Shown piece by piece: positions 1-49,973 of a stretch of DNA of 49,973 nt (positions within the stretch are counted from its first letter, which is position 1; the number at the start of each line of letters is the position of its first letter). Both the position numbers and the translations under genes were made by a program. Below the pieces are notes generated by a model that was not told the origin of the DNA, did no database searches, and was given only the letters and a program-made list of their open reading frames with translations. Where the stretch lies: the NCBI GenBank assembly GCA_964580495.1, contig CAZOKE010000003.1, forward strand, positions 1 through 49,973. The letters are read 5' to 3'. The DNA comes from an uncultured Candidatus Saccharibacteria bacterium. Lineage in GTDB: Bacteria; Patescibacteriota; Doudnabacteria; UBA920; O2-02-FULL-48-8.

Positions 1-142
1 CCAAAACAACCTTGCCTTTTATAGATCCGGATAAATTTTCCACAGCCGACCAAACCAATTTAGTATATGGCAGCCGATTAGGCAGAACTTTATCCGCCCA
101 AACATCCGCGTCTTCGTCCCAGCGTTTCAAATCATCATTCAT
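1..142 (-). CDS. hypothetical protein, N-terminal fragment running off the left window edge (possibly SAM-dependent methyltransferase)
   Basis: ATG at 142-140 opens MNDDLKRWDEDADVWADKVLPNRLPYTKLVWSAVENLSGSIKGKVVL, which stays open to position 1. The sequence stops just where a VLDxGxG motif would begin. It is too short for the ORF track. Confidence 0.3.
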   Translation of the reverse strand, partial: MNDDLKRWDEDADVWADKVLPNRLPYTKLVWSAVENLSGSIKGKVVL

Positions 143-159
143 CCCGAGGAAATCTCTTT

Positions 160-1167
160 CTACTTAACAGTAATGGTGCCCTTGATAATTGGGCTTAGGG
201 TATCTGTGTAGCTAAAAATTCCAATTTTGCTGAAAGTGAATGTATAGGTATCTCCTTGTTTGAGATCAGTGGAGCCGAAGCCCGAAATGTCGGACCCCGT
301 GGAAGTGTCAATTGCCAAATGATGAGTGGTTGAATCTTTGTTCGTCCAAACCACAGTGTCACCTTTATTGATTGTGACATTAGGCAAAACATTGCCCAAA
401 ATATTCACCTTCAGAGTTTTGGCATTGGGATTGATCTGATTGGCCTGAGTGGCGTTCGCAGGTTTGAGCGTGGTTAAGGTCGGTTCATGCAAACCATAAG
501 CCTGGATATTCGTTTGGATTTGTTGCAGCCTAGTGTCGGTGAATTTCAACCCCGGCGTGAGCGGATCATAGCCATTTCTAATTTCAATGCCGTCGTTGTA
601 GTCGTTCTGTTTGGCTATATCCCTAGTGTCTGTGTATTTTTGCAGAGGCAAAGTGTTGTAGATATGGACTTCATCGCCATCCGCTATGCCGTCGCTGTCA
701 GTATCGGAAACCACTGGACTGGTCCCGGCTACGAACTCTTCATAATTTGTGAGGCCGTCTTTATCCGGATCAGCAGCTTCTCCACAAATATTATCGTTGC
801 TGCAAACCCCGTCTGCATCCAAATTTTGAGAAAAATATTGCTGGAGCCAGGTTTTCGGGAGCCTAGACGCGTTCTGATTTTGCCCAGCAGGGGCTTTCTT
901 AAACGGCCCGAGAAAATAATATCCTAATCCTCCCAAAATCAGCAGGACAATTAAAGCAATGATAATATAGGGCAAAACAGATTTGCGAGCAGAGGATTCG
1001 GATTTAGCTGGGATGCTTGGAGCAGATGATACAACGTGAGTCGGGGTTTCTGGCGGCGGCGGCGGAATGTTTACCGGAGTTTGGTCAACTATCTTTCCGC
1101 CGGATTTAGGCATGACCACAAAGCTGACTTCTTGTTTCTCCGGCGTATTTGGTTTTGTTTCAGACAT
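160..1167 (-). CDS. membrane-anchored surface protein with thrombospondin-type-3-like Ca-binding repeats and a Cys-less cupredoxin-like C-terminal domain
   Basis: 335 aa with a Pro-rich N-terminus and one TM helix (LPYIIIALIVLLILGGLGYYFL). It has acidic DxDxDG-type repeats (DPDKDGLTNYEE, DTDSDGIADGDE). The C-terminal beta-rich segment runs GDTVVWTNKDSTTHHL...GTITVK. Confidence 0.7.
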   Translation of the reverse strand: MSETKPNTPEKQEVSFVVMPKSGGKIVDQTPVNIPPPPPETPTHVVSSAPSIPAKSESSARKSVLPYIIIALIVLLILGGLGYYFLGPFKKAPAGQNQNASRLPKTWLQQYFSQNLDADGVCSNDNICGEAADPDKDGLTNYEEFVAGTSPVVSDTDSDGIADGDEVHIYNTLPLQKYTDTRDIAKQNDYNDGIEIRNGYDPLTPGLKFTDTRLQQIQTNIQAYGLHEPTLTTLKPANATQANQINPNAKTLKVNILGNVLPNVTINKGDTVVWTNKDSTTHHLAIDTSTGSDISGFGSTDLKQGDTYTFTFSKIGIFSYTDTLSPIIKGTITVK

Positions 1168-1183
1168 AGAGGTTTGTTAATTT

Positions 1184-2206
1184 TTAAAATTGGCTTAAAA
1201 GGCGCTGGTCGTTTTGATAAAGCATCCTTATATCCGGGATGTTGTATTTCAGCATAGCGACTCTGGAAATGCCTAGTCCAAAAGCAAATCCGGTGTATTT
1301 ATCTTTCGGGTATCCGGCAGCCTCGAATACTTTCGGGTGAATCATGCCAGCCCCGCCCATTTCCAGCCAGCCGGTGTGGCAGACCGAACAGCCTTTTTTA
1401 TTGCAAAATATGCAGCTCATTATAATTTCCAGGCTTGGTTCGGTAAACGGGAAATAAGACGACCGAAGCTTAATCTCTACATTTTTGCCGAACAGGCTTT
1501 GGAATGTCTGGATTAACACTGCTTTTAGGTTTGCCAGTGAAATATTTTCGCCGACCATAAATCCCTCGGCATAATCCCAAGTGTGCTCATGCCTAGCATC
1601 TGTTGCTTCGTGGCGAAACACGCGGCCGGACGAAATCACCGCAAAAGGCGGAGTAAACTCCTCCATAACCCGCACTTGCATTGGGCTTATGTGAGTGCGC
1701 AAAACTTTTTTGTATTTTGACTTGGCTTCCGTATTTTTTACGTAAAAAGTATCCCACATATCGCGAGCCGGGTGTTCAGCCGGGATGTTTAGCGCTTCAA
1801 AGTTGTAATAATCCGATTCGATCTCCGGGCCAAGCATCGCGGCAAACCCCATTTGCCTGAAAATTTTCTCAATTTCGTTGCGTATCTGTGTTATAGGATG
1901 AATGTGCCCGAGGAGAGTTTGGCCGTCGACAGTCAAATCCAAAAAATCCAATTTGCCTTGGTTTAAAAGCTTGTTGCGGGTTTCGTCAATCTGTTTCCAG
2001 ATTTCGATTTTCACTTCGTTGGCTTCCCTGCCCAAGCTCCGCCGCTCGCCCTCGGATAGATTTTTAATGTTGCGCAAAACATTATTCAAAAGGCCCGAAG
2101 ACCGCCCAAAATATTTCACTACCAAAGCGTCCAGTTCCTCCACACTGGAAACTTTGGCCAAATCTTCGAGCGCGTCTTGTTTCAGATTTTTCAAACTCTC
2201 TGTCAT
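1184..2206 (-). CDS. pheS: phenylalanine--tRNA ligase alpha subunit
   Basis: 340 aa with the class II aaRS core (FRHEATDARHEHTW, FTEPSLEI, GFAFGLGISRVAML). There is a 4-nt overlap with the upstream gene. Confidence 0.95.
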   Translation of the reverse strand: MTESLKNLKQDALEDLAKVSSVEELDALVVKYFGRSSGLLNNVLRNIKNLSEGERRSLGREANEVKIEIWKQIDETRNKLLNQGKLDFLDLTVDGQTLLGHIHPITQIRNEIEKIFRQMGFAAMLGPEIESDYYNFEALNIPAEHPARDMWDTFYVKNTEAKSKYKKVLRTHISPMQVRVMEEFTPPFAVISSGRVFRHEATDARHEHTWDYAEGFMVGENISLANLKAVLIQTFQSLFGKNVEIKLRSSYFPFTEPSLEIIMSCIFCNKKGCSVCHTGWLEMGGAGMIHPKVFEAAGYPKDKYTGFAFGLGISRVAMLKYNIPDIRMLYQNDQRLLSQF

Positions 2207-2574
2207 TTATATAGAAAATAAGCTTCCAAAAAAACCAAGCACAACACCACCAGCGTCCCGTTCAGCCAATTAAACAAGTTAACGGAAAGCAGGACCAAAC
2301 TTACGACTACCAGTAGCATCAGCCAAAGCGACTGCCTGGCAGAGACTTGCAGGTGTTGGACTGCAAATTCTCTAACCCCAAACTTATGGCGTATGGCCAG
2401 GCTTATGGCAAAAGTAAGAGAAAACACCAGCGCAGAAACATCGAGATAAAATAAGACCGGATTTAAAACCCTGGTTTGAGGATCGAGTTTTGTGAGGATA
2501 AGCCAAAATCCCAGTGCCGAAGCAATTAAAACAAATAAACTTAAACTGATGGAAAATGTAATTAGTTTCGGCAA
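2203..2574 (-). CDS. hypothetical polytopic membrane protein
   Basis: 123 aa with about 4 hydrophobic helices. It is translationally coupled to pheS (ATGA overlap). Confidence 0.6.
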   Translation of the reverse strand: MPKLITFSISLSLFVLIASALGFWLILTKLDPQTRVLNPVLFYLDVSALVFSLTFAISLAIRHKFGVREFAVQHLQVSARQSLWLMLLVVVSLVLLSVNLFNWLNGTLVVLCLVFLEAYFLYK

Positions 2575-2627
2575 TTTAGGATTTGGAAGTAGCCTAAATT
2601 ATACCAGAAAATGGAGGAATTTCCAAA

Positions 2628-5627
2628 TTATCGCTCCAAATGCCGGAATTTACAATCATGAGAGTGCCGCAAGTCGGCTTCATAAAAGCTGTTTGTCTCA
2701 ATTGTTCGGACAATCTCCTCTATAGTCTCCAGGAGTTTGCTTTTTAGTTTTTCGATATCCTCAGTACTGCCCTTGAAAGGCAAAGTATTTTGTAGGTCAG
2801 CCAAATACCAATAAGTCAGATTCGAAACTTTTTCCCCGAATCCCTGCTGGGCCGCCCACTGGTAAATTAAAAGCTGGTCGCGGTCAACTTGCTCAAGCTT
2901 GGTCCGCGGCTGCCCGGTTTTATAATCAATTATGTCCAATGACCCGTCAGGGTTTAAATCGGCGCGGTCAATTCGCCCCTTAAACTTATACTTGCCCAAA
3001 ACCAGCCTGAACGGCTGCTCCAAATATTTCGGGAGTTTGGGATCTTCGGAAATTTTTTGGTAAAAGTTTTCCAAATACCGGTAGCCTGACTTGCGATATT
3101 CTTCTTTGTTGGCTTTGCTGTCATACCAGTCATCAATCCACGAATCTTCATAAAATTTATCCAACTGCTCTTTTTTTGGAATTTGGATTTTATCAAGCTT
3201 GGTTCCGAATAAATCCGCTTGCTGCACCGAATTGATCTGGATCATGTTTTGCAGGAATTTCTTGAGCGCATTGTGCACGGTGGACCCAAACGACAAAGCG
3301 GCAGCGCCAGGCAGCGGCAGCTTGTACATGTATTTATATTTATACTCCAGCGGGCATTTTTTGAAAGTTGAAATTTGCGAGAAATCAAAAGCTTCCGGCA
3401 ATAAAAACCGGTGTTCGTTCAGCTTTAAGTTTAATGCGGGCTGCTGCGCGAAGAAAACCTCGCCTGCCGGTTTGATCCGTTCCCGTGCTGTTTCCAAACC
3501 GGCTTCGATCAGGAATTGCGAAGGTTTCTTGAGACTAGCGCCGCCGTATTCGTCAGCCCAAGTAAAGAACAAAAATTGTTTGGCTCTTGTAGCCGCGACA
3601 TAAAACAATCTTCGTTCTTCCATAAGATGCGCGTCCCCTTCCGGCAGAATTTCTTTCACTAATTTTTCGGGAAGTTCGATCTGCTCTCGCCGGTCCCTGG
3701 ATGGGAACCTTTGCTCCACCATGTTTATCACAAACACACAAGAGAATTCCAATCCCTTCGCCGAGTGGATGGTCATTACTTTAATAGCTTCGGGCCCGGA
3801 ATCGGGGCTTGCGACGAGTGTGCCGCTATCTCCCGCCTCTTGTTCGAGTGAAATCTCCTCCAGAAAAGATTTAAGGGACTTATCGCCCTGATCCTGCGAA
3901 AAATCCTGCACCTTGCGGTAAAACTGTTCCAGCAAATTCCTGTTTTCCACGTTTTCCAAACTATCTTCCGCCAGCTGGTCGGCAACACCAAGATCGCGCA
4001 CGATCCGAACGAACAATTCCGAGATGTTTAGCTCGTTTGCCAACTTGCAATGCCGTTCCAAAAGCGACAAAAACTCAGCGACTTTGGCATGCGTTTCCTC
4101 CGCGACATGCGTAAGCGTTGGTAATTGTTTGAGCACTTCATACAGTGACAACGAACGGCGTGAAGCGGTATGCGTTATACCTACTAAATCTTCATGGTTG
4201 AACCGGAATTTCTTCATACCTAAAACGCGAAACAGATAGTCGTTTTGGTGAAAATTGTCCAGAAGTTTAAGGTAAGACAGCAGATCGATGATCAGGGGTT
4301 TGCGGTACAAGCCGCGGCTTGCCACGTAAATGTAAGGCAAATTCCGGCGCGATAATTCGGACAAGAAAGCTTCCGCATGGTCATTGGCTCGCGCGAGGAC
4401 AGCAAAATCATTAAATGAAAGGTTTTCATTCTCCTGCAGTTCCAGAATTTTGTCCGCCACGGCTTTTGCTTCTTCGTAAACATTTTTCGTATGCAGGACC
4501 GCTATTTCGCCCTTTTGGTTATTGTGGCTTTTTAATTTTTTGGAAATTTTCAGCCGAGCTTCCAGGCGGTAGGGATTGTTGCGCTGAATAAAACCGTACG
4601 ACAAGTCCAAAATATTCTGGACTGACCGGTAGTTGTCCACCAAAGTAATTTCAGAGGCTTTTGGATAATCTTCTTTGAATTTGAGGATATTGGAAATCGA
4701 AGCGCCGCGAAATTTGTATATTGATTGGTCATCGTCCCCGACCACGGTTATGTTGTTCTGCGGATGCGACAATAATCTCACCAACTCGTATTGGGCCAAA
4801 TCAGTATCTTGGAATTCGTCAACCAAAATATACTTAAATTTCTCCTGGTAAAACTTCAGGATCTTGGGCCTGGTTTCGAAAAGCTTCAATGTGTAATTGA
4901 TAAGATCGCGAAAATCCAAATATGAATTATCCAATAACAATTTTTGGTACGTATAGAAAGCATTAACCAATTCCATCACTCTCGATGCTTCGGCCGGATC
5001 GACCTCGGTCTCTGATTTAAGCCTGAGTTTGGGTTTTCGTGCTTTGTTTTTGATTTCCGCAGAATCAAAGCTCAGCTGCAGCGACTGGGCATATTCCAAA
5101 TATTGTTCCGGAGTGACTCCTTCCCGCTTGGCGGCTTCAAAGTGCCGGAGCAGGCCGTGTATAAATTTGCCCGGATTGCCTTTAGGTTTGTAATAATCCA
5201 AATTGAAATCATAAATATGCTGGCGCATCATAATCCACGCTTTGGTATCGTCCAAAATCTTGAAATCCCCAGGGATGCCAATGTCGATTGCATGCTGTTT
5301 GAGCAGTTTTTCGGCGAATGCGTCAAATGTCGAAATTGTAATTTCCGAATATCCCAAAGGCATCAGCTGGTCCACGCGCTCCTCCATTTCGCCTGTGGCT
5401 TTCACGGTGAAAGTCAAAGCCAAAATTTCTTCAGGCTTTGCTAAACCCTGATCCAAAAGATAAGCTATGCGCCGGGTTAAAACTGTGGTTTTTCCCGTAC
5501 CGGCGCCGGCAATTATCAAAAGCGGCCCTCCGCCAGCTGGCGGACCAAAAGTCACTGCCTTTTCTTGATTGGAATTTAAGCCATCCAATATTTTAGATTT
5601 CTCATTAATTTTCGCGATTTTTTTCAT
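2628..5627 (-). CDS. UvrD/PcrA-family ATP-dependent DNA helicase fused to a RecB-family PD-(D/E)XK nuclease (AddA-like)
   Basis: 999 aa with Walker A AGAGTGKT, DEFQD and UvrD-type motifs. The C-terminal nuclease motifs are GRIDRAD...DIIDYKTG...QLLIYQ. Confidence 0.9.
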   Translation of the reverse strand: MKKIAKINEKSKILDGLNSNQEKAVTFGPPAGGGPLLIIAGAGTGKTTVLTRRIAYLLDQGLAKPEEILALTFTVKATGEMEERVDQLMPLGYSEITISTFDAFAEKLLKQHAIDIGIPGDFKILDDTKAWIMMRQHIYDFNLDYYKPKGNPGKFIHGLLRHFEAAKREGVTPEQYLEYAQSLQLSFDSAEIKNKARKPKLRLKSETEVDPAEASRVMELVNAFYTYQKLLLDNSYLDFRDLINYTLKLFETRPKILKFYQEKFKYILVDEFQDTDLAQYELVRLLSHPQNNITVVGDDDQSIYKFRGASISNILKFKEDYPKASEITLVDNYRSVQNILDLSYGFIQRNNPYRLEARLKISKKLKSHNNQKGEIAVLHTKNVYEEAKAVADKILELQENENLSFNDFAVLARANDHAEAFLSELSRRNLPYIYVASRGLYRKPLIIDLLSYLKLLDNFHQNDYLFRVLGMKKFRFNHEDLVGITHTASRRSLSLYEVLKQLPTLTHVAEETHAKVAEFLSLLERHCKLANELNISELFVRIVRDLGVADQLAEDSLENVENRNLLEQFYRKVQDFSQDQGDKSLKSFLEEISLEQEAGDSGTLVASPDSGPEAIKVMTIHSAKGLEFSCVFVINMVEQRFPSRDRREQIELPEKLVKEILPEGDAHLMEERRLFYVAATRAKQFLFFTWADEYGGASLKKPSQFLIEAGLETARERIKPAGEVFFAQQPALNLKLNEHRFLLPEAFDFSQISTFKKCPLEYKYKYMYKLPLPGAAALSFGSTVHNALKKFLQNMIQINSVQQADLFGTKLDKIQIPKKEQLDKFYEDSWIDDWYDSKANKEEYRKSGYRYLENFYQKISEDPKLPKYLEQPFRLVLGKYKFKGRIDRADLNPDGSLDIIDYKTGQPRTKLEQVDRDQLLIYQWAAQQGFGEKVSNLTYWYLADLQNTLPFKGSTEDIEKLKSKLLETIEEIVRTIETNSFYEADLRHSHDCKFRHLER

Positions 5628-5633
5628 ATTTGG

Positions 5634-5669
5634 ATTATATCAAAATTTTCGTATTTTCGTACTTTCGTA
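5634..5669 (-). promoter_or_regulatory. extended -10 promoter (TGATATAAT) preceded by three tandem TACGAAAR octamers; predicted leaderless start of the helicase gene
   Basis: The minus strand reads TACGAAAG TACGAAAA TACGAAAA tttTGaTATAAT ccaaat ATG. Only 6 nt separate the -10 from the ATG at 5627. Confidence 0.45.
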
Positions 5670-5673
5670 GGCA

Positions 5674-6709
5674 AAGAAAAAGGCCCCAGAATAGATCTGT
5701 AGGCCGCGGGAAATCGCTGAAGCGGACGGAACAGGAATGAATTTATGAGACAGGGTGCGATTGGTTCTTTGATTGAGCGCTCAAAGATAAGCGATCCTCC
5801 TTGCAACAGGTGGAAAAGGTTTGTGGATCATCTCTAAGCTGAGATGACGTGTGGCGTGAGTTTAGGAAACCCGTAGCCACGAACCATAAACCGCCTGATT
5901 TGGGCAGTGGAGAACGCCGGGGCCCCGGCAATATCTCCATCACCAGCATAGCTCCACGCTCCCTGATTCGTCAAGCAAAAAGAAAAGACCAGTCCTGAGA
6001 GCTGACTGATCTTGGGTGAGTCGATTGACTCGTGCAGGATCCTCCTAGGATCCCGGCGTCTTCTGGTTACAGCCCAGAATTTAAGCTGATGGCTTCTGTA
6101 TCGCTGGTACAAAACGTTTCCTTGCGGAAGCCGTTCTAGACCAGTGGCATAATGCCGACTCAAACTCTGATGCTGTAGACCAGAAGAACAACCTTGATCG
6201 GCTGTCTCACATCCCTCGCGCCGAAGCGCGAAAGTCGTGTTACAATTCGACTTGCGCCGAACCTTGGAACCTTCTCCAAGTACCTTTCCTTCAGAAGACT
6301 TGCGTCCTCCAGCCTGATCCTTCAGGATCTGGCATTGGCCCACGGTTCTGGGTCCCGAATCACACATCGCTTTCGAGCTCCGGCTTGAAGCATTTCTGCC
6401 CCGCACCCCGGTGCTGCCTGGTTATCCGCAACCAGAAATTTGCGATTGCATAGACCTCTGATTTTGCTTTGTCCCGGGTATAACCCTGGGAGGCTTGGTT
6501 CGTCGGATCACGAACCGATCATTGGTCCATTTGTGATTGGAATATTCGACTGATTCGAACTGGTGTTGTACACCTGGCATTTGTTGGAACAAATACTAAG
6601 TCTTACACCGGGTCTACTTCAGATCGAGGTAAGAACCACTTTATACCTAACCTATTTTACCGTCAAGGTGCATAAAGTGGATGAATTGTGGATAAGTATT
6701 TTCATACTT
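5674..6709 (-). ncRNA. candidate large (~0.95-1.0 kb) structured non-coding RNA, unclassified
   Basis: The region is visibly G+C-richer than its flanks and has no credible CDS. It contains more than 20 local hairpins. On the minus strand many are capped by stable tetraloops: GCAA at 6118-6129, 6246-6261 and 6295-6308; UUCG on a 9-bp stem at 6213-6234; UGAA at 6312-6333; GAAA at 6694-6709. It ends in an interrupted stem plus UUUUUCUUU near 5674-5705. Boundaries are approximate. Confidence 0.55.
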
Positions 6710-6744
6710 AAAATAAAAAATTACGTAATTAAATAAGTAATTCC

Positions 6745-6821
6745 TGGTGCGCTTGGCTGGACTCGAACCAGCGGCCTTCTCCTCCGGAGGGAGACGCTCT
6801 AATCCACTGAGCTACAAGCGC
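6745..6821 (-). tRNA. tRNA-Arg (anticodon CCG)
   Basis: Hand-folded 77-nt cloverleaf: GCGCTTG/CAAGCGC acceptor, anticodon loop CTCCGGA, T-loop TTCGAGT, encoded CCA. Confidence 0.9.
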
Positions 6822-6865
6822 TCTCGTCGTAATTGGTCGACACTACGCGTCCGTTCGCAAACTCA

Positions 6866-7384
6866 TTATTTTCGCCGGTGGCCGTTTCGGATTGGCATCA
6901 AATATTTGCGGGGGTCACCATCCAAGTCTAAATAATAATCCACAAGCTCGCGCATCTTTGTGGAAGTGGACTTACCAAATGACACGAGCTCTACTTTGAC
7001 ACCCTGGATTTGAAGATATTCTAAAAGCGGAATATAGTCGCCGTCACCCGATGCCAGCACTACAACATCTAACTTAGGCAAAAGCTTTATGATATCCATA
7101 ACAATTCCCACATCCCAGTCGCCCTTCTTGGCCCCGCCGTAAAAACTTTGGAGTTCTTTGAGCTTGACCTCAAAGCCGGCTTTCTTCAAAGCATCAAAAA
7201 AAGTCTGCTCTTCCGGCATGTCAGCTTTGATGCCATAAGCAATGGCCCGAACCAGCGGCCGATCGCCTACCGCGTCTTTCAAAATATTGGAAAAGTTAAC
7301 CCTGGCATTATAAACGTTTCTTGCCGTGTAATAAAAATTTTGCACATCCACGAAAACCCCTACCCGTTGTTCTGCTCTTGGCAT
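6866..7384 (-). CDS. NYN (LabA-like, PIN-fold) domain protein, putative RNase
   Basis: The ORF-track start at 7510 would overlap rmuC. The internal ATG at 7384 gives MPRAEQRVGVFVDVQNFYY...ASGDGDYIPLLEYLQ, the NYN domain pattern. Confidence 0.8.
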   Translation of the reverse strand: MPRAEQRVGVFVDVQNFYYTARNVYNARVNFSNILKDAVGDRPLVRAIAYGIKADMPEEQTFFDALKKAGFEVKLKELQSFYGGAKKGDWDVGIVMDIIKLLPKLDVVVLASGDGDYIPLLEYLQIQGVKVELVSFGKSTSTKMRELVDYYLDLDGDPRKYLMPIRNGHRRK

Positions 7385-7397
7385 ATTTAAAATTAAA

Positions 7398-8423
7398 TTA
7401 TAATAATTTGTCTGAAATTGTTTCTGGCAATTTTTGCGATTCTTTTTCACCCTCGAGTTGCAAGTTGGCGGCGTTCCCAATCTGGGTCCGCAGTTTGCTG
7501 TATCCATCAACCAATGTTCCCATGCTGTTGTTGGTATTCTTCACATGGTTAGCCATCGTGTCCAACATTTTCCCGAATTTATCCGACTCCTGCTTGATGC
7601 CGTTTATAGCCGCCAAAACTTGCTGGGCAGCTTTGCCGATTTGCTGCCCGCGAAGGGAAACTAAAATTGCTCGCAAATTGATATTCAATGTATTTGGCCC
7701 GACAACGACAACTTTCTTTGACCTGGCATAAGCCTGGGCATCCAAATTCTCAGCCACTTCCATATACACGCCTTCGCTTGGGATGAACATGAATGCATAA
7801 TCTAGAGTGCCTTCAGTGGGCAAGATGTATTTTTTGTGGATCTCATCGATGCGCTTTTTGACATCCTTAAGAAACGCTTTTTTCATGGTTTCCGCAGATT
7901 CGTCTGTTTTCGCTTCTTTATACAACCGATAATTTTCCATGCTGAATTTGCTGTCGATTGGGATTAGCACTTCCCCGACCTGAAGGGCAGCGTCCACTAC
8001 TTCGCCGTTTTTGAACCGATATTGAAACTTGCAAAGTTCTTTTGGAAATACGTCTGTAAGCAGGTTTTCCAAAATTTCTTCCCCAAAATTCCCGCGAAGC
8101 TTCGGGGATGTCAGAGTTTCGGTCAGCCTGCGGATATCCGGGCCGATTTGCGATACTCCACCCAGCTCCTTTGTAAGTTGCGCTATTACGCGCCCGGCAT
8201 TATCTAATCGTTCGTTTACAGCCTTGTTTAAATCCTTCAGCGTATCCTCGGTCCTCTGTTTGCTACTCACTGTTTCCTGTTTAATTTCCTTCATCCATTC
8301 CATCATCACATTCAAGGCTTCCGAATCTTTGGGCTTGGTCAAGAGTTTTTGGATAATCAAAATAACGGCGACGAAGCCGGCGACTATAACCCCCAAAATT
8401 GAATACACAACTTGATTTGGCAT
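7398..8423 (-). CDS. rmuC: DNA recombination protein RmuC
   Basis: 341 aa with an N-terminal TM helix plus coiled coil and an RmuC-family C-terminal region (FMFIPSEGVY, VVVVGPNTL). Confidence 0.85.
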   Translation of the reverse strand: MPNQVVYSILGVIVAGFVAVILIIQKLLTKPKDSEALNVMMEWMKEIKQETVSSKQRTEDTLKDLNKAVNERLDNAGRVIAQLTKELGGVSQIGPDIRRLTETLTSPKLRGNFGEEILENLLTDVFPKELCKFQYRFKNGEVVDAALQVGEVLIPIDSKFSMENYRLYKEAKTDESAETMKKAFLKDVKKRIDEIHKKYILPTEGTLDYAFMFIPSEGVYMEVAENLDAQAYARSKKVVVVGPNTLNINLRAILVSLRGQQIGKAAQQVLAAINGIKQESDKFGKMLDTMANHVKNTNNSMGTLVDGYSKLRTQIGNAANLQLEGEKESQKLPETISDKLL

Positions 8424-8470
8424 GCAGTGATTATACCAAAAAATCGCAATTTTTACTAACTATCCTACTA

Positions 8471-8500
8471 TTGCCAACGCTTGAGGTTTTGTAGTATAGT
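8471..8500 (+). promoter_or_regulatory. putative sigma70-type promoter (TTGCCA-18-TATAGT)
   Basis: The hexamers were read directly. The promoter lies 55 nt upstream of the ATG at 8556. Confidence 0.4.
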
Positions 8501-8555
8501 ATTACATCGATTTGAATATCGATTTTGGTTCCTTTTCATGCTTCTGGAGGATGAA

Positions 8556-9620
8556 ATGGCTAACGACGGCCTGGATGTGATTCAGAGGAGTTTGCGTGCC
8601 CAGCTGCAGATAGTGCTAAACAATCTGCCGGACAATGAAAAACCGGCGAACTCGGATTTTTCGACGAGACGACTCACCTACGTGTTCAAGGAATTCTCGA
8701 TCAAACCAATCGAGAATCCCAACAACGTTTTTGAAGTCGATGTGGACGCTTTTGGCAGTCTGTTAAGCTCGCTTGGATTGATTGATAGCTCAATCCAAAA
8801 TCGTATCATGGATTGCATCGAAAAAGCGACCGAAAACAGTTCAACCAAATTCCAGTTCACACATATCGTCAGCTTCGGCCCCCGGCCGACACCGACGCCG
8901 ATCGAGGAGCCGGTCATCGCCAGACCTGCGGCGGTTGCAGAACCGACAAACTCAATACGAAAAGAAGCAGATCTGCTGCTTGCTGGTTTTGGAGTGATCC
9001 TTATCGTCGCCACTGTGTTTTTGTTCTGGAGGGCCAGGAACCTGCCATTCGCATGGATGCTCATGCTGCTTTTCCTGATCGCGGCGGGGCTTGCCTTTTT
9101 TGCTCGATCAAGAACAACAAAGACTCCTGCTGCTGCAGTGGCGGCAGTTGCATTCGTTCTGCTTCTGCTGCTTCCGGGCCTGCCGCCGCAGTGGTTTGCG
9201 GCCTTCAACCGACCCAGCATCGGATCGGGCAAAGACGTACTGCTGCCACTTAAGTCAAGATCTACTGTTGGAATTTCCCGCTTGCCCGAAGGATTGACAG
9301 GAAGACAGTTCAGCAGCGAGCCGGAAACTTTGGTTTCGCAACCGACTGTGGTTCCCGTCCCCGCCGCACCTGCAGGGCCAGTCATCACCGTAGCCGAAAA
9401 AGAAAGACTGGAAGCAGAAATCAGAAAACTGCAGGAGAAAGTAAAAACACTGTCTAAATCCAAGGCAGTGGTAGTCCAGCAACAGATCGCGCCGCCAGTG
9501 AAGGTCAAGAAAGCGGCTGTCGTTTCCAAGCCCCCAAGGAGGGTCCACAAACTGGAGTACTTCTACATGTGGGTGCCGAGAGAGAATCACCATTCGATCC
9601 CGGTCCAGCCCAACAAGTAG
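8556..9620 (+). CDS. hypothetical membrane protein (G+C-rich gene)
   Basis: Start reassigned to the ATG at 8556, with a GGAGG SD at 8546-8550. The protein has a soluble N-domain, a Pro-rich linker, about 3 TM helices and a C-terminal coiled coil (EKERLEAEIRKLQEKVK). A terminator follows. It is one of the few plus-strand genes. Confidence 0.65.
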   Translation: MANDGLDVIQRSLRAQLQIVLNNLPDNEKPANSDFSTRRLTYVFKEFSIKPIENPNNVFEVDVDAFGSLLSSLGLIDSSIQNRIMDCIEKATENSSTKFQFTHIVSFGPRPTPTPIEEPVIARPAAVAEPTNSIRKEADLLLAGFGVILIVATVFLFWRARNLPFAWMLMLLFLIAAGLAFFARSRTTKTPAAAVAAVAFVLLLLLPGLPPQWFAAFNRPSIGSGKDVLLPLKSRSTVGISRLPEGLTGRQFSSEPETLVSQPTVVPVPAAPAGPVITVAEKERLEAEIRKLQEKVKTLSKSKAVVVQQQIAPPVKVKKAAVVSKPPRRVHKLEYFYMWVPRENHHSIPVQPNK

Positions 9621-9642
9621 AGGTCCCAAATATTTCTACCTG

Positions 9643-9678
9643 CCGCAGACGAGTCCACAAACTCGCCTGCGGTTTTTT
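9643..9678 (+). terminator. rho-independent terminator
   Basis: CCGCAGaCGAGT-ccacaa-ACTCGcCTGCGG followed by TTTTTT. Confidence 0.7.
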
Positions 9679-9679
9679 C

Positions 9680-9708
9680 TTGATTTAATTCCCAACCAGT
9701 GGTATAAT
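9680..9708 (+). promoter_or_regulatory. promoter of the tRNA cluster (TTGATT-17-TGgTATAAT, extended -10)
   Basis: Hexamers at 9680-9685 and 9703-9708 with a TG at -14/-15. Confidence 0.55.
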
Positions 9709-9772
9709 CTCTAAAGCTTACAGGATTTCGATTCCAAGGTGACATACGGAAATCCGAACCTGTTTTAATTTC

Positions 9773-9849
9773 GCCTGGGTAGCTCAGTTGGTTAGAGCGA
9801 AGGACTCATAAGCCTTAGGTCGGCAGTTCGACTCTGCCCCCAGGCACCA
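9773..9849 (+). tRNA. tRNA-Met or tRNA-Ile2 (anticodon CAT, elongator type)
   Basis: 77-nt cloverleaf: GCCTGGG/CCCAGGC acceptor, loop CTCATAA, T-loop TTCGACT, CCA encoded. It has no initiator hallmarks. Confidence 0.88.
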
Positions 9850-9971
9850 AGTTGAATCTATAAAGTGAGGACAGGAATTTTTGAGGACAATGCCGAAGGC
9901 TTTCCAATGCCTGAGGCTTTAGTCCGCATCAGCGGACGTGTCCGAAAAAATTACTGCCCGAACGACGACAT

Positions 9972-10046
9972 CGCGGGGTAGAGAAATGGCATCTCGCAAG
10001 GCTCATAACCTTGAGATTGGCGGTTCGAGTCCGCCCCCCGCAACCA
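9972..10046 (+). tRNA. initiator tRNA-fMet (anticodon CAT)
   Basis: 75-nt cloverleaf with a C1.A72 mismatch and an A11:U24 pair (bacterial initiator hallmarks). Loop CTCATAA, CCA encoded. Only two G:C pairs close the anticodon stem. Confidence 0.82.
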
Positions 10047-10050
10047 AGAA

Positions 10051-10128
10051 GCTCGCTTAGTGTAGCCCGGTTAACACGTCTCCCTGTCACGGAGAAGACC
10101 ACGGGTTCAAATCCCGTAGCGAGCGCCA
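10051..10128 (+). tRNA. tRNA-Asp (anticodon GTC)
   Basis: 78-nt cloverleaf: GCTCGCT/AGCGAGC acceptor, loop CTGTCAC, T-loop TTCAAAT, CCA encoded. Confidence 0.9.
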
Positions 10129-10135
10129 GAACAAA

Positions 10136-10166
10136 GAACTCCAGTACAAGCTGGTGTTTTTTGTTG
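10136..10166 (+). terminator. weak terminator after the tRNA cluster
   Basis: CtCCAG-tacaag-CTGGtG followed by TTTTTT. Confidence 0.45.
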
Positions 10167-10174
10167 CCAAAATT

Positions 10175-10202
10175 AAACGCCTCACATAAGTGCGAGGCGT
10201 TT
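10175..10202. terminator. 9-bp hairpin (AAACGCCTC/GAGGCGTTT), probable terminator for minus-strand transcription
   Basis: Perfect 9-bp stem with a 10-nt loop. It sits just downstream of the tiny ORF at 10211-10252 and of cca. Confidence 0.4.
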
Positions 10203-10402
10203 AAAAGAAACTATCGGCGCTTCTTCTTTGAAGCTTTTTTCTTCTTAGCCATTTTGTGCCAGAAGCTCCTTGTGCCTTACAGTCAAAAAATTTTTTAGAT
10301 TTCTTGCCGCAAGACTTATAATTTTTTCTTTTCTTTCACTCCAATAACGGAGATCAAGGCAAATTGCTTACACATCAAGCGTAAACTATATTGCTAACTA
10401 TG

Positions 10403-11800
10403 TCAAGTGTTTTTTGCAAATTTTTTAAGAAAATTTTTTGCGTCAACCAAATTTTTTATTTCACCATCAATAATTTTTATCTTCATCAGCTCCGAAATTT
10501 CTCCAATCCGCACACCCGGTGAAAGTTTTGTTTCACTAATGATAAATTTTCCATTGCTGAAACGCTCGATCAAGTTTTGGCGTTTCTGAATTTGATTCAA
10601 AAGGGATTTTGCTACAACAACCGATGCCGAGACCCGAGTGCCTGTTTTCCCATTTTCTAAAATTCTGCAATTGCCCAGCGAATCAGCAGCCCAAAGCTCC
10701 ACCAGTTTTGGAAAATCCGGATTTAGGGAATATTTAATCCGGTTCCGTTCCTTTGCGGCGCGGTAATTCAGCCTGTCGTCATGACGCAAAATCAGCCAAT
10801 CAACCAAATCCCGGCCCTGCTTGGAAAAAGGATATTTGGCGGCAAATTCGCGGAATATTCTGGCTGAAGCCGGCTGGTGTCCTGGAAAAGTATTGACCCA
10901 CTCCCCGTCTTTGAAGATTCTCCGGCCAGTGCTGATTTTCCCGATATCATGAAATAACGCGGCATAGAGCAAGTCCAAATCTTTTTTGGAATTTTCCAAA
11001 ACCAAAAGCGTATGGTCGTAGACGCTTCCTTCCAAATGATATTTTTTTGAATTATGAAAAACTTTCTTTAATTCCAAAAATTGCGGCAATACAAATTTCA
11101 GCAGCCCTACCGAATCCAGGAGTCTGATGCCATCTTCGGCGTTTGAAGTAAGTAAAATTTTATCCAGTTCCGACTTAATCCTCTCACCGGAAACTGTTTG
11201 AATGTATTTGGCGCGGGTTTTTATCGCCGCAAAAGTATTTTTTTCTAATTTAAAATCCAAAACTGTTGCCAGCCGCACTCCCCTAATCATCCTCAAAGCG
11301 TCTTCGTCTATCCGATCCTTGGGGTCGCCGACAAATCTCACGATTTTATTATTGACATCCTTTAAGCCGTTGACCGGATCAAATAGCTCGTGCGATACCG
11401 GGTTAAAGTAAATCGTGTTAATCGTAAAGTCGCGGCGCATGGCGTCGTCCAAATATTCCCGGATAAATTCCACTTGGTCAGGGTGGCGCCGATCGCTATA
11501 CTTTGATTCACGGCGGAAAGTGGTAATTTCGAGTTTTTGCCCTTTTACAATTGCCAAAATTGTCCCGAACTTTTTGCCGATTTGTTTGAAATAAATGTTT
11601 GCCTTTTTCAGGATTTTTTCCACTTCGTCAGGCAATGCGTCTGTGGCTATATCCAGATTATCGGAAAGCCTTTTAAGTATTTGATCGCGCACGGCGCCGC
11701 CTACAAAAAATCCCTGGAATTTATCCTTATTTAAAAGCTGGACAATTTTAAGTCCAGCTCTCTCCAAATCGGTTTTCAATTTCCAGTTCAGTTTCTGCAC
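10403..11800 (-). CDS. cca: CCA-adding enzyme / tRNA nucleotidyltransferase with HD domain
   Basis: 465 aa with head motif FFVGGAVRD...DLDIAT and an HD-type motif ALFHDIGK. Confidence 0.85.
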   Translation of the reverse strand: MQKLNWKLKTDLERAGLKIVQLLNKDKFQGFFVGGAVRDQILKRLSDNLDIATDALPDEVEKILKKANIYFKQIGKKFGTILAIVKGQKLEITTFRRESKYSDRRHPDQVEFIREYLDDAMRRDFTINTIYFNPVSHELFDPVNGLKDVNNKIVRFVGDPKDRIDEDALRMIRGVRLATVLDFKLEKNTFAAIKTRAKYIQTVSGERIKSELDKILLTSNAEDGIRLLDSVGLLKFVLPQFLELKKVFHNSKKYHLEGSVYDHTLLVLENSKKDLDLLYAALFHDIGKISTGRRIFKDGEWVNTFPGHQPASARIFREFAAKYPFSKQGRDLVDWLILRHDDRLNYRAAKERNRIKYSLNPDFPKLVELWAADSLGNCRILENGKTGTRVSASVVVAKSLLNQIQKRQNLIERFSNGKFIISETKLSPGVRIGEISELMKIKIIDGEIKNLVDAKNFLKKFAKNT

Positions 11801-11804
11801 AGAT

Positions 11805-12221
11805 TCAGATCACTTTTTTAAATGTAACTAGATCGCCGTCACCCAATAATGCCAGATAAGCTTCCACCAGTTTATCCGGATATTTGGAATGCACTACAGA
11901 AACCGCATGCCGCAGCCACATTTCTTGCTTCCCCAGCTCGTCATCGAGGCCGTTGAAGGACGATGAGCCGCCATAAGCTCCGCAGTCCTGATGGTTTATG
12001 AGAATAACGCGGTTTACGTCATGTTTGCTAAAAGCAATGTCGAAGTTGTCGAACACCCATTCCCGGATCGGCCCTTCTTCCACCACCATCTTCGCCCCGC
12101 CGCCCTGGGCCATGTGATCCACTGCGTATAAATTAAGTTCGTTTTCAAAAAAATCCTGCAGCGGCTTGCGGAAGCGGAAATCAATGCAGGTTAGGGCTAT
12201 AGCTTGTGCTTTGTGGGACAT
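11805..12221 (-). CDS. small beta-carbonic-anhydrase-like protein (CxDxR...HxxC motif pair)
   Basis: 138 aa. TCIDFR and NHQDCGAYGG are arranged like the beta-CA zinc site. The protein is shorter than typical beta-CAs, so the function is uncertain. Confidence 0.55.
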   Translation of the reverse strand: MSHKAQAIALTCIDFRFRKPLQDFFENELNLYAVDHMAQGGGAKMVVEEGPIREWVFDNFDIAFSKHDVNRVILINHQDCGAYGGSSSFNGLDDELGKQEMWLRHAVSVVHSKYPDKLVEAYLALLGDGDLVTFKKVI

Positions 12222-12261
12222 AAATTACTTGCACTGTTAATCGTGTACTCAAAAATTTTAC

Positions 12262-12308
12262 ACAAAAACAAAAAAGCTCGCAAGGACTTCTTGAAAGACT
12301 TGCGAGCT
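12262..12308 (-). terminator. rho-independent terminator
   Basis: The minus strand has AGCTCGCAAG, a 14-nt loop, CTTGCGAGC(T), then TTTTTTGTTTTT. Confidence 0.75.
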
Positions 12309-12315
12309 GGATAAA

Positions 12316-12921
12316 TCAGGCATGAAGCGCGTTAGAGATTTGCACCCGATCCGGATACATAAGCCGCAGACGCGCCATCGGGTGCGAATGGTATTCTTCC
12401 CACCTCTGGCGGCAAACGAACCACGTTTTTTTGCAGGTGCCGTTGTCGATATGGCAGAAGACGGCTACCTTCATTCCCGGCAGCTCGGACTTAATCCGCT
12501 GCTTCGCCGCGAATGCCTCGCTAATAATCTCGGCAAAGCTCATCGATGCGATCTCTGCGATGGCACAAGGCGCATGAACGTAGAGTGCTACCGTTTTGAT
12601 CTTCTTCTTTGCATGCACCAATGCCAAGTCATACATTAGGCCCGTGTCGTACCCGGGAGTGTCGACGTTGGTGCGCGAATTCGGCGCAAGCCGCAGCGCG
12701 CCACCGAGCGGCGCGGGCGGATGGATCCGATCCAGACAACCGGCCTTGACGATGTCTTCCTTGTGATAGCTGTATGCTTCTGGGTGCTGGTCTGGGTCAC
12801 CGCACATGACAATCGAGAGCCCCTCTTTGGGATCGAGGAGATGCGAATTGATCCCGTCCAGGACCCGAGCTTTTTTGTAATTTCCAATAAGCTCGAGATC
12901 GGCAGAAGTCAGCTGCGCCAT
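12316..12921 (-). CDS. hypothetical Cys-rich protein, possible divergent paralogue of the neighbouring CxDx(R/D)...HxxC protein
   Basis: Start moved to the ATG at 12921 (MAQLTSADLE), with an AAGGGGGA SD 4 nt upstream. Motifs are VMCGDPD and VHAPCAIAE. The gene is G+C-richer than its neighbours and has its own terminator. Confidence 0.65.
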   Translation of the reverse strand: MAQLTSADLELIGNYKKARVLDGINSHLLDPKEGLSIVMCGDPDQHPEAYSYHKEDIVKAGCLDRIHPPAPLGGALRLAPNSRTNVDTPGYDTGLMYDLALVHAKKKIKTVALYVHAPCAIAEIASMSFAEIISEAFAAKQRIKSELPGMKVAVFCHIDNGTCKKTWFVCRQRWEEYHSHPMARLRLMYPDRVQISNALHA

Positions 12922-13060
12922 GAAATCCCCCTTTGTGTTCGGAACGAAAAAACAAAACACACCATGTGTTCTGTTTTTGAATCAGGGCCAAATTCGGTTT
13001 GAGATCTAATTCAAAAGCAGAACTTAGAGATGGTAACAAATTATAAAGCCGCAGTCAAGA

Positions 13061-13474
13061 CTAATGCTTTTTTGACCGGTGCTTGTGCGCAACCTTGATC
13101 CGAGCCAGATTTTTTTGCAAAATAGCCGATGCGGGCAGGGGGTGCTCGGCAGCCGCGACGGATTTCATGAGGTCGCGCGCTTTCTGAGCGGCTTCGTGGG
13201 CGCGATCCAGGTCAATTTCATGCCCAAACTCGGCGGTATCTGCCAAGACCACGACTTCATTATTTTTTTTGATCTCGATGAACCCGCTTGAGACTGCAAA
13301 AAATTCCTCTTCATGGCCCTTTTTAAACCGCAATTCCCCAGCCACCAAATCCGAAACCAGCGGGACGTGATGAGGCAGTACCGTTATTTCACCCATTGTG
13401 GTCGGCAAAGTCACTGAATCAACTTCAGTTTCCACAACTACCCGCTCTGGTGTGACTATCTTAAAGTGAATCAT
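13061..13474 (-). CDS. atpC: F1 ATP synthase epsilon subunit
   Basis: MIHFKIVTPERVV...TMGEITVLPHHVPLVS is a typical epsilon N-terminus. I discarded the upstream GTG extension. Confidence 0.85.
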   Translation of the reverse strand: MIHFKIVTPERVVVETEVDSVTLPTTMGEITVLPHHVPLVSDLVAGELRFKKGHEEEFFAVSSGFIEIKKNNEVVVLADTAEFGHEIDLDRAHEAAQKARDLMKSVAAAEHPLPASAILQKNLARIKVAHKHRSKKH

Positions 13475-13534
13475 AAATTTAGCGATCAGCGTGAAGCGTT
13501 CAGCGTACAGAATCACTACGCTGCCCGCTGTACG

Positions 13535-15770
<2,236 letters not shown>

Positions 15771-15773
15771 ATA

Positions 15774-17270
15774 TTATGGTTGGTAAGTCTGGTTAAATTC
15801 TTCGATAGCCTTTTTTAAATCCGGCGCGATTTCGGCAAAATCTTTAATTTCTGGAATTTTTTCCAGCAAACTCTTGAACTGCACATCCAAAAACCTATGG
15901 AACTTGCTTTCATAATCTTTTACCTTTTCAACCGGGACATCATTGAGATAGCCGTTTGTCACCGCATACACGATGGCGGTTTGGTGCGCCACCGACATAG
16001 GCTGGTATTGGTTTTGCTTGAGCACTTCGGTAATTCTCCTTCCCAAATCGATGCGGGATTTAGTCTGCGGATCCAAGTCAGAGGCAAACTGAGCATTGGC
16101 TGCCAGTTCGCGAAATTGCGCCATATCCAAGCGGAGCTTACCAGCAACTTTTTTTATAGCTTTGGTTTGCGCTGCAGATCCCACGCGGGAAACGGAAATG
16201 CCTACGTTCAGAGCCGGGCGGATGCCTTGATAAAACAAATCTGTTTCCAAATAAATCTGCCCATCAGTAATTGAAATGACATTGGTTGGAATGTAGGCTG
16301 ATACATCTCCGGCTTGCGTCTCAATAATCGGCAGAGCGGTCAGTGAGCCAGCTTTGTGGGCATCATCCATTTTTGCCGCGCGCTCCAAAAGGCGCGAGTG
16401 AAGGTAAAAAACATCCCCAGGATAAGCTTCGCGTCCCGGCGGGCGTCGCAGCAGCAAGGAAATCTCCCGGTAAGCTACGGCGTGCTTGGACAGATCATCA
16501 TAAACTATCAAGGCGTGTTTGCCTTGGTCCATAAAGTATTCCCCCATGGCACAGCCGGCAAAAGGAGCAATATAAGAAAGCGAAGCCGGATCAGCAGCGC
16601 CTGCAACAACCAAAATCGTATGTTCCATAGCGCCGTGTTTTTCCAGTTCAGCTTTGATGCGGGCGACTTTTGATTCTTTCTGCCCGATCGCGACATAAAT
16701 GCATACCACATCCGTCCCCTTTTGATTGATTATAGTGTCGATAGCGATAGCGGTCTTGCCAGTTTGACGATCGCCAATTATAAGTTCGCGCTGGCCGCGG
16801 CCGATCGGAATCATTGTATCGATAGCTTTGATTCCAGTCTGCAGAGGCTCGCGCACTCCTTGGCGTTCAATAACTCCCGGTGCAATCTTTTCTACAGGGT
16901 AAACCATTGCCGATTTTACTGGGCCCTTATTATCAATTGGTTCTCCCAATGGATTCACTACGCGACCGATCAAACCCTCGCCTACCGGCACGGACAGGAT
17001 CCGCCCGGTGGGTTTGACTAAATCTCCTTGTTTCAAGTGATGATATTCTCCGAGCAAAATTGCACCTACCGAATCTTCTTCCAAATTTAGCGCAACCCCT
17101 AAGGTGCCTCCTGGGAACTCCAACATTTCCGACGATTTGACGTTCGACAATCCGGAAATTCTGGCAATGCCGTCTCCCACAGACAAAATCTGTCCGACTG
17201 TTTCGACTTTTGCTTTTGATTCAAACTTATCTATTTTTGCACGGAGCTGTGCCAGGACGTTGTTCGCCAT
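15774..17270 (-). CDS. atpA: F1 ATP synthase alpha subunit
   Basis: 498 aa with Walker A GDRQTGKT and a conserved alpha core. Confidence 0.97.
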
Positions 17271-17274
17271 ATAA

Positions 17275-17673
17275 TTATTCGCTTAATTCATCTTTTAATT
17301 CTTCTAACTGCTTTTTCACGGAAGCGTCTATGAGTTGGTCATCGAGACGAACCACCACCCCACCAATAAGCTTCTCGTCAATCTTTTTCTTGATCTCCAC
17401 ATCCCCTTTTACGATCTTGTTCAGCTCCTGGATGATGTCTCGCTCGTTTTCTTTGCTTAACGGGTGAGCTGTGGTGACTTCCGCAAGTTTCGCGCCTTTT
17501 TTAGCCAGCTCCAGCTTATGGAACTCTTCCTCAATTTGCGGGAAAAGTTTGGTGTCGTTGTTTAATGCCAGAACCTCCACAAAATTATTCAGGACTAAAT
17601 CCACGTCTTTCGGGTCTGTGCCTTCTAGCGAGTCAAAAAGAGCTTGGGCGTATTGTTTGGCGTCAAACTTCAT
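17275..17673 (-). CDS. atpH: F1 ATP synthase delta (OSCP) subunit, unusually short
   Basis: 132 aa with the delta-like ends (YAQALFDS..., [18 protein letters not shown]). It sits between atpF and atpA. Confidence 0.8.
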
Positions 17674-18209
17674 TTAATCTCCTTCAGCGTTTCAGTTATA
17701 AACTCCTGATCTTTCTTGTCATTGATCTTGGTTCGTAAAATCTTTTCTGAAGCCGCCACCACCAAGGTTGCAACTTCTTGGCGAATCTCTCTCATGGCAG
17801 AATCTTTTTCCTGCACCAAAGAAGCCTTGGTCTGCTCAATGAGCTTGCCGGCTTGGGCATGGGCTTCGGCAATAGTTTCGGCCTTCACCTTGTCTGCGGT
17901 TTCCGCAGCAGATTTGATGATCCTGTCCGCTTCCACCCTGGCTTTTTGCATTTCTTCTTTCTTCCAGACGTCAAATTCAGCCTTTTCTTTTTCCATCAAA
18001 TCGGCATTTTTTACTCCGGATTCAATTCTGGCCTGCCGCTCATTCAAAGCCTTGCCCAGAGGCTTGACTACCCACCTCCAGAAAATAAACAAAACAATGC
18101 TGAAATTGATCAGCTGAGCGATAAATAATTTCCAATTAATGCCCAAAGTTCCCAACACTCCTTGGTTTGCAGTTTCTTCCGCTGCCGAAATTATCAAATG
18201 ATGTATCAT
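17670..18209 (-). CDS. atpF: Fo ATP synthase subunit b
   Basis: 179 aa with one N-terminal TM helix and a long charged helix. Its operon position fits subunit b. Confidence 0.85.
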   Translation of the reverse strand: MIHHLIISAAEETANQGVLGTLGINWKLFIAQLINFSIVLFIFWRWVVKPLGKALNERQARIESGVKNADLMEKEKAEFDVWKKEEMQKARVEADRIIKSAAETADKVKAETIAEAHAQAGKLIEQTKASLVQEKDSAMREIRQEVATLVVAASEKILRTKINDKKDQEFITETLKEIK

Positions 18210-18266
18210 AAATGTTTTATTATAAGCACTGGATTGTCATCTTGTCGCCAAGATGACAAAAACTGC

Positions 18267-18497
<231 letters not shown>

Positions 18498-18591
18498 TCA
18501 TGCTCGACCGTTTAGGTTGGATTTAAGGTCGGCATTTGAATTAAGGGTACAAAAACGAAAACTTAATGACTTAAGTTTTCATCTCCAAACC

Positions 18592-19401
18592 CTAGTGGCT
18601 ATGGCCTTCATCCAGTAGCGGTTCAGTGGCCACTGTCAAATAAACCAAAGTCAACATAGCAAAGACTACTGCCTGGATCAACCCCACCAGAATCTCCAAA
18701 AGCATAAACGGCAGAGGCACAAATACGGCAATCAGGCCCGCCAGGACTGTCAGCAAGACTTCTCCCGCAAAAATATTGCCGAACAATCGAAGCGAGAGCG
18801 AAACCATTTTTGCGATTTCGGAAAATACTTCGATAAAACCGACAGCGAACTCAATGGCTGCTATGACTATTCCCATCGGGCCTTTTTTGAACGATCGGAC
18901 AAAATCACCGACTTTAATATATTTATTTCCATACTTCCAAAATCCGATCGCTACAACTCCCAAAATGTGGGAAGAGAGCACGGCGAACACAGCCATCGCT
19001 AAGGTTAAGTTCAGGTCAGAGTTCGCAGGCCTAAAAAGAGGAGCCAGTTCAACGCCGTGCCCGGTGGAAACAAATCTGCCGACGGAACCCGTGCCCGGGA
19101 TCAAGCTCATCCAGTTGGAGACTAGAATGAAAAGGAACAACCCGCCAACTATCGGCAAAAACTTCATGGAGCGTTCCCGGTCCTTGGTCACGCCATCCAC
19201 GTAGCCCAGCATAAATTCCAAAACTGACTCGCCAGCGTTCTGCAGTTTGCCTGGAATCATAGCTGTTTGTTTGCGCAAAAGCAGGCCAATAATTAAAAAC
19301 GCGATTACTGCAATCGTGGAGTTGATATAGGCATTGGTTACCGGGAACGATCCTATATAAAAAATCGGTTCGGCAACGAGAGGGGGAAGTCCCAAAATCA
19401 T
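18592..19401 (-). CDS. atpB: Fo ATP synthase subunit a
   Basis: 269 aa with LSLRLFGNIFAGE, which contains the essential Arg. Confidence 0.93.
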   Translation of the reverse strand: MILGLPPLVAEPIFYIGSFPVTNAYINSTIAVIAFLIIGLLLRKQTAMIPGKLQNAGESVLEFMLGYVDGVTKDRERSMKFLPIVGGLFLFILVSNWMSLIPGTGSVGRFVSTGHGVELAPLFRPANSDLNLTLAMAVFAVLSSHILGVVAIGFWKYGNKYIKVGDFVRSFKKGPMGIVIAAIEFAVGFIEVFSEIAKMVSLSLRLFGNIFAGEVLLTVLAGLIAVFVPLPFMLLEILVGLIQAVVFAMLTLVYLTVATEPLLDEGHSH

Positions 19402-19634
19402 TTAATGTATGCTTTCAATTTTTTTGTCATCCAGACCGTAGTGCACACTATCGCTATGACAATTCCAACCAAAGTGAGCCACGGATAGATCCCTAATTTA
19501 TGGTCGAGCCACTTACCAAGCAGTGCAAAGATCACCAAAGGCAGCGCAATAATAAACCCAAATTCGGTCGCCAAACTGATCATGCTCCATTTATTCATCT
19601 GCGGCTTATTTGGTTTCTCGTCGATTTCGGCCAT
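19398..19634 (-). CDS. AtpI/AtpZ-like small ATP synthase-associated membrane protein
   Basis: 78 aa with two TM helices. It overlaps the atpB start by 4 nt and is the first gene of the operon. Confidence 0.6.
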   Translation of the reverse strand: MAEIDEKPNKPQMNKWSMISLATEFGFIIALPLVIFALLGKWLDHKLGIYPWLTLVGIVIAIVCTTVWMTKKLKAYIK

Positions 19635-19655
19635 AAAAATTAAATTAACGCGGAA

Positions 19656-19684
19656 AGTATAATAAAAAATTGCCGATTTGGCAA
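19656..19684 (-). promoter_or_regulatory. putative atp operon promoter (TTGCCA-17-TATACT)
   Basis: Hexamers read on the minus strand. The -35 lies in the loop of the upstream terminator. Confidence 0.45.
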
Positions 19685-19699
19685 GTCTGGCAATTTTTA
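19664..19699 (-). terminator. terminator hairpin (AAAAATTGCC/GGCAATTTTT)
   Basis: 10-bp stem with a 14-nt loop and A/T runs on both sides. It lies downstream of the gene at 19713-20045. Confidence 0.6.
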
Positions 19700-19712
19700 G
19701 GTGTCTTGACTT

Positions 19713-20045
19713 TCAAAAGCCTGTGCTGCGGACGACGTGTTTGCCGCCGGTCTCAACGTAATCTTTGATTACCGCCCAAGCATTCGAAAAAGCTTCATTG
19801 TCAAAACTGTTCCCGTACTTATTTTTAAGTTCTTGCTGGATTTCCAAAAGATCGGCTTCTCCTGTTTCAACTAACGCTTTGGAGATAGCTATTTTGCAAA
19901 TCGTATCAAATTGAATTTCTGGCGCCTGATATGGCTGGAGTCTTCCATTATATTCCTGAAGCTTGGCCTCAAGCTTTTCACGATCTTCTAACAAAAATAT
20001 CTTGCCGCCTACCATCGGCATCTCCCCTGTTTCGGGTGTCTTCAT
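19713..20045 (-). CDS. hypothetical protein
   Basis: 110-aa soluble ORF with no recognisable motif. Confidence 0.55.
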   Translation of the reverse strand: MKTPETGEMPMVGGKIFLLEDREKLEAKLQEYNGRLQPYQAPEIQFDTICKIAISKALVETGEADLLEIQQELKNKYGNSFDNEAFSNAWAVIKDYVETGGKHVVRSTGF

Positions 20046-20062
20046 ATAAATAATTAATTTTC

Positions 20063-20138
20063 TGGAGCCGAAGGTCGGAATTGAACCGACAACCTACCCC
20101 TTACGAAGGGGTTGCTCTGCCAGTTGAGCTACTTCGGC
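20063..20138 (-). tRNA. tRNA-Thr (anticodon CGT)
   Basis: 76-nt cloverleaf: GCCGAAG/CTTCGGC acceptor, loop TTCGTAA, T-loop TTCAATT, CCA encoded. Confidence 0.88.
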
Positions 20139-20142
20139 GCAA

Positions 20143-20379
20143 TTAAATTCTTGAATTTAGAAACCTTCTACCAAACCCTGATTTAAAATACTTTTCGCGT
20201 TTTATTGCCTTTGTCTTATCAAGGCAAGCTTCGAAGTAAACTAGTTCAAATGGAACCCTTCCAATAGTTGATTGGACTAAACCATCATTGTGGGTTTTAA
20301 TCCGTTTATCTAAATCATCAGTCCAACCAATATAATGCTTAGAATCTTTTAAGCTTTTTTTGACATAGGTATAAAACAT
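20143..20379 (-). CDS. GIY-YIG nuclease family protein (UPF0213-like)
   Basis: MFYTYVKKSLKDSKHYIGWTDDLDKRIKTHN is the GIY...YIG...R...H pattern. The upstream ORF extension overlaps a repeat hairpin and I discarded it. Confidence 0.8.
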   Translation of the reverse strand: MFYTYVKKSLKDSKHYIGWTDDLDKRIKTHNDGLVQSTIGRVPFELVYFEACLDKTKAIKREKYFKSGFGRRFLNSRI

Positions 20380-20397
20380 AAAGGATGAGCCACGCCA

Positions 20398-20448
20398 GCA
20401 ACGCCTGAGCAAGCTGAAACGCTCAAGATCAGGCTTGCGATGGCGGGC
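20398..20448 (-). repeat. 51-nt hairpin repeat, copy 1 (in the 5' leader of the GIY-YIG gene, no U-tract)
   Basis: 50/51 identical to 20496-20546. It contains the internal stems CCTGAGC/GCTCAGG and CGCAA/TTGCG. Confidence 0.7.
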
Positions 20449-20495
20449 GGGTACGCCGGCTTAACTAGGATATTATAACAAAAAAGCGCCCGCCC

Positions 20496-20546
20496 GCAAC
20501 GCCTGAGCAAGCTGAAACGCTCAGGATCAGGCTTGCGATGGCGGGC
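20496..20546 (-). terminator. 51-nt hairpin repeat, copy 2 = pepF terminator
   Basis: It starts 4 nt after the pepF stop. On the minus strand the long hairpin GCCCGCC..CGCAA..CCTGAGC/GCTCAGG..TTGCG..GGCGGGC is followed by GCTTTTTTG. Confidence 0.7.
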
Positions 20547-20549
20547 TGG

Positions 20550-22361
20550 CTATTTGCGCTTCTTTGTTTGTTTATAAATTTCTTTAGCTTCAACTATAAG
20601 ATCCTCATAAACTTTCAAGCCATGCTTCCATACGTTAGGATCATTCATATCAAAACCGACCATTTTCAAAGCTTCTTCTGGAGAAACCGAGTTCCCGACA
20701 GATAAAAATTTCAGATATTTCTCAACAAATGAATTTCCCTCTTTCAAATATTTGGCATATAAAGCCAAAGCAGCCAGAGCTCCAAAAGCATAGCCATAAT
20801 AATAAAAGGGTGGAGAGAAATGATAAAAATGACCGATATATGACCACCAATATTCGTAGCCGCCTTTCGTTTCAACTGTTTTTCCGAAAAGTTCGTCCTG
20901 GCGCCGGATCCACATTCCATTTATTTGCGAAACCGTAAGCTCATTTCCCTTACGGCGTTCGCGATGGATATCTTTTTCAAATTCATAAACCGCGATTCCG
21001 CGAAAAATATTTCCGGATAAATCCTCGATTTTATCTGTGATTAGGTCAAATCGCTCTTCCGCACTCATCTCCGAGTTCATAAGTGCATTAAACAGAACCA
21101 TTTCGCTGAACAAACTGGCAATTTCAGCTAAAATTGTCGGAACTCCATAATTAAAGATTGTTTGCTTTTGCATCAAGACATCGTTTATACCGTGCCCAAG
21201 CTCGTGGGCCAGAGTGTTAATATCAGTAATTTTGCCTGTAAAATTCACCAATATGTAAGGAGGAATTTTTGGACTGACCCCGGCACAGTAAGCACCATTT
21301 GTTTTGCCTGGGCGAATTAGCGCGTCGATTCTTGATTCCTCAAAAAATCTCTCCGCAATTGCAGCATAATCTTTGCTGAATTTCTCAAAGCCGCGAAGAA
21401 TAATATTTTTTACTTCGCTAAATTGATATGTTTTGTCGGAAGAAATTGGATAAAAAGCGCCGCGATCATAATAATACATTTTATCGAGCCCCAAAACGCC
21501 TTTTTTAAATGAAAGGTAATTTCTATACTTGTCATTTTTGCTTTGGACGGTTTTGGACAAATTTGCCACAACTTCGGACGAAATTTCATTATCCAAGTTT
21601 CTCGGTTCGTCTAGTTCCTTGTATCTCCTTAATTCCGTAACGATCTGCTCATCTTGCATCAGCATGTTTAAAATAAAAGCCAGGTTTTCTGATTCTTCCT
21701 TCAAGCCAGCCGTCAACCCTTCAGCAGCCGCTTTGCGCAAATTGCGATCCTTATTCTCTAAATATACAAAAATGTCGGATTGCAATACTTCTTTAGTTTC
21801 TTTTCCAATTTTAATCTTGAACTTCTTTGTGGTGCTGATCCGGTCAAACATTCGCTCCAAGGCAGCCCGGCTGGTTAGATATTTGAGGTTGATAATCTTC
21901 TGTTCAGCTTCCGTCAGCATATGTGGTTTGTAGTCAAGAATCCTTTTTATGTGGTGCTTATAGTTGGCCAGGATCTTGCTGTTTAGTAATTTTTTTATTT
22001 CTCCCAGAGGCAGCTTGCTTAGCTCCAAATCAAAAAACACCAATAAATTATTGACTTGCTGGTAATCAGTTTGAATTTTCTGATAAAATGCTCCAACTTT
22101 TGGATCGTTGTTGTTTAGAGACAATAAAAAATAGGAATAGTATCCGTATTTTACCGTAGCTTCGAAAATTTTCTCGTATTCCCGGAAAATTTCCAAAAAT
22201 TCTGATTCCGATTTATTCGAAAGCTTGCCGCGATATTTTTGCTCAAAGCTTTTAGCCAACGCCAATGATTTTTTAAAATCAACACCAATTTTCGGATCGT
22301 CTATATCATCATAGAATCTAGTTAAATCCCAAACTGGCAATTGTTCTCCTTTTTTAGGCAT
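20550..22361 (-). CDS. pepF: oligoendopeptidase F (M3B metallopeptidase)
   Basis: 603 aa with the zinc motif AHELGHG and M3B-like architecture. Confidence 0.9.
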   Translation of the reverse strand: MPKKGEQLPVWDLTRFYDDIDDPKIGVDFKKSLALAKSFEQKYRGKLSNKSESEFLEIFREYEKIFEATVKYGYYSYFLLSLNNNDPKVGAFYQKIQTDYQQVNNLLVFFDLELSKLPLGEIKKLLNSKILANYKHHIKRILDYKPHMLTEAEQKIINLKYLTSRAALERMFDRISTTKKFKIKIGKETKEVLQSDIFVYLENKDRNLRKAAAEGLTAGLKEESENLAFILNMLMQDEQIVTELRRYKELDEPRNLDNEISSEVVANLSKTVQSKNDKYRNYLSFKKGVLGLDKMYYYDRGAFYPISSDKTYQFSEVKNIILRGFEKFSKDYAAIAERFFEESRIDALIRPGKTNGAYCAGVSPKIPPYILVNFTGKITDINTLAHELGHGINDVLMQKQTIFNYGVPTILAEIASLFSEMVLFNALMNSEMSAEERFDLITDKIEDLSGNIFRGIAVYEFEKDIHRERRKGNELTVSQINGMWIRRQDELFGKTVETKGGYEYWWSYIGHFYHFSPPFYYYGYAFGALAALALYAKYLKEGNSFVEKYLKFLSVGNSVSPEEALKMVGFDMNDPNVWKHGLKVYEDLIVEAKEIYKQTKKRK

Positions 22362-22400
22362 AAAAAAATACTAACCGAACTTTGAATTATTGGCTATTAG

Positions 22401-22811
22401 CTAATTCTCTAATTTAATAAATTTCCCGTAATTTGTTATTGCATTATGGAAAAATTCAGGAATTTCATTCAATTCTGATTCTATATCAATCCACTTATAC
22501 TCAGTGTGCTCTTCGGAAAGCTGGACATCGTCACTTAGAAGCTTGGATAAGAACATTATCATGGTAATCTTTTGCTCGTCATCTCTGACAAAGTGCCGGA
22601 TGTCGATCGGCATCAAAATTTCGATCTCGCAGCCCGTCTCTTCTTTCATCTCGCGTTTGAGTCCTTCAAAAGGATTCTCTCCCAGTTCCAGCCGGCCTCC
22701 CGGTATATCCCAAATTCCAGGTTTGTGTACATCATTTGGCCGCCGCTTCATCATAAAAAGCTTTCCGTCTTTGATGATGAAAGCTTTTGCCGCATTTCGA
22801 AAATTATCCAT
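22401..22811 (-). CDS. Nudix hydrolase
   Basis: Nudix box GGRLELGENPFEGLKREMKEETG. Confidence 0.88.
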   Translation of the reverse strand: MDNFRNAAKAFIIKDGKLFMMKRRPNDVHKPGIWDIPGGRLELGENPFEGLKREMKEETGCEIEILMPIDIRHFVRDDEQKITMIMFLSKLLSDDVQLSEEHTEYKWIDIESELNEIPEFFHNAITNYGKFIKLEN

Positions 22812-22858
22812 TTAAAGTCCTTTTTAAAATACTTTGCAACTGCATATGTATGACATTC

Positions 22859-22932
22859 TGGAGCGGGATACGGGAATCGGACCCGTGTCTAAACCTTGGG
22901 AAGGTCTCATACTACCATTGTACTAATCCCGC
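22859..22932 (-). tRNA. tRNA-Gly (anticodon CCC)
   Basis: 74-nt cloverleaf: GCGGGAT/ATCCCGC acceptor, loop TTCCCAA, CCA encoded. Confidence 0.88.
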
Positions 22933-22988
22933 AGACTTCAACATTATACTAATTTAAGCTATAATAACCAAGTTGCCCAAGGAGGACT

Positions 22989-23282
22989 ATGCCAAAAATA
23001 CTGCTGCTCGTAGGATTGTACTTGATCGCAATCGCCACCGGATTCGTGGCAACGTATGCGGCTTACGATGGCTCTGTCATCTCCACAGGCGCCTTCGACT
23101 TCGTCCTGATCTGCTGCGTTTGGCTTTGCACTTGTTCTGTTCCCGCAAAACTGGAATTCACCAATGCAGAGGCCGATGTACACCTTCAAATCGGGACGAT
23201 CGCCGGGATGGTCTGCTCACTCTTTGCGCTCGCATACCAAAAACCAGCCGTCGTGCTGCAATTCATCGGAAATATTTTCTGA
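22989..23282 (+). CDS. hypothetical small membrane protein
   Basis: 97 aa with about 3 TM helices. There is a strong AAGGAGG SD 5 nt upstream, and a terminator follows. Confidence 0.65.
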   Translation: MPKILLLVGLYLIAIATGFVATYAAYDGSVISTGAFDFVLICCVWLCTCSVPAKLEFTNAEADVHLQIGTIAGMVCSLFALAYQKPAVVLQFIGNIF

Positions 23283-23287
23283 AACCA

Positions 23288-23320
23288 AAGACCGTTTACG
23301 ATTAAACGGTCTTTTCTTTT
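23288..23320. terminator. bidirectional terminator
   Basis: AAGACCGTTT-acgatt-AAACGGTCTT followed by TTCTTTT. It sits between convergent genes. Confidence 0.75.
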
Positions 23321-24168
23321 TAATATCTTTTCAAAATTTTGATCTTTATTTGGTCTGTTTGTGATTTAACCCAAGCATCGAATCCGGTCGTTTGGATAAG
23401 TATATGCTTGGCGTGCCACAGCTTGGTTCCATTCTGATTTGAAACCTCAATTGGATAAATAATTTCGTAGCCGTTTCGGGTTACGATTATTTTGTTTTCC
23501 ACTTGCCCCGCTCTGGCAATCGTAATTTCTTTTTCCAGCTCGGGCAAGATCTGTGAGTGGGCAAAGAAACCCAGGTCCCCTCCCAGTTGGGCCGTTTCCC
23601 TGTCATCGCTGTAGGTTTTGGCCAAGTCCTCGAATTTTGCGCCCTTATTCAACTGATCCAGTATGCCCTCGGCTTTGGCATAAGCATCTTTGTTTAAATC
23701 AAATTGAGAATTATAAAACATGCGCAAATTGGCTTCCACAACTTCCGGATAAACGACAATCTGAGTGAATAAATTTTCATCGCCATGAAAATAAGATTTT
23801 ATAAACTCCCGGTAGACCGTTTCATTGCCCTTCGTATAAAAATCTTTTTCATCGGAAATCGCATCGGATGCGAGTCTAATGCCCAATTTATCCAAGAGCC
23901 CTTGTTGTTTTGCACGCTGAAGAAAATTCGCAAATGCCTCCTGCGGGCTGACCGTATTGTCCATGCCGCGGGCGAGCTCGACAAATTCATTGGCATCCTC
24001 GACCGAAATAAGTTTGTTGCCCACGATTGCAGCCGGATACAGTTTACCAAAACTTTTGCTTACAGGATCCGACCAATTTGTTTTATACGCCACTGTGAGA
24101 GAAACGATAAAAAACAAAAAAATAATTGCCAACCCGATCCAAATTGTATATTTGTAATTTAGTTTCAT
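23320..24168 (-). CDS. parvulin-like peptidyl-prolyl isomerase / PrsA-SurA-like foldase, membrane anchored
   Basis: 282 aa with an N-terminal TM helix and parvulin motifs (GAKFEDLAKTYSDD...GGDLGFF). The motif order is atypical (see findings). Confidence 0.72.
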   Translation of the reverse strand: MKLNYKYTIWIGLAIIFLFFIVSLTVAYKTNWSDPVSKSFGKLYPAAIVGNKLISVEDANEFVELARGMDNTVSPQEAFANFLQRAKQQGLLDKLGIRLASDAISDEKDFYTKGNETVYREFIKSYFHGDENLFTQIVVYPEVVEANLRMFYNSQFDLNKDAYAKAEGILDQLNKGAKFEDLAKTYSDDRETAQLGGDLGFFAHSQILPELEKEITIARAGQVENKIIVTRNGYEIIYPIEVSNQNGTKLWHAKHILIQTTGFDAWVKSQTDQIKIKILKRY

Positions 24169-24183
24169 GTCTGCCGTTTGTGG

Positions 24184-24543
24184 CTAAGATTTCTTGAAGA
24201 AATAGTCAAACCATTTCCTAGGATTACTCTGCTGTGCCTCCGCGGTTTGAGTCTGGTCATCAGGCTGGTCCTTGGGCAATCCCACCACATATTCGCCGTC
24301 CTTCTTCAGATTCAATTTTTCGCGAGCCTCTTTTTCCTGGTACTGCGGGGTGTTCAAATATTTAACTAAATCCGAAAGCTGTTGGTTTTCGCCCCTGATC
24401 CGGTCGGCACGCGCCTGCAATTCCGAAATTTGCTTGTCTACCTGGTATTTTTCCGACAAAAGCCTGGCAGTCACAAACAAAACCACCAGGAGCAGGCCTG
24501 ACAAGACTATTGTCGCCATTTTGGATTTGAGGAAATCTTTCAT
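24184..24543 (-). CDS. septum formation initiator FtsB/DivIC-like protein
   Basis: 119 aa with an N-terminal TM helix, a coiled coil and the conserved QYQEKEAREKLNL..DGE segment. Confidence 0.75.
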   Translation of the reverse strand: MKDFLKSKMATIVLSGLLLVVLFVTARLLSEKYQVDKQISELQARADRIRGENQQLSDLVKYLNTPQYQEKEAREKLNLKKDGEYVVGLPKDQPDDQTQTAEAQQSNPRKWFDYFFKKS

Positions 24544-24560
24544 CCCTTTAAAAGTTCTAG

Positions 24561-24665
24561 TTACCTGCTCGCAATCAATGCCGACAACGTAAACAAAATC
24601 ATGCCTATGACCATGATAATGGCAAAGATTGCAAATATTTTTTCGACTCGTCTCCTGTTTTGCAT
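24561..24665 (-). CDS. possible 34-aa single-TM micro-protein
   Basis: MQNRRRVEKIFAIFAIIMVIGMILFTLSALIASR has a basic N-terminus and one TM helix. It lies between the lepA terminator hairpin and ftsB-like, and is not in the ORF track (under 60 aa). Confidence 0.25.
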   Translation of the reverse strand: MQNRRRVEKIFAIFAIIMVIGMILFTLSALIASR

Positions 24666-24773
24666 TTGTATAAATTTTACCACTCCCAGCGGAAGCTGGG
24701 ATCCACTTCCTTAATTAATACCAATTGGTGTTAATAGATGAAGTGGACACCAGATCAAGTCTGGTGTGGTCAA

Positions 24774-26546
24774 TTACTTCTTTAATATCGCCAAAAAAGC
24801 TTCCTGGGGAATATCCACCTGCCCAATTCTCTTTAACCTCTTTTTTCCTTTTTTCTGTTTCTCGAGTAATTTCATTTTTCGGGTCACGTCACCGCCGTAC
24901 AAATAACCGGTAACGTCTTTGCGTACAGCGGAAATGGTTTCTCTGGCCACCACCTTGCCGCCGATTGCCGCTTGCAAGGCGATTTCAAACTGTTGTCTGG
25001 GTATCAACTCCTTAAGTTTGGACACCAGCGCTCGGCCTTCGTTTTCGGCAATTGATCGATGCACGATCATGGACAGCGCGTCCACGCGCTCGCCGGCAAC
25101 CAAAATATCCAGTTTTACCAAATCATCGACTCTGGTTTCCAAAAACTCGTAGTTTAGAGAAGCGTAGCCGGAAGATACACTCTTAAGTTTATCATAAAAA
25201 TCAATGATGATGTTTGCCAGCGGCATTTCGGCAGTTATAAGCACGCGGTCGTTGGACAAATATTGCATGTCTTTATATGCACCCCGCCTGGAAGTAATGA
25301 GCTCCAAAATCCCGCCAATGTATGTTTGAGGAACCAAAATTTCAATCAAAACCCATGGCTCTTCGATGCTGACCACGCTCGAAAGATCAGGAAGCTCGGC
25401 CGGAGTGTGCATAATTTTCTGCGTCCCGTCTTTCATATTGACTCGATATTCAACAGAAGGCGCAGTGAGCACCAAATCCAAACCATATTCCCGTGTTAAA
25501 CGTTCTTGCACGATATCCATATGAAGCAAACCCAAAAATCCTGTGCGGAATCCAAAGCCCAATGCCGGAATGTGTTCCGGCACGAACTCAAGCGCCGCAT
25601 CAGAAAGTTTGAGTTTGTCAATGGCGTCGCGCAAGAGCGGATAATCATCGCCGGAGACAGGGAAAATAGAAGCGTAAACCATTGGTTTGATTTGTTTGTA
25701 TCCGGGCAGTGCTTCAACTTTCGCGCCTAGAGTTGTAATCGTATCGCCGACGCGCGCAGAGCGGACATCGCGCAAACCGGTCACGATGTAGCCAACTTCG
25801 CCGGTTTTCAATTCTGGTGAGGGGAAAAATTTAGGATGAAAATATCCAACTTCTAAAGCGTCCGCCGGCGTATTTGTGCCGAGCATCTGAATTTTTTCAT
25901 TCTTCTTAAGTGATCCGTCAACGATCTGGACAAATGTTAATACACCACGATGTTGATCGTAAGCTGAATCAAATATCAAAGCTCGCAAAGCTTTGGCTTC
26001 GTCCCCAACCGGTGACGGAACTCGGTCCACTACCGCTTGCAATATTTTTTCCACGCCTTCCCCGGTTTTGCCGGAAGCATATAAAATCTCATCATCAGTA
26101 AAGCCAAATGCATGCTTGATCTCTTCTGCAGTTTTCTCACGGTCAGAATTCGGCAGATCGATTTTATTTACGACTGGAATAATTTTCAGGTTATGCTGCT
26201 GGGCCAAGTGAATATTGGCCAAAGTCTGCGCTTCTATTCCCTGGGTTGAATCCACCACCAAAATTGCGCCTTCACAGGCTGCCAGAGATCGCGAAACTTC
26301 ATATGTAAAATCCACGTGCCCTGGTGTGTCAATCAAATTCAAAATATATCCGTGCCATTCCATGCGCACCGGCTGAAGCTTGATAGTAATTCCGCGTTCG
26401 CGCTCCAATTCCATAGTATCTAGAAGCTGCTCTTTCATTTCGCGCTTGGACACAGTTGAAGTAATTTCCAAAAGCCGGTCCGCCAAAGTGGACTTGCCGT
26501 GATCGATGTGGGCTATGATACAAAAATTACGAATCTTATTTTGCAT
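24774..26546 (-). CDS. lepA: translation elongation factor 4 (LepA)
   Basis: 590 aa with G1 AHIDHGKST and the LepA-specific C-terminal domain. Confidence 0.97.
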   Translation of the reverse strand: MQNKIRNFCIIAHIDHGKSTLADRLLEITSTVSKREMKEQLLDTMELERERGITIKLQPVRMEWHGYILNLIDTPGHVDFTYEVSRSLAACEGAILVVDSTQGIEAQTLANIHLAQQHNLKIIPVVNKIDLPNSDREKTAEEIKHAFGFTDDEILYASGKTGEGVEKILQAVVDRVPSPVGDEAKALRALIFDSAYDQHRGVLTFVQIVDGSLKKNEKIQMLGTNTPADALEVGYFHPKFFPSPELKTGEVGYIVTGLRDVRSARVGDTITTLGAKVEALPGYKQIKPMVYASIFPVSGDDYPLLRDAIDKLKLSDAALEFVPEHIPALGFGFRTGFLGLLHMDIVQERLTREYGLDLVLTAPSVEYRVNMKDGTQKIMHTPAELPDLSSVVSIEEPWVLIEILVPQTYIGGILELITSRRGAYKDMQYLSNDRVLITAEMPLANIIIDFYDKLKSVSSGYASLNYEFLETRVDDLVKLDILVAGERVDALSMIVHRSIAENEGRALVSKLKELIPRQQFEIALQAAIGGKVVARETISAVRKDVTGYLYGGDVTRKMKLLEKQKKGKKRLKRIGQVDIPQEAFLAILKK

Positions 26547-27138
26547 TTTTCTTTTCCAATGGATTTACGAAGCCGAGATAATGTTTCTTGGCCGAATTGA
26601 TCTCCAATGCTACTTTCTTGGCTTTTGCCGTTTTTGAGAAAGCCGGATGATTTCTCATTAAGATCCTAAAAATAGCGATGTCGTCACCGGCGTCAGTCCC
26701 TGCAAGCATCTTCCGATAAATCCCAATTACATGCTTTTCGTAGAGTCGCCTTTTGTGACCGAAATTGCCGGTGCTGGTAGGCACTTCAATATATGACAGT
26801 TTATATTTTGGACCGAATAGTTTTTTGAAAATCCATTCTGACCTGGTCTTGTGACCTTTGGTGGTCACGATCACTATATTCTTCCACTCCGGATGTCTTT
26901 TTATTATCTGCTTGGAAAAATAAATATTGCCAACCGTGTCTTTCGAATCTGCTTCTATAATTATATTTTTGAATCCTTTACCTTCAAGATAATGGGCCAT
27001 GACTTCCGCTTCTCCATACTTCGGTTTTTTCTTCAGCCAAATGCTGTATCCTCCGCTGACCAAAATAGGAGTGTCCTTGTAATATTTTAATTTGGAAAAA
27101 TATTCCAATCTCTCTCTGGTATACAAAATCGGTTTCAA
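26536..27138 (-). CDS. DUF218 (YdcF/SanA/ElyC-like) protein, apparently frameshifted near its 5' end
   Basis: The track ORF starts at a TTG. The expected N-terminal strand MSKPDVIIILGGGT is encoded in another frame at 27191-27135 (see finding). The conserved PILVSGG motif is present. Confidence 0.75.
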   Translation of the reverse strand: MKPILYTRERLEYFSKLKYYKDTPILVSGGYSIWLKKKPKYGEAEVMAHYLEGKGFKNIIIEADSKDTVGNIYFSKQIIKRHPEWKNIVIVTTKGHKTRSEWIFKKLFGPKYKLSYIEVPTSTGNFGHKRRLYEKHVIGIYRKMLAGTDAGDDIAIFRILMRNHPAFSKTAKAKKVALEINSAKKHYLGFVNPLEKKNAK

Positions 27139-27262
27139 TGTGCCGTCAGAGTACCACCGCCCAAAATAATTATTACGTCAGGTTTGCTCATAAAAAATAA
27201 ACAGCTAAAAAGCCGTATTTATTATACCCTAAATCAGATTGTATATAAAGCTTAGGAAATTG

Positions 27263-27310
27263 ATCCCTCACTTTCTTCTCAGATGATGCTATACGTAGAA
27301 AGTGAGGGAT
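27263..27310. promoter_or_regulatory. perfect 14-bp inverted repeat abutting a consensus promoter (candidate operator)
   Basis: ATCCCTCACTTTCT-N20-AGAAAGTGAGGGAT. The last T is the first base of the TTGACA -35. Confidence 0.5.
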
Positions 27311-27338
27311 TGACAAAACCGGAAAAAAGGAGTATAAT
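27310..27338 (+). promoter_or_regulatory. consensus sigma70 promoter TTGACA-17-TATAAT
   Basis: Both hexamers match the consensus exactly with a 17-nt spacer. The promoter lies 44 nt upstream of the ATG at 27383. Confidence 0.65.
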
Positions 27339-27382
27339 TAGCAATCGGATATCCAATTACGACCTATTTAAAGGAGGGCGAT

Positions 27383-27589
27383 ATGCCCATTCTGAAAGTG
27401 AAAATCTTCGCTGTCGATGAGAACAAGAACGAAACACTGATCGCTGATGCCGTATCGAGATTCGCAGTTGCTGAGGATCGTGTCGACCGCGTCGTCTTCG
27501 CACTTCTCACAGGCTTCTATGACGGCAGCGAGCCGCCGTTTGACCTGAATTCTGAGCAAGAAGTTCAGACAAAAGTCGCAGGCTCGTAA
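27383..27589 (+). CDS. hypothetical 68-aa protein
   Basis: AAAGGAGGG SD 5 nt upstream, a consensus promoter and its own terminator. No recognisable motif. Confidence 0.6.
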   Translation: MPILKVKIFAVDENKNETLIADAVSRFAVAEDRVDRVVFALLTGFYDGSEPPFDLNSEQEVQTKVAGS

Positions 27590-27611
27590 TACACAGAACG
27601 GTTCCGCAACA

Positions 27612-27642
27612 AAAGGCGGGTGATCACTCGCCTTTTTCTTTT
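27612..27642 (+). terminator. rho-independent terminator
   Basis: AGGCGgGT-gatc-ACtCGCCT followed by TTTTCTTTT. Confidence 0.7.
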
Positions 27643-27643
27643 A

Positions 27644-27672
27644 TTAAAAAATCCTGAATCAAGTTCAGGATT
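27644..27672 (-). terminator. rho-independent terminator (minus strand)
   Basis: The minus strand has AATCCTGAA-cttga-TTCAGGATT followed by TTTTTT. It lies 165 nt downstream of the murJ stop. Confidence 0.65.
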
Positions 27673-27700
27673 GCAGTTTGGATTTGGTTTCTGCGACCGT

Positions 27701-27810
27701 CTGAAAAATTTAGTCAGAATTCGACGCAAGCAAGGCTGGGTAATTGCTTGCACCAGCGAAGCGTGTGCAAGCACGCCGAAGCGAGCTAAGAATTCTGGTA
27801 AATTTTTCAG
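27701..27810. ncRNA. structured ~110-nt element with a long closing helix and mutually exclusive inner hairpins (murJ 3'UTR element or sRNA)
   Basis: 27701-27723 pairs with 27789-27810 (12 + 7 bp). Inside, TTGCTTGC (27744-27751) can pair either with GCAAGCAA (27726-27733) or, as TGCTTGCAC, with GTGCAAGCA (27765-27773). There is a C(UUCG)G loop on the minus strand. Confidence 0.4.
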
Positions 27811-27838
27811 GATCGCGACTTTTTCTTTCGTCTAAAAT

Positions 27839-29458
27839 TTATGACCACATTGACCAAATGAACGCAAACGGCTTTCCGGCTTTGGTCAGCATATTTTTCG
27901 AAAGATTCAAAATATTTTTTGATTCCTCCATTCCCATAATCCAGCTGAAGGCAAGGAAAACAACTCCGCCGATTAAGGCAGCACCCAACCCCTGCCCTAG
28001 CAATCCGAAATATTTATGGGTATTTACGAATGGCGCGATCAGGTACAAAGAAATGTAAGTTGCGATGCCGGCAAATATAGAGCTGATCAAAATTTTTGTA
28101 GTATTGACGATTAGATACTCGTCATGAAGGTTGCCGATGCGGTGATGAAGCTCTGTTGCCAAGATGATAAGCTCAATGACACTAGTTATGGAAAAAGCTA
28201 TGGCTAGCCCCGGCACTCCAAATTTGTGGACCAGCAGCAGTGTCGCAATTAAATTGACGGCAATTGTAACAAAGCTGATGATTACGGGAATCATGGTGTT
28301 TTGCATGGCATAGAAAGCGCGGGTATAAAGCGTGATCAAGCCTTGGGCAAACAACGATATTACAAACAGCCCTAGTGTGGCTGCCACAATGCGAGTGTCG
28401 GCAAAAGTAAAGTTCGTGTTCTGGCCAATGCCAAGCACGAGACGCACGATCTGCGCACGCAAAATCAGCATGAGCACGGAAAGCGGGATAATGAAATACA
28501 AAATTTGTATCGTGGTTTTTGCAATTACGTGTTTGAAGCCGTGAATATCTTTTTCATTATACAGATCCGACATCACCGGAAACACCGCAAGTGCCGCGGA
28601 TACCGCAAAGATGCTCAAAAATACTCCTTGCAGATTGTTGGCATAATAAAACGTGGCCAAGGCACCGGTTCCTAGGAACGATCCGAAAATGCTGGCGATC
28701 AGCAGCGTGACTTGCGCCGTGCCCATGGAAAAAATCCGGGGCCAATACAATCGCCAGAATTGCGTAAATCCCGGCTGATTGGTATTGATCTTTGCCGCAT
28801 ATCGAAAACCCAATTTATACAACGCCGGCACCTGGATGGTAAAATGCAGGAAAGCTCCGAGCACGACTCCCAGCGCCAGTCCAGTGGGTCCCAAGTGCGG
28901 GTAAAACCAAACCACGCCAAGGATGATTGAACCGTTATACACAAGCGGTGCGGCCGAAACTACCGCAAACCTTTTGTGGGTATTGAGCATGCTGGAAGTA
29001 ATCGAAGAAAGTGTCAGAAAAATCGGCGACAGCAAAAACAATTCGGTAAATTTTTTGGTCAGATCCCTGGCTTCTCCGGTAAACCCCGGGGCGATAGCAG
29101 AAACCAAAGGATTTATAAAAATCAAAGCCAGCACGCTCAAGCTTAGGATGAGTAGCAGCGTGACATTAATAATGCTGTTGGCCAGTTCGTTGGCTTTTTC
29201 TTCGTCTTTCAAAAGGTACTCGGAAAAAATTGGGATGAAGGCCACGGAAAAAGTGCCGAGGATTAGAAGATTGAAAACAAAATCCGGGATGCGGAACGCG
29301 GCGAAATATGCGTCAACAATTGCCCCGGTGCCGAATTGGTGGGAAAAAATTGCGTCGCGGGCCAGACCCAAAACTTTTGCCAGCATCGAAAAAACCGCGA
29401 TCACTATTGTGGACCGCGCAATGTGGTTGACATTATTTTTATAATTATTATTGCTCAT
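27839..29458 (-). CDS. murJ: lipid II flippase MurJ (MviN)
   Basis: 539-aa polytopic membrane protein with the MurJ-type N-terminus (MLAKVLGLARDAIFSHQFGTG..DAYFAAFRIPDF). Confidence 0.9.
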   Translation of the reverse strand: MSNNNYKNNVNHIARSTIVIAVFSMLAKVLGLARDAIFSHQFGTGAIVDAYFAAFRIPDFVFNLLILGTFSVAFIPIFSEYLLKDEEKANELANSIINVTLLLILSLSVLALIFINPLVSAIAPGFTGEARDLTKKFTELFLLSPIFLTLSSITSSMLNTHKRFAVVSAAPLVYNGSIILGVVWFYPHLGPTGLALGVVLGAFLHFTIQVPALYKLGFRYAAKINTNQPGFTQFWRLYWPRIFSMGTAQVTLLIASIFGSFLGTGALATFYYANNLQGVFLSIFAVSAALAVFPVMSDLYNEKDIHGFKHVIAKTTIQILYFIIPLSVLMLILRAQIVRLVLGIGQNTNFTFADTRIVAATLGLFVISLFAQGLITLYTRAFYAMQNTMIPVIISFVTIAVNLIATLLLVHKFGVPGLAIAFSITSVIELIILATELHHRIGNLHDEYLIVNTTKILISSIFAGIATYISLYLIAPFVNTHKYFGLLGQGLGAALIGGVVFLAFSWIMGMEESKNILNLSKNMLTKAGKPFAFIWSMWS

Positions 29459-31476
29459 TTACTCAACAAAACTGCCCAATATTGGTCTGATCCCGTATCA
29501 TATGCAAAATTCAATCGGCCGGAATCCGAACCGACGCCGGAAGTATACCAAATCGGCCGCAAACTGCCCGTATCGACCGAAGCGGCAAATTGATATGGCT
29601 TAATTCCATCCTGTTTCTGGAAAAGCAAAGAATATGAAGCCGTCGGGTTCAATAATCCCAGATTTAGTTTATAAGGAATCGTATAAACCAAAGTTAGAGT
29701 TTTGGTTTCGCCCGGATTGGCGATTGTCCAGCCCGCAAATTCGGTTTTTCCGGATTCGGTGCGGACAAAGACCCTATTGCCGCCCATAACCCCCTGATCC
29801 CAAGCCAGCAAATCGGGATCAGGTTTGTACCCCGGAGATTGTGATGCCTCAAATGTCCCCGCATCAAAACCGTCCGATGAAATCAAATTTGATCCGGCAG
29901 GCACAAGAATTCGGATGTAATCTTTGTTGATTTCCGATGCTGTATTGGTTCGGCTTATGGTCAAGGTGTCGGTAATTCGTCCGTCCCGGCCCAAAGAAAT
30001 ATTCAGGCTGGCGTTTTGCTTAACTTTGAGATCGGTTTTTGTCCCTCCCAAATTTGTATTCACAATATCCAAATAATCCTGGTCGGAAGGCAATATCTCA
30101 CCTGAGAATTTAAGGCCTTGAATTTTCTGCTGCAGGTTTTGGTCTGTGGAATATAGTAAAATTTGCTTTTGGTTGAGGTTGGTTTGGAACATTTGCAGCA
30201 GTTGCAGCATTTTTTCTTTGTCCAATCCCGCCAGTTTGTCCAAAATTACGGGAGCAAGGTCAGCCAGGAATTTCTTTGGCTGGTTGAGTTTTTTGTCATA
30301 GTCAGCAGACGTTTTAAATTGCACAATGTCCTGAAAATTATCAGACGTAAGTGTTACGCCATAATCCGGCATCTGGATGGGCCCGGTCAAAGTCAGAACG
30401 TTTTCGAAAAAATTCGGCGACATGGCTATTACCCCGTCCGCGGTTTCCGCACCCAATTCATAAAAATGCAAAATCTTTTTTGCTGATGTCGGGAAATCGG
30501 CAAACCAATTGGAATCGCGGATTCCCCACTTCTGGATGTCAGGCTGGAACGGTCCGGGGGCAGCGATTTTGTCGTAAATATGCCCGTCCAAATCATAGAT
30601 GCTGTCGATTTTCATGCTCTGAATTTTGCCGCCGTCGATTTTGAGCACGCCATAGGTTCCCATGAATCCTCCTGTGGCTCGGACCTCGTCATAATTTTGG
30701 AATACAAAAAGGTAAGTTTTGGGGCCGTTGCCGAACATGCCTAAATAGATATCTTCCAAATTAACCATGTTGGTCAGCATGTTTGTCAGTGCATCCACCT
30801 GCTGGCGGGCTTTGGTCAAAGTGTCGGCATAGGAAGCTGGCAGCCCTTTGACTCGGTCAAACTCGGACTGCGCTTGTTTGAGCAAAAACAAAGTCGAGTT
30901 GAGAGAGTCCTGGTTGGCTTTAAGTTTTTTGGTAAGCCCGGTTTCAGCGATCCCTTTCGAGCTGATTTTGACGTCATCAAAAAAGCTCATGGCAAAAGTC
31001 AGCTTGGCTCCGGCCGCTGCCAGCAGCGAAGCTCCGGAAAGCACATGGCCCGCCGCCTGCGCTTGTGGCGCTAGCAGCTGCAGGGCCTGGAACTGGTCGA
31101 GCTGGCTTTGCGCGTTCTGCAGACTGTCGTAGGCGGATGAGAATTGCGATTGGGCATTGCTGAAGTTTTGGTCTTTTAGGCTGGCACCGGCGTTAGACAA
31201 ATCCGAATATGCGCTTGTGGCCGCACCCAAAATCTGCCCTTGGGCATTGCGGGCCTTCGAGACGTAAACCAAAGATTGAAACATCATGGCTATCAAAACA
31301 GCTGTTACAACAAAAGGCATGATTGCATATCTGGATTTTTTAGTGATTGCAGGAACTGCCTTTTGCGTAAAACCAATCAGCTTTTCGTATTCTTCTTTTC
31401 TGGAACGAAAAAGGCCGGGCGGCTGCGGCCGATTGCCTCCACCTATATCAAATTTGCTGAATCTAGAATTAACCAT
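29455..31476 (-). CDS. DUF4012 domain protein (N-terminally membrane anchored)
   Basis: 673 aa. YLFVFQNYDEVRATGGFMGTYGVLKIDGGKI matches the DUF4012 signature from memory. Both ends overlap the neighbouring genes. Confidence 0.8.
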   Translation of the reverse strand: MVNSRFSKFDIGGGNRPQPPGLFRSRKEEYEKLIGFTQKAVPAITKKSRYAIMPFVVTAVLIAMMFQSLVYVSKARNAQGQILGAATSAYSDLSNAGASLKDQNFSNAQSQFSSAYDSLQNAQSQLDQFQALQLLAPQAQAAGHVLSGASLLAAAGAKLTFAMSFFDDVKISSKGIAETGLTKKLKANQDSLNSTLFLLKQAQSEFDRVKGLPASYADTLTKARQQVDALTNMLTNMVNLEDIYLGMFGNGPKTYLFVFQNYDEVRATGGFMGTYGVLKIDGGKIQSMKIDSIYDLDGHIYDKIAAPGPFQPDIQKWGIRDSNWFADFPTSAKKILHFYELGAETADGVIAMSPNFFENVLTLTGPIQMPDYGVTLTSDNFQDIVQFKTSADYDKKLNQPKKFLADLAPVILDKLAGLDKEKMLQLLQMFQTNLNQKQILLYSTDQNLQQKIQGLKFSGEILPSDQDYLDIVNTNLGGTKTDLKVKQNASLNISLGRDGRITDTLTISRTNTASEINKDYIRILVPAGSNLISSDGFDAGTFEASQSPGYKPDPDLLAWDQGVMGGNRVFVRTESGKTEFAGWTIANPGETKTLTLVYTIPYKLNLGLLNPTASYSLLFQKQDGIKPYQFAASVDTGSLRPIWYTSGVGSDSGRLNFAYDTGSDQYWAVLLSK

Positions 31477-32581
31477 TTTTGATTTGATGCCTTGAAATAT
31501 TCAAAAGTATCCCGATTCCGGCCAGGTTTAGGGCCATGGCCGATGAGCCATATGAAATGAACGGCAGCGGGATTCCGGTCAGCGGGATTACGGCAGTAAT
31601 GCCTCCAATATTGATCAGCGCCTGCAGTACAATCCACGAAGTAATGCCAGCTGCCATCAATTTCCCAAACATATCCGGGGCGTTGACCGCGACCTTATAT
31701 CCTTTATACGCCAAAAGCAAAAACCCAATCAATAGTGCACTTACCCTGACAAAACCCATTTCCTCGGAAATAATGGCAAAAATGGAGTCTCCGATCGGTT
31801 CCGGCAAATAATTGTATTTCTGCACGCTATGGCCAAAACCTGCTCCCCACAAGCCTCCGGACCCTATGGCAATCAAGGCTTGGTTAATTTGGTAAGAAAT
31901 GCCTTTGGCATCCACTTGGGGGTTGAAAAAAGCCAAAAAACGAGAGGCGCGATAAGGAGCAGCCTTAACCATAATCCAAAAAGCGACTAATCCCACACCG
32001 GCTGTGGCAGCCAGATATCGCAGGCGCACTCCGCCCAAGAACAACATGACCGCGGCAATCGCAACCAGCACCAGCATAGTCCCCATGTCCGGCTCCAGCA
32101 CTATGAGCAGAGCAATCAAGGCGACTAAAATCAAGCTTGGCAAAAAACCGAAATACAAATCGTCCTTGTGCTGCTGCCGTTTGTCATACCACGAAGCTAA
32201 ATAAAAAATTACCGCAAGCTTCACGTATTCGGTCGGCTGGAATAAAAATACTTTCAGGTTGATCCAGCGCCTGGCTCCACCAACTTTGAAGCCGATGCCC
32301 GGCACCAGAACCGCGACCAACAACACCAAACCGGTCAAAATTAAAATTGGCGCAAATTTCTGCCAAACGTGGTAATCCATCTTCGAAAATATATACATCA
32401 AAACCAATCCGGGCGCAGCACCTAAAAGCATCTGCCGGAAAAGATAATAATGGTTGTTGCCAAATCTTTGGAACGATAGGACTGTGGAAGCAGAAGAGAG
32501 CATAACCAGGCCGAATCCGAGCAAAATTAAACTTGTCCAAAGCAAAGTTTTGTCGACTTCCCGCTGTTTGACCTTGTTCAT
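31469..32581 (-). CDS. ftsW: SEDS-family peptidoglycan glycosyltransferase FtsW/RodA
   Basis: 370 aa with about 10 TM helices and conserved SEDS segments (QPTEYVKLA, LEPDMGT, LPEPIGDSIFAII, IPLPFISYGSS). Confidence 0.9.
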   Translation of the reverse strand: MNKVKQREVDKTLLWTSLILLGFGLVMLSSASTVLSFQRFGNNHYYLFRQMLLGAAPGLVLMYIFSKMDYHVWQKFAPILILTGLVLLVAVLVPGIGFKVGGARRWINLKVFLFQPTEYVKLAVIFYLASWYDKRQQHKDDLYFGFLPSLILVALIALLIVLEPDMGTMLVLVAIAAVMLFLGGVRLRYLAATAGVGLVAFWIMVKAAPYRASRFLAFFNPQVDAKGISYQINQALIAIGSGGLWGAGFGHSVQKYNYLPEPIGDSIFAIISEEMGFVRVSALLIGFLLLAYKGYKVAVNAPDMFGKLMAAGITSWIVLQALINIGGITAVIPLTGIPLPFISYGSSAMALNLAGIGILLNISRHQIKNG

Positions 32582-33834
32582 AGCATTGCCTCCTTTGCGA
32601 ATTGGTCGCCGCGGTCGCCGTAATTTTTGAACATGTCAAAACTCGCAGCCGCCGGCGACAGCAAAATCATGTCGCCGGGTTTGGCCATGCTCCGAGCTTG
32701 ACTCACAATCTCTTTCATGTTTTTAGCTCCGGTCAGGATCATTCCTTTGTAGTTTTTGATTAACTTCAAAATTTTCGGCGCCTCTGCTCCAATCACAACC
32801 AGTCCTTTGAGGTTAGGACTCTTTAATATAACTTCGGCTAATTTCTCATACGATAAACCTTTACTGGATCCGCCAACGATGGCGATCAGCGGCGTTTCAA
32901 TCGCCGTAATTGCGGCAGACGCCGTATCCTCATTGGTCCCCGCTGAATCGTCTATATAAGTAACTCCGTTTTTCGCGCCTACCACTTGCATTCGGTGCGG
33001 CAAACCTTTAAATTGAGCTACTGCTTGGCGGATTTTTGGTTCTGTAATTTTATAGATCTTTCCGACTGCAACCGCGGCAGCTATATTTTCCCTATAAAAT
33101 TTTCCGATCAATTGGTTTTCATAATCAGCAACATCATTTCCGTCAAAAATTATTTTTTGGCCTTTGCCAACTGCTTGCGCGCTAGCCGGCAGCCTGGAGC
33201 TCAAAACTGCAAAATCATTTTCTGTTTGCGTAGCCAAAATCTGCATCTTGGCATCGAAGTATTCCTTGAGGCTGGCATGCTGGGCCGAAGTCGGATTTTC
33301 CAATTTGCCGGACAAATCCAGATGATCCGCTGTAATGTTGAGAACCACAGCCACATGGGGGCTTTTGTGCAAATCCTGCAACTGGAAGCTGGAAAGCTCG
33401 AGCACCACCAAATCCTGCGGATGGATGAAGTCCAAAAACTCGAACGGGTCAGTGCCAATGTTGCCGGCCAGCCAAACTTTGAAATCCCCGGCTTCCAAAA
33501 TTTTCGCAATCAAACTTGAAGTCGTGCCCTTTCCCTTGGTCCCTGTCACCCCAATGATCGGTGCTGGACACAGATCAAAGAACAATTTGGTGCCGCTTGA
33601 AATTTCCACTCCTTTAGCCAGCGCCTGCTGGATCGCCGGAGCCAAAAAGGGAAAACCCGGAGTGCGGAAAATTATGTCAAAAGAATCCAATCTCCCTTCA
33701 AGGTCCGAAACATGTTTCCAGGTCAAAACTTCATAGACAATGCCGTGCTTGGCAAAAAATTCAACCAATTTCTGGTTGTTGACGCCTAAACCCAAGACTG
33801 CGATTTTTTTTCCCTTCAAATATTCCAGCATCAA
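32578..33834 (-). CDS. murD: UDP-N-acetylmuramoylalanine--D-glutamate ligase
   Basis: 418 aa with the Mur ligase P-loop GVTGTKGKGTT and MurD-type architecture. Confidence 0.93.
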   Translation of the reverse strand: MMLEYLKGKKIAVLGLGVNNQKLVEFFAKHGIVYEVLTWKHVSDLEGRLDSFDIIFRTPGFPFLAPAIQQALAKGVEISSGTKLFFDLCPAPIIGVTGTKGKGTTSSLIAKILEAGDFKVWLAGNIGTDPFEFLDFIHPQDLVVLELSSFQLQDLHKSPHVAVVLNITADHLDLSGKLENPTSAQHASLKEYFDAKMQILATQTENDFAVLSSRLPASAQAVGKGQKIIFDGNDVADYENQLIGKFYRENIAAAVAVGKIYKITEPKIRQAVAQFKGLPHRMQVVGAKNGVTYIDDSAGTNEDTASAAITAIETPLIAIVGGSSKGLSYEKLAEVILKSPNLKGLVVIGAEAPKILKLIKNYKGMILTGAKNMKEIVSQARSMAKPGDMILLSPAAASFDMFKNYGDRGDQFAKEAML

Positions 33835-35396
33835 TGTTTTCTTAAGACTTGTCCCTGCAATCCCTGGATTTGGCTGTCCGCAAACGCTACTTTGCCGTTG
33901 ATAATCACATTAATTATTCCGTTTGAAAATTGATAAGGCTGCGCGTAAGTCGCGTTGTCCGTGATTGTTTCCGGATCGAAGATTACGAAGTCGGCAGCCG
34001 CATCTTTGTGGATGGATCCTCTATTGTTCAAGCCCAAAAGTCGCGCCGGCTCCGAAGTGATTTTGCGTACAGCTTCTTCCCAGGAAATCATTTTTTTCTC
34101 TCGGACCAATTTTAGGAATCTCGGCATGGCACCGTAGCACCGCGGATGCACGAGCTCAAAAAATTTCGACGAATGCCCGGCACCGTCAGTCGCCACCATC
34201 GACAGCGGCGAGGAGAGGAAATCATCTACTTGGTCGTCCGACAAATTATGGTCGAAAACCACTGCTTGGGTTTTTGTTGCGACCAGAATGTTTACCAGAG
34301 CTTCTTCATTTGTGACCCCGGAATTTTTGGCGATTTCGCTTATGGTCTTGCCCACAAATCCCGCGTTGCCCTCGGCAGAGGCAATTGTAATCTTGCTGAA
34401 GTCATATTCCTGGGTTTTGATGTAATCCAAAACTTTGCGCTTGGCTTGCGGCAAGCCCAAAGCCACGACTATGGTCTCTCGTCCGCCTTCATAAACCCAT
34501 TTCGGCAAATATGTGTATAGGACAGACCAGGAAGTGTGATAAGGATAAGTGTCAAAGCTGATATCCAGGCCTTTGTGGAACGCGCTCTCCATTTTGTTGA
34601 GCACGGCTCCTTCCAAATGCCAATTTTTCTTGCCTTGGATTTTCAAATGAGATATCTTCAGCGGCACTTGGGCTTTTGCCGCAAGCTCGATCACTTCATC
34701 CAGGCTTTCTAGAATATGCGAACCTTCGGATCTCAAATGCACAGACAAAAAACCTTTTGAAGATTTCAAATTTTTGGCAAGCTCCAATAGCTCTTCGGTG
34801 CTGGAATTTACCTCGTGAGCATAAACCAATCCCATGGACAAGCCAAACGCCCCGGCTTCCAAGCTTTGCTTAAGGTAGCGGTCCATCACCCTCAGCTCGT
34901 CGCCCGTTACTTTTCGAACAGAATCCCCCACTAATCCGCGGCGCAGAGTTGCGTGGCCAACCAATGTTGCGACGTTTACTCCGATTTTATTTTTTTCTAA
35001 AACAGCAAACAGTTCTTCAAAATTCGTCCAGTTGATGTTTATGCCGGCTAAATTGTGCCATTTTTGGATTGTCTTAATCGAGTCGACATTTGGCAGAGGT
35101 GCCAGCGACGATCCGCAATTGCCCATGACAATTGTCGTGATCCCTTGCGAAACCAAGCTTGCCTGATCCGGCTGGTCAAAAATTGTCCAATATGAGTCCG
35201 AATGGTTTTGGATGTCGATAAAACCCGGCGCCACAATTTTTTCCAGAGCATCGATGTGCTCTTTGGCTTTTTTTGCGGGAATCTCCGGAGCAATCTCGGC
35301 AATTTTTCCATCTTGGATGGCAATATCCAACTTTACTGCCGGTTTTTTGCCGGAGCCGTCGAGAACTTTGCCATTCCTTATTATCAAATCAAACAT
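33831..35396 (-). CDS. metal-dependent amidohydrolase of the N-acyl-D-amino-acid deacylase (D-aminoacylase) family
   Basis: 521 aa with MFDLIIRNGKVLDGSG...IAIQDGKIAEI...APGFIDIQNHSD. The gene overlaps murD by 4 nt and lies directly downstream of mraY. Confidence 0.8.
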   Translation of the reverse strand: MFDLIIRNGKVLDGSGKKPAVKLDIAIQDGKIAEIAPEIPAKKAKEHIDALEKIVAPGFIDIQNHSDSYWTIFDQPDQASLVSQGITTIVMGNCGSSLAPLPNVDSIKTIQKWHNLAGININWTNFEELFAVLEKNKIGVNVATLVGHATLRRGLVGDSVRKVTGDELRVMDRYLKQSLEAGAFGLSMGLVYAHEVNSSTEELLELAKNLKSSKGFLSVHLRSEGSHILESLDEVIELAAKAQVPLKISHLKIQGKKNWHLEGAVLNKMESAFHKGLDISFDTYPYHTSWSVLYTYLPKWVYEGGRETIVVALGLPQAKRKVLDYIKTQEYDFSKITIASAEGNAGFVGKTISEIAKNSGVTNEEALVNILVATKTQAVVFDHNLSDDQVDDFLSSPLSMVATDGAGHSSKFFELVHPRCYGAMPRFLKLVREKKMISWEEAVRKITSEPARLLGLNNRGSIHKDAAADFVIFDPETITDNATYAQPYQFSNGIINVIINGKVAFADSQIQGLQGQVLRKH

Positions 35397-35424
35397 CTTT
35401 ATTTTGCGGGACTCGCTATAGTTT

Positions 35425-36471
35425 TTATTTTCCTATTAAGTTAATTGCCACTCCCAAAACAGCTGCCATGGCGGAAATAATCCAAAACCTCATGGTGACT
35501 TTGGTTTCCGGCCAGCCCAGTCCTTCGAAGTGGTGATGAATCGGGGCGGACAAAAAGAGTTTTTTATGGAAAACTTTTCGCCAAAAAATCTGCAGCAGAG
35601 TGGACGCCGCTTCCAAAACAAAAATAAATCCGATTATGGGCAGTACGGCCACGGAATTAGTCAAAAACGCAATCACTGCCAGTACTGTACCCAAACTCAT
35701 GGCACCGGTATCGCCCATAAAGAACCGAGCCGGAAAAATATTGAACCACAAAAACGCTAGCAAGCTGCCGCCGATTACAGCGGTCAGCGCCGTCAGCTCA
35801 TATCGGCCTTGGATAAACGAAATCACGCCAAAGGCAAAAAATGTAATGGCCAAAACTCCTCCTGCCAAGCCGTCCAAACCGTCTGTCTGGTTTACCGAAA
35901 AGCTGGTGGCTATGACGACAAAAATAAACAGCGGGATGTACCAAATCCCGATATTAAAATCACCCATGCCAGGGATGTGCAGGACATCGAAACCTAATTT
36001 GTAATAAAACCAATAAGCGCCGATGACGGCTATGAAAATATAAAAAAGAAGACGATGCCGCATGCGCAAACCGCCGCCTTTGCCCCCACCCCGCCCGAGC
36101 ACGCCCAGATAATCATCCAGCATGCCCAGCAGAGCCGCCGCAACCAGCACACCCAGGGGCAGCAATGTCTGCTGGCGCGTGACGAAATTCAAGTAATGGA
36201 AATAATCAATGTGCGCTACCCTGTCCAAAAACCAAAATGATCCGGCCAAAGCCGCAGTAGTAAACCAAATCAAAACTCCGCCCATAGTGGGCGTGCCCGC
36301 TTTTTTGGCGTGGAGCTTGGAAAAAACTGGCGTGTCGCCTTCGGCGCGGATTTTTTTGCCTATTTTGTTTTTGTACAAAAAATCCGTGAGCAGCGGGGTT
36401 AATAAAATAGCCACAATGAATGACATTGAGGCAAGGCTGAAAATTTTTATTATGGTGGAAATCAAATCCAT
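35425..36471 (-). CDS. mraY: phospho-N-acetylmuramoyl-pentapeptide transferase
   Basis: 348 aa with conserved MraY segments (PTMGG, NQTDGLDGLA, FMGDTG, APIHHHFE). Confidence 0.95.
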   Translation of the reverse strand: MDLISTIIKIFSLASMSFIVAILLTPLLTDFLYKNKIGKKIRAEGDTPVFSKLHAKKAGTPTMGGVLIWFTTAALAGSFWFLDRVAHIDYFHYLNFVTRQQTLLPLGVLVAAALLGMLDDYLGVLGRGGGKGGGLRMRHRLLFYIFIAVIGAYWFYYKLGFDVLHIPGMGDFNIGIWYIPLFIFVVIATSFSVNQTDGLDGLAGGVLAITFFAFGVISFIQGRYELTALTAVIGGSLLAFLWFNIFPARFFMGDTGAMSLGTVLAVIAFLTNSVAVLPIIGFIFVLEAASTLLQIFWRKVFHKKLFLSAPIHHHFEGLGWPETKVTMRFWIISAMAAVLGVAINLIGK

Positions 36472-36549
36472 AGTTTTATTGGGAGTTTTTGTTTCTTTTG
36501 ATTAAGTTTGCCAGCTAATTATACCACAAATTGCTTTATATTACCAAAA

Positions 36550-37428
36550 TCAATTCCAGGTATAATTTTGGGTTATCCAATCCAGCAATTTTTGGCTGTC
36601 GCCTTCGCGGTCTGCGGAATTTAGGACCACAGTCAGGATCTCGGCATCGCCATGTTTAAGTTTGAGAATCAGGTTTCCTTGCGCTTCGGAAGTAAAGCCG
36701 GTTTTTACTCCCACAACTTCCGGGTTTTCCAGCAATAATTTATTTGATGTCTTAAGATTATGCACAATTTTACCATCCGCCGAGGAAACAATCATTTCCT
36801 TGGTATCCACAATTTTTGCCAGCAGAGAGTATTTCATGAATTCTTTGGTCTCGTTTGCCAGATCCAGCGCCGTAGAATAATTATCCGGGCTGTCCAAGCC
36901 CACGGGGTTGGAAAAATGTGTGCTAGTCAATCCAAGCTCTTGCGCCTTGTCGTTCATCATGGCCACAAAATTATCTTGGCTGCCTCCGACAAACCTCGCC
37001 AAAGCTTGAGCCGCGTCATTGCTGGATGGAATGAGCAATCCATATAAAAGATTTTCCACTGTAATTTTTTCCCCAGCAACCAAATCCATTTTCGAACCCA
37101 CAACATTTACATCCTCAGGCATGATGGTTACCAACAAATCTTTGTTGACCTTATCCGCCACGACCATAGCTGTCATCAGTTTGGTTAAGCTGGCAATCGG
37201 CAATCTTTCTTGGATATTAACCGCATAAAGATCTGTGCCGGTGTTTAGATCCAAAGCCAAAGCTGATTTGGCCTGCAATTGCACAATCTGCTCGTCGGCT
37301 GCAGTAATTTTTCTGGGGACTTTAGGCGCTGTCTGTTCGGGAATTTGGTGCTGGACCGTAACAGCGGAAACTTCCGGTTGTTGGGTATGGATCTTGGTGC
37401 GATGCGGCAGCACCACGACCGCCAACAA
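36550..37428 (-). CDS. D-alanyl-D-alanine carboxypeptidase (S11, PBP5/DacB-like)
   Basis: SxxK (SLTK), SxN (SSN) and KTG (KTGFT) are present. The true start is probably upstream (see the finding on an in-frame signal peptide). Confidence 0.85.
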   Translation of the reverse strand: MLAVVVLPHRTKIHTQQPEVSAVTVQHQIPEQTAPKVPRKITAADEQIVQLQAKSALALDLNTGTDLYAVNIQERLPIASLTKLMTAMVVADKVNKDLLVTIMPEDVNVVGSKMDLVAGEKITVENLLYGLLIPSSNDAAQALARFVGGSQDNFVAMMNDKAQELGLTSTHFSNPVGLDSPDNYSTALDLANETKEFMKYSLLAKIVDTKEMIVSSADGKIVHNLKTSNKLLLENPEVVGVKTGFTSEAQGNLILKLKHGDAEILTVVLNSADREGDSQKLLDWITQNYTWN

Positions 37429-37625
37429 GCCTAAACCCGCTAAAATTAAAATTATTTGATTTCTCAGATGTTTAACTCCCTTCTAAAAGCCTTATAAGTT
37501 TACTAGATAATTGCATTTCCGACAAAACGGGTAGCAATTGACAGATATTTTGGCACAAAAAAATTTTTGTTGATAATTTTTTCTAGGGCTAGGGATCAAG
37601 CTTTATTGCTCGAAAACAATTTGCT

Positions 37626-37654
37626 TTGACACTGGCCGGCTTTAGAGGTATATT
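37626..37654 (+). promoter_or_regulatory. putative trxA promoter (TTGACA-17-TATATT)
   Basis: Hexamers at 37626-37631 and 37649-37654. Confidence 0.5.
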
Positions 37655-37655
37655 T

Positions 37656-37684
37656 ATCCAGCACCTCCCTGCAAGGTGCTGGAT
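37656..37684 (+). repeat. ATCCAGCACC/GGTGCTGGAT hairpin element, copy A (trxA 5'UTR)
   Basis: 10-bp stem with a 9-nt loop. The arms and flanks (atttatccagcacct / aaggtgctggatttatt) recur at 48856-48948. Confidence 0.6.
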
Positions 37685-37734
37685 TTATTTGGCGGTTAAT
37701 TAATTGCGGCAATTTAAGAAAGGATGCTACCCAA

Positions 37735-38058
37735 ATGGAAGTGACTCTTAACGATAATAATTTCAAAAACGAAGTCCTAAACTCGGACAAACCTTTTTTG
37801 GTGGATTTTTGGGCGGAATGGTGCGGACCTTGCAAAATGGTTTCGCCGGCAGTATCCCAAATCGCCGAAGAAATGAAAGACCAGCTCAAAGTCGGCAAAA
37901 TCAACGTCGATGAAAATCCTCGGACTACGCAAGAATACCAAATTTTTTCCATTCCTTCGCTGAAAATCTTCAAAAACGGAAAGGTTATCGGCGAAATAGT
38001 CGGAGCAGCTCCCAAGCCCGTGATCGAACAGAAAGTGAGAAGCATAATTGGAGCCTAA
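37735..38058 (+). CDS. trxA: thioredoxin
   Basis: 107 aa with the WCGPC active site and a GAAAGGA SD. Confidence 0.94.
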   Translation: MEVTLNDNNFKNEVLNSDKPFLVDFWAEWCGPCKMVSPAVSQIAEEMKDQLKVGKINVDENPRTTQEYQIFSIPSLKIFKNGKVIGEIVGAAPKPVIEQKVRSIIGA

Positions 38059-38127
38059 TTCCAAAGACAGACCCCGTCAAAATAAAATTGCATTTGCGAG
38101 GAGCGCAAGCTTACGAAGCAATCTAAC

Positions 38128-38158
38128 CAAAAACCCCGTCATGCAGACGGGGTTTTTT
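38128..38158. terminator. bidirectional terminator
   Basis: AAACCCCGTC-atgca-GACGGGGTTT flanked by an A-run and a T-run. Confidence 0.75.
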
Positions 38159-38181
38159 ACAATACTTCCACCTACGCAAAA

Positions 38182-38460
38182 TTATTTAGTTATACTTCCC
38201 GATGCTGAGCCTGAGGCTGAACCGGATGCTCCCCCGGTGCTACTTGAACTTGAGCCAGTACCCGGACTTTGCACCGAAGGCGTTGAGCTGCCGGTGTTTG
38301 TATTCACAGAGCCTCTTCGCCCAAAGATGCTTGAGCCAAAGAACAGCAAAGCAAACAATACGATGAGTACGGCAATGATTGCCCAAATCCCGGCACCCGA
38401 TCCGGTATCGCGCTCCACATAATGCTCATGAGTTTCCGTAGGAGTGGTGTAGACTGCCAT
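38182..38460 (-). CDS. hypothetical small membrane protein with a Gly/Ser-rich tail
   Basis: 92 aa with an AAGGAG SD, one TM helix and a C-terminal GSSSSSTGGASGSASGSASGS tail. Confidence 0.6.
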   Translation of the reverse strand: MAVYTTPTETHEHYVERDTGSGAGIWAIIAVLIVLFALLFFGSSIFGRRGSVNTNTGSSTPSVQSPGTGSSSSSTGGASGSASGSASGSITK

Positions 38461-38498
38461 AATTTACTCCTTTTCCCGCATAGCGGGTTTAATTAATA

Positions 38499-38765
38499 TC
38501 AGTATCCCCGAGAAATCGGAGAGCGGAACGCACGCACAATCCAAAGCAGAACGATGGCGCCGATAATGGCCACAATCAAGCTTGAGATGTTGAAGCCGGT
38601 GACACTGGGACCACCAAACAGAGTCATAATCCATCCTCCCAACAATGCCCCGACAATCCCAACAATGATGTTTGCAGGTATGCCCATCGCCGCGTCCGTA
38701 CCCATGATAATGCTCGCTATCCATCCCGCAATGCCTCCCAATATAATCCATGCAATGACACTCAT
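38499..38765 (-). CDS. GlsB/YeaQ/YmgE family (transglycosylase-associated) stress membrane protein
   Basis: MSVIAWIILGGIAGWIAS... is the typical family N-terminus. I preferred the ATG at 38765, which has an AAAGGGG SD, over the upstream GTG. Confidence 0.82.
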   Translation of the reverse strand: MSVIAWIILGGIAGWIASIIMGTDAAMGIPANIIVGIVGALLGGWIMTLFGGPSVTGFNISSLIVAIIGAIVLLWIVRAFRSPISRGY

Positions 38766-38822
38766 TTTTATCACCCCTTTCGAAAATTAATTTTATAAAT
38801 TCTAAACTGATGAATTCAAAAT

Positions 38823-39149
38823 TTATGATTCCCGATTCCAGGCGTCTTTGATCCGATACCAGTGGAATTTGAGATCAGCCGCTAAATCCCGCAATTCGTT
38901 TTGAGATATTCCCCGCAATTTGCCGTAATTTGCCGCAACTTCATCCACCACCGAATCATATTTTTCCCGAGTCACATCGCCCATGCCGCGGATTTTGTTC
39001 ATCACATCGCGTTTCATGTCCTGGAAATCGGAATTTTCCTGGATTTTTTCTTTAACTTTTGGCCCGATCAAAGCCCAAACTGCCGCTCCGGCTATAAACG
39101 CCAGAACGCCTGTGCCAAAATAATTTTGTCTGCGTCGGTATAAATACAT
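38823..39149 (-). CDS. YtxH-like general stress protein
   Basis: 108 aa with an N-terminal TM/amphipathic segment followed by charged helices. Confidence 0.6.
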   Translation of the reverse strand: MYLYRRRQNYFGTGVLAFIAGAAVWALIGPKVKEKIQENSDFQDMKRDVMNKIRGMGDVTREKYDSVVDEVAANYGKLRGISQNELRDLAADLKFHWYRIKDAWNRES

Positions 39150-39153
39150 AAGT

Positions 39154-39372
39154 TTAGAAAATCATTTTTAATATTCTAATTATTGTTCTCGAGAAAGCCA
39201 GGTTTCTCCAAGTCCGGCCCATGTCCTCCATTTGCATGCGCATCCGTTCCATATTGCGCTTTGCCATGCGGCGGATGTTCAACACGGCCACAATCGCCAC
39301 AATCAGGAACAACCCAAACAGGATTGCGGCTATGCTTACGGTCCAGTAAAAAAATTCTCTGATTTGATCCAT
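39154..39372 (-). CDS. hypothetical single-TM protein
   Basis: 72 aa. It is the first gene of the small stress-protein string and sits 4 nt from the next gene. Confidence 0.5.
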   Translation of the reverse strand: MDQIREFFYWTVSIAAILFGLFLIVAIVAVLNIRRMAKRNMERMRMQMEDMGRTWRNLAFSRTIIRILKMIF

Positions 39373-39392
39373 GATGTGTATTTTAATAATTG

Positions 39393-39473
39393 ATGGCCCG
39401 TAAATAAATTACCTGCCGATAAACTTATCGGGCCTTGCATCCCATCTGATATCTAAAAAATATTACGGGCCAT
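39393..39473 (-). promoter_or_regulatory. structured 5' leader (11-bp closing helix plus inner hairpin)
   Basis: ATGGCCCGTAA (39393-39403) pairs with TTACGGGCCAT (39463-39473). The inner hairpin is CCGATAA/TTATCGG. A putative TTGAGA-16-TAATAT promoter lies just upstream on the minus strand. Confidence 0.4.
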
Positions 39474-39669
39474 GCTTGTATATTATCCTTATTTTGCATT
39501 ATCTCAATCGACTATTTAACTAAACATTTGGATGAGAATACAACGATCATTGATGATTAGTACAAACAAGTGGATAAGAAAATTTGTGTCTTAAAACAAA
39601 AAAACGCCCGGTTTTCCAGACATTGATTTCTTTCTCTCTTTTTACTTTTAAACTTTTATTTTTTAGATT

Positions 39670-40164
39670 TCAAGTGTGCCTATCCGCCACAGATGAGGCG
39701 CCATAAGAATCCGGCTTAGTCTTAACGGCAAAACCGGAACCTTTGATCATTCCGACGATCTCGTGGATCATTTTTTTGGTCTCGCCATTTGGGCCGACAT
39801 CAACATGAATCGTCAGGTTATAATCCGTAATGTTTTGCTGTTTCAGCCGCTCGATCAGCTGCTCGGCAAGCTTAAGCGAAAATAAAGCTTCCTGGAAAAT
39901 CCTTTGCCGCAGCGTATGCATTCCGACTTCAGTGCGCTTGGACCAAAAATAAATTCCGCCTTTGTTCTTGCGGTGAACCACGATTGCGGAAACAAATTCG
40001 GCCTTGGCTCCCGCACTCAAAAGCGAATCAGTCCCAATGATCAGTTCATAATCCAGCCCCGGAGCTACTCCCATATATTCTAGAAGTTTCTCAATGGTTT
40101 GGTCGAAATCCAATAATCCGTATGTCTGGCTTCGGAATTGTGGAAAGAAAAGTGGTTCGGTCAT
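39670..40164 (-). CDS. DUF458/YkuK-like RNase H-fold protein
   Basis: YELIIGTDS...GGIYFW...TIHVDVG...KPDSYGASSVADRHT resembles the YkuK family (from memory). The TTG start in the track lies inside the upstream terminator U-tract, so I preferred the ATG at 40164. Confidence 0.6.
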   Translation of the reverse strand: MTEPLFFPQFRSQTYGLLDFDQTIEKLLEYMGVAPGLDYELIIGTDSLLSAGAKAEFVSAIVVHRKNKGGIYFWSKRTEVGMHTLRQRIFQEALFSLKLAEQLIERLKQQNITDYNLTIHVDVGPNGETKKMIHEIVGMIKGSGFAVKTKPDSYGASSVADRHT

Positions 40165-40171
40165 ATAATCT

Positions 40172-40200
40172 ATTCTAATACTGCTCTCAATTTTTGACAA
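40172..40200 (-). promoter_or_regulatory. promoter TTGTCA-17-TAGAAT placed 7 nt from the ATG (leaderless transcript predicted)
   Basis: The minus strand reads TTGTCA aaaattgagagcagtat TAGAAT agattat ATG. Confidence 0.5.
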
Positions 40201-40210
40201 CGGACCAATC

Positions 40211-40240
40211 AAAACAAAAAAGCTCCGAGATATCGGAGCT
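40211..40240 (-). terminator. rho-independent terminator
   Basis: The minus strand has AGCTCCGA-tatc-TCGGAGCT followed by TTTTTTGTTTT. Confidence 0.8.
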
Positions 40241-40248
40241 GAAGTTTG

Positions 40249-40623
40249 CTATTGGTAGAGTTGCTGGACGTCTGAAGGCTTGATCTGCTGAATTTGGCTA
40301 GGAGTAATCCCGCCGCTGGAAAGCATTAGTTTCCCAAGCAAAACAAACAATATAATCGAAACGCAAGTTAGCACCACGCACAGCAGTGCCGCTTCTTCTC
40401 CGTCTTCTTTCCCCGAAAAATAAAATCGGAAAGCGTATATAAGCCCGAATGGCGGCACAGCCAAGGACACCAAATAACCCCAGCGCTTTTGCTTGGCGGG
40501 CAACAAATTTTTTTCATAGCCCTGCAGCGCTGCCAAACTCAAAGCCGCAACGTCGATATCTTTGTTGCCTTTGCCCAGTTCCTGGAATTTTTTGAGTTGT
40601 TTGGCTAACTCATCTTCGTTCAT
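40249..40623 (-). CDS. hypothetical membrane protein
   Basis: 124 aa with two TM helices. It sits 1 nt from the upstream protease gene. Confidence 0.6.
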   Translation of the reverse strand: MNEDELAKQLKKFQELGKGNKDIDVAALSLAALQGYEKNLLPAKQKRWGYLVSLAVPPFGLIYAFRFYFSGKEDGEEAALLCVVLTCVSIILFVLLGKLMLSSGGITPSQIQQIKPSDVQQLYQ

Positions 40624-40624
40624 A

Positions 40625-41692
40625 CTATTTATTCAAAACTGTTTTTATAATCGCTTTCACGGTATTGATCGGGATGGAAAAACTGATATTGCTCGAGCCT
40701 TGCACGGTTGCGACGTTGATGCCCACGACGTTGCCGTTTAAGTCGGCAAGCGGCCCTCCCGAGTTTCCAGGATTGATCGCGGCATCGGTTTGCAAAACTC
40801 CGTCCAACTCTTCGGTCCCAGTTTCGCCCGACGCCTGGATGCTGCGGTTTAAACCGGAAATAATCCCCACGGAAACGGAATTATTGTATTCCCCTAATGC
40901 GTTGCCTATGGCAATCACAGTCTGGCCCAGCTTCAGAGCCGACGAATCGCCAAAAGTAACTTTCTGGTACCCGGTGCCGTCGATCTTTACTATCGCAATA
41001 TCATTGGTCGGGTCTTTGTAAATCACTTTTGCGGTTTTCTGTTTGCCGTTGGAAAGCAAAACCGTGTAGTCAGCCGCGTCGTCAAACACCACGTGCTTGT
41101 TCGTAAGGATATAGCCGTCGGAACTGATGATAAACCCGCTTCCAGCGCCGATTTTTTGGCGCTGCACGCCGTTCTGCTGGTACACGGGAACCTGGATGCC
41201 GAGGTTCTGGAAAAACGGGTCATTGCCAAACGGGTTTTCGTAAACCACGGACAGCTGCGGCACATCTTTCGAAATCACTATCGAGACTACGGAAGGCGTT
41301 ACCGCCCCCACCGCATCCGTCAGGATTTGGTCCTGAGACTTGGCATGAATTTCCTGCAAATGGTCGATCTGGGCCGAGGCGGCTTGCTGAGCTTTTTGGT
41401 CCGAAGCAACACTCTTCTGCAAATCCCCAACTTGCTTCTGCAAGCCAGCGATTATCGAGTTGTATTGGTTCTGCTGCTTCTGCCAATATGTCAGTCCGCC
41501 ATAACCCGCAGCGCCCATTAGAGCCAAAATCACCAAAACTGCCAAAGATTTTGTGCTTAAACCGGATTGGATCTGCTCGCGCGCCTCGGCTGGGGCGGGT
41601 GTTTGAGGGTCTGTTTGGGCCTGTTGGGTTTCCGGCTCAGGCAATGCCGGTTCAGCCGGTTGAGTCGGCTGCGGAATATTTTCTTCTGTCAT
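40625..41692 (-). CDS. HtrA-like trypsin-fold serine protease without a PDZ domain, membrane anchored
   Basis: The catalytic triad contexts are LTNKHVV, DIAIVKI and GNSGGPL. The N-terminus is Pro/Gln-rich with a TM helix and a coiled coil. The protein ends right after the protease domain. Confidence 0.85.
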   Translation of the reverse strand: MTEENIPQPTQPAEPALPEPETQQAQTDPQTPAPAEAREQIQSGLSTKSLAVLVILALMGAAGYGGLTYWQKQQNQYNSIIAGLQKQVGDLQKSVASDQKAQQAASAQIDHLQEIHAKSQDQILTDAVGAVTPSVVSIVISKDVPQLSVVYENPFGNDPFFQNLGIQVPVYQQNGVQRQKIGAGSGFIISSDGYILTNKHVVFDDAADYTVLLSNGKQKTAKVIYKDPTNDIAIVKIDGTGYQKVTFGDSSALKLGQTVIAIGNALGEYNNSVSVGIISGLNRSIQASGETGTEELDGVLQTDAAINPGNSGGPLADLNGNVVGINVATVQGSSNISFSIPINTVKAIIKTVLNK

Positions 41693-42351
41693 GATTTTCT
41701 TTTTATTAATTCGTAATCATGAGGGAATAAATGTTTGGAAATTGCAAATATGCTGTAAGTCATGAATGGAGCGGCAAACACATCTATGGAATAATGCACG
41801 TGCGCCAAAAGCACAGCGATGGCAAAAGTTATACTGATCAAAATAAACAGATCGCGCCAGAATTTATCTTTCCAAAAAATCAATGCCATGAGGAATGGTG
41901 TGCCGGTGTGACCGGAAAAGAAAAAGTCATTTTTGGAATTATAGAGAACATTGTAAATGCCGTAGCCGATGCTGTTTACGTCGTGAGCCAGCATTTTCGG
42001 GTCCTGGCCCAAGTGCGTCAAGCAAATAGAGGCTGATCGGACTATTATAAAAATAGCAAACGCCTTGGCGGTGAAAGTTATGTAGCGTGGGCGCGTAATC
42101 AGCAGCAGAAGCACGATCAAGGTCAGCACTAGCGCCCCTTGGACAATCAGAAAATCGATATCAATAGTCGGCAAATGGCTCAAGATCAGATCGCCTACCG
42201 GAATGCCGACCACCTTGCTGGTATACATGTCCGCAAACTTCTGGACCATCAATGCCAAAACAAACATGAGCAGCGCTTCCAGCAAAAAAATCCCGCGCTG
42301 GTGGTTCCAGAACTTTTTGTGTTTCAGATATAGGCTGTGAAAATATTTCAT
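41689..42351 (-). CDS. PAP2_C / sphingomyelin-synthase-like phosphotransferase-family membrane protein
   Basis: 220 aa, polytopic, with the motifs FFFSGHTGTP and HVHYSIDV. Confidence 0.68.
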   Translation of the reverse strand: MKYFHSLYLKHKKFWNHQRGIFLLEALLMFVLALMVQKFADMYTSKVVGIPVGDLILSHLPTIDIDFLIVQGALVLTLIVLLLLITRPRYITFTAKAFAIFIIVRSASICLTHLGQDPKMLAHDVNSIGYGIYNVLYNSKNDFFFSGHTGTPFLMALIFWKDKFWRDLFILISITFAIAVLLAHVHYSIDVFAAPFMTYSIFAISKHLFPHDYELIKRKS

Positions 42352-42411
42352 TTTTGTTTGTAAATTGATTATAGCATAATAAAAATGGCCTTTCTAACCA
42401 AAGTCGGACTG

Positions 42412-42440
42412 TTGAAAATGTGCCAAAAATCTGGTATATT
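42412..42440 (+). promoter_or_regulatory. promoter TTGAAA-17-TGgTATATT (extended -10) for the tRNA-Gln unit
   Basis: Hexamers at 42412-42417 and 42435-42440. Confidence 0.55.
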
Positions 42441-42472
42441 TATTAAGCTTTACCGAATTTACAAATAATTGA

Positions 42473-42523
42473 TGGGGAGTCGCCAAGTGGTATGGCACCG
42501 CCCTTTGGAGGCGGCATTCGAAG
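42473..42523 (+). pseudogene. 5' fragment of tRNA-Gln (first 51 nt, 50/51 identical to the intact copy)
   Basis: It covers the acceptor 5' strand, D arm, anticodon arm (TTG), variable loop and 4 nt of the T stem, then diverges into an inverted-repeat arm. Confidence 0.7.
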
Positions 42524-42561
42524 ACACGCCCCGCACCAATTTCAAATTACGCTCAGCTGGT

Positions 42562-42636
42562 TGGGGAGTCGCCAAGTGGTAAGGCACCGCCCTTTGGAGG
42601 CGGCATTCGAAGGTTCGAATCCTTCCTCCCCAGCCA
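42562..42636 (+). tRNA. tRNA-Gln (anticodon TTG)
   Basis: 75-nt cloverleaf with a U1-A72 pair (TGGGGAG/CTCCCCA), loop CTTTGGA, T-loop TTCGAAT and CCA encoded. Confidence 0.9.
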
Positions 42637-42703
42637 ACTGAATCATAATTTGATCAAATTGGTGCGGGGTGAAAATCTTTTCTCCCCAGCCAAATATATT
42701 AAA

Positions 42704-42731
42704 CAAAAAAACCCCGCATCGGGGTTTTTCT
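42704..42731. terminator. bidirectional terminator
   Basis: AAAACCCCG-cat-CGGGGTTTTT. It sits between the tRNA-Gln unit and the convergent dnaX. Confidence 0.75.
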
Positions 42732-42746
42732 AATTACTCGTTACTA

Positions 42747-44279
42747 CTACTCTATCTCACCTCCCATAATCTTAAGGGCGGACTCCATGAGGTTTTGGTC
42801 TGGGTCAGATGGTTTGCTATTATCGGTTTGATTTTCCGAAACCGGCTCTCCCCAATCTTTTTCCAAAATCGGTTTTATCATAAGCTTTTGGCCTGTGACT
42901 TCTTCAATCACCTGGTCCACTACTATTTTATTCTTTCGCTGTTCCACCGCATCTTTATGGAATTTATAGGGGAAAGTTACCAGCAGGTCGCGGCCTTGGA
43001 CTGCGACAGGTTTGGCTAATTTTAGGCTTGGTATGAGTGAGTGGTTATAATCTTTCAGTTTTTCCAGAATTTGGGGCCAATGCGATAAAACATTTTGCAA
43101 ACCATCATTGTCATTCTGAGCCGCAGGCGAAGAATCTGCAGTTTGATCAGTTTTCAGATCCTTCACTTCATTCAGGATGACAGGTGCGGATTTAGAGCCC
43201 GCAATCGAAGCCGCTTCGACAGCTGCTAGCTCCAACGGCAAACTTTGGATGCTCGACCATTTGATCTCGCTTCCAGCTTTTTGGAAAATTTCCGTAATAC
43301 GGATTAATTTCGCCAGATCGGTTTTGGCCGCGAGTTCTCCCATTTCTCGCTCCATTTCAGAAGAAAAACCGAATGAAGTCTTGGCTCCGACTTTGATTAT
43401 CAAAACTTTGCGCAAGTATTCCAAAAAGTCTTTTTGGAATTGATAAAGATCTTTGCCGTCATAAAGCAATTTGGAAATAAAATCCACGGCGTCTTTGCTT
43501 TTGCCTTCCAAAATCAAATCCAAAAAATCATGGGTGGTTTTCAGGCTGGTCAGGCCGAGGACATCCTCCACCAGGTCAGCTTCAAGTTTATCGGATGTAT
43601 AGTTGAAAACCTGGTCCAGCAAAGACAAACCGTCGCGGAAGCTTCCGTCAGCCGCAGCAGCTATAGTCACCAAAGCTTCTGGCGTAGCTTCGATATTGTT
43701 GTCTTTGCAGACAAAACCCAGCCGCTGCACCAAATCTGCAATTGAGGCTTTTTTAAAATCAAATCTTTGGGTGCGTGAAACTATTGTTGCCGGGACTTTT
43801 TGGATTTCTGTGGTGGCCAAAACAAAAATTGCATGTGCCGGCGGCTCTTCCAGGGTTTTGAGCAAAGCATTGAAAGCGCCTTTGGACAGCATGTGGACTT
43901 CGTCGATAATTATGACTTTATAAGTTGCCCGGGTCGGAGCGAATTGCAGGTGTTCGATAAGTTCACGGATGTTGTCGACGCCGGTGTGCGAGGCAGCATC
44001 GATTTCCAATATATCCAGCGAGGTTCCGGCCAAAAACTCTTTGCACAAATCACAGGAATTGCACGGCTCCCCGTCCTTGCGGTTTGGGCAATTCACAGAC
44101 CGTGCATAAATTCGCGCCAAAGTGGTCTTGCCTACTCCGCGAGGTCCGGTGAAAAGGTAGGCATGCCCAATTCGCCCGCTGGTCACGGAATTTTTGAGCG
44201 TGGTTTTGATGTGCTCCTGGTTAACCACGTCGGCAAAATTCAAGGGCCTGTATTTGCGATAAAGTACAAGATTGGACAT
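42747..44279 (-). CDS. dnaX: DNA polymerase III subunit gamma/tau
   Basis: 510 aa with YRPLNF, the P-loop GPRGVGKTT, a zinc module (CPNRKDGEPCNSCDLC) and DEVHML. Confidence 0.93.
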   Translation of the reverse strand: MSNLVLYRKYRPLNFADVVNQEHIKTTLKNSVTSGRIGHAYLFTGPRGVGKTTLARIYARSVNCPNRKDGEPCNSCDLCKEFLAGTSLDILEIDAASHTGVDNIRELIEHLQFAPTRATYKVIIIDEVHMLSKGAFNALLKTLEEPPAHAIFVLATTEIQKVPATIVSRTQRFDFKKASIADLVQRLGFVCKDNNIEATPEALVTIAAAADGSFRDGLSLLDQVFNYTSDKLEADLVEDVLGLTSLKTTHDFLDLILEGKSKDAVDFISKLLYDGKDLYQFQKDFLEYLRKVLIIKVGAKTSFGFSSEMEREMGELAAKTDLAKLIRITEIFQKAGSEIKWSSIQSLPLELAAVEAASIAGSKSAPVILNEVKDLKTDQTADSSPAAQNDNDGLQNVLSHWPQILEKLKDYNHSLIPSLKLAKPVAVQGRDLLVTFPYKFHKDAVEQRKNKIVVDQVIEEVTGQKLMIKPILEKDWGEPVSENQTDNSKPSDPDQNLMESALKIMGGEIE

Positions 44280-44359
44280 AAGTTTTGGCTCTTTATTTTA
44301 GCACGAATTTACACAAATAAAAAAGCCCTGTTAGGCTTCCAGAAAAAATTGATAAAAAT

Positions 44360-44812
44360 CTAGTTTTTAAAGACGAACAGCTTATATCCGATGAAGTTCC
44401 AAATCAAACTCACGCCTGTCGCGACCACGGCCGCGACATTGAGCCAAAGCTGGGCGGATATCCCAAACATGGGATTCACATGGTTCGTAATCACATACAC
44501 AATCCCGGAATTTATGAGCAGCCCGATGATGCTGACAACCAAAAATAAAGTCGGCTTGCGCCCGCCTTCAGCGCTATTTTTGTCATGAAAAGCCCAGTGC
44601 TTATTCATGAAATAGCTGTTTGTGGTGGCCACGACAAAAGCGGCCATAGTGATCCAAATTACTTTTTCGCCCTTGTTGATGTGAAAAATAAATGAAAGCA
44701 AATTTAACACAGCAAAGTTGATTGCTGTGTTGATGATGCCAACCACCACGAATCTTAGGAACTGACCAATCAGGTAGCCGTATTTTTTTTCAACCGTCTC
44801 GACTAATGCCAT
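44360..44812 (-). CDS. GtrA family membrane protein
   Basis: 150 aa with 4 TM helices and the GtrA-like pattern (FLRFVVVGIINTAINF...). Confidence 0.8.
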   Translation of the reverse strand: MALVETVEKKYGYLIGQFLRFVVVGIINTAINFAVLNLLSFIFHINKGEKVIWITMAAFVVATTNSYFMNKHWAFHDKNSAEGGRKPTLFLVVSIIGLLINSGIVYVITNHVNPMFGISAQLWLNVAAVVATGVSLIWNFIGYKLFVFKN

Positions 44813-44817
44813 TAAAA

Positions 44818-45423
44818 TTATAGTTCTTCTAATTCTGTTTCGTCTGAGCTTTTGGACGGACTTGGGGTTTGGGCCACACCGCCGCTACCTGCTTTGATAA
44901 CATTTTCCACCGCGCCCCAAACCGCTTCCTTGTCTTTGGGCAACACAACCGTGACTTCATCGCCCGGTTCGGCTTTGAAGTATGTCAAGCTGGCCAGCAA
45001 AACTTTATAACTTTTACCTTCGGCTATTACTTTATACTCGCCCTTTTCATCCTGGGTCAGCATGCCCAAAACTTTCCGGCGCTCAATCGGTCCGATTTGC
45101 TTGTAAATAAATGAGCCGTCATCGGCAATGGTCAATTTGAGGACGTCGCCTTCCACGAGTTTGCTCTTGGATGCGTAGTTGGCAGGCACGGGATATTGTT
45201 TGCCGTCAGGGCCGATCATGTTTTGGCCGTCAAAAATGCCTTCAATAATCTTGCCGCCTTCGGCCACGCTCAAAACTTGGGCCTTGCGCGACAATTCAGT
45301 AGGATCCACCGAGCTCACCCGGCCGCCCATAATATCCCGCAAAAGCTGTTTTGCGGACTGGATGTTTTTTTCCGCAGATTCGATCATCTGCGCAATTAAG
45401 GCTAGGTTGGTTGTATTATCCAT
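44818..45423 (-). CDS. hypothetical protein
   Basis: 201 aa with an N-terminal helix, a beta-rich middle and an acidic tail. No motif recognised. Confidence 0.6.
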   Translation of the reverse strand: MDNTTNLALIAQMIESAEKNIQSAKQLLRDIMGGRVSSVDPTELSRKAQVLSVAEGGKIIEGIFDGQNMIGPDGKQYPVPANYASKSKLVEGDVLKLTIADDGSFIYKQIGPIERRKVLGMLTQDEKGEYKVIAEGKSYKVLLASLTYFKAEPGDEVTVVLPKDKEAVWGAVENVIKAGSGGVAQTPSPSKSSDETELEEL

Positions 45424-45633
45424 AATTCGTTAGTCTTTTTCTTAATTTCGGTTTCTAAACACGTCGTTGCTAACTTACTATAATACCGTTAAATCTTGAT
45501 TTTCTTCCAAAAACTCAAGCAATACCTGAATAGTTTACCTATTTATCCACAGGGTGTCAATATAGAAAACCCCTAAATTTAATTTATCTGTTTGTTTCTA
45601 AAATAACTGATTTTTAGTAATTTAATTATAGCA

Positions 45634-45657
45634 AATTTGCGCTTCAAAGCGCAAATT
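45634..45657 (-). terminator. hairpin at the end of the T4CP-like operon
   Basis: AATTTGCGC-ttcaaa-GCGCAAATT, a 9-bp stem overlapping the stop of the small ORF. The U-tract is weak. Confidence 0.4.
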
Positions 45658-45796
45658 ATTTCGCTAAGGCTTCAAACCTTTTCATTGGCTTGATTTCGCT
45701 TTCCAAAAGCGCTGCCATTTCCAGCATCAGCTCTTCGCTGTATTCAACGTTTGTTTCTGCCGCTTCGTTATATTCCTGGCTTTCTTTGGATTCCAT
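45656..45796 (-). CDS. possible 46-aa acidic protein
   Basis: MESKESQEYNEAAETNVEYSEELMLEMAALLESEIKPMKRFEALAK. The ATG lies 1 nt after the stop of the upstream gene, and a hairpin follows. It is below the ORF-track cutoff. Confidence 0.35.
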   Translation of the reverse strand: MESKESQEYNEAAETNVEYSEELMLEMAALLESEIKPMKRFEALAK

Positions 45797-45797
45797 A

Positions 45798-46211
45798 TTA
45801 TTTATTTTCTTCCAAAAACTTCGCGAACTGCGGGTATTTGGCTTTTAATTCATCTAAACTATTATCCGAATTTATGGCATCGTCAAGTATGGACATAGCC
45901 AAATTCTGGTCGCTGCTCACGATGCTCTCCACGAATTTGGCCACAAGCTTCTCGGAGTCCGATTTGCCCTGCCGTTCAATGTAGATCGCAAGCTTTTGTT
46001 CAAATCTTTTGAGCTGCGGATAGTCCTTGGAAATTTCGGCTACGAACCGAAGCATATGCTCTTCGTTGTCTATCAAATTTGCGTTGGCAATTACACTCCT
46101 GGCAATTTCTTTTGCCGCGCCAAGCGAAATCATGTGCATGCGCATTTCCTCCGCCAAAAAAAGGCAGAGTAAATGCAGGGCGTTGTCTTTTGAGTCAGAA
46201 GGTTGATACAT
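45798..46211 (-). CDS. hypothetical protein
   Basis: 137 aa, helical, with no motif and no SD upstream. Confidence 0.55.
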   Translation of the reverse strand: MYQPSDSKDNALHLLCLFLAEEMRMHMISLGAAKEIARSVIANANLIDNEEHMLRFVAEISKDYPQLKRFEQKLAIYIERQGKSDSEKLVAKFVESIVSSDQNLAMSILDDAINSDNSLDELKAKYPQFAKFLEENK

Positions 46212-46220
46212 AAAAAATTT

Positions 46221-46299
46221 GTACTAAGTACTGTGTACTGAGTACTGGGGTCTAAGTGGTTTTAACGACTCAGTACTCAGAACTTTTTACTCAGTACTC
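46221..46299. promoter_or_regulatory. array of four AGTACT-cored boxes (two tandem 14-mers plus two inverted 11-mers 21 bp apart)
   Basis: GTACTAAGTACTGT GTACTGAGTACTGG occupies 46221-46248. ACTCAGTACTC occurs at 46268-46278 and 46289-46299. The AGTACT cores are at 46227, 46241, 46272 and 46293. Confidence 0.5.
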
Positions 46300-48834
46300 T
46301 TATAATGTTCTCTCCACAGTTGGGGGGCCGGATTTGGCAGGTGCTCCTAGTTTGGTGCGCTCCAAAATATCTTTTTCTATATCCACTTTTGCCCGGCCGA
46401 AATTAAGTCTGGACATATTTCGGATAATCTGCGCTAATTGCGGCTGTGCTCCTGCGGGTTTGGGATAAGTCTGCATGTTGAAAGGCCGCGATGCCGTACC
46501 ATGAATCATAAGTTTAACACAGGCATTGAATCGTTCAATGTTGATGACGTCAAATTCATTGAACACCGGCGCAAATTCCTTGGCCATAGTCTCGGCGTCC
46601 TCCACGCCGATGCGGAAACACATCATGGTGCCGGCATTGCCAAACACCGCATCACGCATGCGGGTATCGAGGCCGGACGAACCTTCTTTTTCTTGCGCCA
46701 ATTGCGAGATAAACTGGTGCGCAATTATAAGATTCAGCTTATATTTTCGGGCTTCGGACAAAATAGTAGCAAAACTGTCGGTAACGAAATTTTGGAACTC
46801 ATCGACATAGAGATAAAAGTCTCGCCGCTGGTCTTCAGGAATATCGGCTCGCGACAGCGCAGCCATTTGGAGCTTGGAAACGATGATCAAGCCCAATAGT
46901 TTGGCATTGACTTCTCCTGTTTTGCCTTTGGAAAGGTTAATGAGCAAAATTTTGCCCTTATCCATGACATCGCGGAAATCAAATGACGAATGTGCCTGTC
47001 CAATAATGTTGCGCATCATTTCGTTTTCCACAAATCTGCCGACTTTCGAAATTAAGTAGCCCAACATTTCTGATTTGTGGAAATCTGAAGTTTTGGCCAT
47101 TTCTTTTTCCCAGAAACTGCGCACGATAGGGTCTTTGACTTTCGAAACTTTGTATTTTTGGAAATCGGTGTCCGTAAACATCCTTGGAATATCCGCAATA
47201 GTTCCCGGGAATTGTTTGTCTTCCATCAAAGTCAGCATGACATTTCGCATGTTGTGTTCGAACATCGGCCCGATCATTTCCGGCGGGAAAAGCTTGTAGA
47301 AAATCGAAATCATTTCCTGGATTACAAAATCTTTCTGCGAATCGTCTTTGACTTCGAGCATGTTCAAGCCAACCGGCCGCTGGGTGTCAAAAGGCTCAAA
47401 CAAAATCACGTCCGACATGCGCTCCTTGGGGATGTACTGGAGCACATCTTCCACAAAATCGCCGTGAGGATCCACAACGCACACCCCTTCGCCATTGCGG
47501 ATGTCTTGGATAGCCATGTTTTTCATAAGCTCGGTCTTGCCGGTCCCGGTGCGGCCGATGATGTAGCTGTGCCGGCGGCGGTCATCGCGGTCCTGATAAA
47601 TTTTGACGACCTCGCCGCGATAATGGCTCTCACCAAGCAGCAAACCGGAACTCGGAAGGTTTTGCGGCGGCGGCGCTTTTTTAGCCGTAAGCCATTTGAT
47701 ATTCGGCGTCTCGGTAAATCTGGTTGGCAAATGCCAGACACTGGCAATCTCTTCTGTGTTCAAAATCGCTTTGGTGTCGCGGAAAACGCGAAAAACATAA
47801 TCGGTGACGATCCGCTTGGCTTTTTGGCTTTTGACCTTGAAGCCATTGAAAGGCGGCATGGTATATTGCATGAACGACGAAACGATGTTTTTGAGGTGCA
47901 CATCGGCAGAAGCTGGGTCATTTGCAGAAGTCACCACGCGCAAATTGAATTTGTACCCGGTGCGCGAAGCTTTTTCTTCAAATTTTTTCACGATCTCCTG
48001 CTGCATTGGAGTCAGGTTTATGGGTTTGTCATAACCTGTGGGGTCAAATTTGTTCGGGTCTTTTTTCTGGGTCTTGAAAGCGGCGTCAAAAATTTCACCA
48101 ACGAATTTCCCGGAAGCCGTGAGCGCTTTTTGCGATTTGGAAGCCGTGACCGCGGTCGGGTTTTTGCCCTGCTGGATTTCCAAAGCCAATTTGCGCGGCT
48201 TGTGCTGCCAGCTGGTGCCGGCCGGCGAGATAATCAGCTGGATTGCCGCGCCTTCGTCTTCCGACAACTTAGATAAACTATTTGTCAGCGCGTTCAAAGG
48301 GTCAGTTTCCATTTGTTTGTAAGTCCGATACGGATAAATATATTGTTTTTGCAATGACAATTCAGCTGCGGCCGTGGACGCGCCCTTATGGAAAATATTG
48401 TAAGGTTTGACCTGTTCGATCTGCGCTTTAGGGTATTGCGCGTGGAGCTGTTTTTCTATCAAAGGCTGCAAATTCTTTGGGACATTGATGTAAAAAGAAA
48501 TCTTTTTGCCCACCGCGGCAATTTCAAAAGAGATGTAATCGTTGATATTGAGGAAATGCTGGAGGTCGTGCGTATTTTCGACGTGCGCAATTGTAGTGAA
48601 GAACTGTTCGGCAATGGCAATTATATCTTTTTCCTCTTTTTGGGCTTCTTTGTCCGCCTCGGCATTTTCTTTGGGCACAGTCACTTCCAGAAACACGGAA
48701 TTCAAAATTCTTGGTGCCCAAGTCTTCTTCCGGAGGTGGTCAAAAAACAAAAAATACAGCATCAAACCGACCAATCCCAAAATGGCGATTAGTATGATCC
48801 AGAAAAAAATTAAGGTAAACCCGCTCAATCCCAT
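46300..48834 (-). CDS. type IV secretion coupling-protein-like (VirD4/TraG/TraD family) P-loop ATPase, membrane anchored
   Basis: 844 aa with an N-terminal hydrophobic anchor, Walker A GRTGTGKT, Walker B LYVDEFQNF and IIAHQFISQL as in T4CP-type ATPases. A HerA/DUF87-type assignment cannot be excluded. Confidence 0.78.
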   Translation of the reverse strand: MGLSGFTLIFFWIILIAILGLVGLMLYFLFFDHLRKKTWAPRILNSVFLEVTVPKENAEADKEAQKEEKDIIAIAEQFFTTIAHVENTHDLQHFLNINDYISFEIAAVGKKISFYINVPKNLQPLIEKQLHAQYPKAQIEQVKPYNIFHKGASTAAAELSLQKQYIYPYRTYKQMETDPLNALTNSLSKLSEDEGAAIQLIISPAGTSWQHKPRKLALEIQQGKNPTAVTASKSQKALTASGKFVGEIFDAAFKTQKKDPNKFDPTGYDKPINLTPMQQEIVKKFEEKASRTGYKFNLRVVTSANDPASADVHLKNIVSSFMQYTMPPFNGFKVKSQKAKRIVTDYVFRVFRDTKAILNTEEIASVWHLPTRFTETPNIKWLTAKKAPPPQNLPSSGLLLGESHYRGEVVKIYQDRDDRRRHSYIIGRTGTGKTELMKNMAIQDIRNGEGVCVVDPHGDFVEDVLQYIPKERMSDVILFEPFDTQRPVGLNMLEVKDDSQKDFVIQEMISIFYKLFPPEMIGPMFEHNMRNVMLTLMEDKQFPGTIADIPRMFTDTDFQKYKVSKVKDPIVRSFWEKEMAKTSDFHKSEMLGYLISKVGRFVENEMMRNIIGQAHSSFDFRDVMDKGKILLINLSKGKTGEVNAKLLGLIIVSKLQMAALSRADIPEDQRRDFYLYVDEFQNFVTDSFATILSEARKYKLNLIIAHQFISQLAQEKEGSSGLDTRMRDAVFGNAGTMMCFRIGVEDAETMAKEFAPVFNEFDVINIERFNACVKLMIHGTASRPFNMQTYPKPAGAQPQLAQIIRNMSRLNFGRAKVDIEKDILERTKLGAPAKSGPPTVERTL

Positions 48835-48855
48835 AGTTTTGTTCTTGCTGTCCTA

Positions 48856-48948
48856 AAATTTATCCAGCACCTTCCCTGTGAAGCTGGAATTATCTTAATA
48901 ATTGTGCTGCTATGTAGAATAATCCAACAGGAAGGTGCTGGATTTATT
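48856..48948 (-). repeat. ATCCAGCACC...GGTGCTGGAT hairpin element, copy B (14-bp stem, ~54-nt loop)
   Basis: atccagcaccttcc (48862-48875) pairs with ggaaggtgctggat (48930-48943). It shares 15-17-nt arms and flanks with 37651-37690. The right arm overlaps the stop codon of the gene at 48944-49309. Confidence 0.6.
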
Positions 48949-49309
48949 CGCCCTCAATTGCCGGCTTGAGTATTTTTTCAATCATATCGTTTGGTTCCAT
49001 CAGGTCGGGATGATCGATAGTTTTGGCTGCCGAATCCAAAAGATTGTTGAGCACAGCCCGCTGTTGTTCCAGATTTAACCCGGTCGGAGCATTGGATTCC
49101 GAATCTAGTTTGTAAGCATTTTTGGCCTCTGCAAACATTTCAGCTGCGGCTTTAGTGACTCCGACATCATTTCTATTAATTTTTGCCGTTTCCCGGCTCT
49201 TGCCCTGTTCCTGCTGATGCTTCAAAAATTCCGCGGCGCTGAGCATGTCCGGGTTCATTGGCGCTTCAAACGCATTTTCCGGATTGTGAATTGATTCGTT
49301 TTGGTCCAT
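48944..49309 (-). CDS. hypothetical protein
   Basis: 121 aa, acidic and helical, immediately upstream of the T4CP-like gene. Confidence 0.55.
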   Translation of the reverse strand: MDQNESIHNPENAFEAPMNPDMLSAAEFLKHQQEQGKSRETAKINRNDVGVTKAAAEMFAEAKNAYKLDSESNAPTGLNLEQQRAVLNNLLDSAAKTIDHPDLMEPNDMIEKILKPAIEGE

Positions 49310-49319
49310 ATTAATTATT

Positions 49320-49973
49320 TTAATGTAAATTTAAAACTGTTCCCGGTTGTGAATTTGGCTTACTCTTCTGGGGTTCGGAAGTTACTTTACGTTCTTTTCG
49401 TGTACCGTTTTTGGCATTATCAATCTTTCTAACTTCAATCTTTCCGCCTTGGGCTTCCTTCCAGTCATCAGGCCGGAAACCTAGCCTGCGCATTGTGACC
49501 GCCATTTCCTGCTGCGCAATGGAATTGCTGGAATTTAGTTTTTTCAATTCTCCATAAAGTGCGTTCAGCTCATTTTCGACTCTGTTCCTTGCCGGCTCGT
49601 CATAATTGGTAATGCTTCGGATAAATCCTTTGATTCTTTTCTTGGTCAATTCCAACTTTTCCCGGGTTTCTTTTTCTTCTCTGGTAATTTTGATTTCTGG
49701 AATCGCCGCAATCGATTTTTCTACAGGAGGAGTTTTGTCCAACTTTATATCGCCGACATTTATTTTGATGGGTTCAGGTTTAACCTGCGTCCGAATTTCC
49801 AAATTAGGAGATACAGATGAAGACTCCTGCTTTGGTTTTTCTAAAATCACATCTTTGGCAGGTTCAGGCGACTCAATCGCTATCTTTTTCAAAGTCGTTT
49901 GCTCTGGCGCAGCTAAAATACTAATCCTATTTTTCTTGCCTGATATAGGGCTAAACTTATTTTGATAAAATTC
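49320..49973 (-). CDS. hypothetical Lys/Glu-rich protein, probably 5'-truncated by the window edge
   Basis: The track ORF starts at a TTG (49892), but the frame stays open with no stop to 49973, so the real start may lie outside the window. Confidence 0.5.
   Translation of the reverse strand, partial: EFYQNKFSPISGKKNRISILAAPEQTTLKKIAIESPEPAKDVILEKPKQESSSVSPNLEIRTQVKPEPIKINVGDIKLDKTPPVEKSIAAIPEIKITREEKETREKLELTKKRIKGFIRSITNYDEPARNRVENELNALYGELKKLNSSNSIAQQEMAVTMRRLGFRPDDWKEAQGGKIEVRKIDNAKNGTRKERKVTSEPQKSKPNSQPGTVLNLH

Follow-up and report, generated by a model that had tools for sequence, protein, structure and literature searches.

The gap at 5628-6744 (1117 nt) of the Doudnabacteria window, the whole stretch of 49,973 nucleotides analyzed here, is without a credible gene and probably holds two back-to-back, independently transcribed non-coding RNA genes on the minus strand, which would represent undescribed families. 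The initial annotation had proposed a single giant RNA of ~1 kb. This span is split in two by a putative terminator at ~5975-6011 and a predicted promoter, P2, at 5974-5945, and the products would be RNA-1 (5975-6630, minus strand, ~656 nt, with ends taken from sequence features) and RNA-2 (5674-5938, minus strand, ~265 nt, predicted from its promoter and terminator). At the level of sequence, the analysis establishes how the locus is built and on which strand, that promoter and terminator are conserved and that the helices covary; the sequence motifs suggest that RNA-1 is expressed.

Coding potential and folding of the gap

The gap is bordered by a UvrD/PDDEXK helicase gene (2628-5627, minus strand) and by tRNA-Arg(CCG) (6745-6821, minus strand; found by ARAGORN and scored at 71.6 bits by the Rfam tRNA model), the latter being context outside the RNA family. 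A region of ~1.1 kb without credible coding sequence and richer in G+C than its flanks had been described here, and both observations hold: G+C content is 0.51-0.53 over 5800-6600 vs 0.43-0.47 in the flanks, and the sole long ORF in the gap (5834-6406, GTG start, 190 codons) gave no match in a Pfam search and no homologue among 5.8 billion proteins. Pfam matches were equally absent from the gap ORFs as a whole. Translated searches, which had been advised as a check for a degraded protein gene, gave no convincing similarity to protein families or to the genes that occupy this slot in relatives; tblastx of the gap found no real match (best E = 0.07), and neither did tblastn of the relatives' slot proteins against the window (best E = 0.035). 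A conserved small ORF was also sought across the RNA-1 members and none was found, the stop-free stretches of the members matching over no more than 30 aa, in frames that differ from pair to pair.

The flanking genes rmuC, NYN, helicase and pheS are of housekeeping type and conserved in synteny. Relatives of the neighboring NYN gene carry PF01936, in agreement with the NYN-type RNase gene noticed initially, and phage records searched with the locus gave no match. The slot from tRNA-Arg to the helicase measures 0 to 3.2 kb across genomes and, depending on the genome, contains purH-like genes or a small-protein pair or is empty. The small-protein pair occupies it in L052, L053 and L056, and these proteins have no Pfam family. 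Two kinds of gene remnant were considered and rejected: a purH pseudogene, for which tblastx, Pfam and protein homologue searches were all empty, and a decayed copy of the small-protein pair, the proteins of which do not match the window.

The fold energy of the whole gap corresponds to z = -9.2 on the minus strand vs -4.4 on the plus strand. When the whole 50 kb window was divided into 300-nt bins (background z -0.65 +/- 1.56), 6001-6300 on the minus strand was the most extreme of the 332 bins, with z -9.2. Hairpins with stems of at least 4 bp capped by GNRA or UUCG loops were then counted against dinucleotide shuffles. It can be seen that the minus strand carries 7 of them vs 1.04 +/- 1.01 in the shuffles, none of 1000 reaching 7, while the 2 on the plus strand are at chance level (257 of 1000 shuffles). 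The earlier argument from loop identity for a minus-strand RNA is thus borne out by both the hairpin counts and the fold energies. All of the hairpins listed in the initial annotation were recovered where it had placed them, with two corrections to their reading. The hairpin at 6312-6333 is real, but its UGAA loop is not a GNRA loop; the GAAA hairpin at 6694-6709 is present, but probably lies outside the RNA because it is upstream of the promoter P1 and overlaps the first of the repeats described below. The more general proposal, a minus-strand, highly structured non-coding RNA absent from Rfam, is supported by the fold z-scores and by the Rfam scan.

Promoters, terminators and conserved structure

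The predicted promoter of RNA-1, P1 (6638-6666, minus strand), reads TTGACG-17-TAAAGT. The same element had been guessed initially; it was found by the promoter scan and is conserved in seven other genomes, with TTGAC(G/C/T)-17-TAnAnT at the same place in L002, L027, L049/L050, L051, L054, L055 and L057. The number of scan matches is itself at chance level (2 found vs 1.6 expected for the region), so that conservation is what supports P1 and P2. Two DnaA-box-like direct repeats (6677-6695, minus strand) abut the −35 element, TTATCCACA at 6695-6687 and TTCATCCAC at 6685-6677, the former being a perfect box. The module TT(A/G)TCCACAnTTC(A/G)TCCACTTAT is shared by the 8 RNA-1 loci and missing from the rest of the 62 loci; L051 has three repeats. 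The repeats suggest binding of DnaA. Possibly, another regulator recognizes direct TCCAC repeats spaced ~10-11 bp apart. Co-transcription with tRNA-Arg, put forward earlier as the alternative to a separate promoter, is unlikely because RNA-1 has its own conserved promoter.

Transcription would start at an A located 7-8 nt past the −10 element, giving a 5'-ACCUC... end, and would stop in the U-run behind the terminator hairpin H7. Pairing of the ACCUC start with the AGGRGG motif of hairpin H5 was considered and rejected by inspection, since it is not conserved in the L051/L057 subclade. The unconstrained minimum free energy (MFE) fold of RNA-1, at -267.2 kcal/mol, contains every conserved helix, and enforcing these helices gives -267.0 kcal/mol. 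Two domains can be distinguished. The 5' domain (6293-6630, minus strand) is lineage-specific. In the window it folds well, into hairpins capped by GAAA, GCAA and UGAA, yet it is unalignable between genomes, and a consensus sought with MAFFT and RNAalifold in six members was not found (-0.9 kcal/mol). Most of the tetraloop hairpins noticed at first fall in this non-conserved half. The conserved 3' domain (5975-6292, minus strand, ~320 nt), defined by MAFFT and hand alignments, an nhmmer profile and the covariance models R1 and R2, comprises in order the purine block GAAGGAAAGG, H1, variable GNRA/UUCG hairpins, the H4 arm, H5, H6 and H7.

H1 (6263-6280, minus strand) has the form CUUGGA-GAAGG-UUCCAAG with a conserved (G/U)AAGG loop. 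Its stems vary yet pair, as CUUGGA/UCCAAG, UCGGGG/CUCCGA, CAAAGG/CCUUUG and CACGGCA/UGCCGUG, and 4 of the 6 pairs are altered on both sides in an unfitted alignment in which 2 of the 6 sequences are out of register. H4 (6059-6187, minus strand) is a long-range helix between 6187-6179 and 6067-6059. It closes an irregular arm of 111 nt that in the window is tipped by a GCAA tetraloop hairpin (6118-6129). An unbiased scan found H4, at 7-12 bp, in all 8 members, and in the unfitted MAFFT alignment it is 96.7% paired with 2 compensatory positions. Folded on its own, the enclosed arm gives a single long hairpin in 6 members, 4 of which have GCAA at the tip. By inspection, a local alternative to H4, CCUGGA/UCCAGG, is not kept in L049 and L054.

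Hairpin H5 (6037-6053, minus strand; GGAUCCU-AGG-AGGAUCC) displays an invariant Shine-Dalgarno-like AGG(A/G)GG. It is present in 8/8 members with differing stems and was predicted independently by MFE in 6 of the 7 folded members, the exception being L054. H6 (6018-6031, minus strand) is GAGUC-AAUC-GACUC in the window, and its stems across relatives are GGAAC/GUUCC, GAGUC/GACUC, GGACC/GGUCC and GGAUCC/GGGUCC. H7 (5975-6011, minus strand), the putative intrinsic terminator of RNA-1, consists of the stem GAUCAGUC/GACUGGUC with a 9-nt loop, followed by UUUUCUUUUU. Stem and U-run are at the same position in every member, and all five modeled pairs are altered on both sides. A simple terminator scan flagged the terminator of neither RNA because the loop exceeds 8 nt (H7) or the stem is interrupted (RNA-2); conservation in the alignment argues for both.

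RNA-2 would begin at P2 (5945-5974, minus strand; TTGACG-18-TATGCT), also a scan match. In L051 and L057 the arrangement TTGAC(A/G)-17/18-(C/T)ATGCT is followed by the same hairpin. This 5' hairpin (5938-5909, minus strand), GGAGAUAUUGCCGGGGCCCCGGCGUUCUCC, covaries, being GCCGGGG/CCCCGGC in the window, CUUCGGG/CCCGAAG in L051 and GUUGGGGG/CCCCGAC in L057, where a 2-nt length difference breaks the overlapping 68-codon frame. RNA-2 carries an internal GCAAGGAGGAUCG and ends in an interrupted stem plus UUUUUCUUU (5705-5674, minus strand), a stem that had been taken for the end of the whole locus and is here read as the RNA-2 terminator; this 3' part and its terminator are shared with L027 and L051. 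The fold of RNA-2 has z = -5.5 on the minus strand vs -2.4 on the plus strand. A likeness in RNA-2 to the 11-nt GAAA receptor motif (UAUGG...CCUAAA) was put down to chance, since on inspection L027 does not share it. Beyond RNA-2, the helicase appears to have a leaderless-type start (5625-5639, minus strand): TATAAT at 5639-5634 stands six bases before the ATG at 5627-5625, with no Shine-Dalgarno sequence, and almost every Doudnabacteria locus, whether it carries RNA-1 or not, has a TATAAT 6-16 nt ahead of this ATG.

The RNA-1 family and its covariation

Homologues and covariation had been named among the checks, and an 8-locus family with compensatory changes was found. It consists of the window and seven other Doudnabacteria loci, representing 7 distinct sequences, all from one part of Doudnabacteria. 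The members are 489-679 nt long with a G+C content of 0.50-0.55, and the helicases of their genomes are 57-77% identical (76% for the closest relative). The homology was not obvious from the whole gap: nhmmer and blastn searches with it against 38 and then 55 syntenic loci returned only a 70-nt promoter module, and RNA-1 homology emerged only on aligning the stretches from promoter to ATG. The promoter module is present in exactly 8 of 62 loci, and an nhmmer profile of the 3' domain recovers all members. Across 53 sources, the covariance model R1 found 7 real sequences at 18-26 bits and no other convincing match. L002 was left out of the training of R2 and was detected by it at 35.5 bits (E = 2e-5); run with filters off on other ORF-free gaps, R2 gave weak matches only, of which L016 (13.4 bits) may be a reduced RNA-1 relative and the remainder are unconvincing. 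A metagenome scan with the box-plus-promoter pattern found nothing, a helicase-anchored scan one useful locus, and scans of viral contigs nothing or chance matches.

RNA-1 is absent at this locus in most syntenic relatives. In view of this and of the variable slot, it would be either dispensable or located elsewhere in those genomes. Nor is the tRNA always its neighbor: L027, L054 and L057 have purH-like genes or another ORF separating the two.

MAFFT placed the 3' piece off register by 1-4 columns; for this reason the piece was aligned with hand-set anchors, and the covariance model was seeded from a core descriptor of equal length. For H5-H7, the alignment was fitted to the structure, with the hand-trimmed core descriptor as seed, and is biased in favor of that structure. 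In it, 98.8% of cells pair vs 73.2% in shuffles, 13 of 15 pairs are altered on both sides, and the covariation score is 0.597 vs 0.245 shuffled (0 of 500), with slid controls at 0.05-0.12. For H4 and H1 in the unfitted alignment, the overall score is 0.367 vs 0.243 (reached by 2 of 500 shuffles). Independently of these alignments, all annotated hairpins are reproduced by MFE folding in 6 of 7 sequences.

Proposed function, rival explanations and known RNA classes

RNA-1 may be transcribed from the sigma-70-type P1, directly behind two to three DnaA-box-like direct repeats, to its own intrinsic terminator, and its expression might be tied to DnaA occupancy of the boxes. The transcript would fold into a fast-evolving 5' domain and the conserved ~320-nt 3' domain, presumably its functional part; RNA-2 would follow with its own promoter and terminator, and then the helicase from its own TATAAT. 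We infer a trans-acting role for RNA-1, either as a folded RNA or as the core of a ribonucleoprotein, and not that of a helicase leader. Its GNRA-tipped arm could make tertiary or intermolecular contacts, and hairpin H5 with AGGRGG might be a site for a protein or for the ribosomal anti-Shine-Dalgarno sequence. SD-like motifs are not enriched in RNA-1, and a complementary antisense or guide target sought within the 50 kb window was not found beyond chance. A replication origin was rejected: there are only two or three boxes, relatives show no AT-rich unwinding element and have a GC-rich terminator before the boxes, the cumulative GC skew does not change direction here, and all genes are co-oriented. 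A much bolder reading, which we regard as doubtful, is that RNA-1 founds a CPR-specific class of large ornate RNAs, the 3' core of which would perform catalysis, self-assembly or control of the ribosome or replication, with synthesis wired to DnaA, as a tRNA-adjacent accessory module swapped with the small-protein pair.

It is conceivable that everything from P1 to the helicase forms one long structured 5' leader, with P1 as the DnaA-controlled helicase promoter and the two terminators as attenuators whose read-through determines how much helicase is made. It lies on the same strand directly upstream of a DNA-repair-type helicase, DnaA-box-like repeats would fit a gene of DNA metabolism, attenuation usually takes the form of terminators inside leaders, and a 60-codon frame in RNA-2 ends in an ATGA that overlaps the helicase start. 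However, the helicase has its own TATAAT without SD, conserved in relatives that lack RNA-1; a strong stem and U-run end RNA-1 in 8/8 members; a second promoter-terminator unit stands between RNA-1 and the helicase in three or four of them; no conserved alternative (antiterminator) pairing was found; and most relatives have the same helicase without such a leader. A leader is therefore unlikely. RNA-1 or RNA-2 could instead be an mRNA for one or more small proteins, for example the 68- or 60-codon frame behind the strong SD-like AAGGAGGA of RNA-2. The AGGRGG in H5 of RNA-1 would be a further such signal, L052 and L056 have SD and ATG of a 61-62-aa ORF at a comparable position, and the −10 element of P2 stands just before an ATG. 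This is highly improbable, since the SD-like motifs of the window have no canonical start codon after them, the stop-free stretches of the members agree over 30 aa at most in inconsistent frames, the 5' hairpin of RNA-2 shows compensatory changes and a frame-breaking 2-nt indel, and the window shows no match to the relatives' small proteins.

That the locus is non-functional, what is left of a decayed gene or mobile element in a hypervariable islet next to the tRNA, with incidental hairpins, would agree with the variable slot (0-3.2 kb, contents differing by genome), the unconserved 5' half and the narrow distribution. We consider it very unlikely. Translated similarity is absent (tblastx, tblastn, Pfam, 5.8 billion proteins), whereas compensatory changes hold five helices paired across genomes with 57-77%-identical helicases, promoter and terminator are conserved, and the fold z is strand-specific and the most extreme in the window. 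CPR genomes are compact, and 1.1 kb of junk would be unusual in them. Titration of a CsrA-like protein by GGA loops, in the manner of CsrB/RsmZ sponges, was suggested by two conserved motifs, (G/U)AAGG in the loop of H1 and AGGRGG in H5, and by several AAGGA motifs at loop-stem junctions in the window. This idea, no more probable than a small-protein mRNA, was rejected on motif counts: in 7 of 8 members, A[AG]GG[AG] is no more frequent than in dinucleotide shuffles (the window has 4 vs 4.8 expected, and L057 has 0), and one or two conserved sites are far below what Csr/Rsm sponges have. The least probable reading is a divergent known RNA missed by the models, be it GOLLD, ROOL, OLE, HEARO, raiA, RNase P RNA, tmRNA, SRP RNA, 6S RNA or a group I/II intron. 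RNAs of CPR bacteria frequently diverge, and the length of 490-680 nt, the GNRA-rich multi-helix build and, in the window, the nearby tRNA gene recall GOLLD and ROOL. However, Rfam 15 is unmatched at E <= 10 in three family members, ARAGORN reports no tmRNA, the flanks are of conserved housekeeping type without phage context, the members do not all adjoin a tRNA, and most relatives lack the RNA at the locus, unlike an essential RNA. Two independent non-coding RNA genes are the preferred reading.

The comparison with Rfam 15 covered all 4227 models, GOLLD and ROOL among them, and was the scan that the initial annotation had advised; the gap was empty at the gathering threshold and at E <= 10. 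The searches at E <= 10, run on short stretches with permissive filters, found no match in the window locus, L055 or L049. The family models of RNase P RNA, tmRNA, SRP RNA and 6S RNA were unmatched, as were the covariance models of OLE, HEARO, raiA and the other large Rfam RNAs, and ARAGORN found only tRNAs. Group I and II introns showed no Rfam core match and no Pfam domain in the gap ORFs; an RNA between genes, with its own promoter and terminator, also argues against an intron. RNase P, tmRNA, SRP and group II, which had not been recognized initially, are indeed absent by Rfam and ARAGORN. That the RNA-1 and RNA-2 families are undescribed is concluded mainly from their absence from Rfam 15, and a limited literature search found no large structured RNA in the candidate phyla radiation.

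Bacterial RNAs of several hundred nucleotides with conserved structure are rare, and earlier large orphan RNAs proved to be ribozymes, ribonucleoprotein cores or, lately, self-assembling cages. In tiny genomes, a kilobase free of protein genes is costly. With a defined promoter, terminator and covarying core, the RNA-1 family is directly testable, and if DnaA does bind the boxes, the replication cycle and a non-coding RNA would be coupled in organisms for which hardly any regulators are known. The practical impact is uncertain, given a family of few members with a patchy distribution.

Among known systems, GOLLD (RF01998) and ROOL (RF03087) resemble RNA-1 in being independent genes of hundreds of nucleotides with many helices and frequent GNRA tetraloops, beside a tRNA in the window. 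Their typical setting is a prophage or phage, often next to tRNA genes. In contrast, RNA-1 has no prophage context, being flanked by rmuC, NYN, helicase and pheS without any phage match; it matches neither model at E <= 10, only ~320 nt of it are conserved, and it is confined to part of one CPR lineage. The analogy with these RNAs drawn initially from tRNA proximity fails because tRNA adjacency is not a trait of the family (L027, L054, L057). OLE RNA (RF01071) is likewise a lineage-restricted, stand-alone structured RNA of ~600 nt, and RNA-1 probably shares with it a way of working with proteins; its model is unmatched, however, no OapA-type gene is among the flanking genes, and OLE is conserved over its whole length whereas the 5' half of RNA-1 is variable. 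Trans-acting sRNAs share with RNA-1 a sigma-70 promoter of their own, a 3' end formed by a rho-independent terminator and a 5' part that changes more rapidly than the 3' module. RNA-1 differs in being five to ten times longer than typical sRNAs, in the tight folding of its variable part, where sRNAs have an open seed, and in having no complementary target in the 50 kb window. DnaA-controlled promoters, such as those of dnaA autoregulation, sda and nrd, similarly have two to three close TTATCCACA-like boxes in the same orientation abutting the −35 element, although here DnaA binding is predicted and the product would be a large non-coding RNA instead of a protein gene. RNA-1 agrees with a generic bacterial non-coding RNA gene in having its own conserved promoter and terminator (P1 in 8 loci, a covarying H7), with P2 and a second terminator for RNA-2, and a structure supported by compensatory changes, seen here in 7-8 sequences with one of the alignments structure-fitted.

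The interval between tRNA-Arg(CCG) and the helicase gene

The window comes from a genome of Candidatus Doudnabacteria (Patescibacteria/CPR). Its NYN protein is 83-93% identical to counterparts in named Doudnabacteria MAGs, its helicase is 76% identical to the closest relative, and no near-identical genome is on record. rmuC (7398-8423), the NYN gene (6866-7381), tRNA-Arg(CCG) (6745-6821, located by ARAGORN) and a UvrD/PDDEXK helicase gene of 999 aa (2628-5627) all lie on the minus strand, with a 1117-nt gap (5628-6744) between the last two. Across the whole window, the minus strand carries almost all long ORFs and four of the seven tRNA genes; this bias, together with a cumulative GC skew that falls steadily across the profiled part (1-14000), fits a single replication arm.

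The initial annotation had proposed a giant structured RNA of about 1 kb in this gap. The hairpins, loops and other features it listed were all found in the sequence, and the gap is G+C-enriched as described (0.51-0.53, against 0.43-0.47 in the flanks). It holds no credible gene: neither the 190-codon GTG frame nor six shorter frames matched Pfam, and the GTG frame had no homologue among 5.8 billion proteins. Folding of the whole gap was strong and strand-specific, with z = -9.2 on the minus strand versus -4.4 on the plus strand. When the window was scanned in 300-nt bins (background mean -0.65, sd 1.56), the minus strand of 6001-6300 was the most extreme of 332 bins (z = -9.2). At a minimum stem length of 4 bp, the minus strand of the gap contains 7 hairpins capped by GNRA or UUCG loops, versus 1.04 +/- 1.01 in shuffles (0/1000), and the plus strand contains 2, which is the chance level.

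Other fold signals were seen in the window. The one at 18210-18591, which reaches z of about -6.4 and -7.7 on the two strands, is ordinary, being a small ATP synthase c-subunit gene between two long terminator-type hairpins. Rfam gave no gathering match for the minus strand of 25501-25800 (strand-specific z = -6.2, inside a 590-codon ORF at 24774-26546), the 230-nt gap at 24544-24773 (z = -6.1, plus) or 27139-27838 (700 nt in which no ORF reaches 110 aa; z = -4.8, plus). About 1.25 kb at 38423-39669 also lacks any ORF of 110 aa or more (longest stop-free stretch, 136 codons); its fold z-scores are ordinary and it probably holds small genes.

Promoter module and layout of two candidate RNA genes

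Searches with the whole gap against 38 syntenic loci gave no match beyond a 70-nt stretch common to the window and the Doudnabacteria loci L027 and L002. This stretch is a promoter module, made up of a terminator-like hairpin, two or three direct DnaA-box-like repeats, TT(A/G)TCCACAnTTC(A/G)TCCACTTAT, of which the first in the window is a perfect TTATCCACA, and TTGAC(G/C/T) followed after 17 nt by TAnAnT. Extra loci were gathered through close helicase relatives. The module was found in exactly 8 loci (the window, L002, L027, L049/L050, L051, L054, L055 and L057) and nowhere else among 62. Elsewhere in the window, the only other perfect DnaA box lies at 45543-45551, with a one-mismatch box at 45416-45424; the AT-rich 374-nt intergenic gap there (45416-45797) has a G+C of 0.34. 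Nine-mers resembling TTATCCACA number 22 in the window, about double the shuffle count of 10.5 +/- 3.3.

Alignment of the promoter-to-ATG stretches exposed the layout. Downstream of the promoter comes an RNA starting at about 5'-ACCUC, with a variable 5' part and a conserved 3' domain that closes with a stem and U-run. In the short members TATAAT follows, 8-10 nt upstream of the helicase ATG. In the window, L051, L057 and partly L027, a second unit lies between this terminator and the helicase, with a 5' hairpin, a terminator of its own and a promoter, TTGAC(A/G)-17/18-(C/T)ATGCT (minus strand, 5974-5945 in the window), that a promoter scan found independently. On this layout the span would comprise two minus-strand genes, RNA-1 (about 6630 to 5975; 656 nt, family range 489-679 nt) and RNA-2 (about 5938 to 5674), their ends being predicted from sequence. 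RNA-2 also folds strand-specifically (z = -5.5 versus -2.4). Its 5' hairpin covaries among relatives and L057 has a frame-breaking 2-nt length difference, so an overlapping 68-codon frame is disfavoured.

Nearly all Doudnabacteria loci have a helicase TATAAT 6-16 nt before the ATG and no Shine-Dalgarno sequence (window 5625-5639; L005, L008, L009, L011, L013, L014, L039, L052 and L056), which suggests a leaderless or near-leaderless helicase mRNA.

Covariation in the conserved 3' domain of RNA-1

The 3' domain (about 6292-5975, minus strand) opens with a purine block, GAAGGAAAGG (about 6292-6283), and helix H1 (6280-6263; loop (G/U)AAGG). One or two variable hairpins follow, which in the window are the GCAA and UUCG hairpins of the initial annotation. 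The long-range helix H4 (6187-6179 with 6067-6059) then closes an irregular arm with a GCAA tip at 6118-6129. H5 (6053-6037) displays an invariant AGG(A/G)GG, and H6 (6031-6018) and H7 with its U-run (6011-5975), an intrinsic terminator, complete the domain. The 5' half of RNA-1 (6630-6293) gave neither an alignment between genomes nor a consensus structure.

An unbiased scan recovered H4 (7-12 bp) in all 8 members; it encloses about 200 nt in L051 and L057 and 86-111 nt in the others. On a plain MAFFT alignment, pairing in H4 reached 96.7% and two positions showed compensatory changes; H1 and H4 together gave a covariation score of 0.367 versus 0.243 in shuffles (2/500). Folded independently, the arm inside H4 formed one long hairpin in six members, four of them with the GCAA tip.

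On a hand-anchored alignment H5, H6 and H7 were fully canonical, and many of their positions showed 3-5 different pair types. Because these stems had been picked by eye, three checks were made. In independent MFE folds, every annotated pair reappeared for 6 of the 7 sequences. A covariance model built on a hand-trimmed, equal-length core descriptor picked up seven members on their real sequences, with no other convincing hit among 53 sources. On the alignment made by this model, which is fitted to the structure and seeded by that descriptor, 98.8% of H5-H7 cells were paired versus 73.2% in shuffles, both sides had changed in 13 of 15 pairs, and the covariation score was 0.597 versus 0.245 (0/500), slid partners giving 0.05-0.12. 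A second model (R2), trained without L002, scored L002 at 35.5 bits. The unconstrained MFE structure of the window's 656-nt RNA (-267.2 kcal/mol) includes all five helices, and enforcing them gave -267.0 kcal/mol. The family is known from seven distinct sequences only.

Distribution and nature of the locus

The tRNA-Arg-to-helicase slot varies from 0 to 3.2 kb in Doudnabacteria. Some genomes carry purH-like genes there, some a small-protein pair and some RNA-1, alone or together with RNA-2; in others the slot is empty. Roughly one in four of the examined syntenic loci has RNA-1; given this patchy presence in a variable slot, it looks like an accessory, fast-evolving element and not a universal housekeeping RNA. 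A reduced relative may lie in L016 (2611-3075, about 440 nt). Its promoter, TTGACA-17-TAGAAT, lacks boxes, the pairing of CUUCUGGGG with CUCCCCAGGAG encloses only some 33 nt, and its terminator loop GGCACAUGCUGG resembles that of the family; R2 scored it at only 13.4 bits.

The purH-like genes of the slot (L001, L004, L012, L027, L037, L038, L053, L057 and L063) are split, the MGS/IMP-cyclohydrolase part (about 200-230 aa) being separate from the AICARFT part (about 330 aa), or consist of the first part alone; their presence marks the slot as a variable region in the lineage. In the conserved small-protein pair (L052:3984-4677, L053:2736-3219, L056:466-938, L037:about 4669-5000, L005:about 2766-2891), a first protein of some 80-130 aa, marked by the motif V(V/I)(I/V)(E/Q)E(F/L)..(Y/H)W(F/V)AQ, precedes one of about 61 aa; Pfam has no family for either. 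In L053 (2476-2680), the tRNA-Arg(CCG) that ARAGORN places at 2538-2614 is flanked, by eye, by apparent halves of a second tRNA-Arg gene (5' GCGCTTGTAGCTC..., 3' ...GGTTCGAGTCCACCCAAGCGCACCA), so that one tRNA gene appears interrupted by an insertion carrying another.

Several identities were weighed. Translated comparison with relatives ruled out a decayed purH in the gap (tblastx against all syntenic loci, best E = 0.07), and a decayed copy of the small-protein pair was rejected too, neither protein having a match in the window. A conserved small-protein mRNA and a multi-site GGA sponge were also rejected, and no antisense complementarity of RNA-1 was detectable within the window. A replication origin was rejected: boxes are few, no AT-rich element is conserved, and the skew does not turn at the locus. 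That the span is a leader of the helicase gene seems improbable: the helicase has a separate promoter, which is kept in genomes without RNA-1.

As judged by comparison among the relatives, the promoter with its DnaA-box-like repeats and the terminator are conserved, five helices covary and the predicted helicase promoter is separate. RNA-1 probably acts in trans, as a free-standing folded RNA or as the core of a ribonucleoprotein, and the conserved 3' domain would be its working part. Tertiary contacts, or contacts with other molecules, would be made by the GNRA-tipped arm and the other tetraloops, the AGGRGG hairpin, which is invariant, would be recognised by a protein or by the anti-Shine-Dalgarno sequence, and transcription would respond to DnaA.

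The initial finding is real and of interest, and is smaller and more local than proposed. Neither the gathering thresholds nor a cut-off of E <= 10 brought out an Rfam 15 match in the gap, and with ARAGORN this rules out a known RNA class for RNA-1; no description of such an RNA was found in the literature, covered incompletely. It is neither a giant RNA of 1 kb nor a member of GOLLD or ROOL; the locus is best described, on sequence grounds, as a new lineage-restricted family of structured RNAs of about 0.5-0.7 kb, accompanied by a second small RNA gene.

Follow-up and report, generated by a model that had tools for sequence, protein, structure and literature searches.

Organization of the tRNA-Gln locus

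The DNA analyzed here (the window, 49,973 nucleotides in its entirety) belongs to a Doudnabacteria (CPR) genome of 841 kb that is 98% complete and distributed over 40 contigs. It includes a tRNA-Gln(UUG) gene present as two collinear halves (42473–42524 and 42674–42692), with its T-loop split by a cassette of 147 bp (42525–42671). The cassette in turn carries an inner tRNA-Gln(UUG), the only UUG isoacceptor of this genome and its only intact copy. The outer 5′ half comprises the 5′ strand of the acceptor stem, the D arm, the anticodon arm (UUG), the variable region, and the 5′ strand of the T-stem, whereas the outer 3′ half continues from A58 of the T-loop through the 3′ strands of the T-stem and of the acceptor stem to G73 and CCA. 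The features of the locus are listed in Table 1.

Table 1. Features of the tRNA-Gln nest, in window coordinates.
Feature	Positions	Strand	Remarks
Promoter-like site, sigma-70-type, extended −10 (TTGAAA-17-TG-TATATT)	42412–42440	+	Heads the whole unit
22-nt stretch between promoter and outer tRNA	42451–42472	+	Missing in congeners; perhaps left over from an earlier arm and leader
Outer tRNA-Gln relic, 5′ part	42473–42524	+	tRNA positions 1–53; A21>T, G53>A
Cassette left arm, CACGC-CCCGCACCA-ATTT	42525–42542	+	Invariant 9-mer at 42530–42538
Inner leader	42543–42561	+	Imperfect pairing with trailer; terminal CTGGT pairs with discriminator-CCA-A of inner tRNA
Intact tRNA-Gln(UUG), CCA encoded	42562–42636	+	Called by ARAGORN and Rfam
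Inner trailer	42637–42655	+	Pairs imperfectly with inner leader
Cassette right arm, AAAT-TGGTGCGGG-GTG	42656–42671	+	Complement of left arm
Outer tRNA-Gln relic, 3′ part	42674–42692	+	C62>T, C65>T
GC hairpin, A-run before and T-run after	42704–42732	.	Putative terminator of the tRNA unit (+) and of convergent dnaX (−)

A preliminary description of this locus had proposed a single extended −10 promoter in front of the whole unit and a single terminator behind it, and candidates for both are found at the expected places. The promoter block, TTGAAA..TGnTATATTTAc..GcTT, is also located immediately 5′ of a plain tRNA-Gln gene in two genomes of the same genus (G001 and G002). The terminator hairpin was assigned to the minus strand by the prediction tool; since it is preceded by an A-run and followed by a T-run, it could serve the tRNA unit and the convergent dnaX alike. 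The latter gene lies on the minus strand, with its stop codon at 42747, and the other neighbor of the nest is a gene for a PAP2-like protein. Within the 22-nt stretch preceding the outer tRNA, ACCGAATTTACAAAT is identical to ACCAATTTCAAAT, taken from the inner left arm, at 13 of 15 positions, with two 1-nt gaps. As 40 of 2000 shuffled sequences score equally, this weak resemblance leaves it possible that the stretch is what remains of an older arm and leader.

Relationship between the outer and inner tRNA sequences

The segment 42473–42523 is identical to the first 51 nucleotides of the intact tRNA-Gln(UUG) in 50 positions, exactly as previously reported. The 3′ fragment is also present, but the length of 11 nucleotides originally given for it was too short, since the match extends over 42674–42693 (18 of 20 positions identical to 42618–42637, from the 3′ part of the T-loop to CCA). 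When the 5′ part of the outer relic is aligned to tRNA-Gln the score is 97, whereas no other tRNA type exceeds 16. At their thresholds, ARAGORN and Rfam call the inner tRNA alone (65.2 bits), whereas the outer 5′ piece reaches 25.1 bits against RF00005 (cut-off of 29), in a match that lacks a T arm and needs the acceptor strand to be paired with the left arm. The outer tRNA is not called by ARAGORN in its intron and relaxed modes either; a minus-strand “tRNA-Arg with intron” reported in the relaxed mode is spurious. Excision of 42524–42673 in silico, on the other hand, restores a tRNA-Gln(ttg) that is called by ARAGORN at the relaxed threshold, which shows that the two outer pieces are the halves of a single gene, in collinear order.

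The outer copy is devoid of T54–C56 and carries two substitutions, A21>T and G53>A, at nearly universal positions, and it has no conserved counterpart in congeners. Neither the splicing endonuclease EndA nor the ligase RtcB (PF01974 and PF01139) was found in this 98%-complete genome. The functional outer tRNA-like body envisaged in the preliminary description finds no support in these features, and the best reading of the sequence is that the inner tRNA-Gln would be the functional gene and the outer halves a dead relic.

Predicted fold of the transcript

The arms are complementary at 14 of 14 positions between 42529–42542 and 42656–42669, and the pairing described before for 42527–42542 with 42656–42671, including one G·T pair, is reproduced. 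The minimum free energy fold of 42447–42731 is indeed the anticipated tRNA-in-tRNA (−120.5 kcal/mol, z = −7.9), and none of 200 shuffled sequences is as stable. In this predicted fold, the junction between relic and cassette forms a 2 × 4-nt internal loop. With the outer pieces kept, the mean pair probability calculated for the inner cloverleaf is 0.79 in the presence of intact arms and decreases to 0.54–0.64 if one arm is shuffled or both arms are deleted, which suggests that the arms probably insulate the fold of the inner tRNA.

Among the relatives compared, the leader–trailer helix is confined to the cassette-type tRNA-Gln loci. Since the plain loci show no such pairing, the helix is a feature of the cassette and not a requirement for maturation, and its interpretation as a general element of tRNA-Gln maturation was rejected. 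The analogy with RNase III processing stems, drawn earlier, thus survives only in part: the RNase III gene rnc is present in the genome, making such processing possible, but the helix is missing from the plain loci of the relatives.

Orthologous loci in related genomes

In G001, the promoter is followed by tRNA-Gln and then by a terminator, adjoining dnaX, and in G002 tRNA-Gln comes directly after an equivalent promoter. No arms and no 5′ relic are present in either of them. A plain gene is thus found behind the same promoter, and the un-nested orthologous gene of the congener can be taken, by sequence comparison, as the empty site for the cassette. The comparison was made with relatives at the level of species, among which occupied and empty alleles within one population were not seen; when metagenomes were searched with the PAP2-like protein encoded upstream, only relatives with 48–57% identity and no synteny were obtained, with no population-level alleles. 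The types of tRNA-Gln are discordant with the taxonomy of the genomes.

A family of elements bounded by the same arms

The core CCCGCACCA...TGGTGCGGG is present in three copies in this genome, located at tRNA-Gln, at tRNA-Leu(CAG) on contig C36, and in a tRNA-less element of 99 bp on contig C1. The search for further copies of the arms, suggested in the preliminary description, was also successful outside this genome, with the arm pair present in 28 of 146 genomes of the order (none for a control with the reversed pattern) and in 7 of 301 genomes that evenly sample the phylum. A scan of the whole collection is informative for few CPR genomes, as chance matches, with a helix of exactly 9 bp, dominate the high-GC genomes. 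Each of the 43 copies analyzed has the invariant 9-mer, together with a position 10 that covaries and an extension rich in T (family core CCCGCACCA-N-TTT). All four base pairs occur at position 10, and the pairing there is of the Watson–Crick type in 43 of 43 copies.

A complete tRNA is carried by 26 of the 43 copies, with 12 anticodon types represented. Approximately 20 of these 26 are flanked by a 5′ piece and a collinear 3′ piece of a tRNA of matching type, which score above the controls with other types. The junction GG/C-N-N-G-C-CCCGCACCA ... TGGTGCGGG-GTGA/A-ATCC is common to T-loop insertions in genes for tRNA-Gln (G077 and G108), tRNA-Arg, tRNA-Gly, and tRNA-Val, as well as to the present locus. 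The tRNA-less copies (17 of 43) are about 100 bp long, with an AT-rich, unconserved interior of 66–75 nt, and one of them is inserted, in frame, in an open reading frame. For the C1 open reading frame with its tRNA-less element, the orthologue is too diverged to reveal an empty site.

The two groups differ in their flanks. Identical 4-bp flanks (TAAA/TTTA target duplications) are present in 9 of the 17 tRNA-less copies, compared to 0.5% in the control, whereas only 1 of the 26 tRNA-carrying copies has such a duplication, which is absent at the tRNA-Gln nest. The flanks of the tRNA-carrying copies are instead asymmetric, CNNG at one end being combined with TRAA at the opposite end, in either polarity, and neither target duplication, nor inverted duplication, nor the native loop sequence explains them. 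Judging from these differences, the tRNA-carrying copies may insert by a route unlike that of the tRNA-less ones. The asymmetry of the arms can likewise have either polarity with respect to the tRNA strand, and the wobble is turned into an A·C mismatch in the tRNA transcript of half of the copies. At another nest of this genome, on C1, compensated changes in the acceptor stem distinguish the outer tRNA-Thr from the inner one (GCCAGCT/AGCTGGC vs. GCCGACG/CGTCGGC), which indicates that the outer gene had been functional, as a distinct allele, until it was split and that the cassette was foreign.

Neither the arms nor the cassette, nor an element of ~115 nt that follows tRNA-Gln in the relatives, matched an Rfam family at the gathering or the E-value thresholds. 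No transposase or nuclease gene with such arms at its ends was found, the genome having no long pair of ends and only the three copies; single-end searches of the 146 genomes detected short elements and solo ends, with no autonomous element.

Comparison with known systems

In their length of ~100–150 bp, conserved terminal inverted repeats, and non-coding character, the elements resemble bacterial MITEs and foldback elements (RPE, Correia, ERIC), as they also do in the short AT-rich target duplications, seen here at tRNA-less copies. The copy residing in frame within an open reading frame has its counterpart in the Rickettsia palindromic elements (RPE). Unlike MITEs, many copies hold a complete tRNA gene and are nested in a gene for the same type of tRNA, the tRNA-carrying copies having no target duplication. 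Their interiors are unrelated between copies, whereas the arms are identical across the order, with 1–5 copies per genome and no autonomous partner known.

A tRNA gene is also the target of phages, ICEs, and islands, with the T-loop and the anticodon loop as sublocations, and these elements similarly carry a sequence that keeps the tRNA functional, while the displaced tRNA fragment remains. Here, however, a whole tRNA is carried rather than its 3′ segment, both old halves are kept, the boundaries are inverted rather than direct att repeats, and the insert has only 147 bp, with no integrase. Overwriting of a tRNA region by a selfish unit is also characteristic of the GIY-YIG homing endonucleases of tRNA clusters (SegB of phage T4, intronless homing), although homing by SegB replaces sequence and leaves no nested relic. 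There is no nuclease gene in or beside the cassette, as only spurious open reading frames overlap 42473–42692; the PF01541 matches in the genome are all located elsewhere, the nearest one at 20170–20379 of the window.

Archaeal split and tri-split tRNAs, as well as non-canonical and transposing introns, were described by Fujishima et al. (2009, 2010), as cited in PMC10714607. In these disrupted tRNAs, halves are joined via a GC-rich complementary helix, insertions occur in the D-, anticodon-, and T-loops, and the introns behave like mobile elements. Compared with them, the host here is a bacterium, the junction forms a 2-nt/4-nt internal loop rather than a 3-4-3 bulge–helix–bulge, EndA and RtcB were not found, the insert includes an entire tRNA, and the outer gene has decayed rather than being spliced. 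Finally, a long leader–trailer helix around a stable RNA, in a genome with rnc, is reminiscent of the RNase III stems of rRNA operons and of 23S intervening sequences, but here the helix is missing at orthologous plain loci and the same arms enclose cargo that is not RNA.

Origin of the nested locus

We consider it probable that a foldback, MITE-like cassette carrying a replacement tRNA-Gln was inserted in the T-loop of the resident gene. Such a TIR-bounded cassette was among the readings offered in the preliminary description, and it is favored by the arm family, by the 4-bp duplications at its tRNA-less members, and by the un-nested gene of the congener. Two inverted arms of the family, enclosing a complete tRNA-Gln(UUG) with a short self-pairing leader and trailer, would have entered the T-loop of the resident tRNA-Gln(UUG), with T54–C56 lost through the insertion. 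The old promoter would still transcribe the outer halves, as a leader of ~110 nt and a trailer of ~55 nt, whereas the arms, together with the inner leader and trailer, would form a ~30-bp helix that shuts off the inner tRNA. It is proposed that, as this helix closes the inner tRNA, the duplicated outer 5′ half would be unable to mispair with it. The inner tRNA could then be freed by ordinary enzymes, namely RNase P, 3′ trimming, and possibly RNase III acting on the helix. Since the cassette would supply a working copy of the very gene that it destroyed, its insertion would be harmless and it could persist. We infer both this path of RNA processing and the movement of the cassette as a unit. 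Two observations count against parts of this scheme: the near-identity of outer and inner tRNA-Gln also fits intragenomic duplication or gene conversion rather than an incoming cassette, and the conservation of the arm sequence at low copy number across the order could reflect a cellular function rather than mobility.

A more far-reaching version, which we put forward tentatively and regard as doubtful, treats the armed elements as the visible part of a dedicated CPR system for moving tRNA genes, that is, a self-replacing tRNA gene drive. A putative hairpin-specific enzyme would excise or copy arm-bounded tRNA cassettes, and the sequence of the cargo tRNA, through DNA homology or as an RNA guide, would direct insertion into the loops of matching resident tRNA genes, which would thus be serially overwritten from within. 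This version would explain the lack of target duplications in the tRNA-carrying copies, the landing of cassettes in their own genes, and the discordance between tRNA-Gln types and taxonomy. No published description of such a nested bacterial tRNA arrangement was found in literature searches, in agreement with the remark made in the preliminary description, and replacement of tRNA genes by armed cassettes is apparently an undescribed mode.

The alternative that survives best, although we find it improbable, is that of a functional composite RNA selected as it is, in which the arm helix would be a stem of the RNase III type and the outer body a scaffold, a processing handle, or a nicked two-piece tRNA. 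The single promoter and terminator, the predicted ~30-bp helix and the RNase III gene, and the better predicted fold of the inner tRNA with its arms would suit such an RNA, as would the low-copy arm sequence conserved across the order and the retention of pairing as G·U at the arm G·T position and at the T-stem substitutions C62>T and C65>T. Yet tRNA-Gln is matured without the helix in congeners and in most relatives, and the same arms surround tRNA-less AT-rich DNA with target duplications, once even inside an open reading frame. The arm asymmetry also occurs in either polarity, with an A·C mismatch in the tRNA transcripts of half of the copies, and the outer body has neither a TΨC loop nor A21, nor were the splicing endonuclease and the RtcB ligase found in the genome.

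It is very unlikely that the nest arose by a local accident, with tandem duplication of tRNA-Gln, deletions, and a fortuitous or replication-generated palindrome, but no mobile element. Near-identity of the two copies (50 of 51) would be expected in that case, and the 22 nt before the outer copy are weakly similar to the inner leader; nevertheless, tandem duplication does not leave one entire gene enclosed by the two halves of a second one, the same 9–13-mer arms flank other tRNAs here and in a further 27 genomes of the order, and the T-loop junction recurs in unrelated tRNAs of other families. We give hardly any credence to the scar of a tyrosine-integrase island or prophage, integrated in the T-loop of tRNA-Gln and later almost completely deleted. 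The T-loop and the anticodon loop are classical crossover sites of integrases, as reportedly described by Williams (2002), and a second copy of the tRNA 3′ end is present downstream. However, integration should directly repeat only the segment 3′ of the crossover, whereas here the duplication includes the 51 nt at the 5′ end, and the insert lies between inverted repeats. The neighborhood, with dnaX and the PAP2-like gene, contains no open reading frame for an integrase, and no full-length integrase island with the arms as attL/attR was seen. Least credible of all is an assembly artefact at repeated tRNA sequence, as could be feared for a metagenome-assembled genome in 40 contigs, because the same arms, junction, and architecture were assembled independently in G077, G108, and others, the order of promoter, nest, and terminator is coherent, and assemblers collapse repeats rather than nest them.

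Implications

If armed cassettes do routinely replace tRNA genes in ultra-small bacteria, these genes are not stable vertical markers there, and relic tRNA halves would be a source of confusion for tRNA annotation and for the inference of integration sites. By carrying a spare copy, such an element would have a simple route, at no cost, for selfish DNA into an essential single-copy gene. As the nests resemble archaeal split and intron-bearing tRNA genes, they may provide a bacterial model in which the origin of genes of this kind can be studied.

Strict conservation and covariation of the arms hint at a putative hairpin-recognizing enzyme, which could prove useful in practice, as did the Ssn nucleases. 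In the Ssn system, a hairpin termed SRM, with the consensus HGTCWY..., flanks a GIY-YIG gene of ~94 residues (PMC11893778). The genome contains six Ssn-like open reading frames, flanked by other hairpins, such as GTCATTCCCGAC...TCGGGAAT. Inspection by eye shows that CCCGCACCA misfits the SRM pattern, and the Ssn/SRM system, rejected as the source of the cassette arms, would thus explain other hairpins of this genome; the CCCGCACCA arms appear so far not to be tied to any nuclease. Separately, open reading frames of the GIY-YIG type, with ~78–80 residues, are found immediately 5′ of the tRNA in the tRNA-Gln loci of three relatives, and one also precedes tRNA-Thr(CGU) in this window.

Anatomy of the tRNA-Gln nest

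The nest lies between a divergent gene for a PAP2-like membrane protein upstream and a convergent dnaX downstream. The 5' fragment, the intact tRNA-Gln and the complementary arms of the preliminary description are present as it gave them, coordinates included, and they are preceded by the single extended -10 promoter-like site and followed by the single terminator hairpin that it had named. The outer 5' piece reproduces the first 51 nt of the inner gene with A21>T as the sole change and continues with A at 42524, where the inner tRNA has G53. The outer 3' piece matches the last 20 nt of the inner gene at 18 positions, and its two changes, C62>T and C65>T, each leave a G.U pair with the relic T-stem. 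The arms are complementary at 14 of 14 positions and reach 16 pairs, one of them G.T, when extended; the cassette that they bound contains no open reading frame of note.

Both ARAGORN and Rfam call the inner tRNA-Gln as the only tRNA at the nest, with a sub-threshold match for the outer 5' piece (25.1 bits, cut-off 29) when Rfam is run permissively. Removal of 42524–42673 in silico leads ARAGORN, at a relaxed threshold, to call tRNA-Gln(ttg), so the outer pieces, callable only when joined, are collinear halves of one gene, split in the T-loop between G53 and about A57. The minimum-free-energy structure found by RNAfold (-120.5 kcal/mol, z = -7.9) is, as had been proposed, an outer tRNA-like body with the inner tRNA nested in it.

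Features of the window (contig C3) and of other contigs (C1, C2, etc.) of the same genome
Feature	Position	Strand	Remarks
Promoter-like site	42412–42440		extended -10
Outer tRNA-Gln, 5' piece	42473–42523		
Nest arms	42529–42542 / 42656–42669		
Inner tRNA-Gln(UUG)	42562–42636		
Outer tRNA-Gln, 3' piece	42674–42693		
Terminator hairpin	42704–42732		
tRNA-Leu(CAG) nest	C36:512–698	minus	arms CCCGCACCATTTTA / TAAAATGGTGCGGG, core same as in Gln nest
tRNA-Thr(UGU) nest	C1:20040–20215		arms CCCGCCCCTTC / GAAGGGGCGGG, one-base variant; tRNA-Tyr next
tRNA-Arg(CCU)	C2:31837–31972		21-nt tRNA-Arg 5' fragment (GCCCTCGTAGCTCAATGGATA) before; brackets CCCGCC...GGCGGGCAGG
tRNA-less copy	C1:40531–40629		Gln-type arms; 99 bp, 73-nt non-tRNA interior, TAAA flanks
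Ssn-like GIY-YIG frames	C15:24789–25010; C6:43954–44166; C7:32474–32698; C11:5569–5787; C20:7363–7578; C17:11105–11323		~95–145 codons
Seventh GIY-YIG frame	20170–20379	minus	single-domain, 78–89 codons; PF01541, E = 3e-13
tRNA-Thr(CGU)	20063–20138	minus	
Shared leader, ~45 nt	~6822–6866	minus	also before tRNA-Glu(CUC) C28, tRNA-Ser(GGA) C7, tRNA-Arg(GCG) C26, tRNA-Cys C2

Other nests in the same genome

The source genome (841 kb in 40 contigs, 98% complete, 45.6% G+C) has 43 tRNAs and one tmRNA by ARAGORN over all contigs. The inner gene of the nest is its only tRNA-Gln(UUG), and a tRNA-Gln(CUG) is found on contig C14. No tRNA-Asn(GUU), Gly(UCC) or Pro(UGG) was called in any contig of this 98%-complete assembly; these genes may be unassembled, or disrupted and so hidden.

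When all 43 tRNAs were ranked on leader–trailer duplex energy, four stood out, namely Gln(UUG), Leu(CAG), Thr(UGU) and Arg(CCU), each with a tRNA 5' fragment upstream. The tRNA-Leu(CAG) is enclosed by a decayed tRNA-like shell (acceptor GGACATG/CATGTCC, A, CCA), whose anticodon arm is replaced by the arms. The break in the outer tRNA-Thr falls between its D arm and its anticodon position 35. Its acceptor stem is perfectly paired through compensated changes relative to the inner tRNA, so it was once a working gene of a different allele. The hairpin motif at tRNA-Arg(CCU) also splits tRNA-Gln relics in three relatives (G010, G017 and G022).

A secreted-type protein is encoded by a 668-codon frame whose 5' end contains, in frame, the tRNA-less copy; a GTG within the right arm could start this frame. 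In a different genome (G094), an arm-family copy provides the leader of a prepilin-like gene (...KSGAG/FTLIE).

The arm family

Copies of the arms, which the preliminary description had suggested looking for, form three elements in the source genome, the Gln nest included (6 of the 13 occurrences of the arm 9-mer belong to them), and extend well beyond it. The pattern CCCGCACCA-N(20–160)-TGGTGCGGG is present in 28 of the 146 genomes of the order, species-level representatives that, being related, are non-independent samples; the reversed-pattern control gave 0. Phylum-wide, an even sampling of 301 genomes gave just 7 with the pattern. A scan of all species genomes found extended-arm copies in Komeili-, Portnoy-, Moran- and Saccharibacteria MAGs. 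Its many matches in high-GC phyla were dismissed as chance, with no pairing past the nine specified bases.

The 43 copies fetched and analysed, an exact-match set that misses diverged members, give the arm consensus (T-T-Y-A)-C-CCCGCACCA-N-TTT(T). Position 10 is Watson–Crick paired in all 43 (A-T 14, T-A 12, C-G 12, G-C 5), and in the variant family CCCGCCCC, which differs by one base, the opposite arm is altered to match. Because of this covariation and compensation, hairpin formation is constrained, and the constraint could act at the DNA or the RNA level.

A complete tRNA is carried by 26 of the 43 copies (99–170 bp), with Gln, Leu, Pro, Val, Thr, Arg, Gly, Lys, Asp and Ser represented by 12 anticodons. 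About 20 of the 26 have a tRNA of their own type split around them into collinear 5' and 3' pieces, which outscored other-tRNA-type controls on at least one flank. The insertions fall in the T-loop (Gln three times, Arg twice, Gly, Val-GAC), the anticodon loop (Pro, Val, Asp, Ser, Thr) or the D-loop (Leu(CAG) four times). Members of the T-loop class have the same junction as the window's nest, GG/C-N-N-G-C-CCCGC ... GCGGG-G-TGA/A-ATCC, and this extends to members from other families and to another Gln isoacceptor (G077, G108). Since its outer and inner copies are by far the most alike among the nests examined (alignment score 97, others at most 72), the window's nest appears from sequence to be the youngest of them. 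Copies with a tRNA have CNNG on one flank and TRAA on the other, in either polarity relative to the tRNA, so that the arm asymmetry belongs to the element, not to the tRNA transcript.

The other 17 copies have no tRNA and are mostly 94–103 bp long (the shortest three 55, 66 and 76 bp), with interiors of 66–75 nt and 16–41% G+C that cannot be aligned from copy to copy. Identical 4-bp flanks (TAAA or TTTA) border 9 of the 17, against a control rate of 0.5%, and 12 of the 17 have flanks alike in at least three of four positions; these target duplications are read as a transposition signature. Flanks match in one of the 26 tRNA-carrying copies.

The orthologous locus in relatives

The tRNA-Gln(UUG) adjoins the dnaX 3' end in all five relatives checked for it. 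An un-nested form of the locus, proposed earlier as a comparison, is seen in a genome of the same genus (G001), where the conserved promoter block leads directly into a plain tRNA-Gln followed by a terminator. In the second congener (G002) the promoter likewise abuts tRNA-Gln, and a GC-rich element of ~115 nt lies behind it. This element is conserved downstream of tRNA-Gln at loci L048 (G002), L020, L031, L032 and L041; it starts with the T-arm reverse complement (GGATTCGAAC), closes with a repeat of the 3' end of the tRNA (GAATCC...CCCCAGCCA) and belongs to no Rfam family.

In the window, 111 additional nt (42451–42561) separate the same promoter from the working tRNA-Gln. A faint likeness to the inner left arm and leader is seen in their first 22 nt, which agree at 13 of 15 positions (40 of 2000 shuffles do as well); the outer copy itself may, tentatively, have arrived as a cassette. 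The inner tRNA-Gln is 98% identical to that of G011, from another genus, and 84% identical to the tRNA-Gln(UUG) of each congener, values that would fit horizontal exchange within the little resolution of a 75-nt gene.

Origin of the nest

The arm family, the duplications at its tRNA-less members and the empty site make one of the earlier proposals the best-supported reading: a foldback, MITE-like cassette with its own tRNA-Gln went into the resident gene at its T-loop and took that gene's place. The outer halves would then be relics and the arms the ends of the element. Plain transposition of the tRNA-carrying copies is argued against by their lack of target duplications. Possible routes for the cassette are a transposase favouring tRNA-gene loops, after which selection would retain matched cargo alone; recombination in which the tRNA sequence supplies the homology, possibly promoted by a nuclease that cuts the loop; and RNA-guided or hairpin-guided insertion into a same-type gene.

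The earlier analogy between the leader–trailer helix and the RNase III stems of rRNA operons is possible. RNase III is encoded in the genome, and therefore cleavage of the ~30-bp helix would be feasible. A role in maturation is not borne out: among 32 tRNA-Gln loci of relatives, a leader–trailer helix that directly adjoins the tRNA and includes CCA in its pairing is confined to loci with cassette features (a mini GIY-YIG gene, or relics upstream), namely G010, G019, G020, G032 and also G011, whose arms are unrelated to one another in sequence. The helix is absent from those with a promoter directly upstream, so it is a feature of cassettes that tRNA-Gln maturation does not need. Inside the nest the helix may nevertheless matter to tRNA-Gln. 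In partition-function folding of the transcript, the mean cloverleaf pair probability was 0.79 with intact arms (acceptor stem 0.96), essentially that of the isolated tRNA (0.78), and fell to 0.54–0.64 (acceptor stem 0.63–0.76) when one arm was shuffled or both were deleted with the outer pieces kept.

A functional outer tRNA-like body, as also envisaged, is not supported, since the outer halves lack the TPsiC loop and A21; neither an archaeal splicing endonuclease nor RtcB was found in the 98%-complete genome, and we know of no route to rejoin the halves.

The CPR/Patescibacteria literature searched gave no description of tRNA genes that are nested or disrupted, of intervening sequences or of insertions with inverted repeats, in agreement with the earlier statement that no such bacterial arrangement was known; the nearest published items are introns of CPR rRNA and transposing introns of archaeal tRNAs, both from one meeting report. 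New here are the definition of the arm family, its covarying position and distribution, the target duplications of tRNA-less members, the insertion-site classes and the empty orthologous site.

Small nucleases and hairpins at tRNA genes

Of seven small GIY-YIG open reading frames in the genome, six are Ssn-like. Short inverted repeats flank at least five of these six (C15, C6, C7, C11 and C17; GTCATTCCCGAC...TCGGGAAT on C15). The GTCATTCCCGAC-type hairpins resemble the SRM motif of the Ssn system (PMC11893778) but are not the CCCGCACCA arms. In relatives, tRNA-Gln relics have related CCCGAC...GTCGGG hairpins in place of the anticodon arm.

The end of the seventh frame and tRNA-Thr(CGU) are 4 nt apart; ahead of the frame lie two ~57-nt CCCGCC...GGCGGG hairpins and a 9-nt tRNA-Thr 5' stub (GCCGGCGTA). 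This region (20063–20600, minus strand) is a further cassette at a tRNA gene of the window, made up of a nuclease and hairpins. Similar GIY-YIG genes of 78–80 residues lie directly upstream of tRNA-Gln in three relatives. As such genes and hairpins also sit at tRNAs, several kinds of small element invade the tRNA genes of this group.

Five unrelated tRNAs of the source genome share a ~45-nt leader directly upstream, consisting of a small hairpin and then a GCGAAGGTTCGACCAGCTGCGACG-like sequence.
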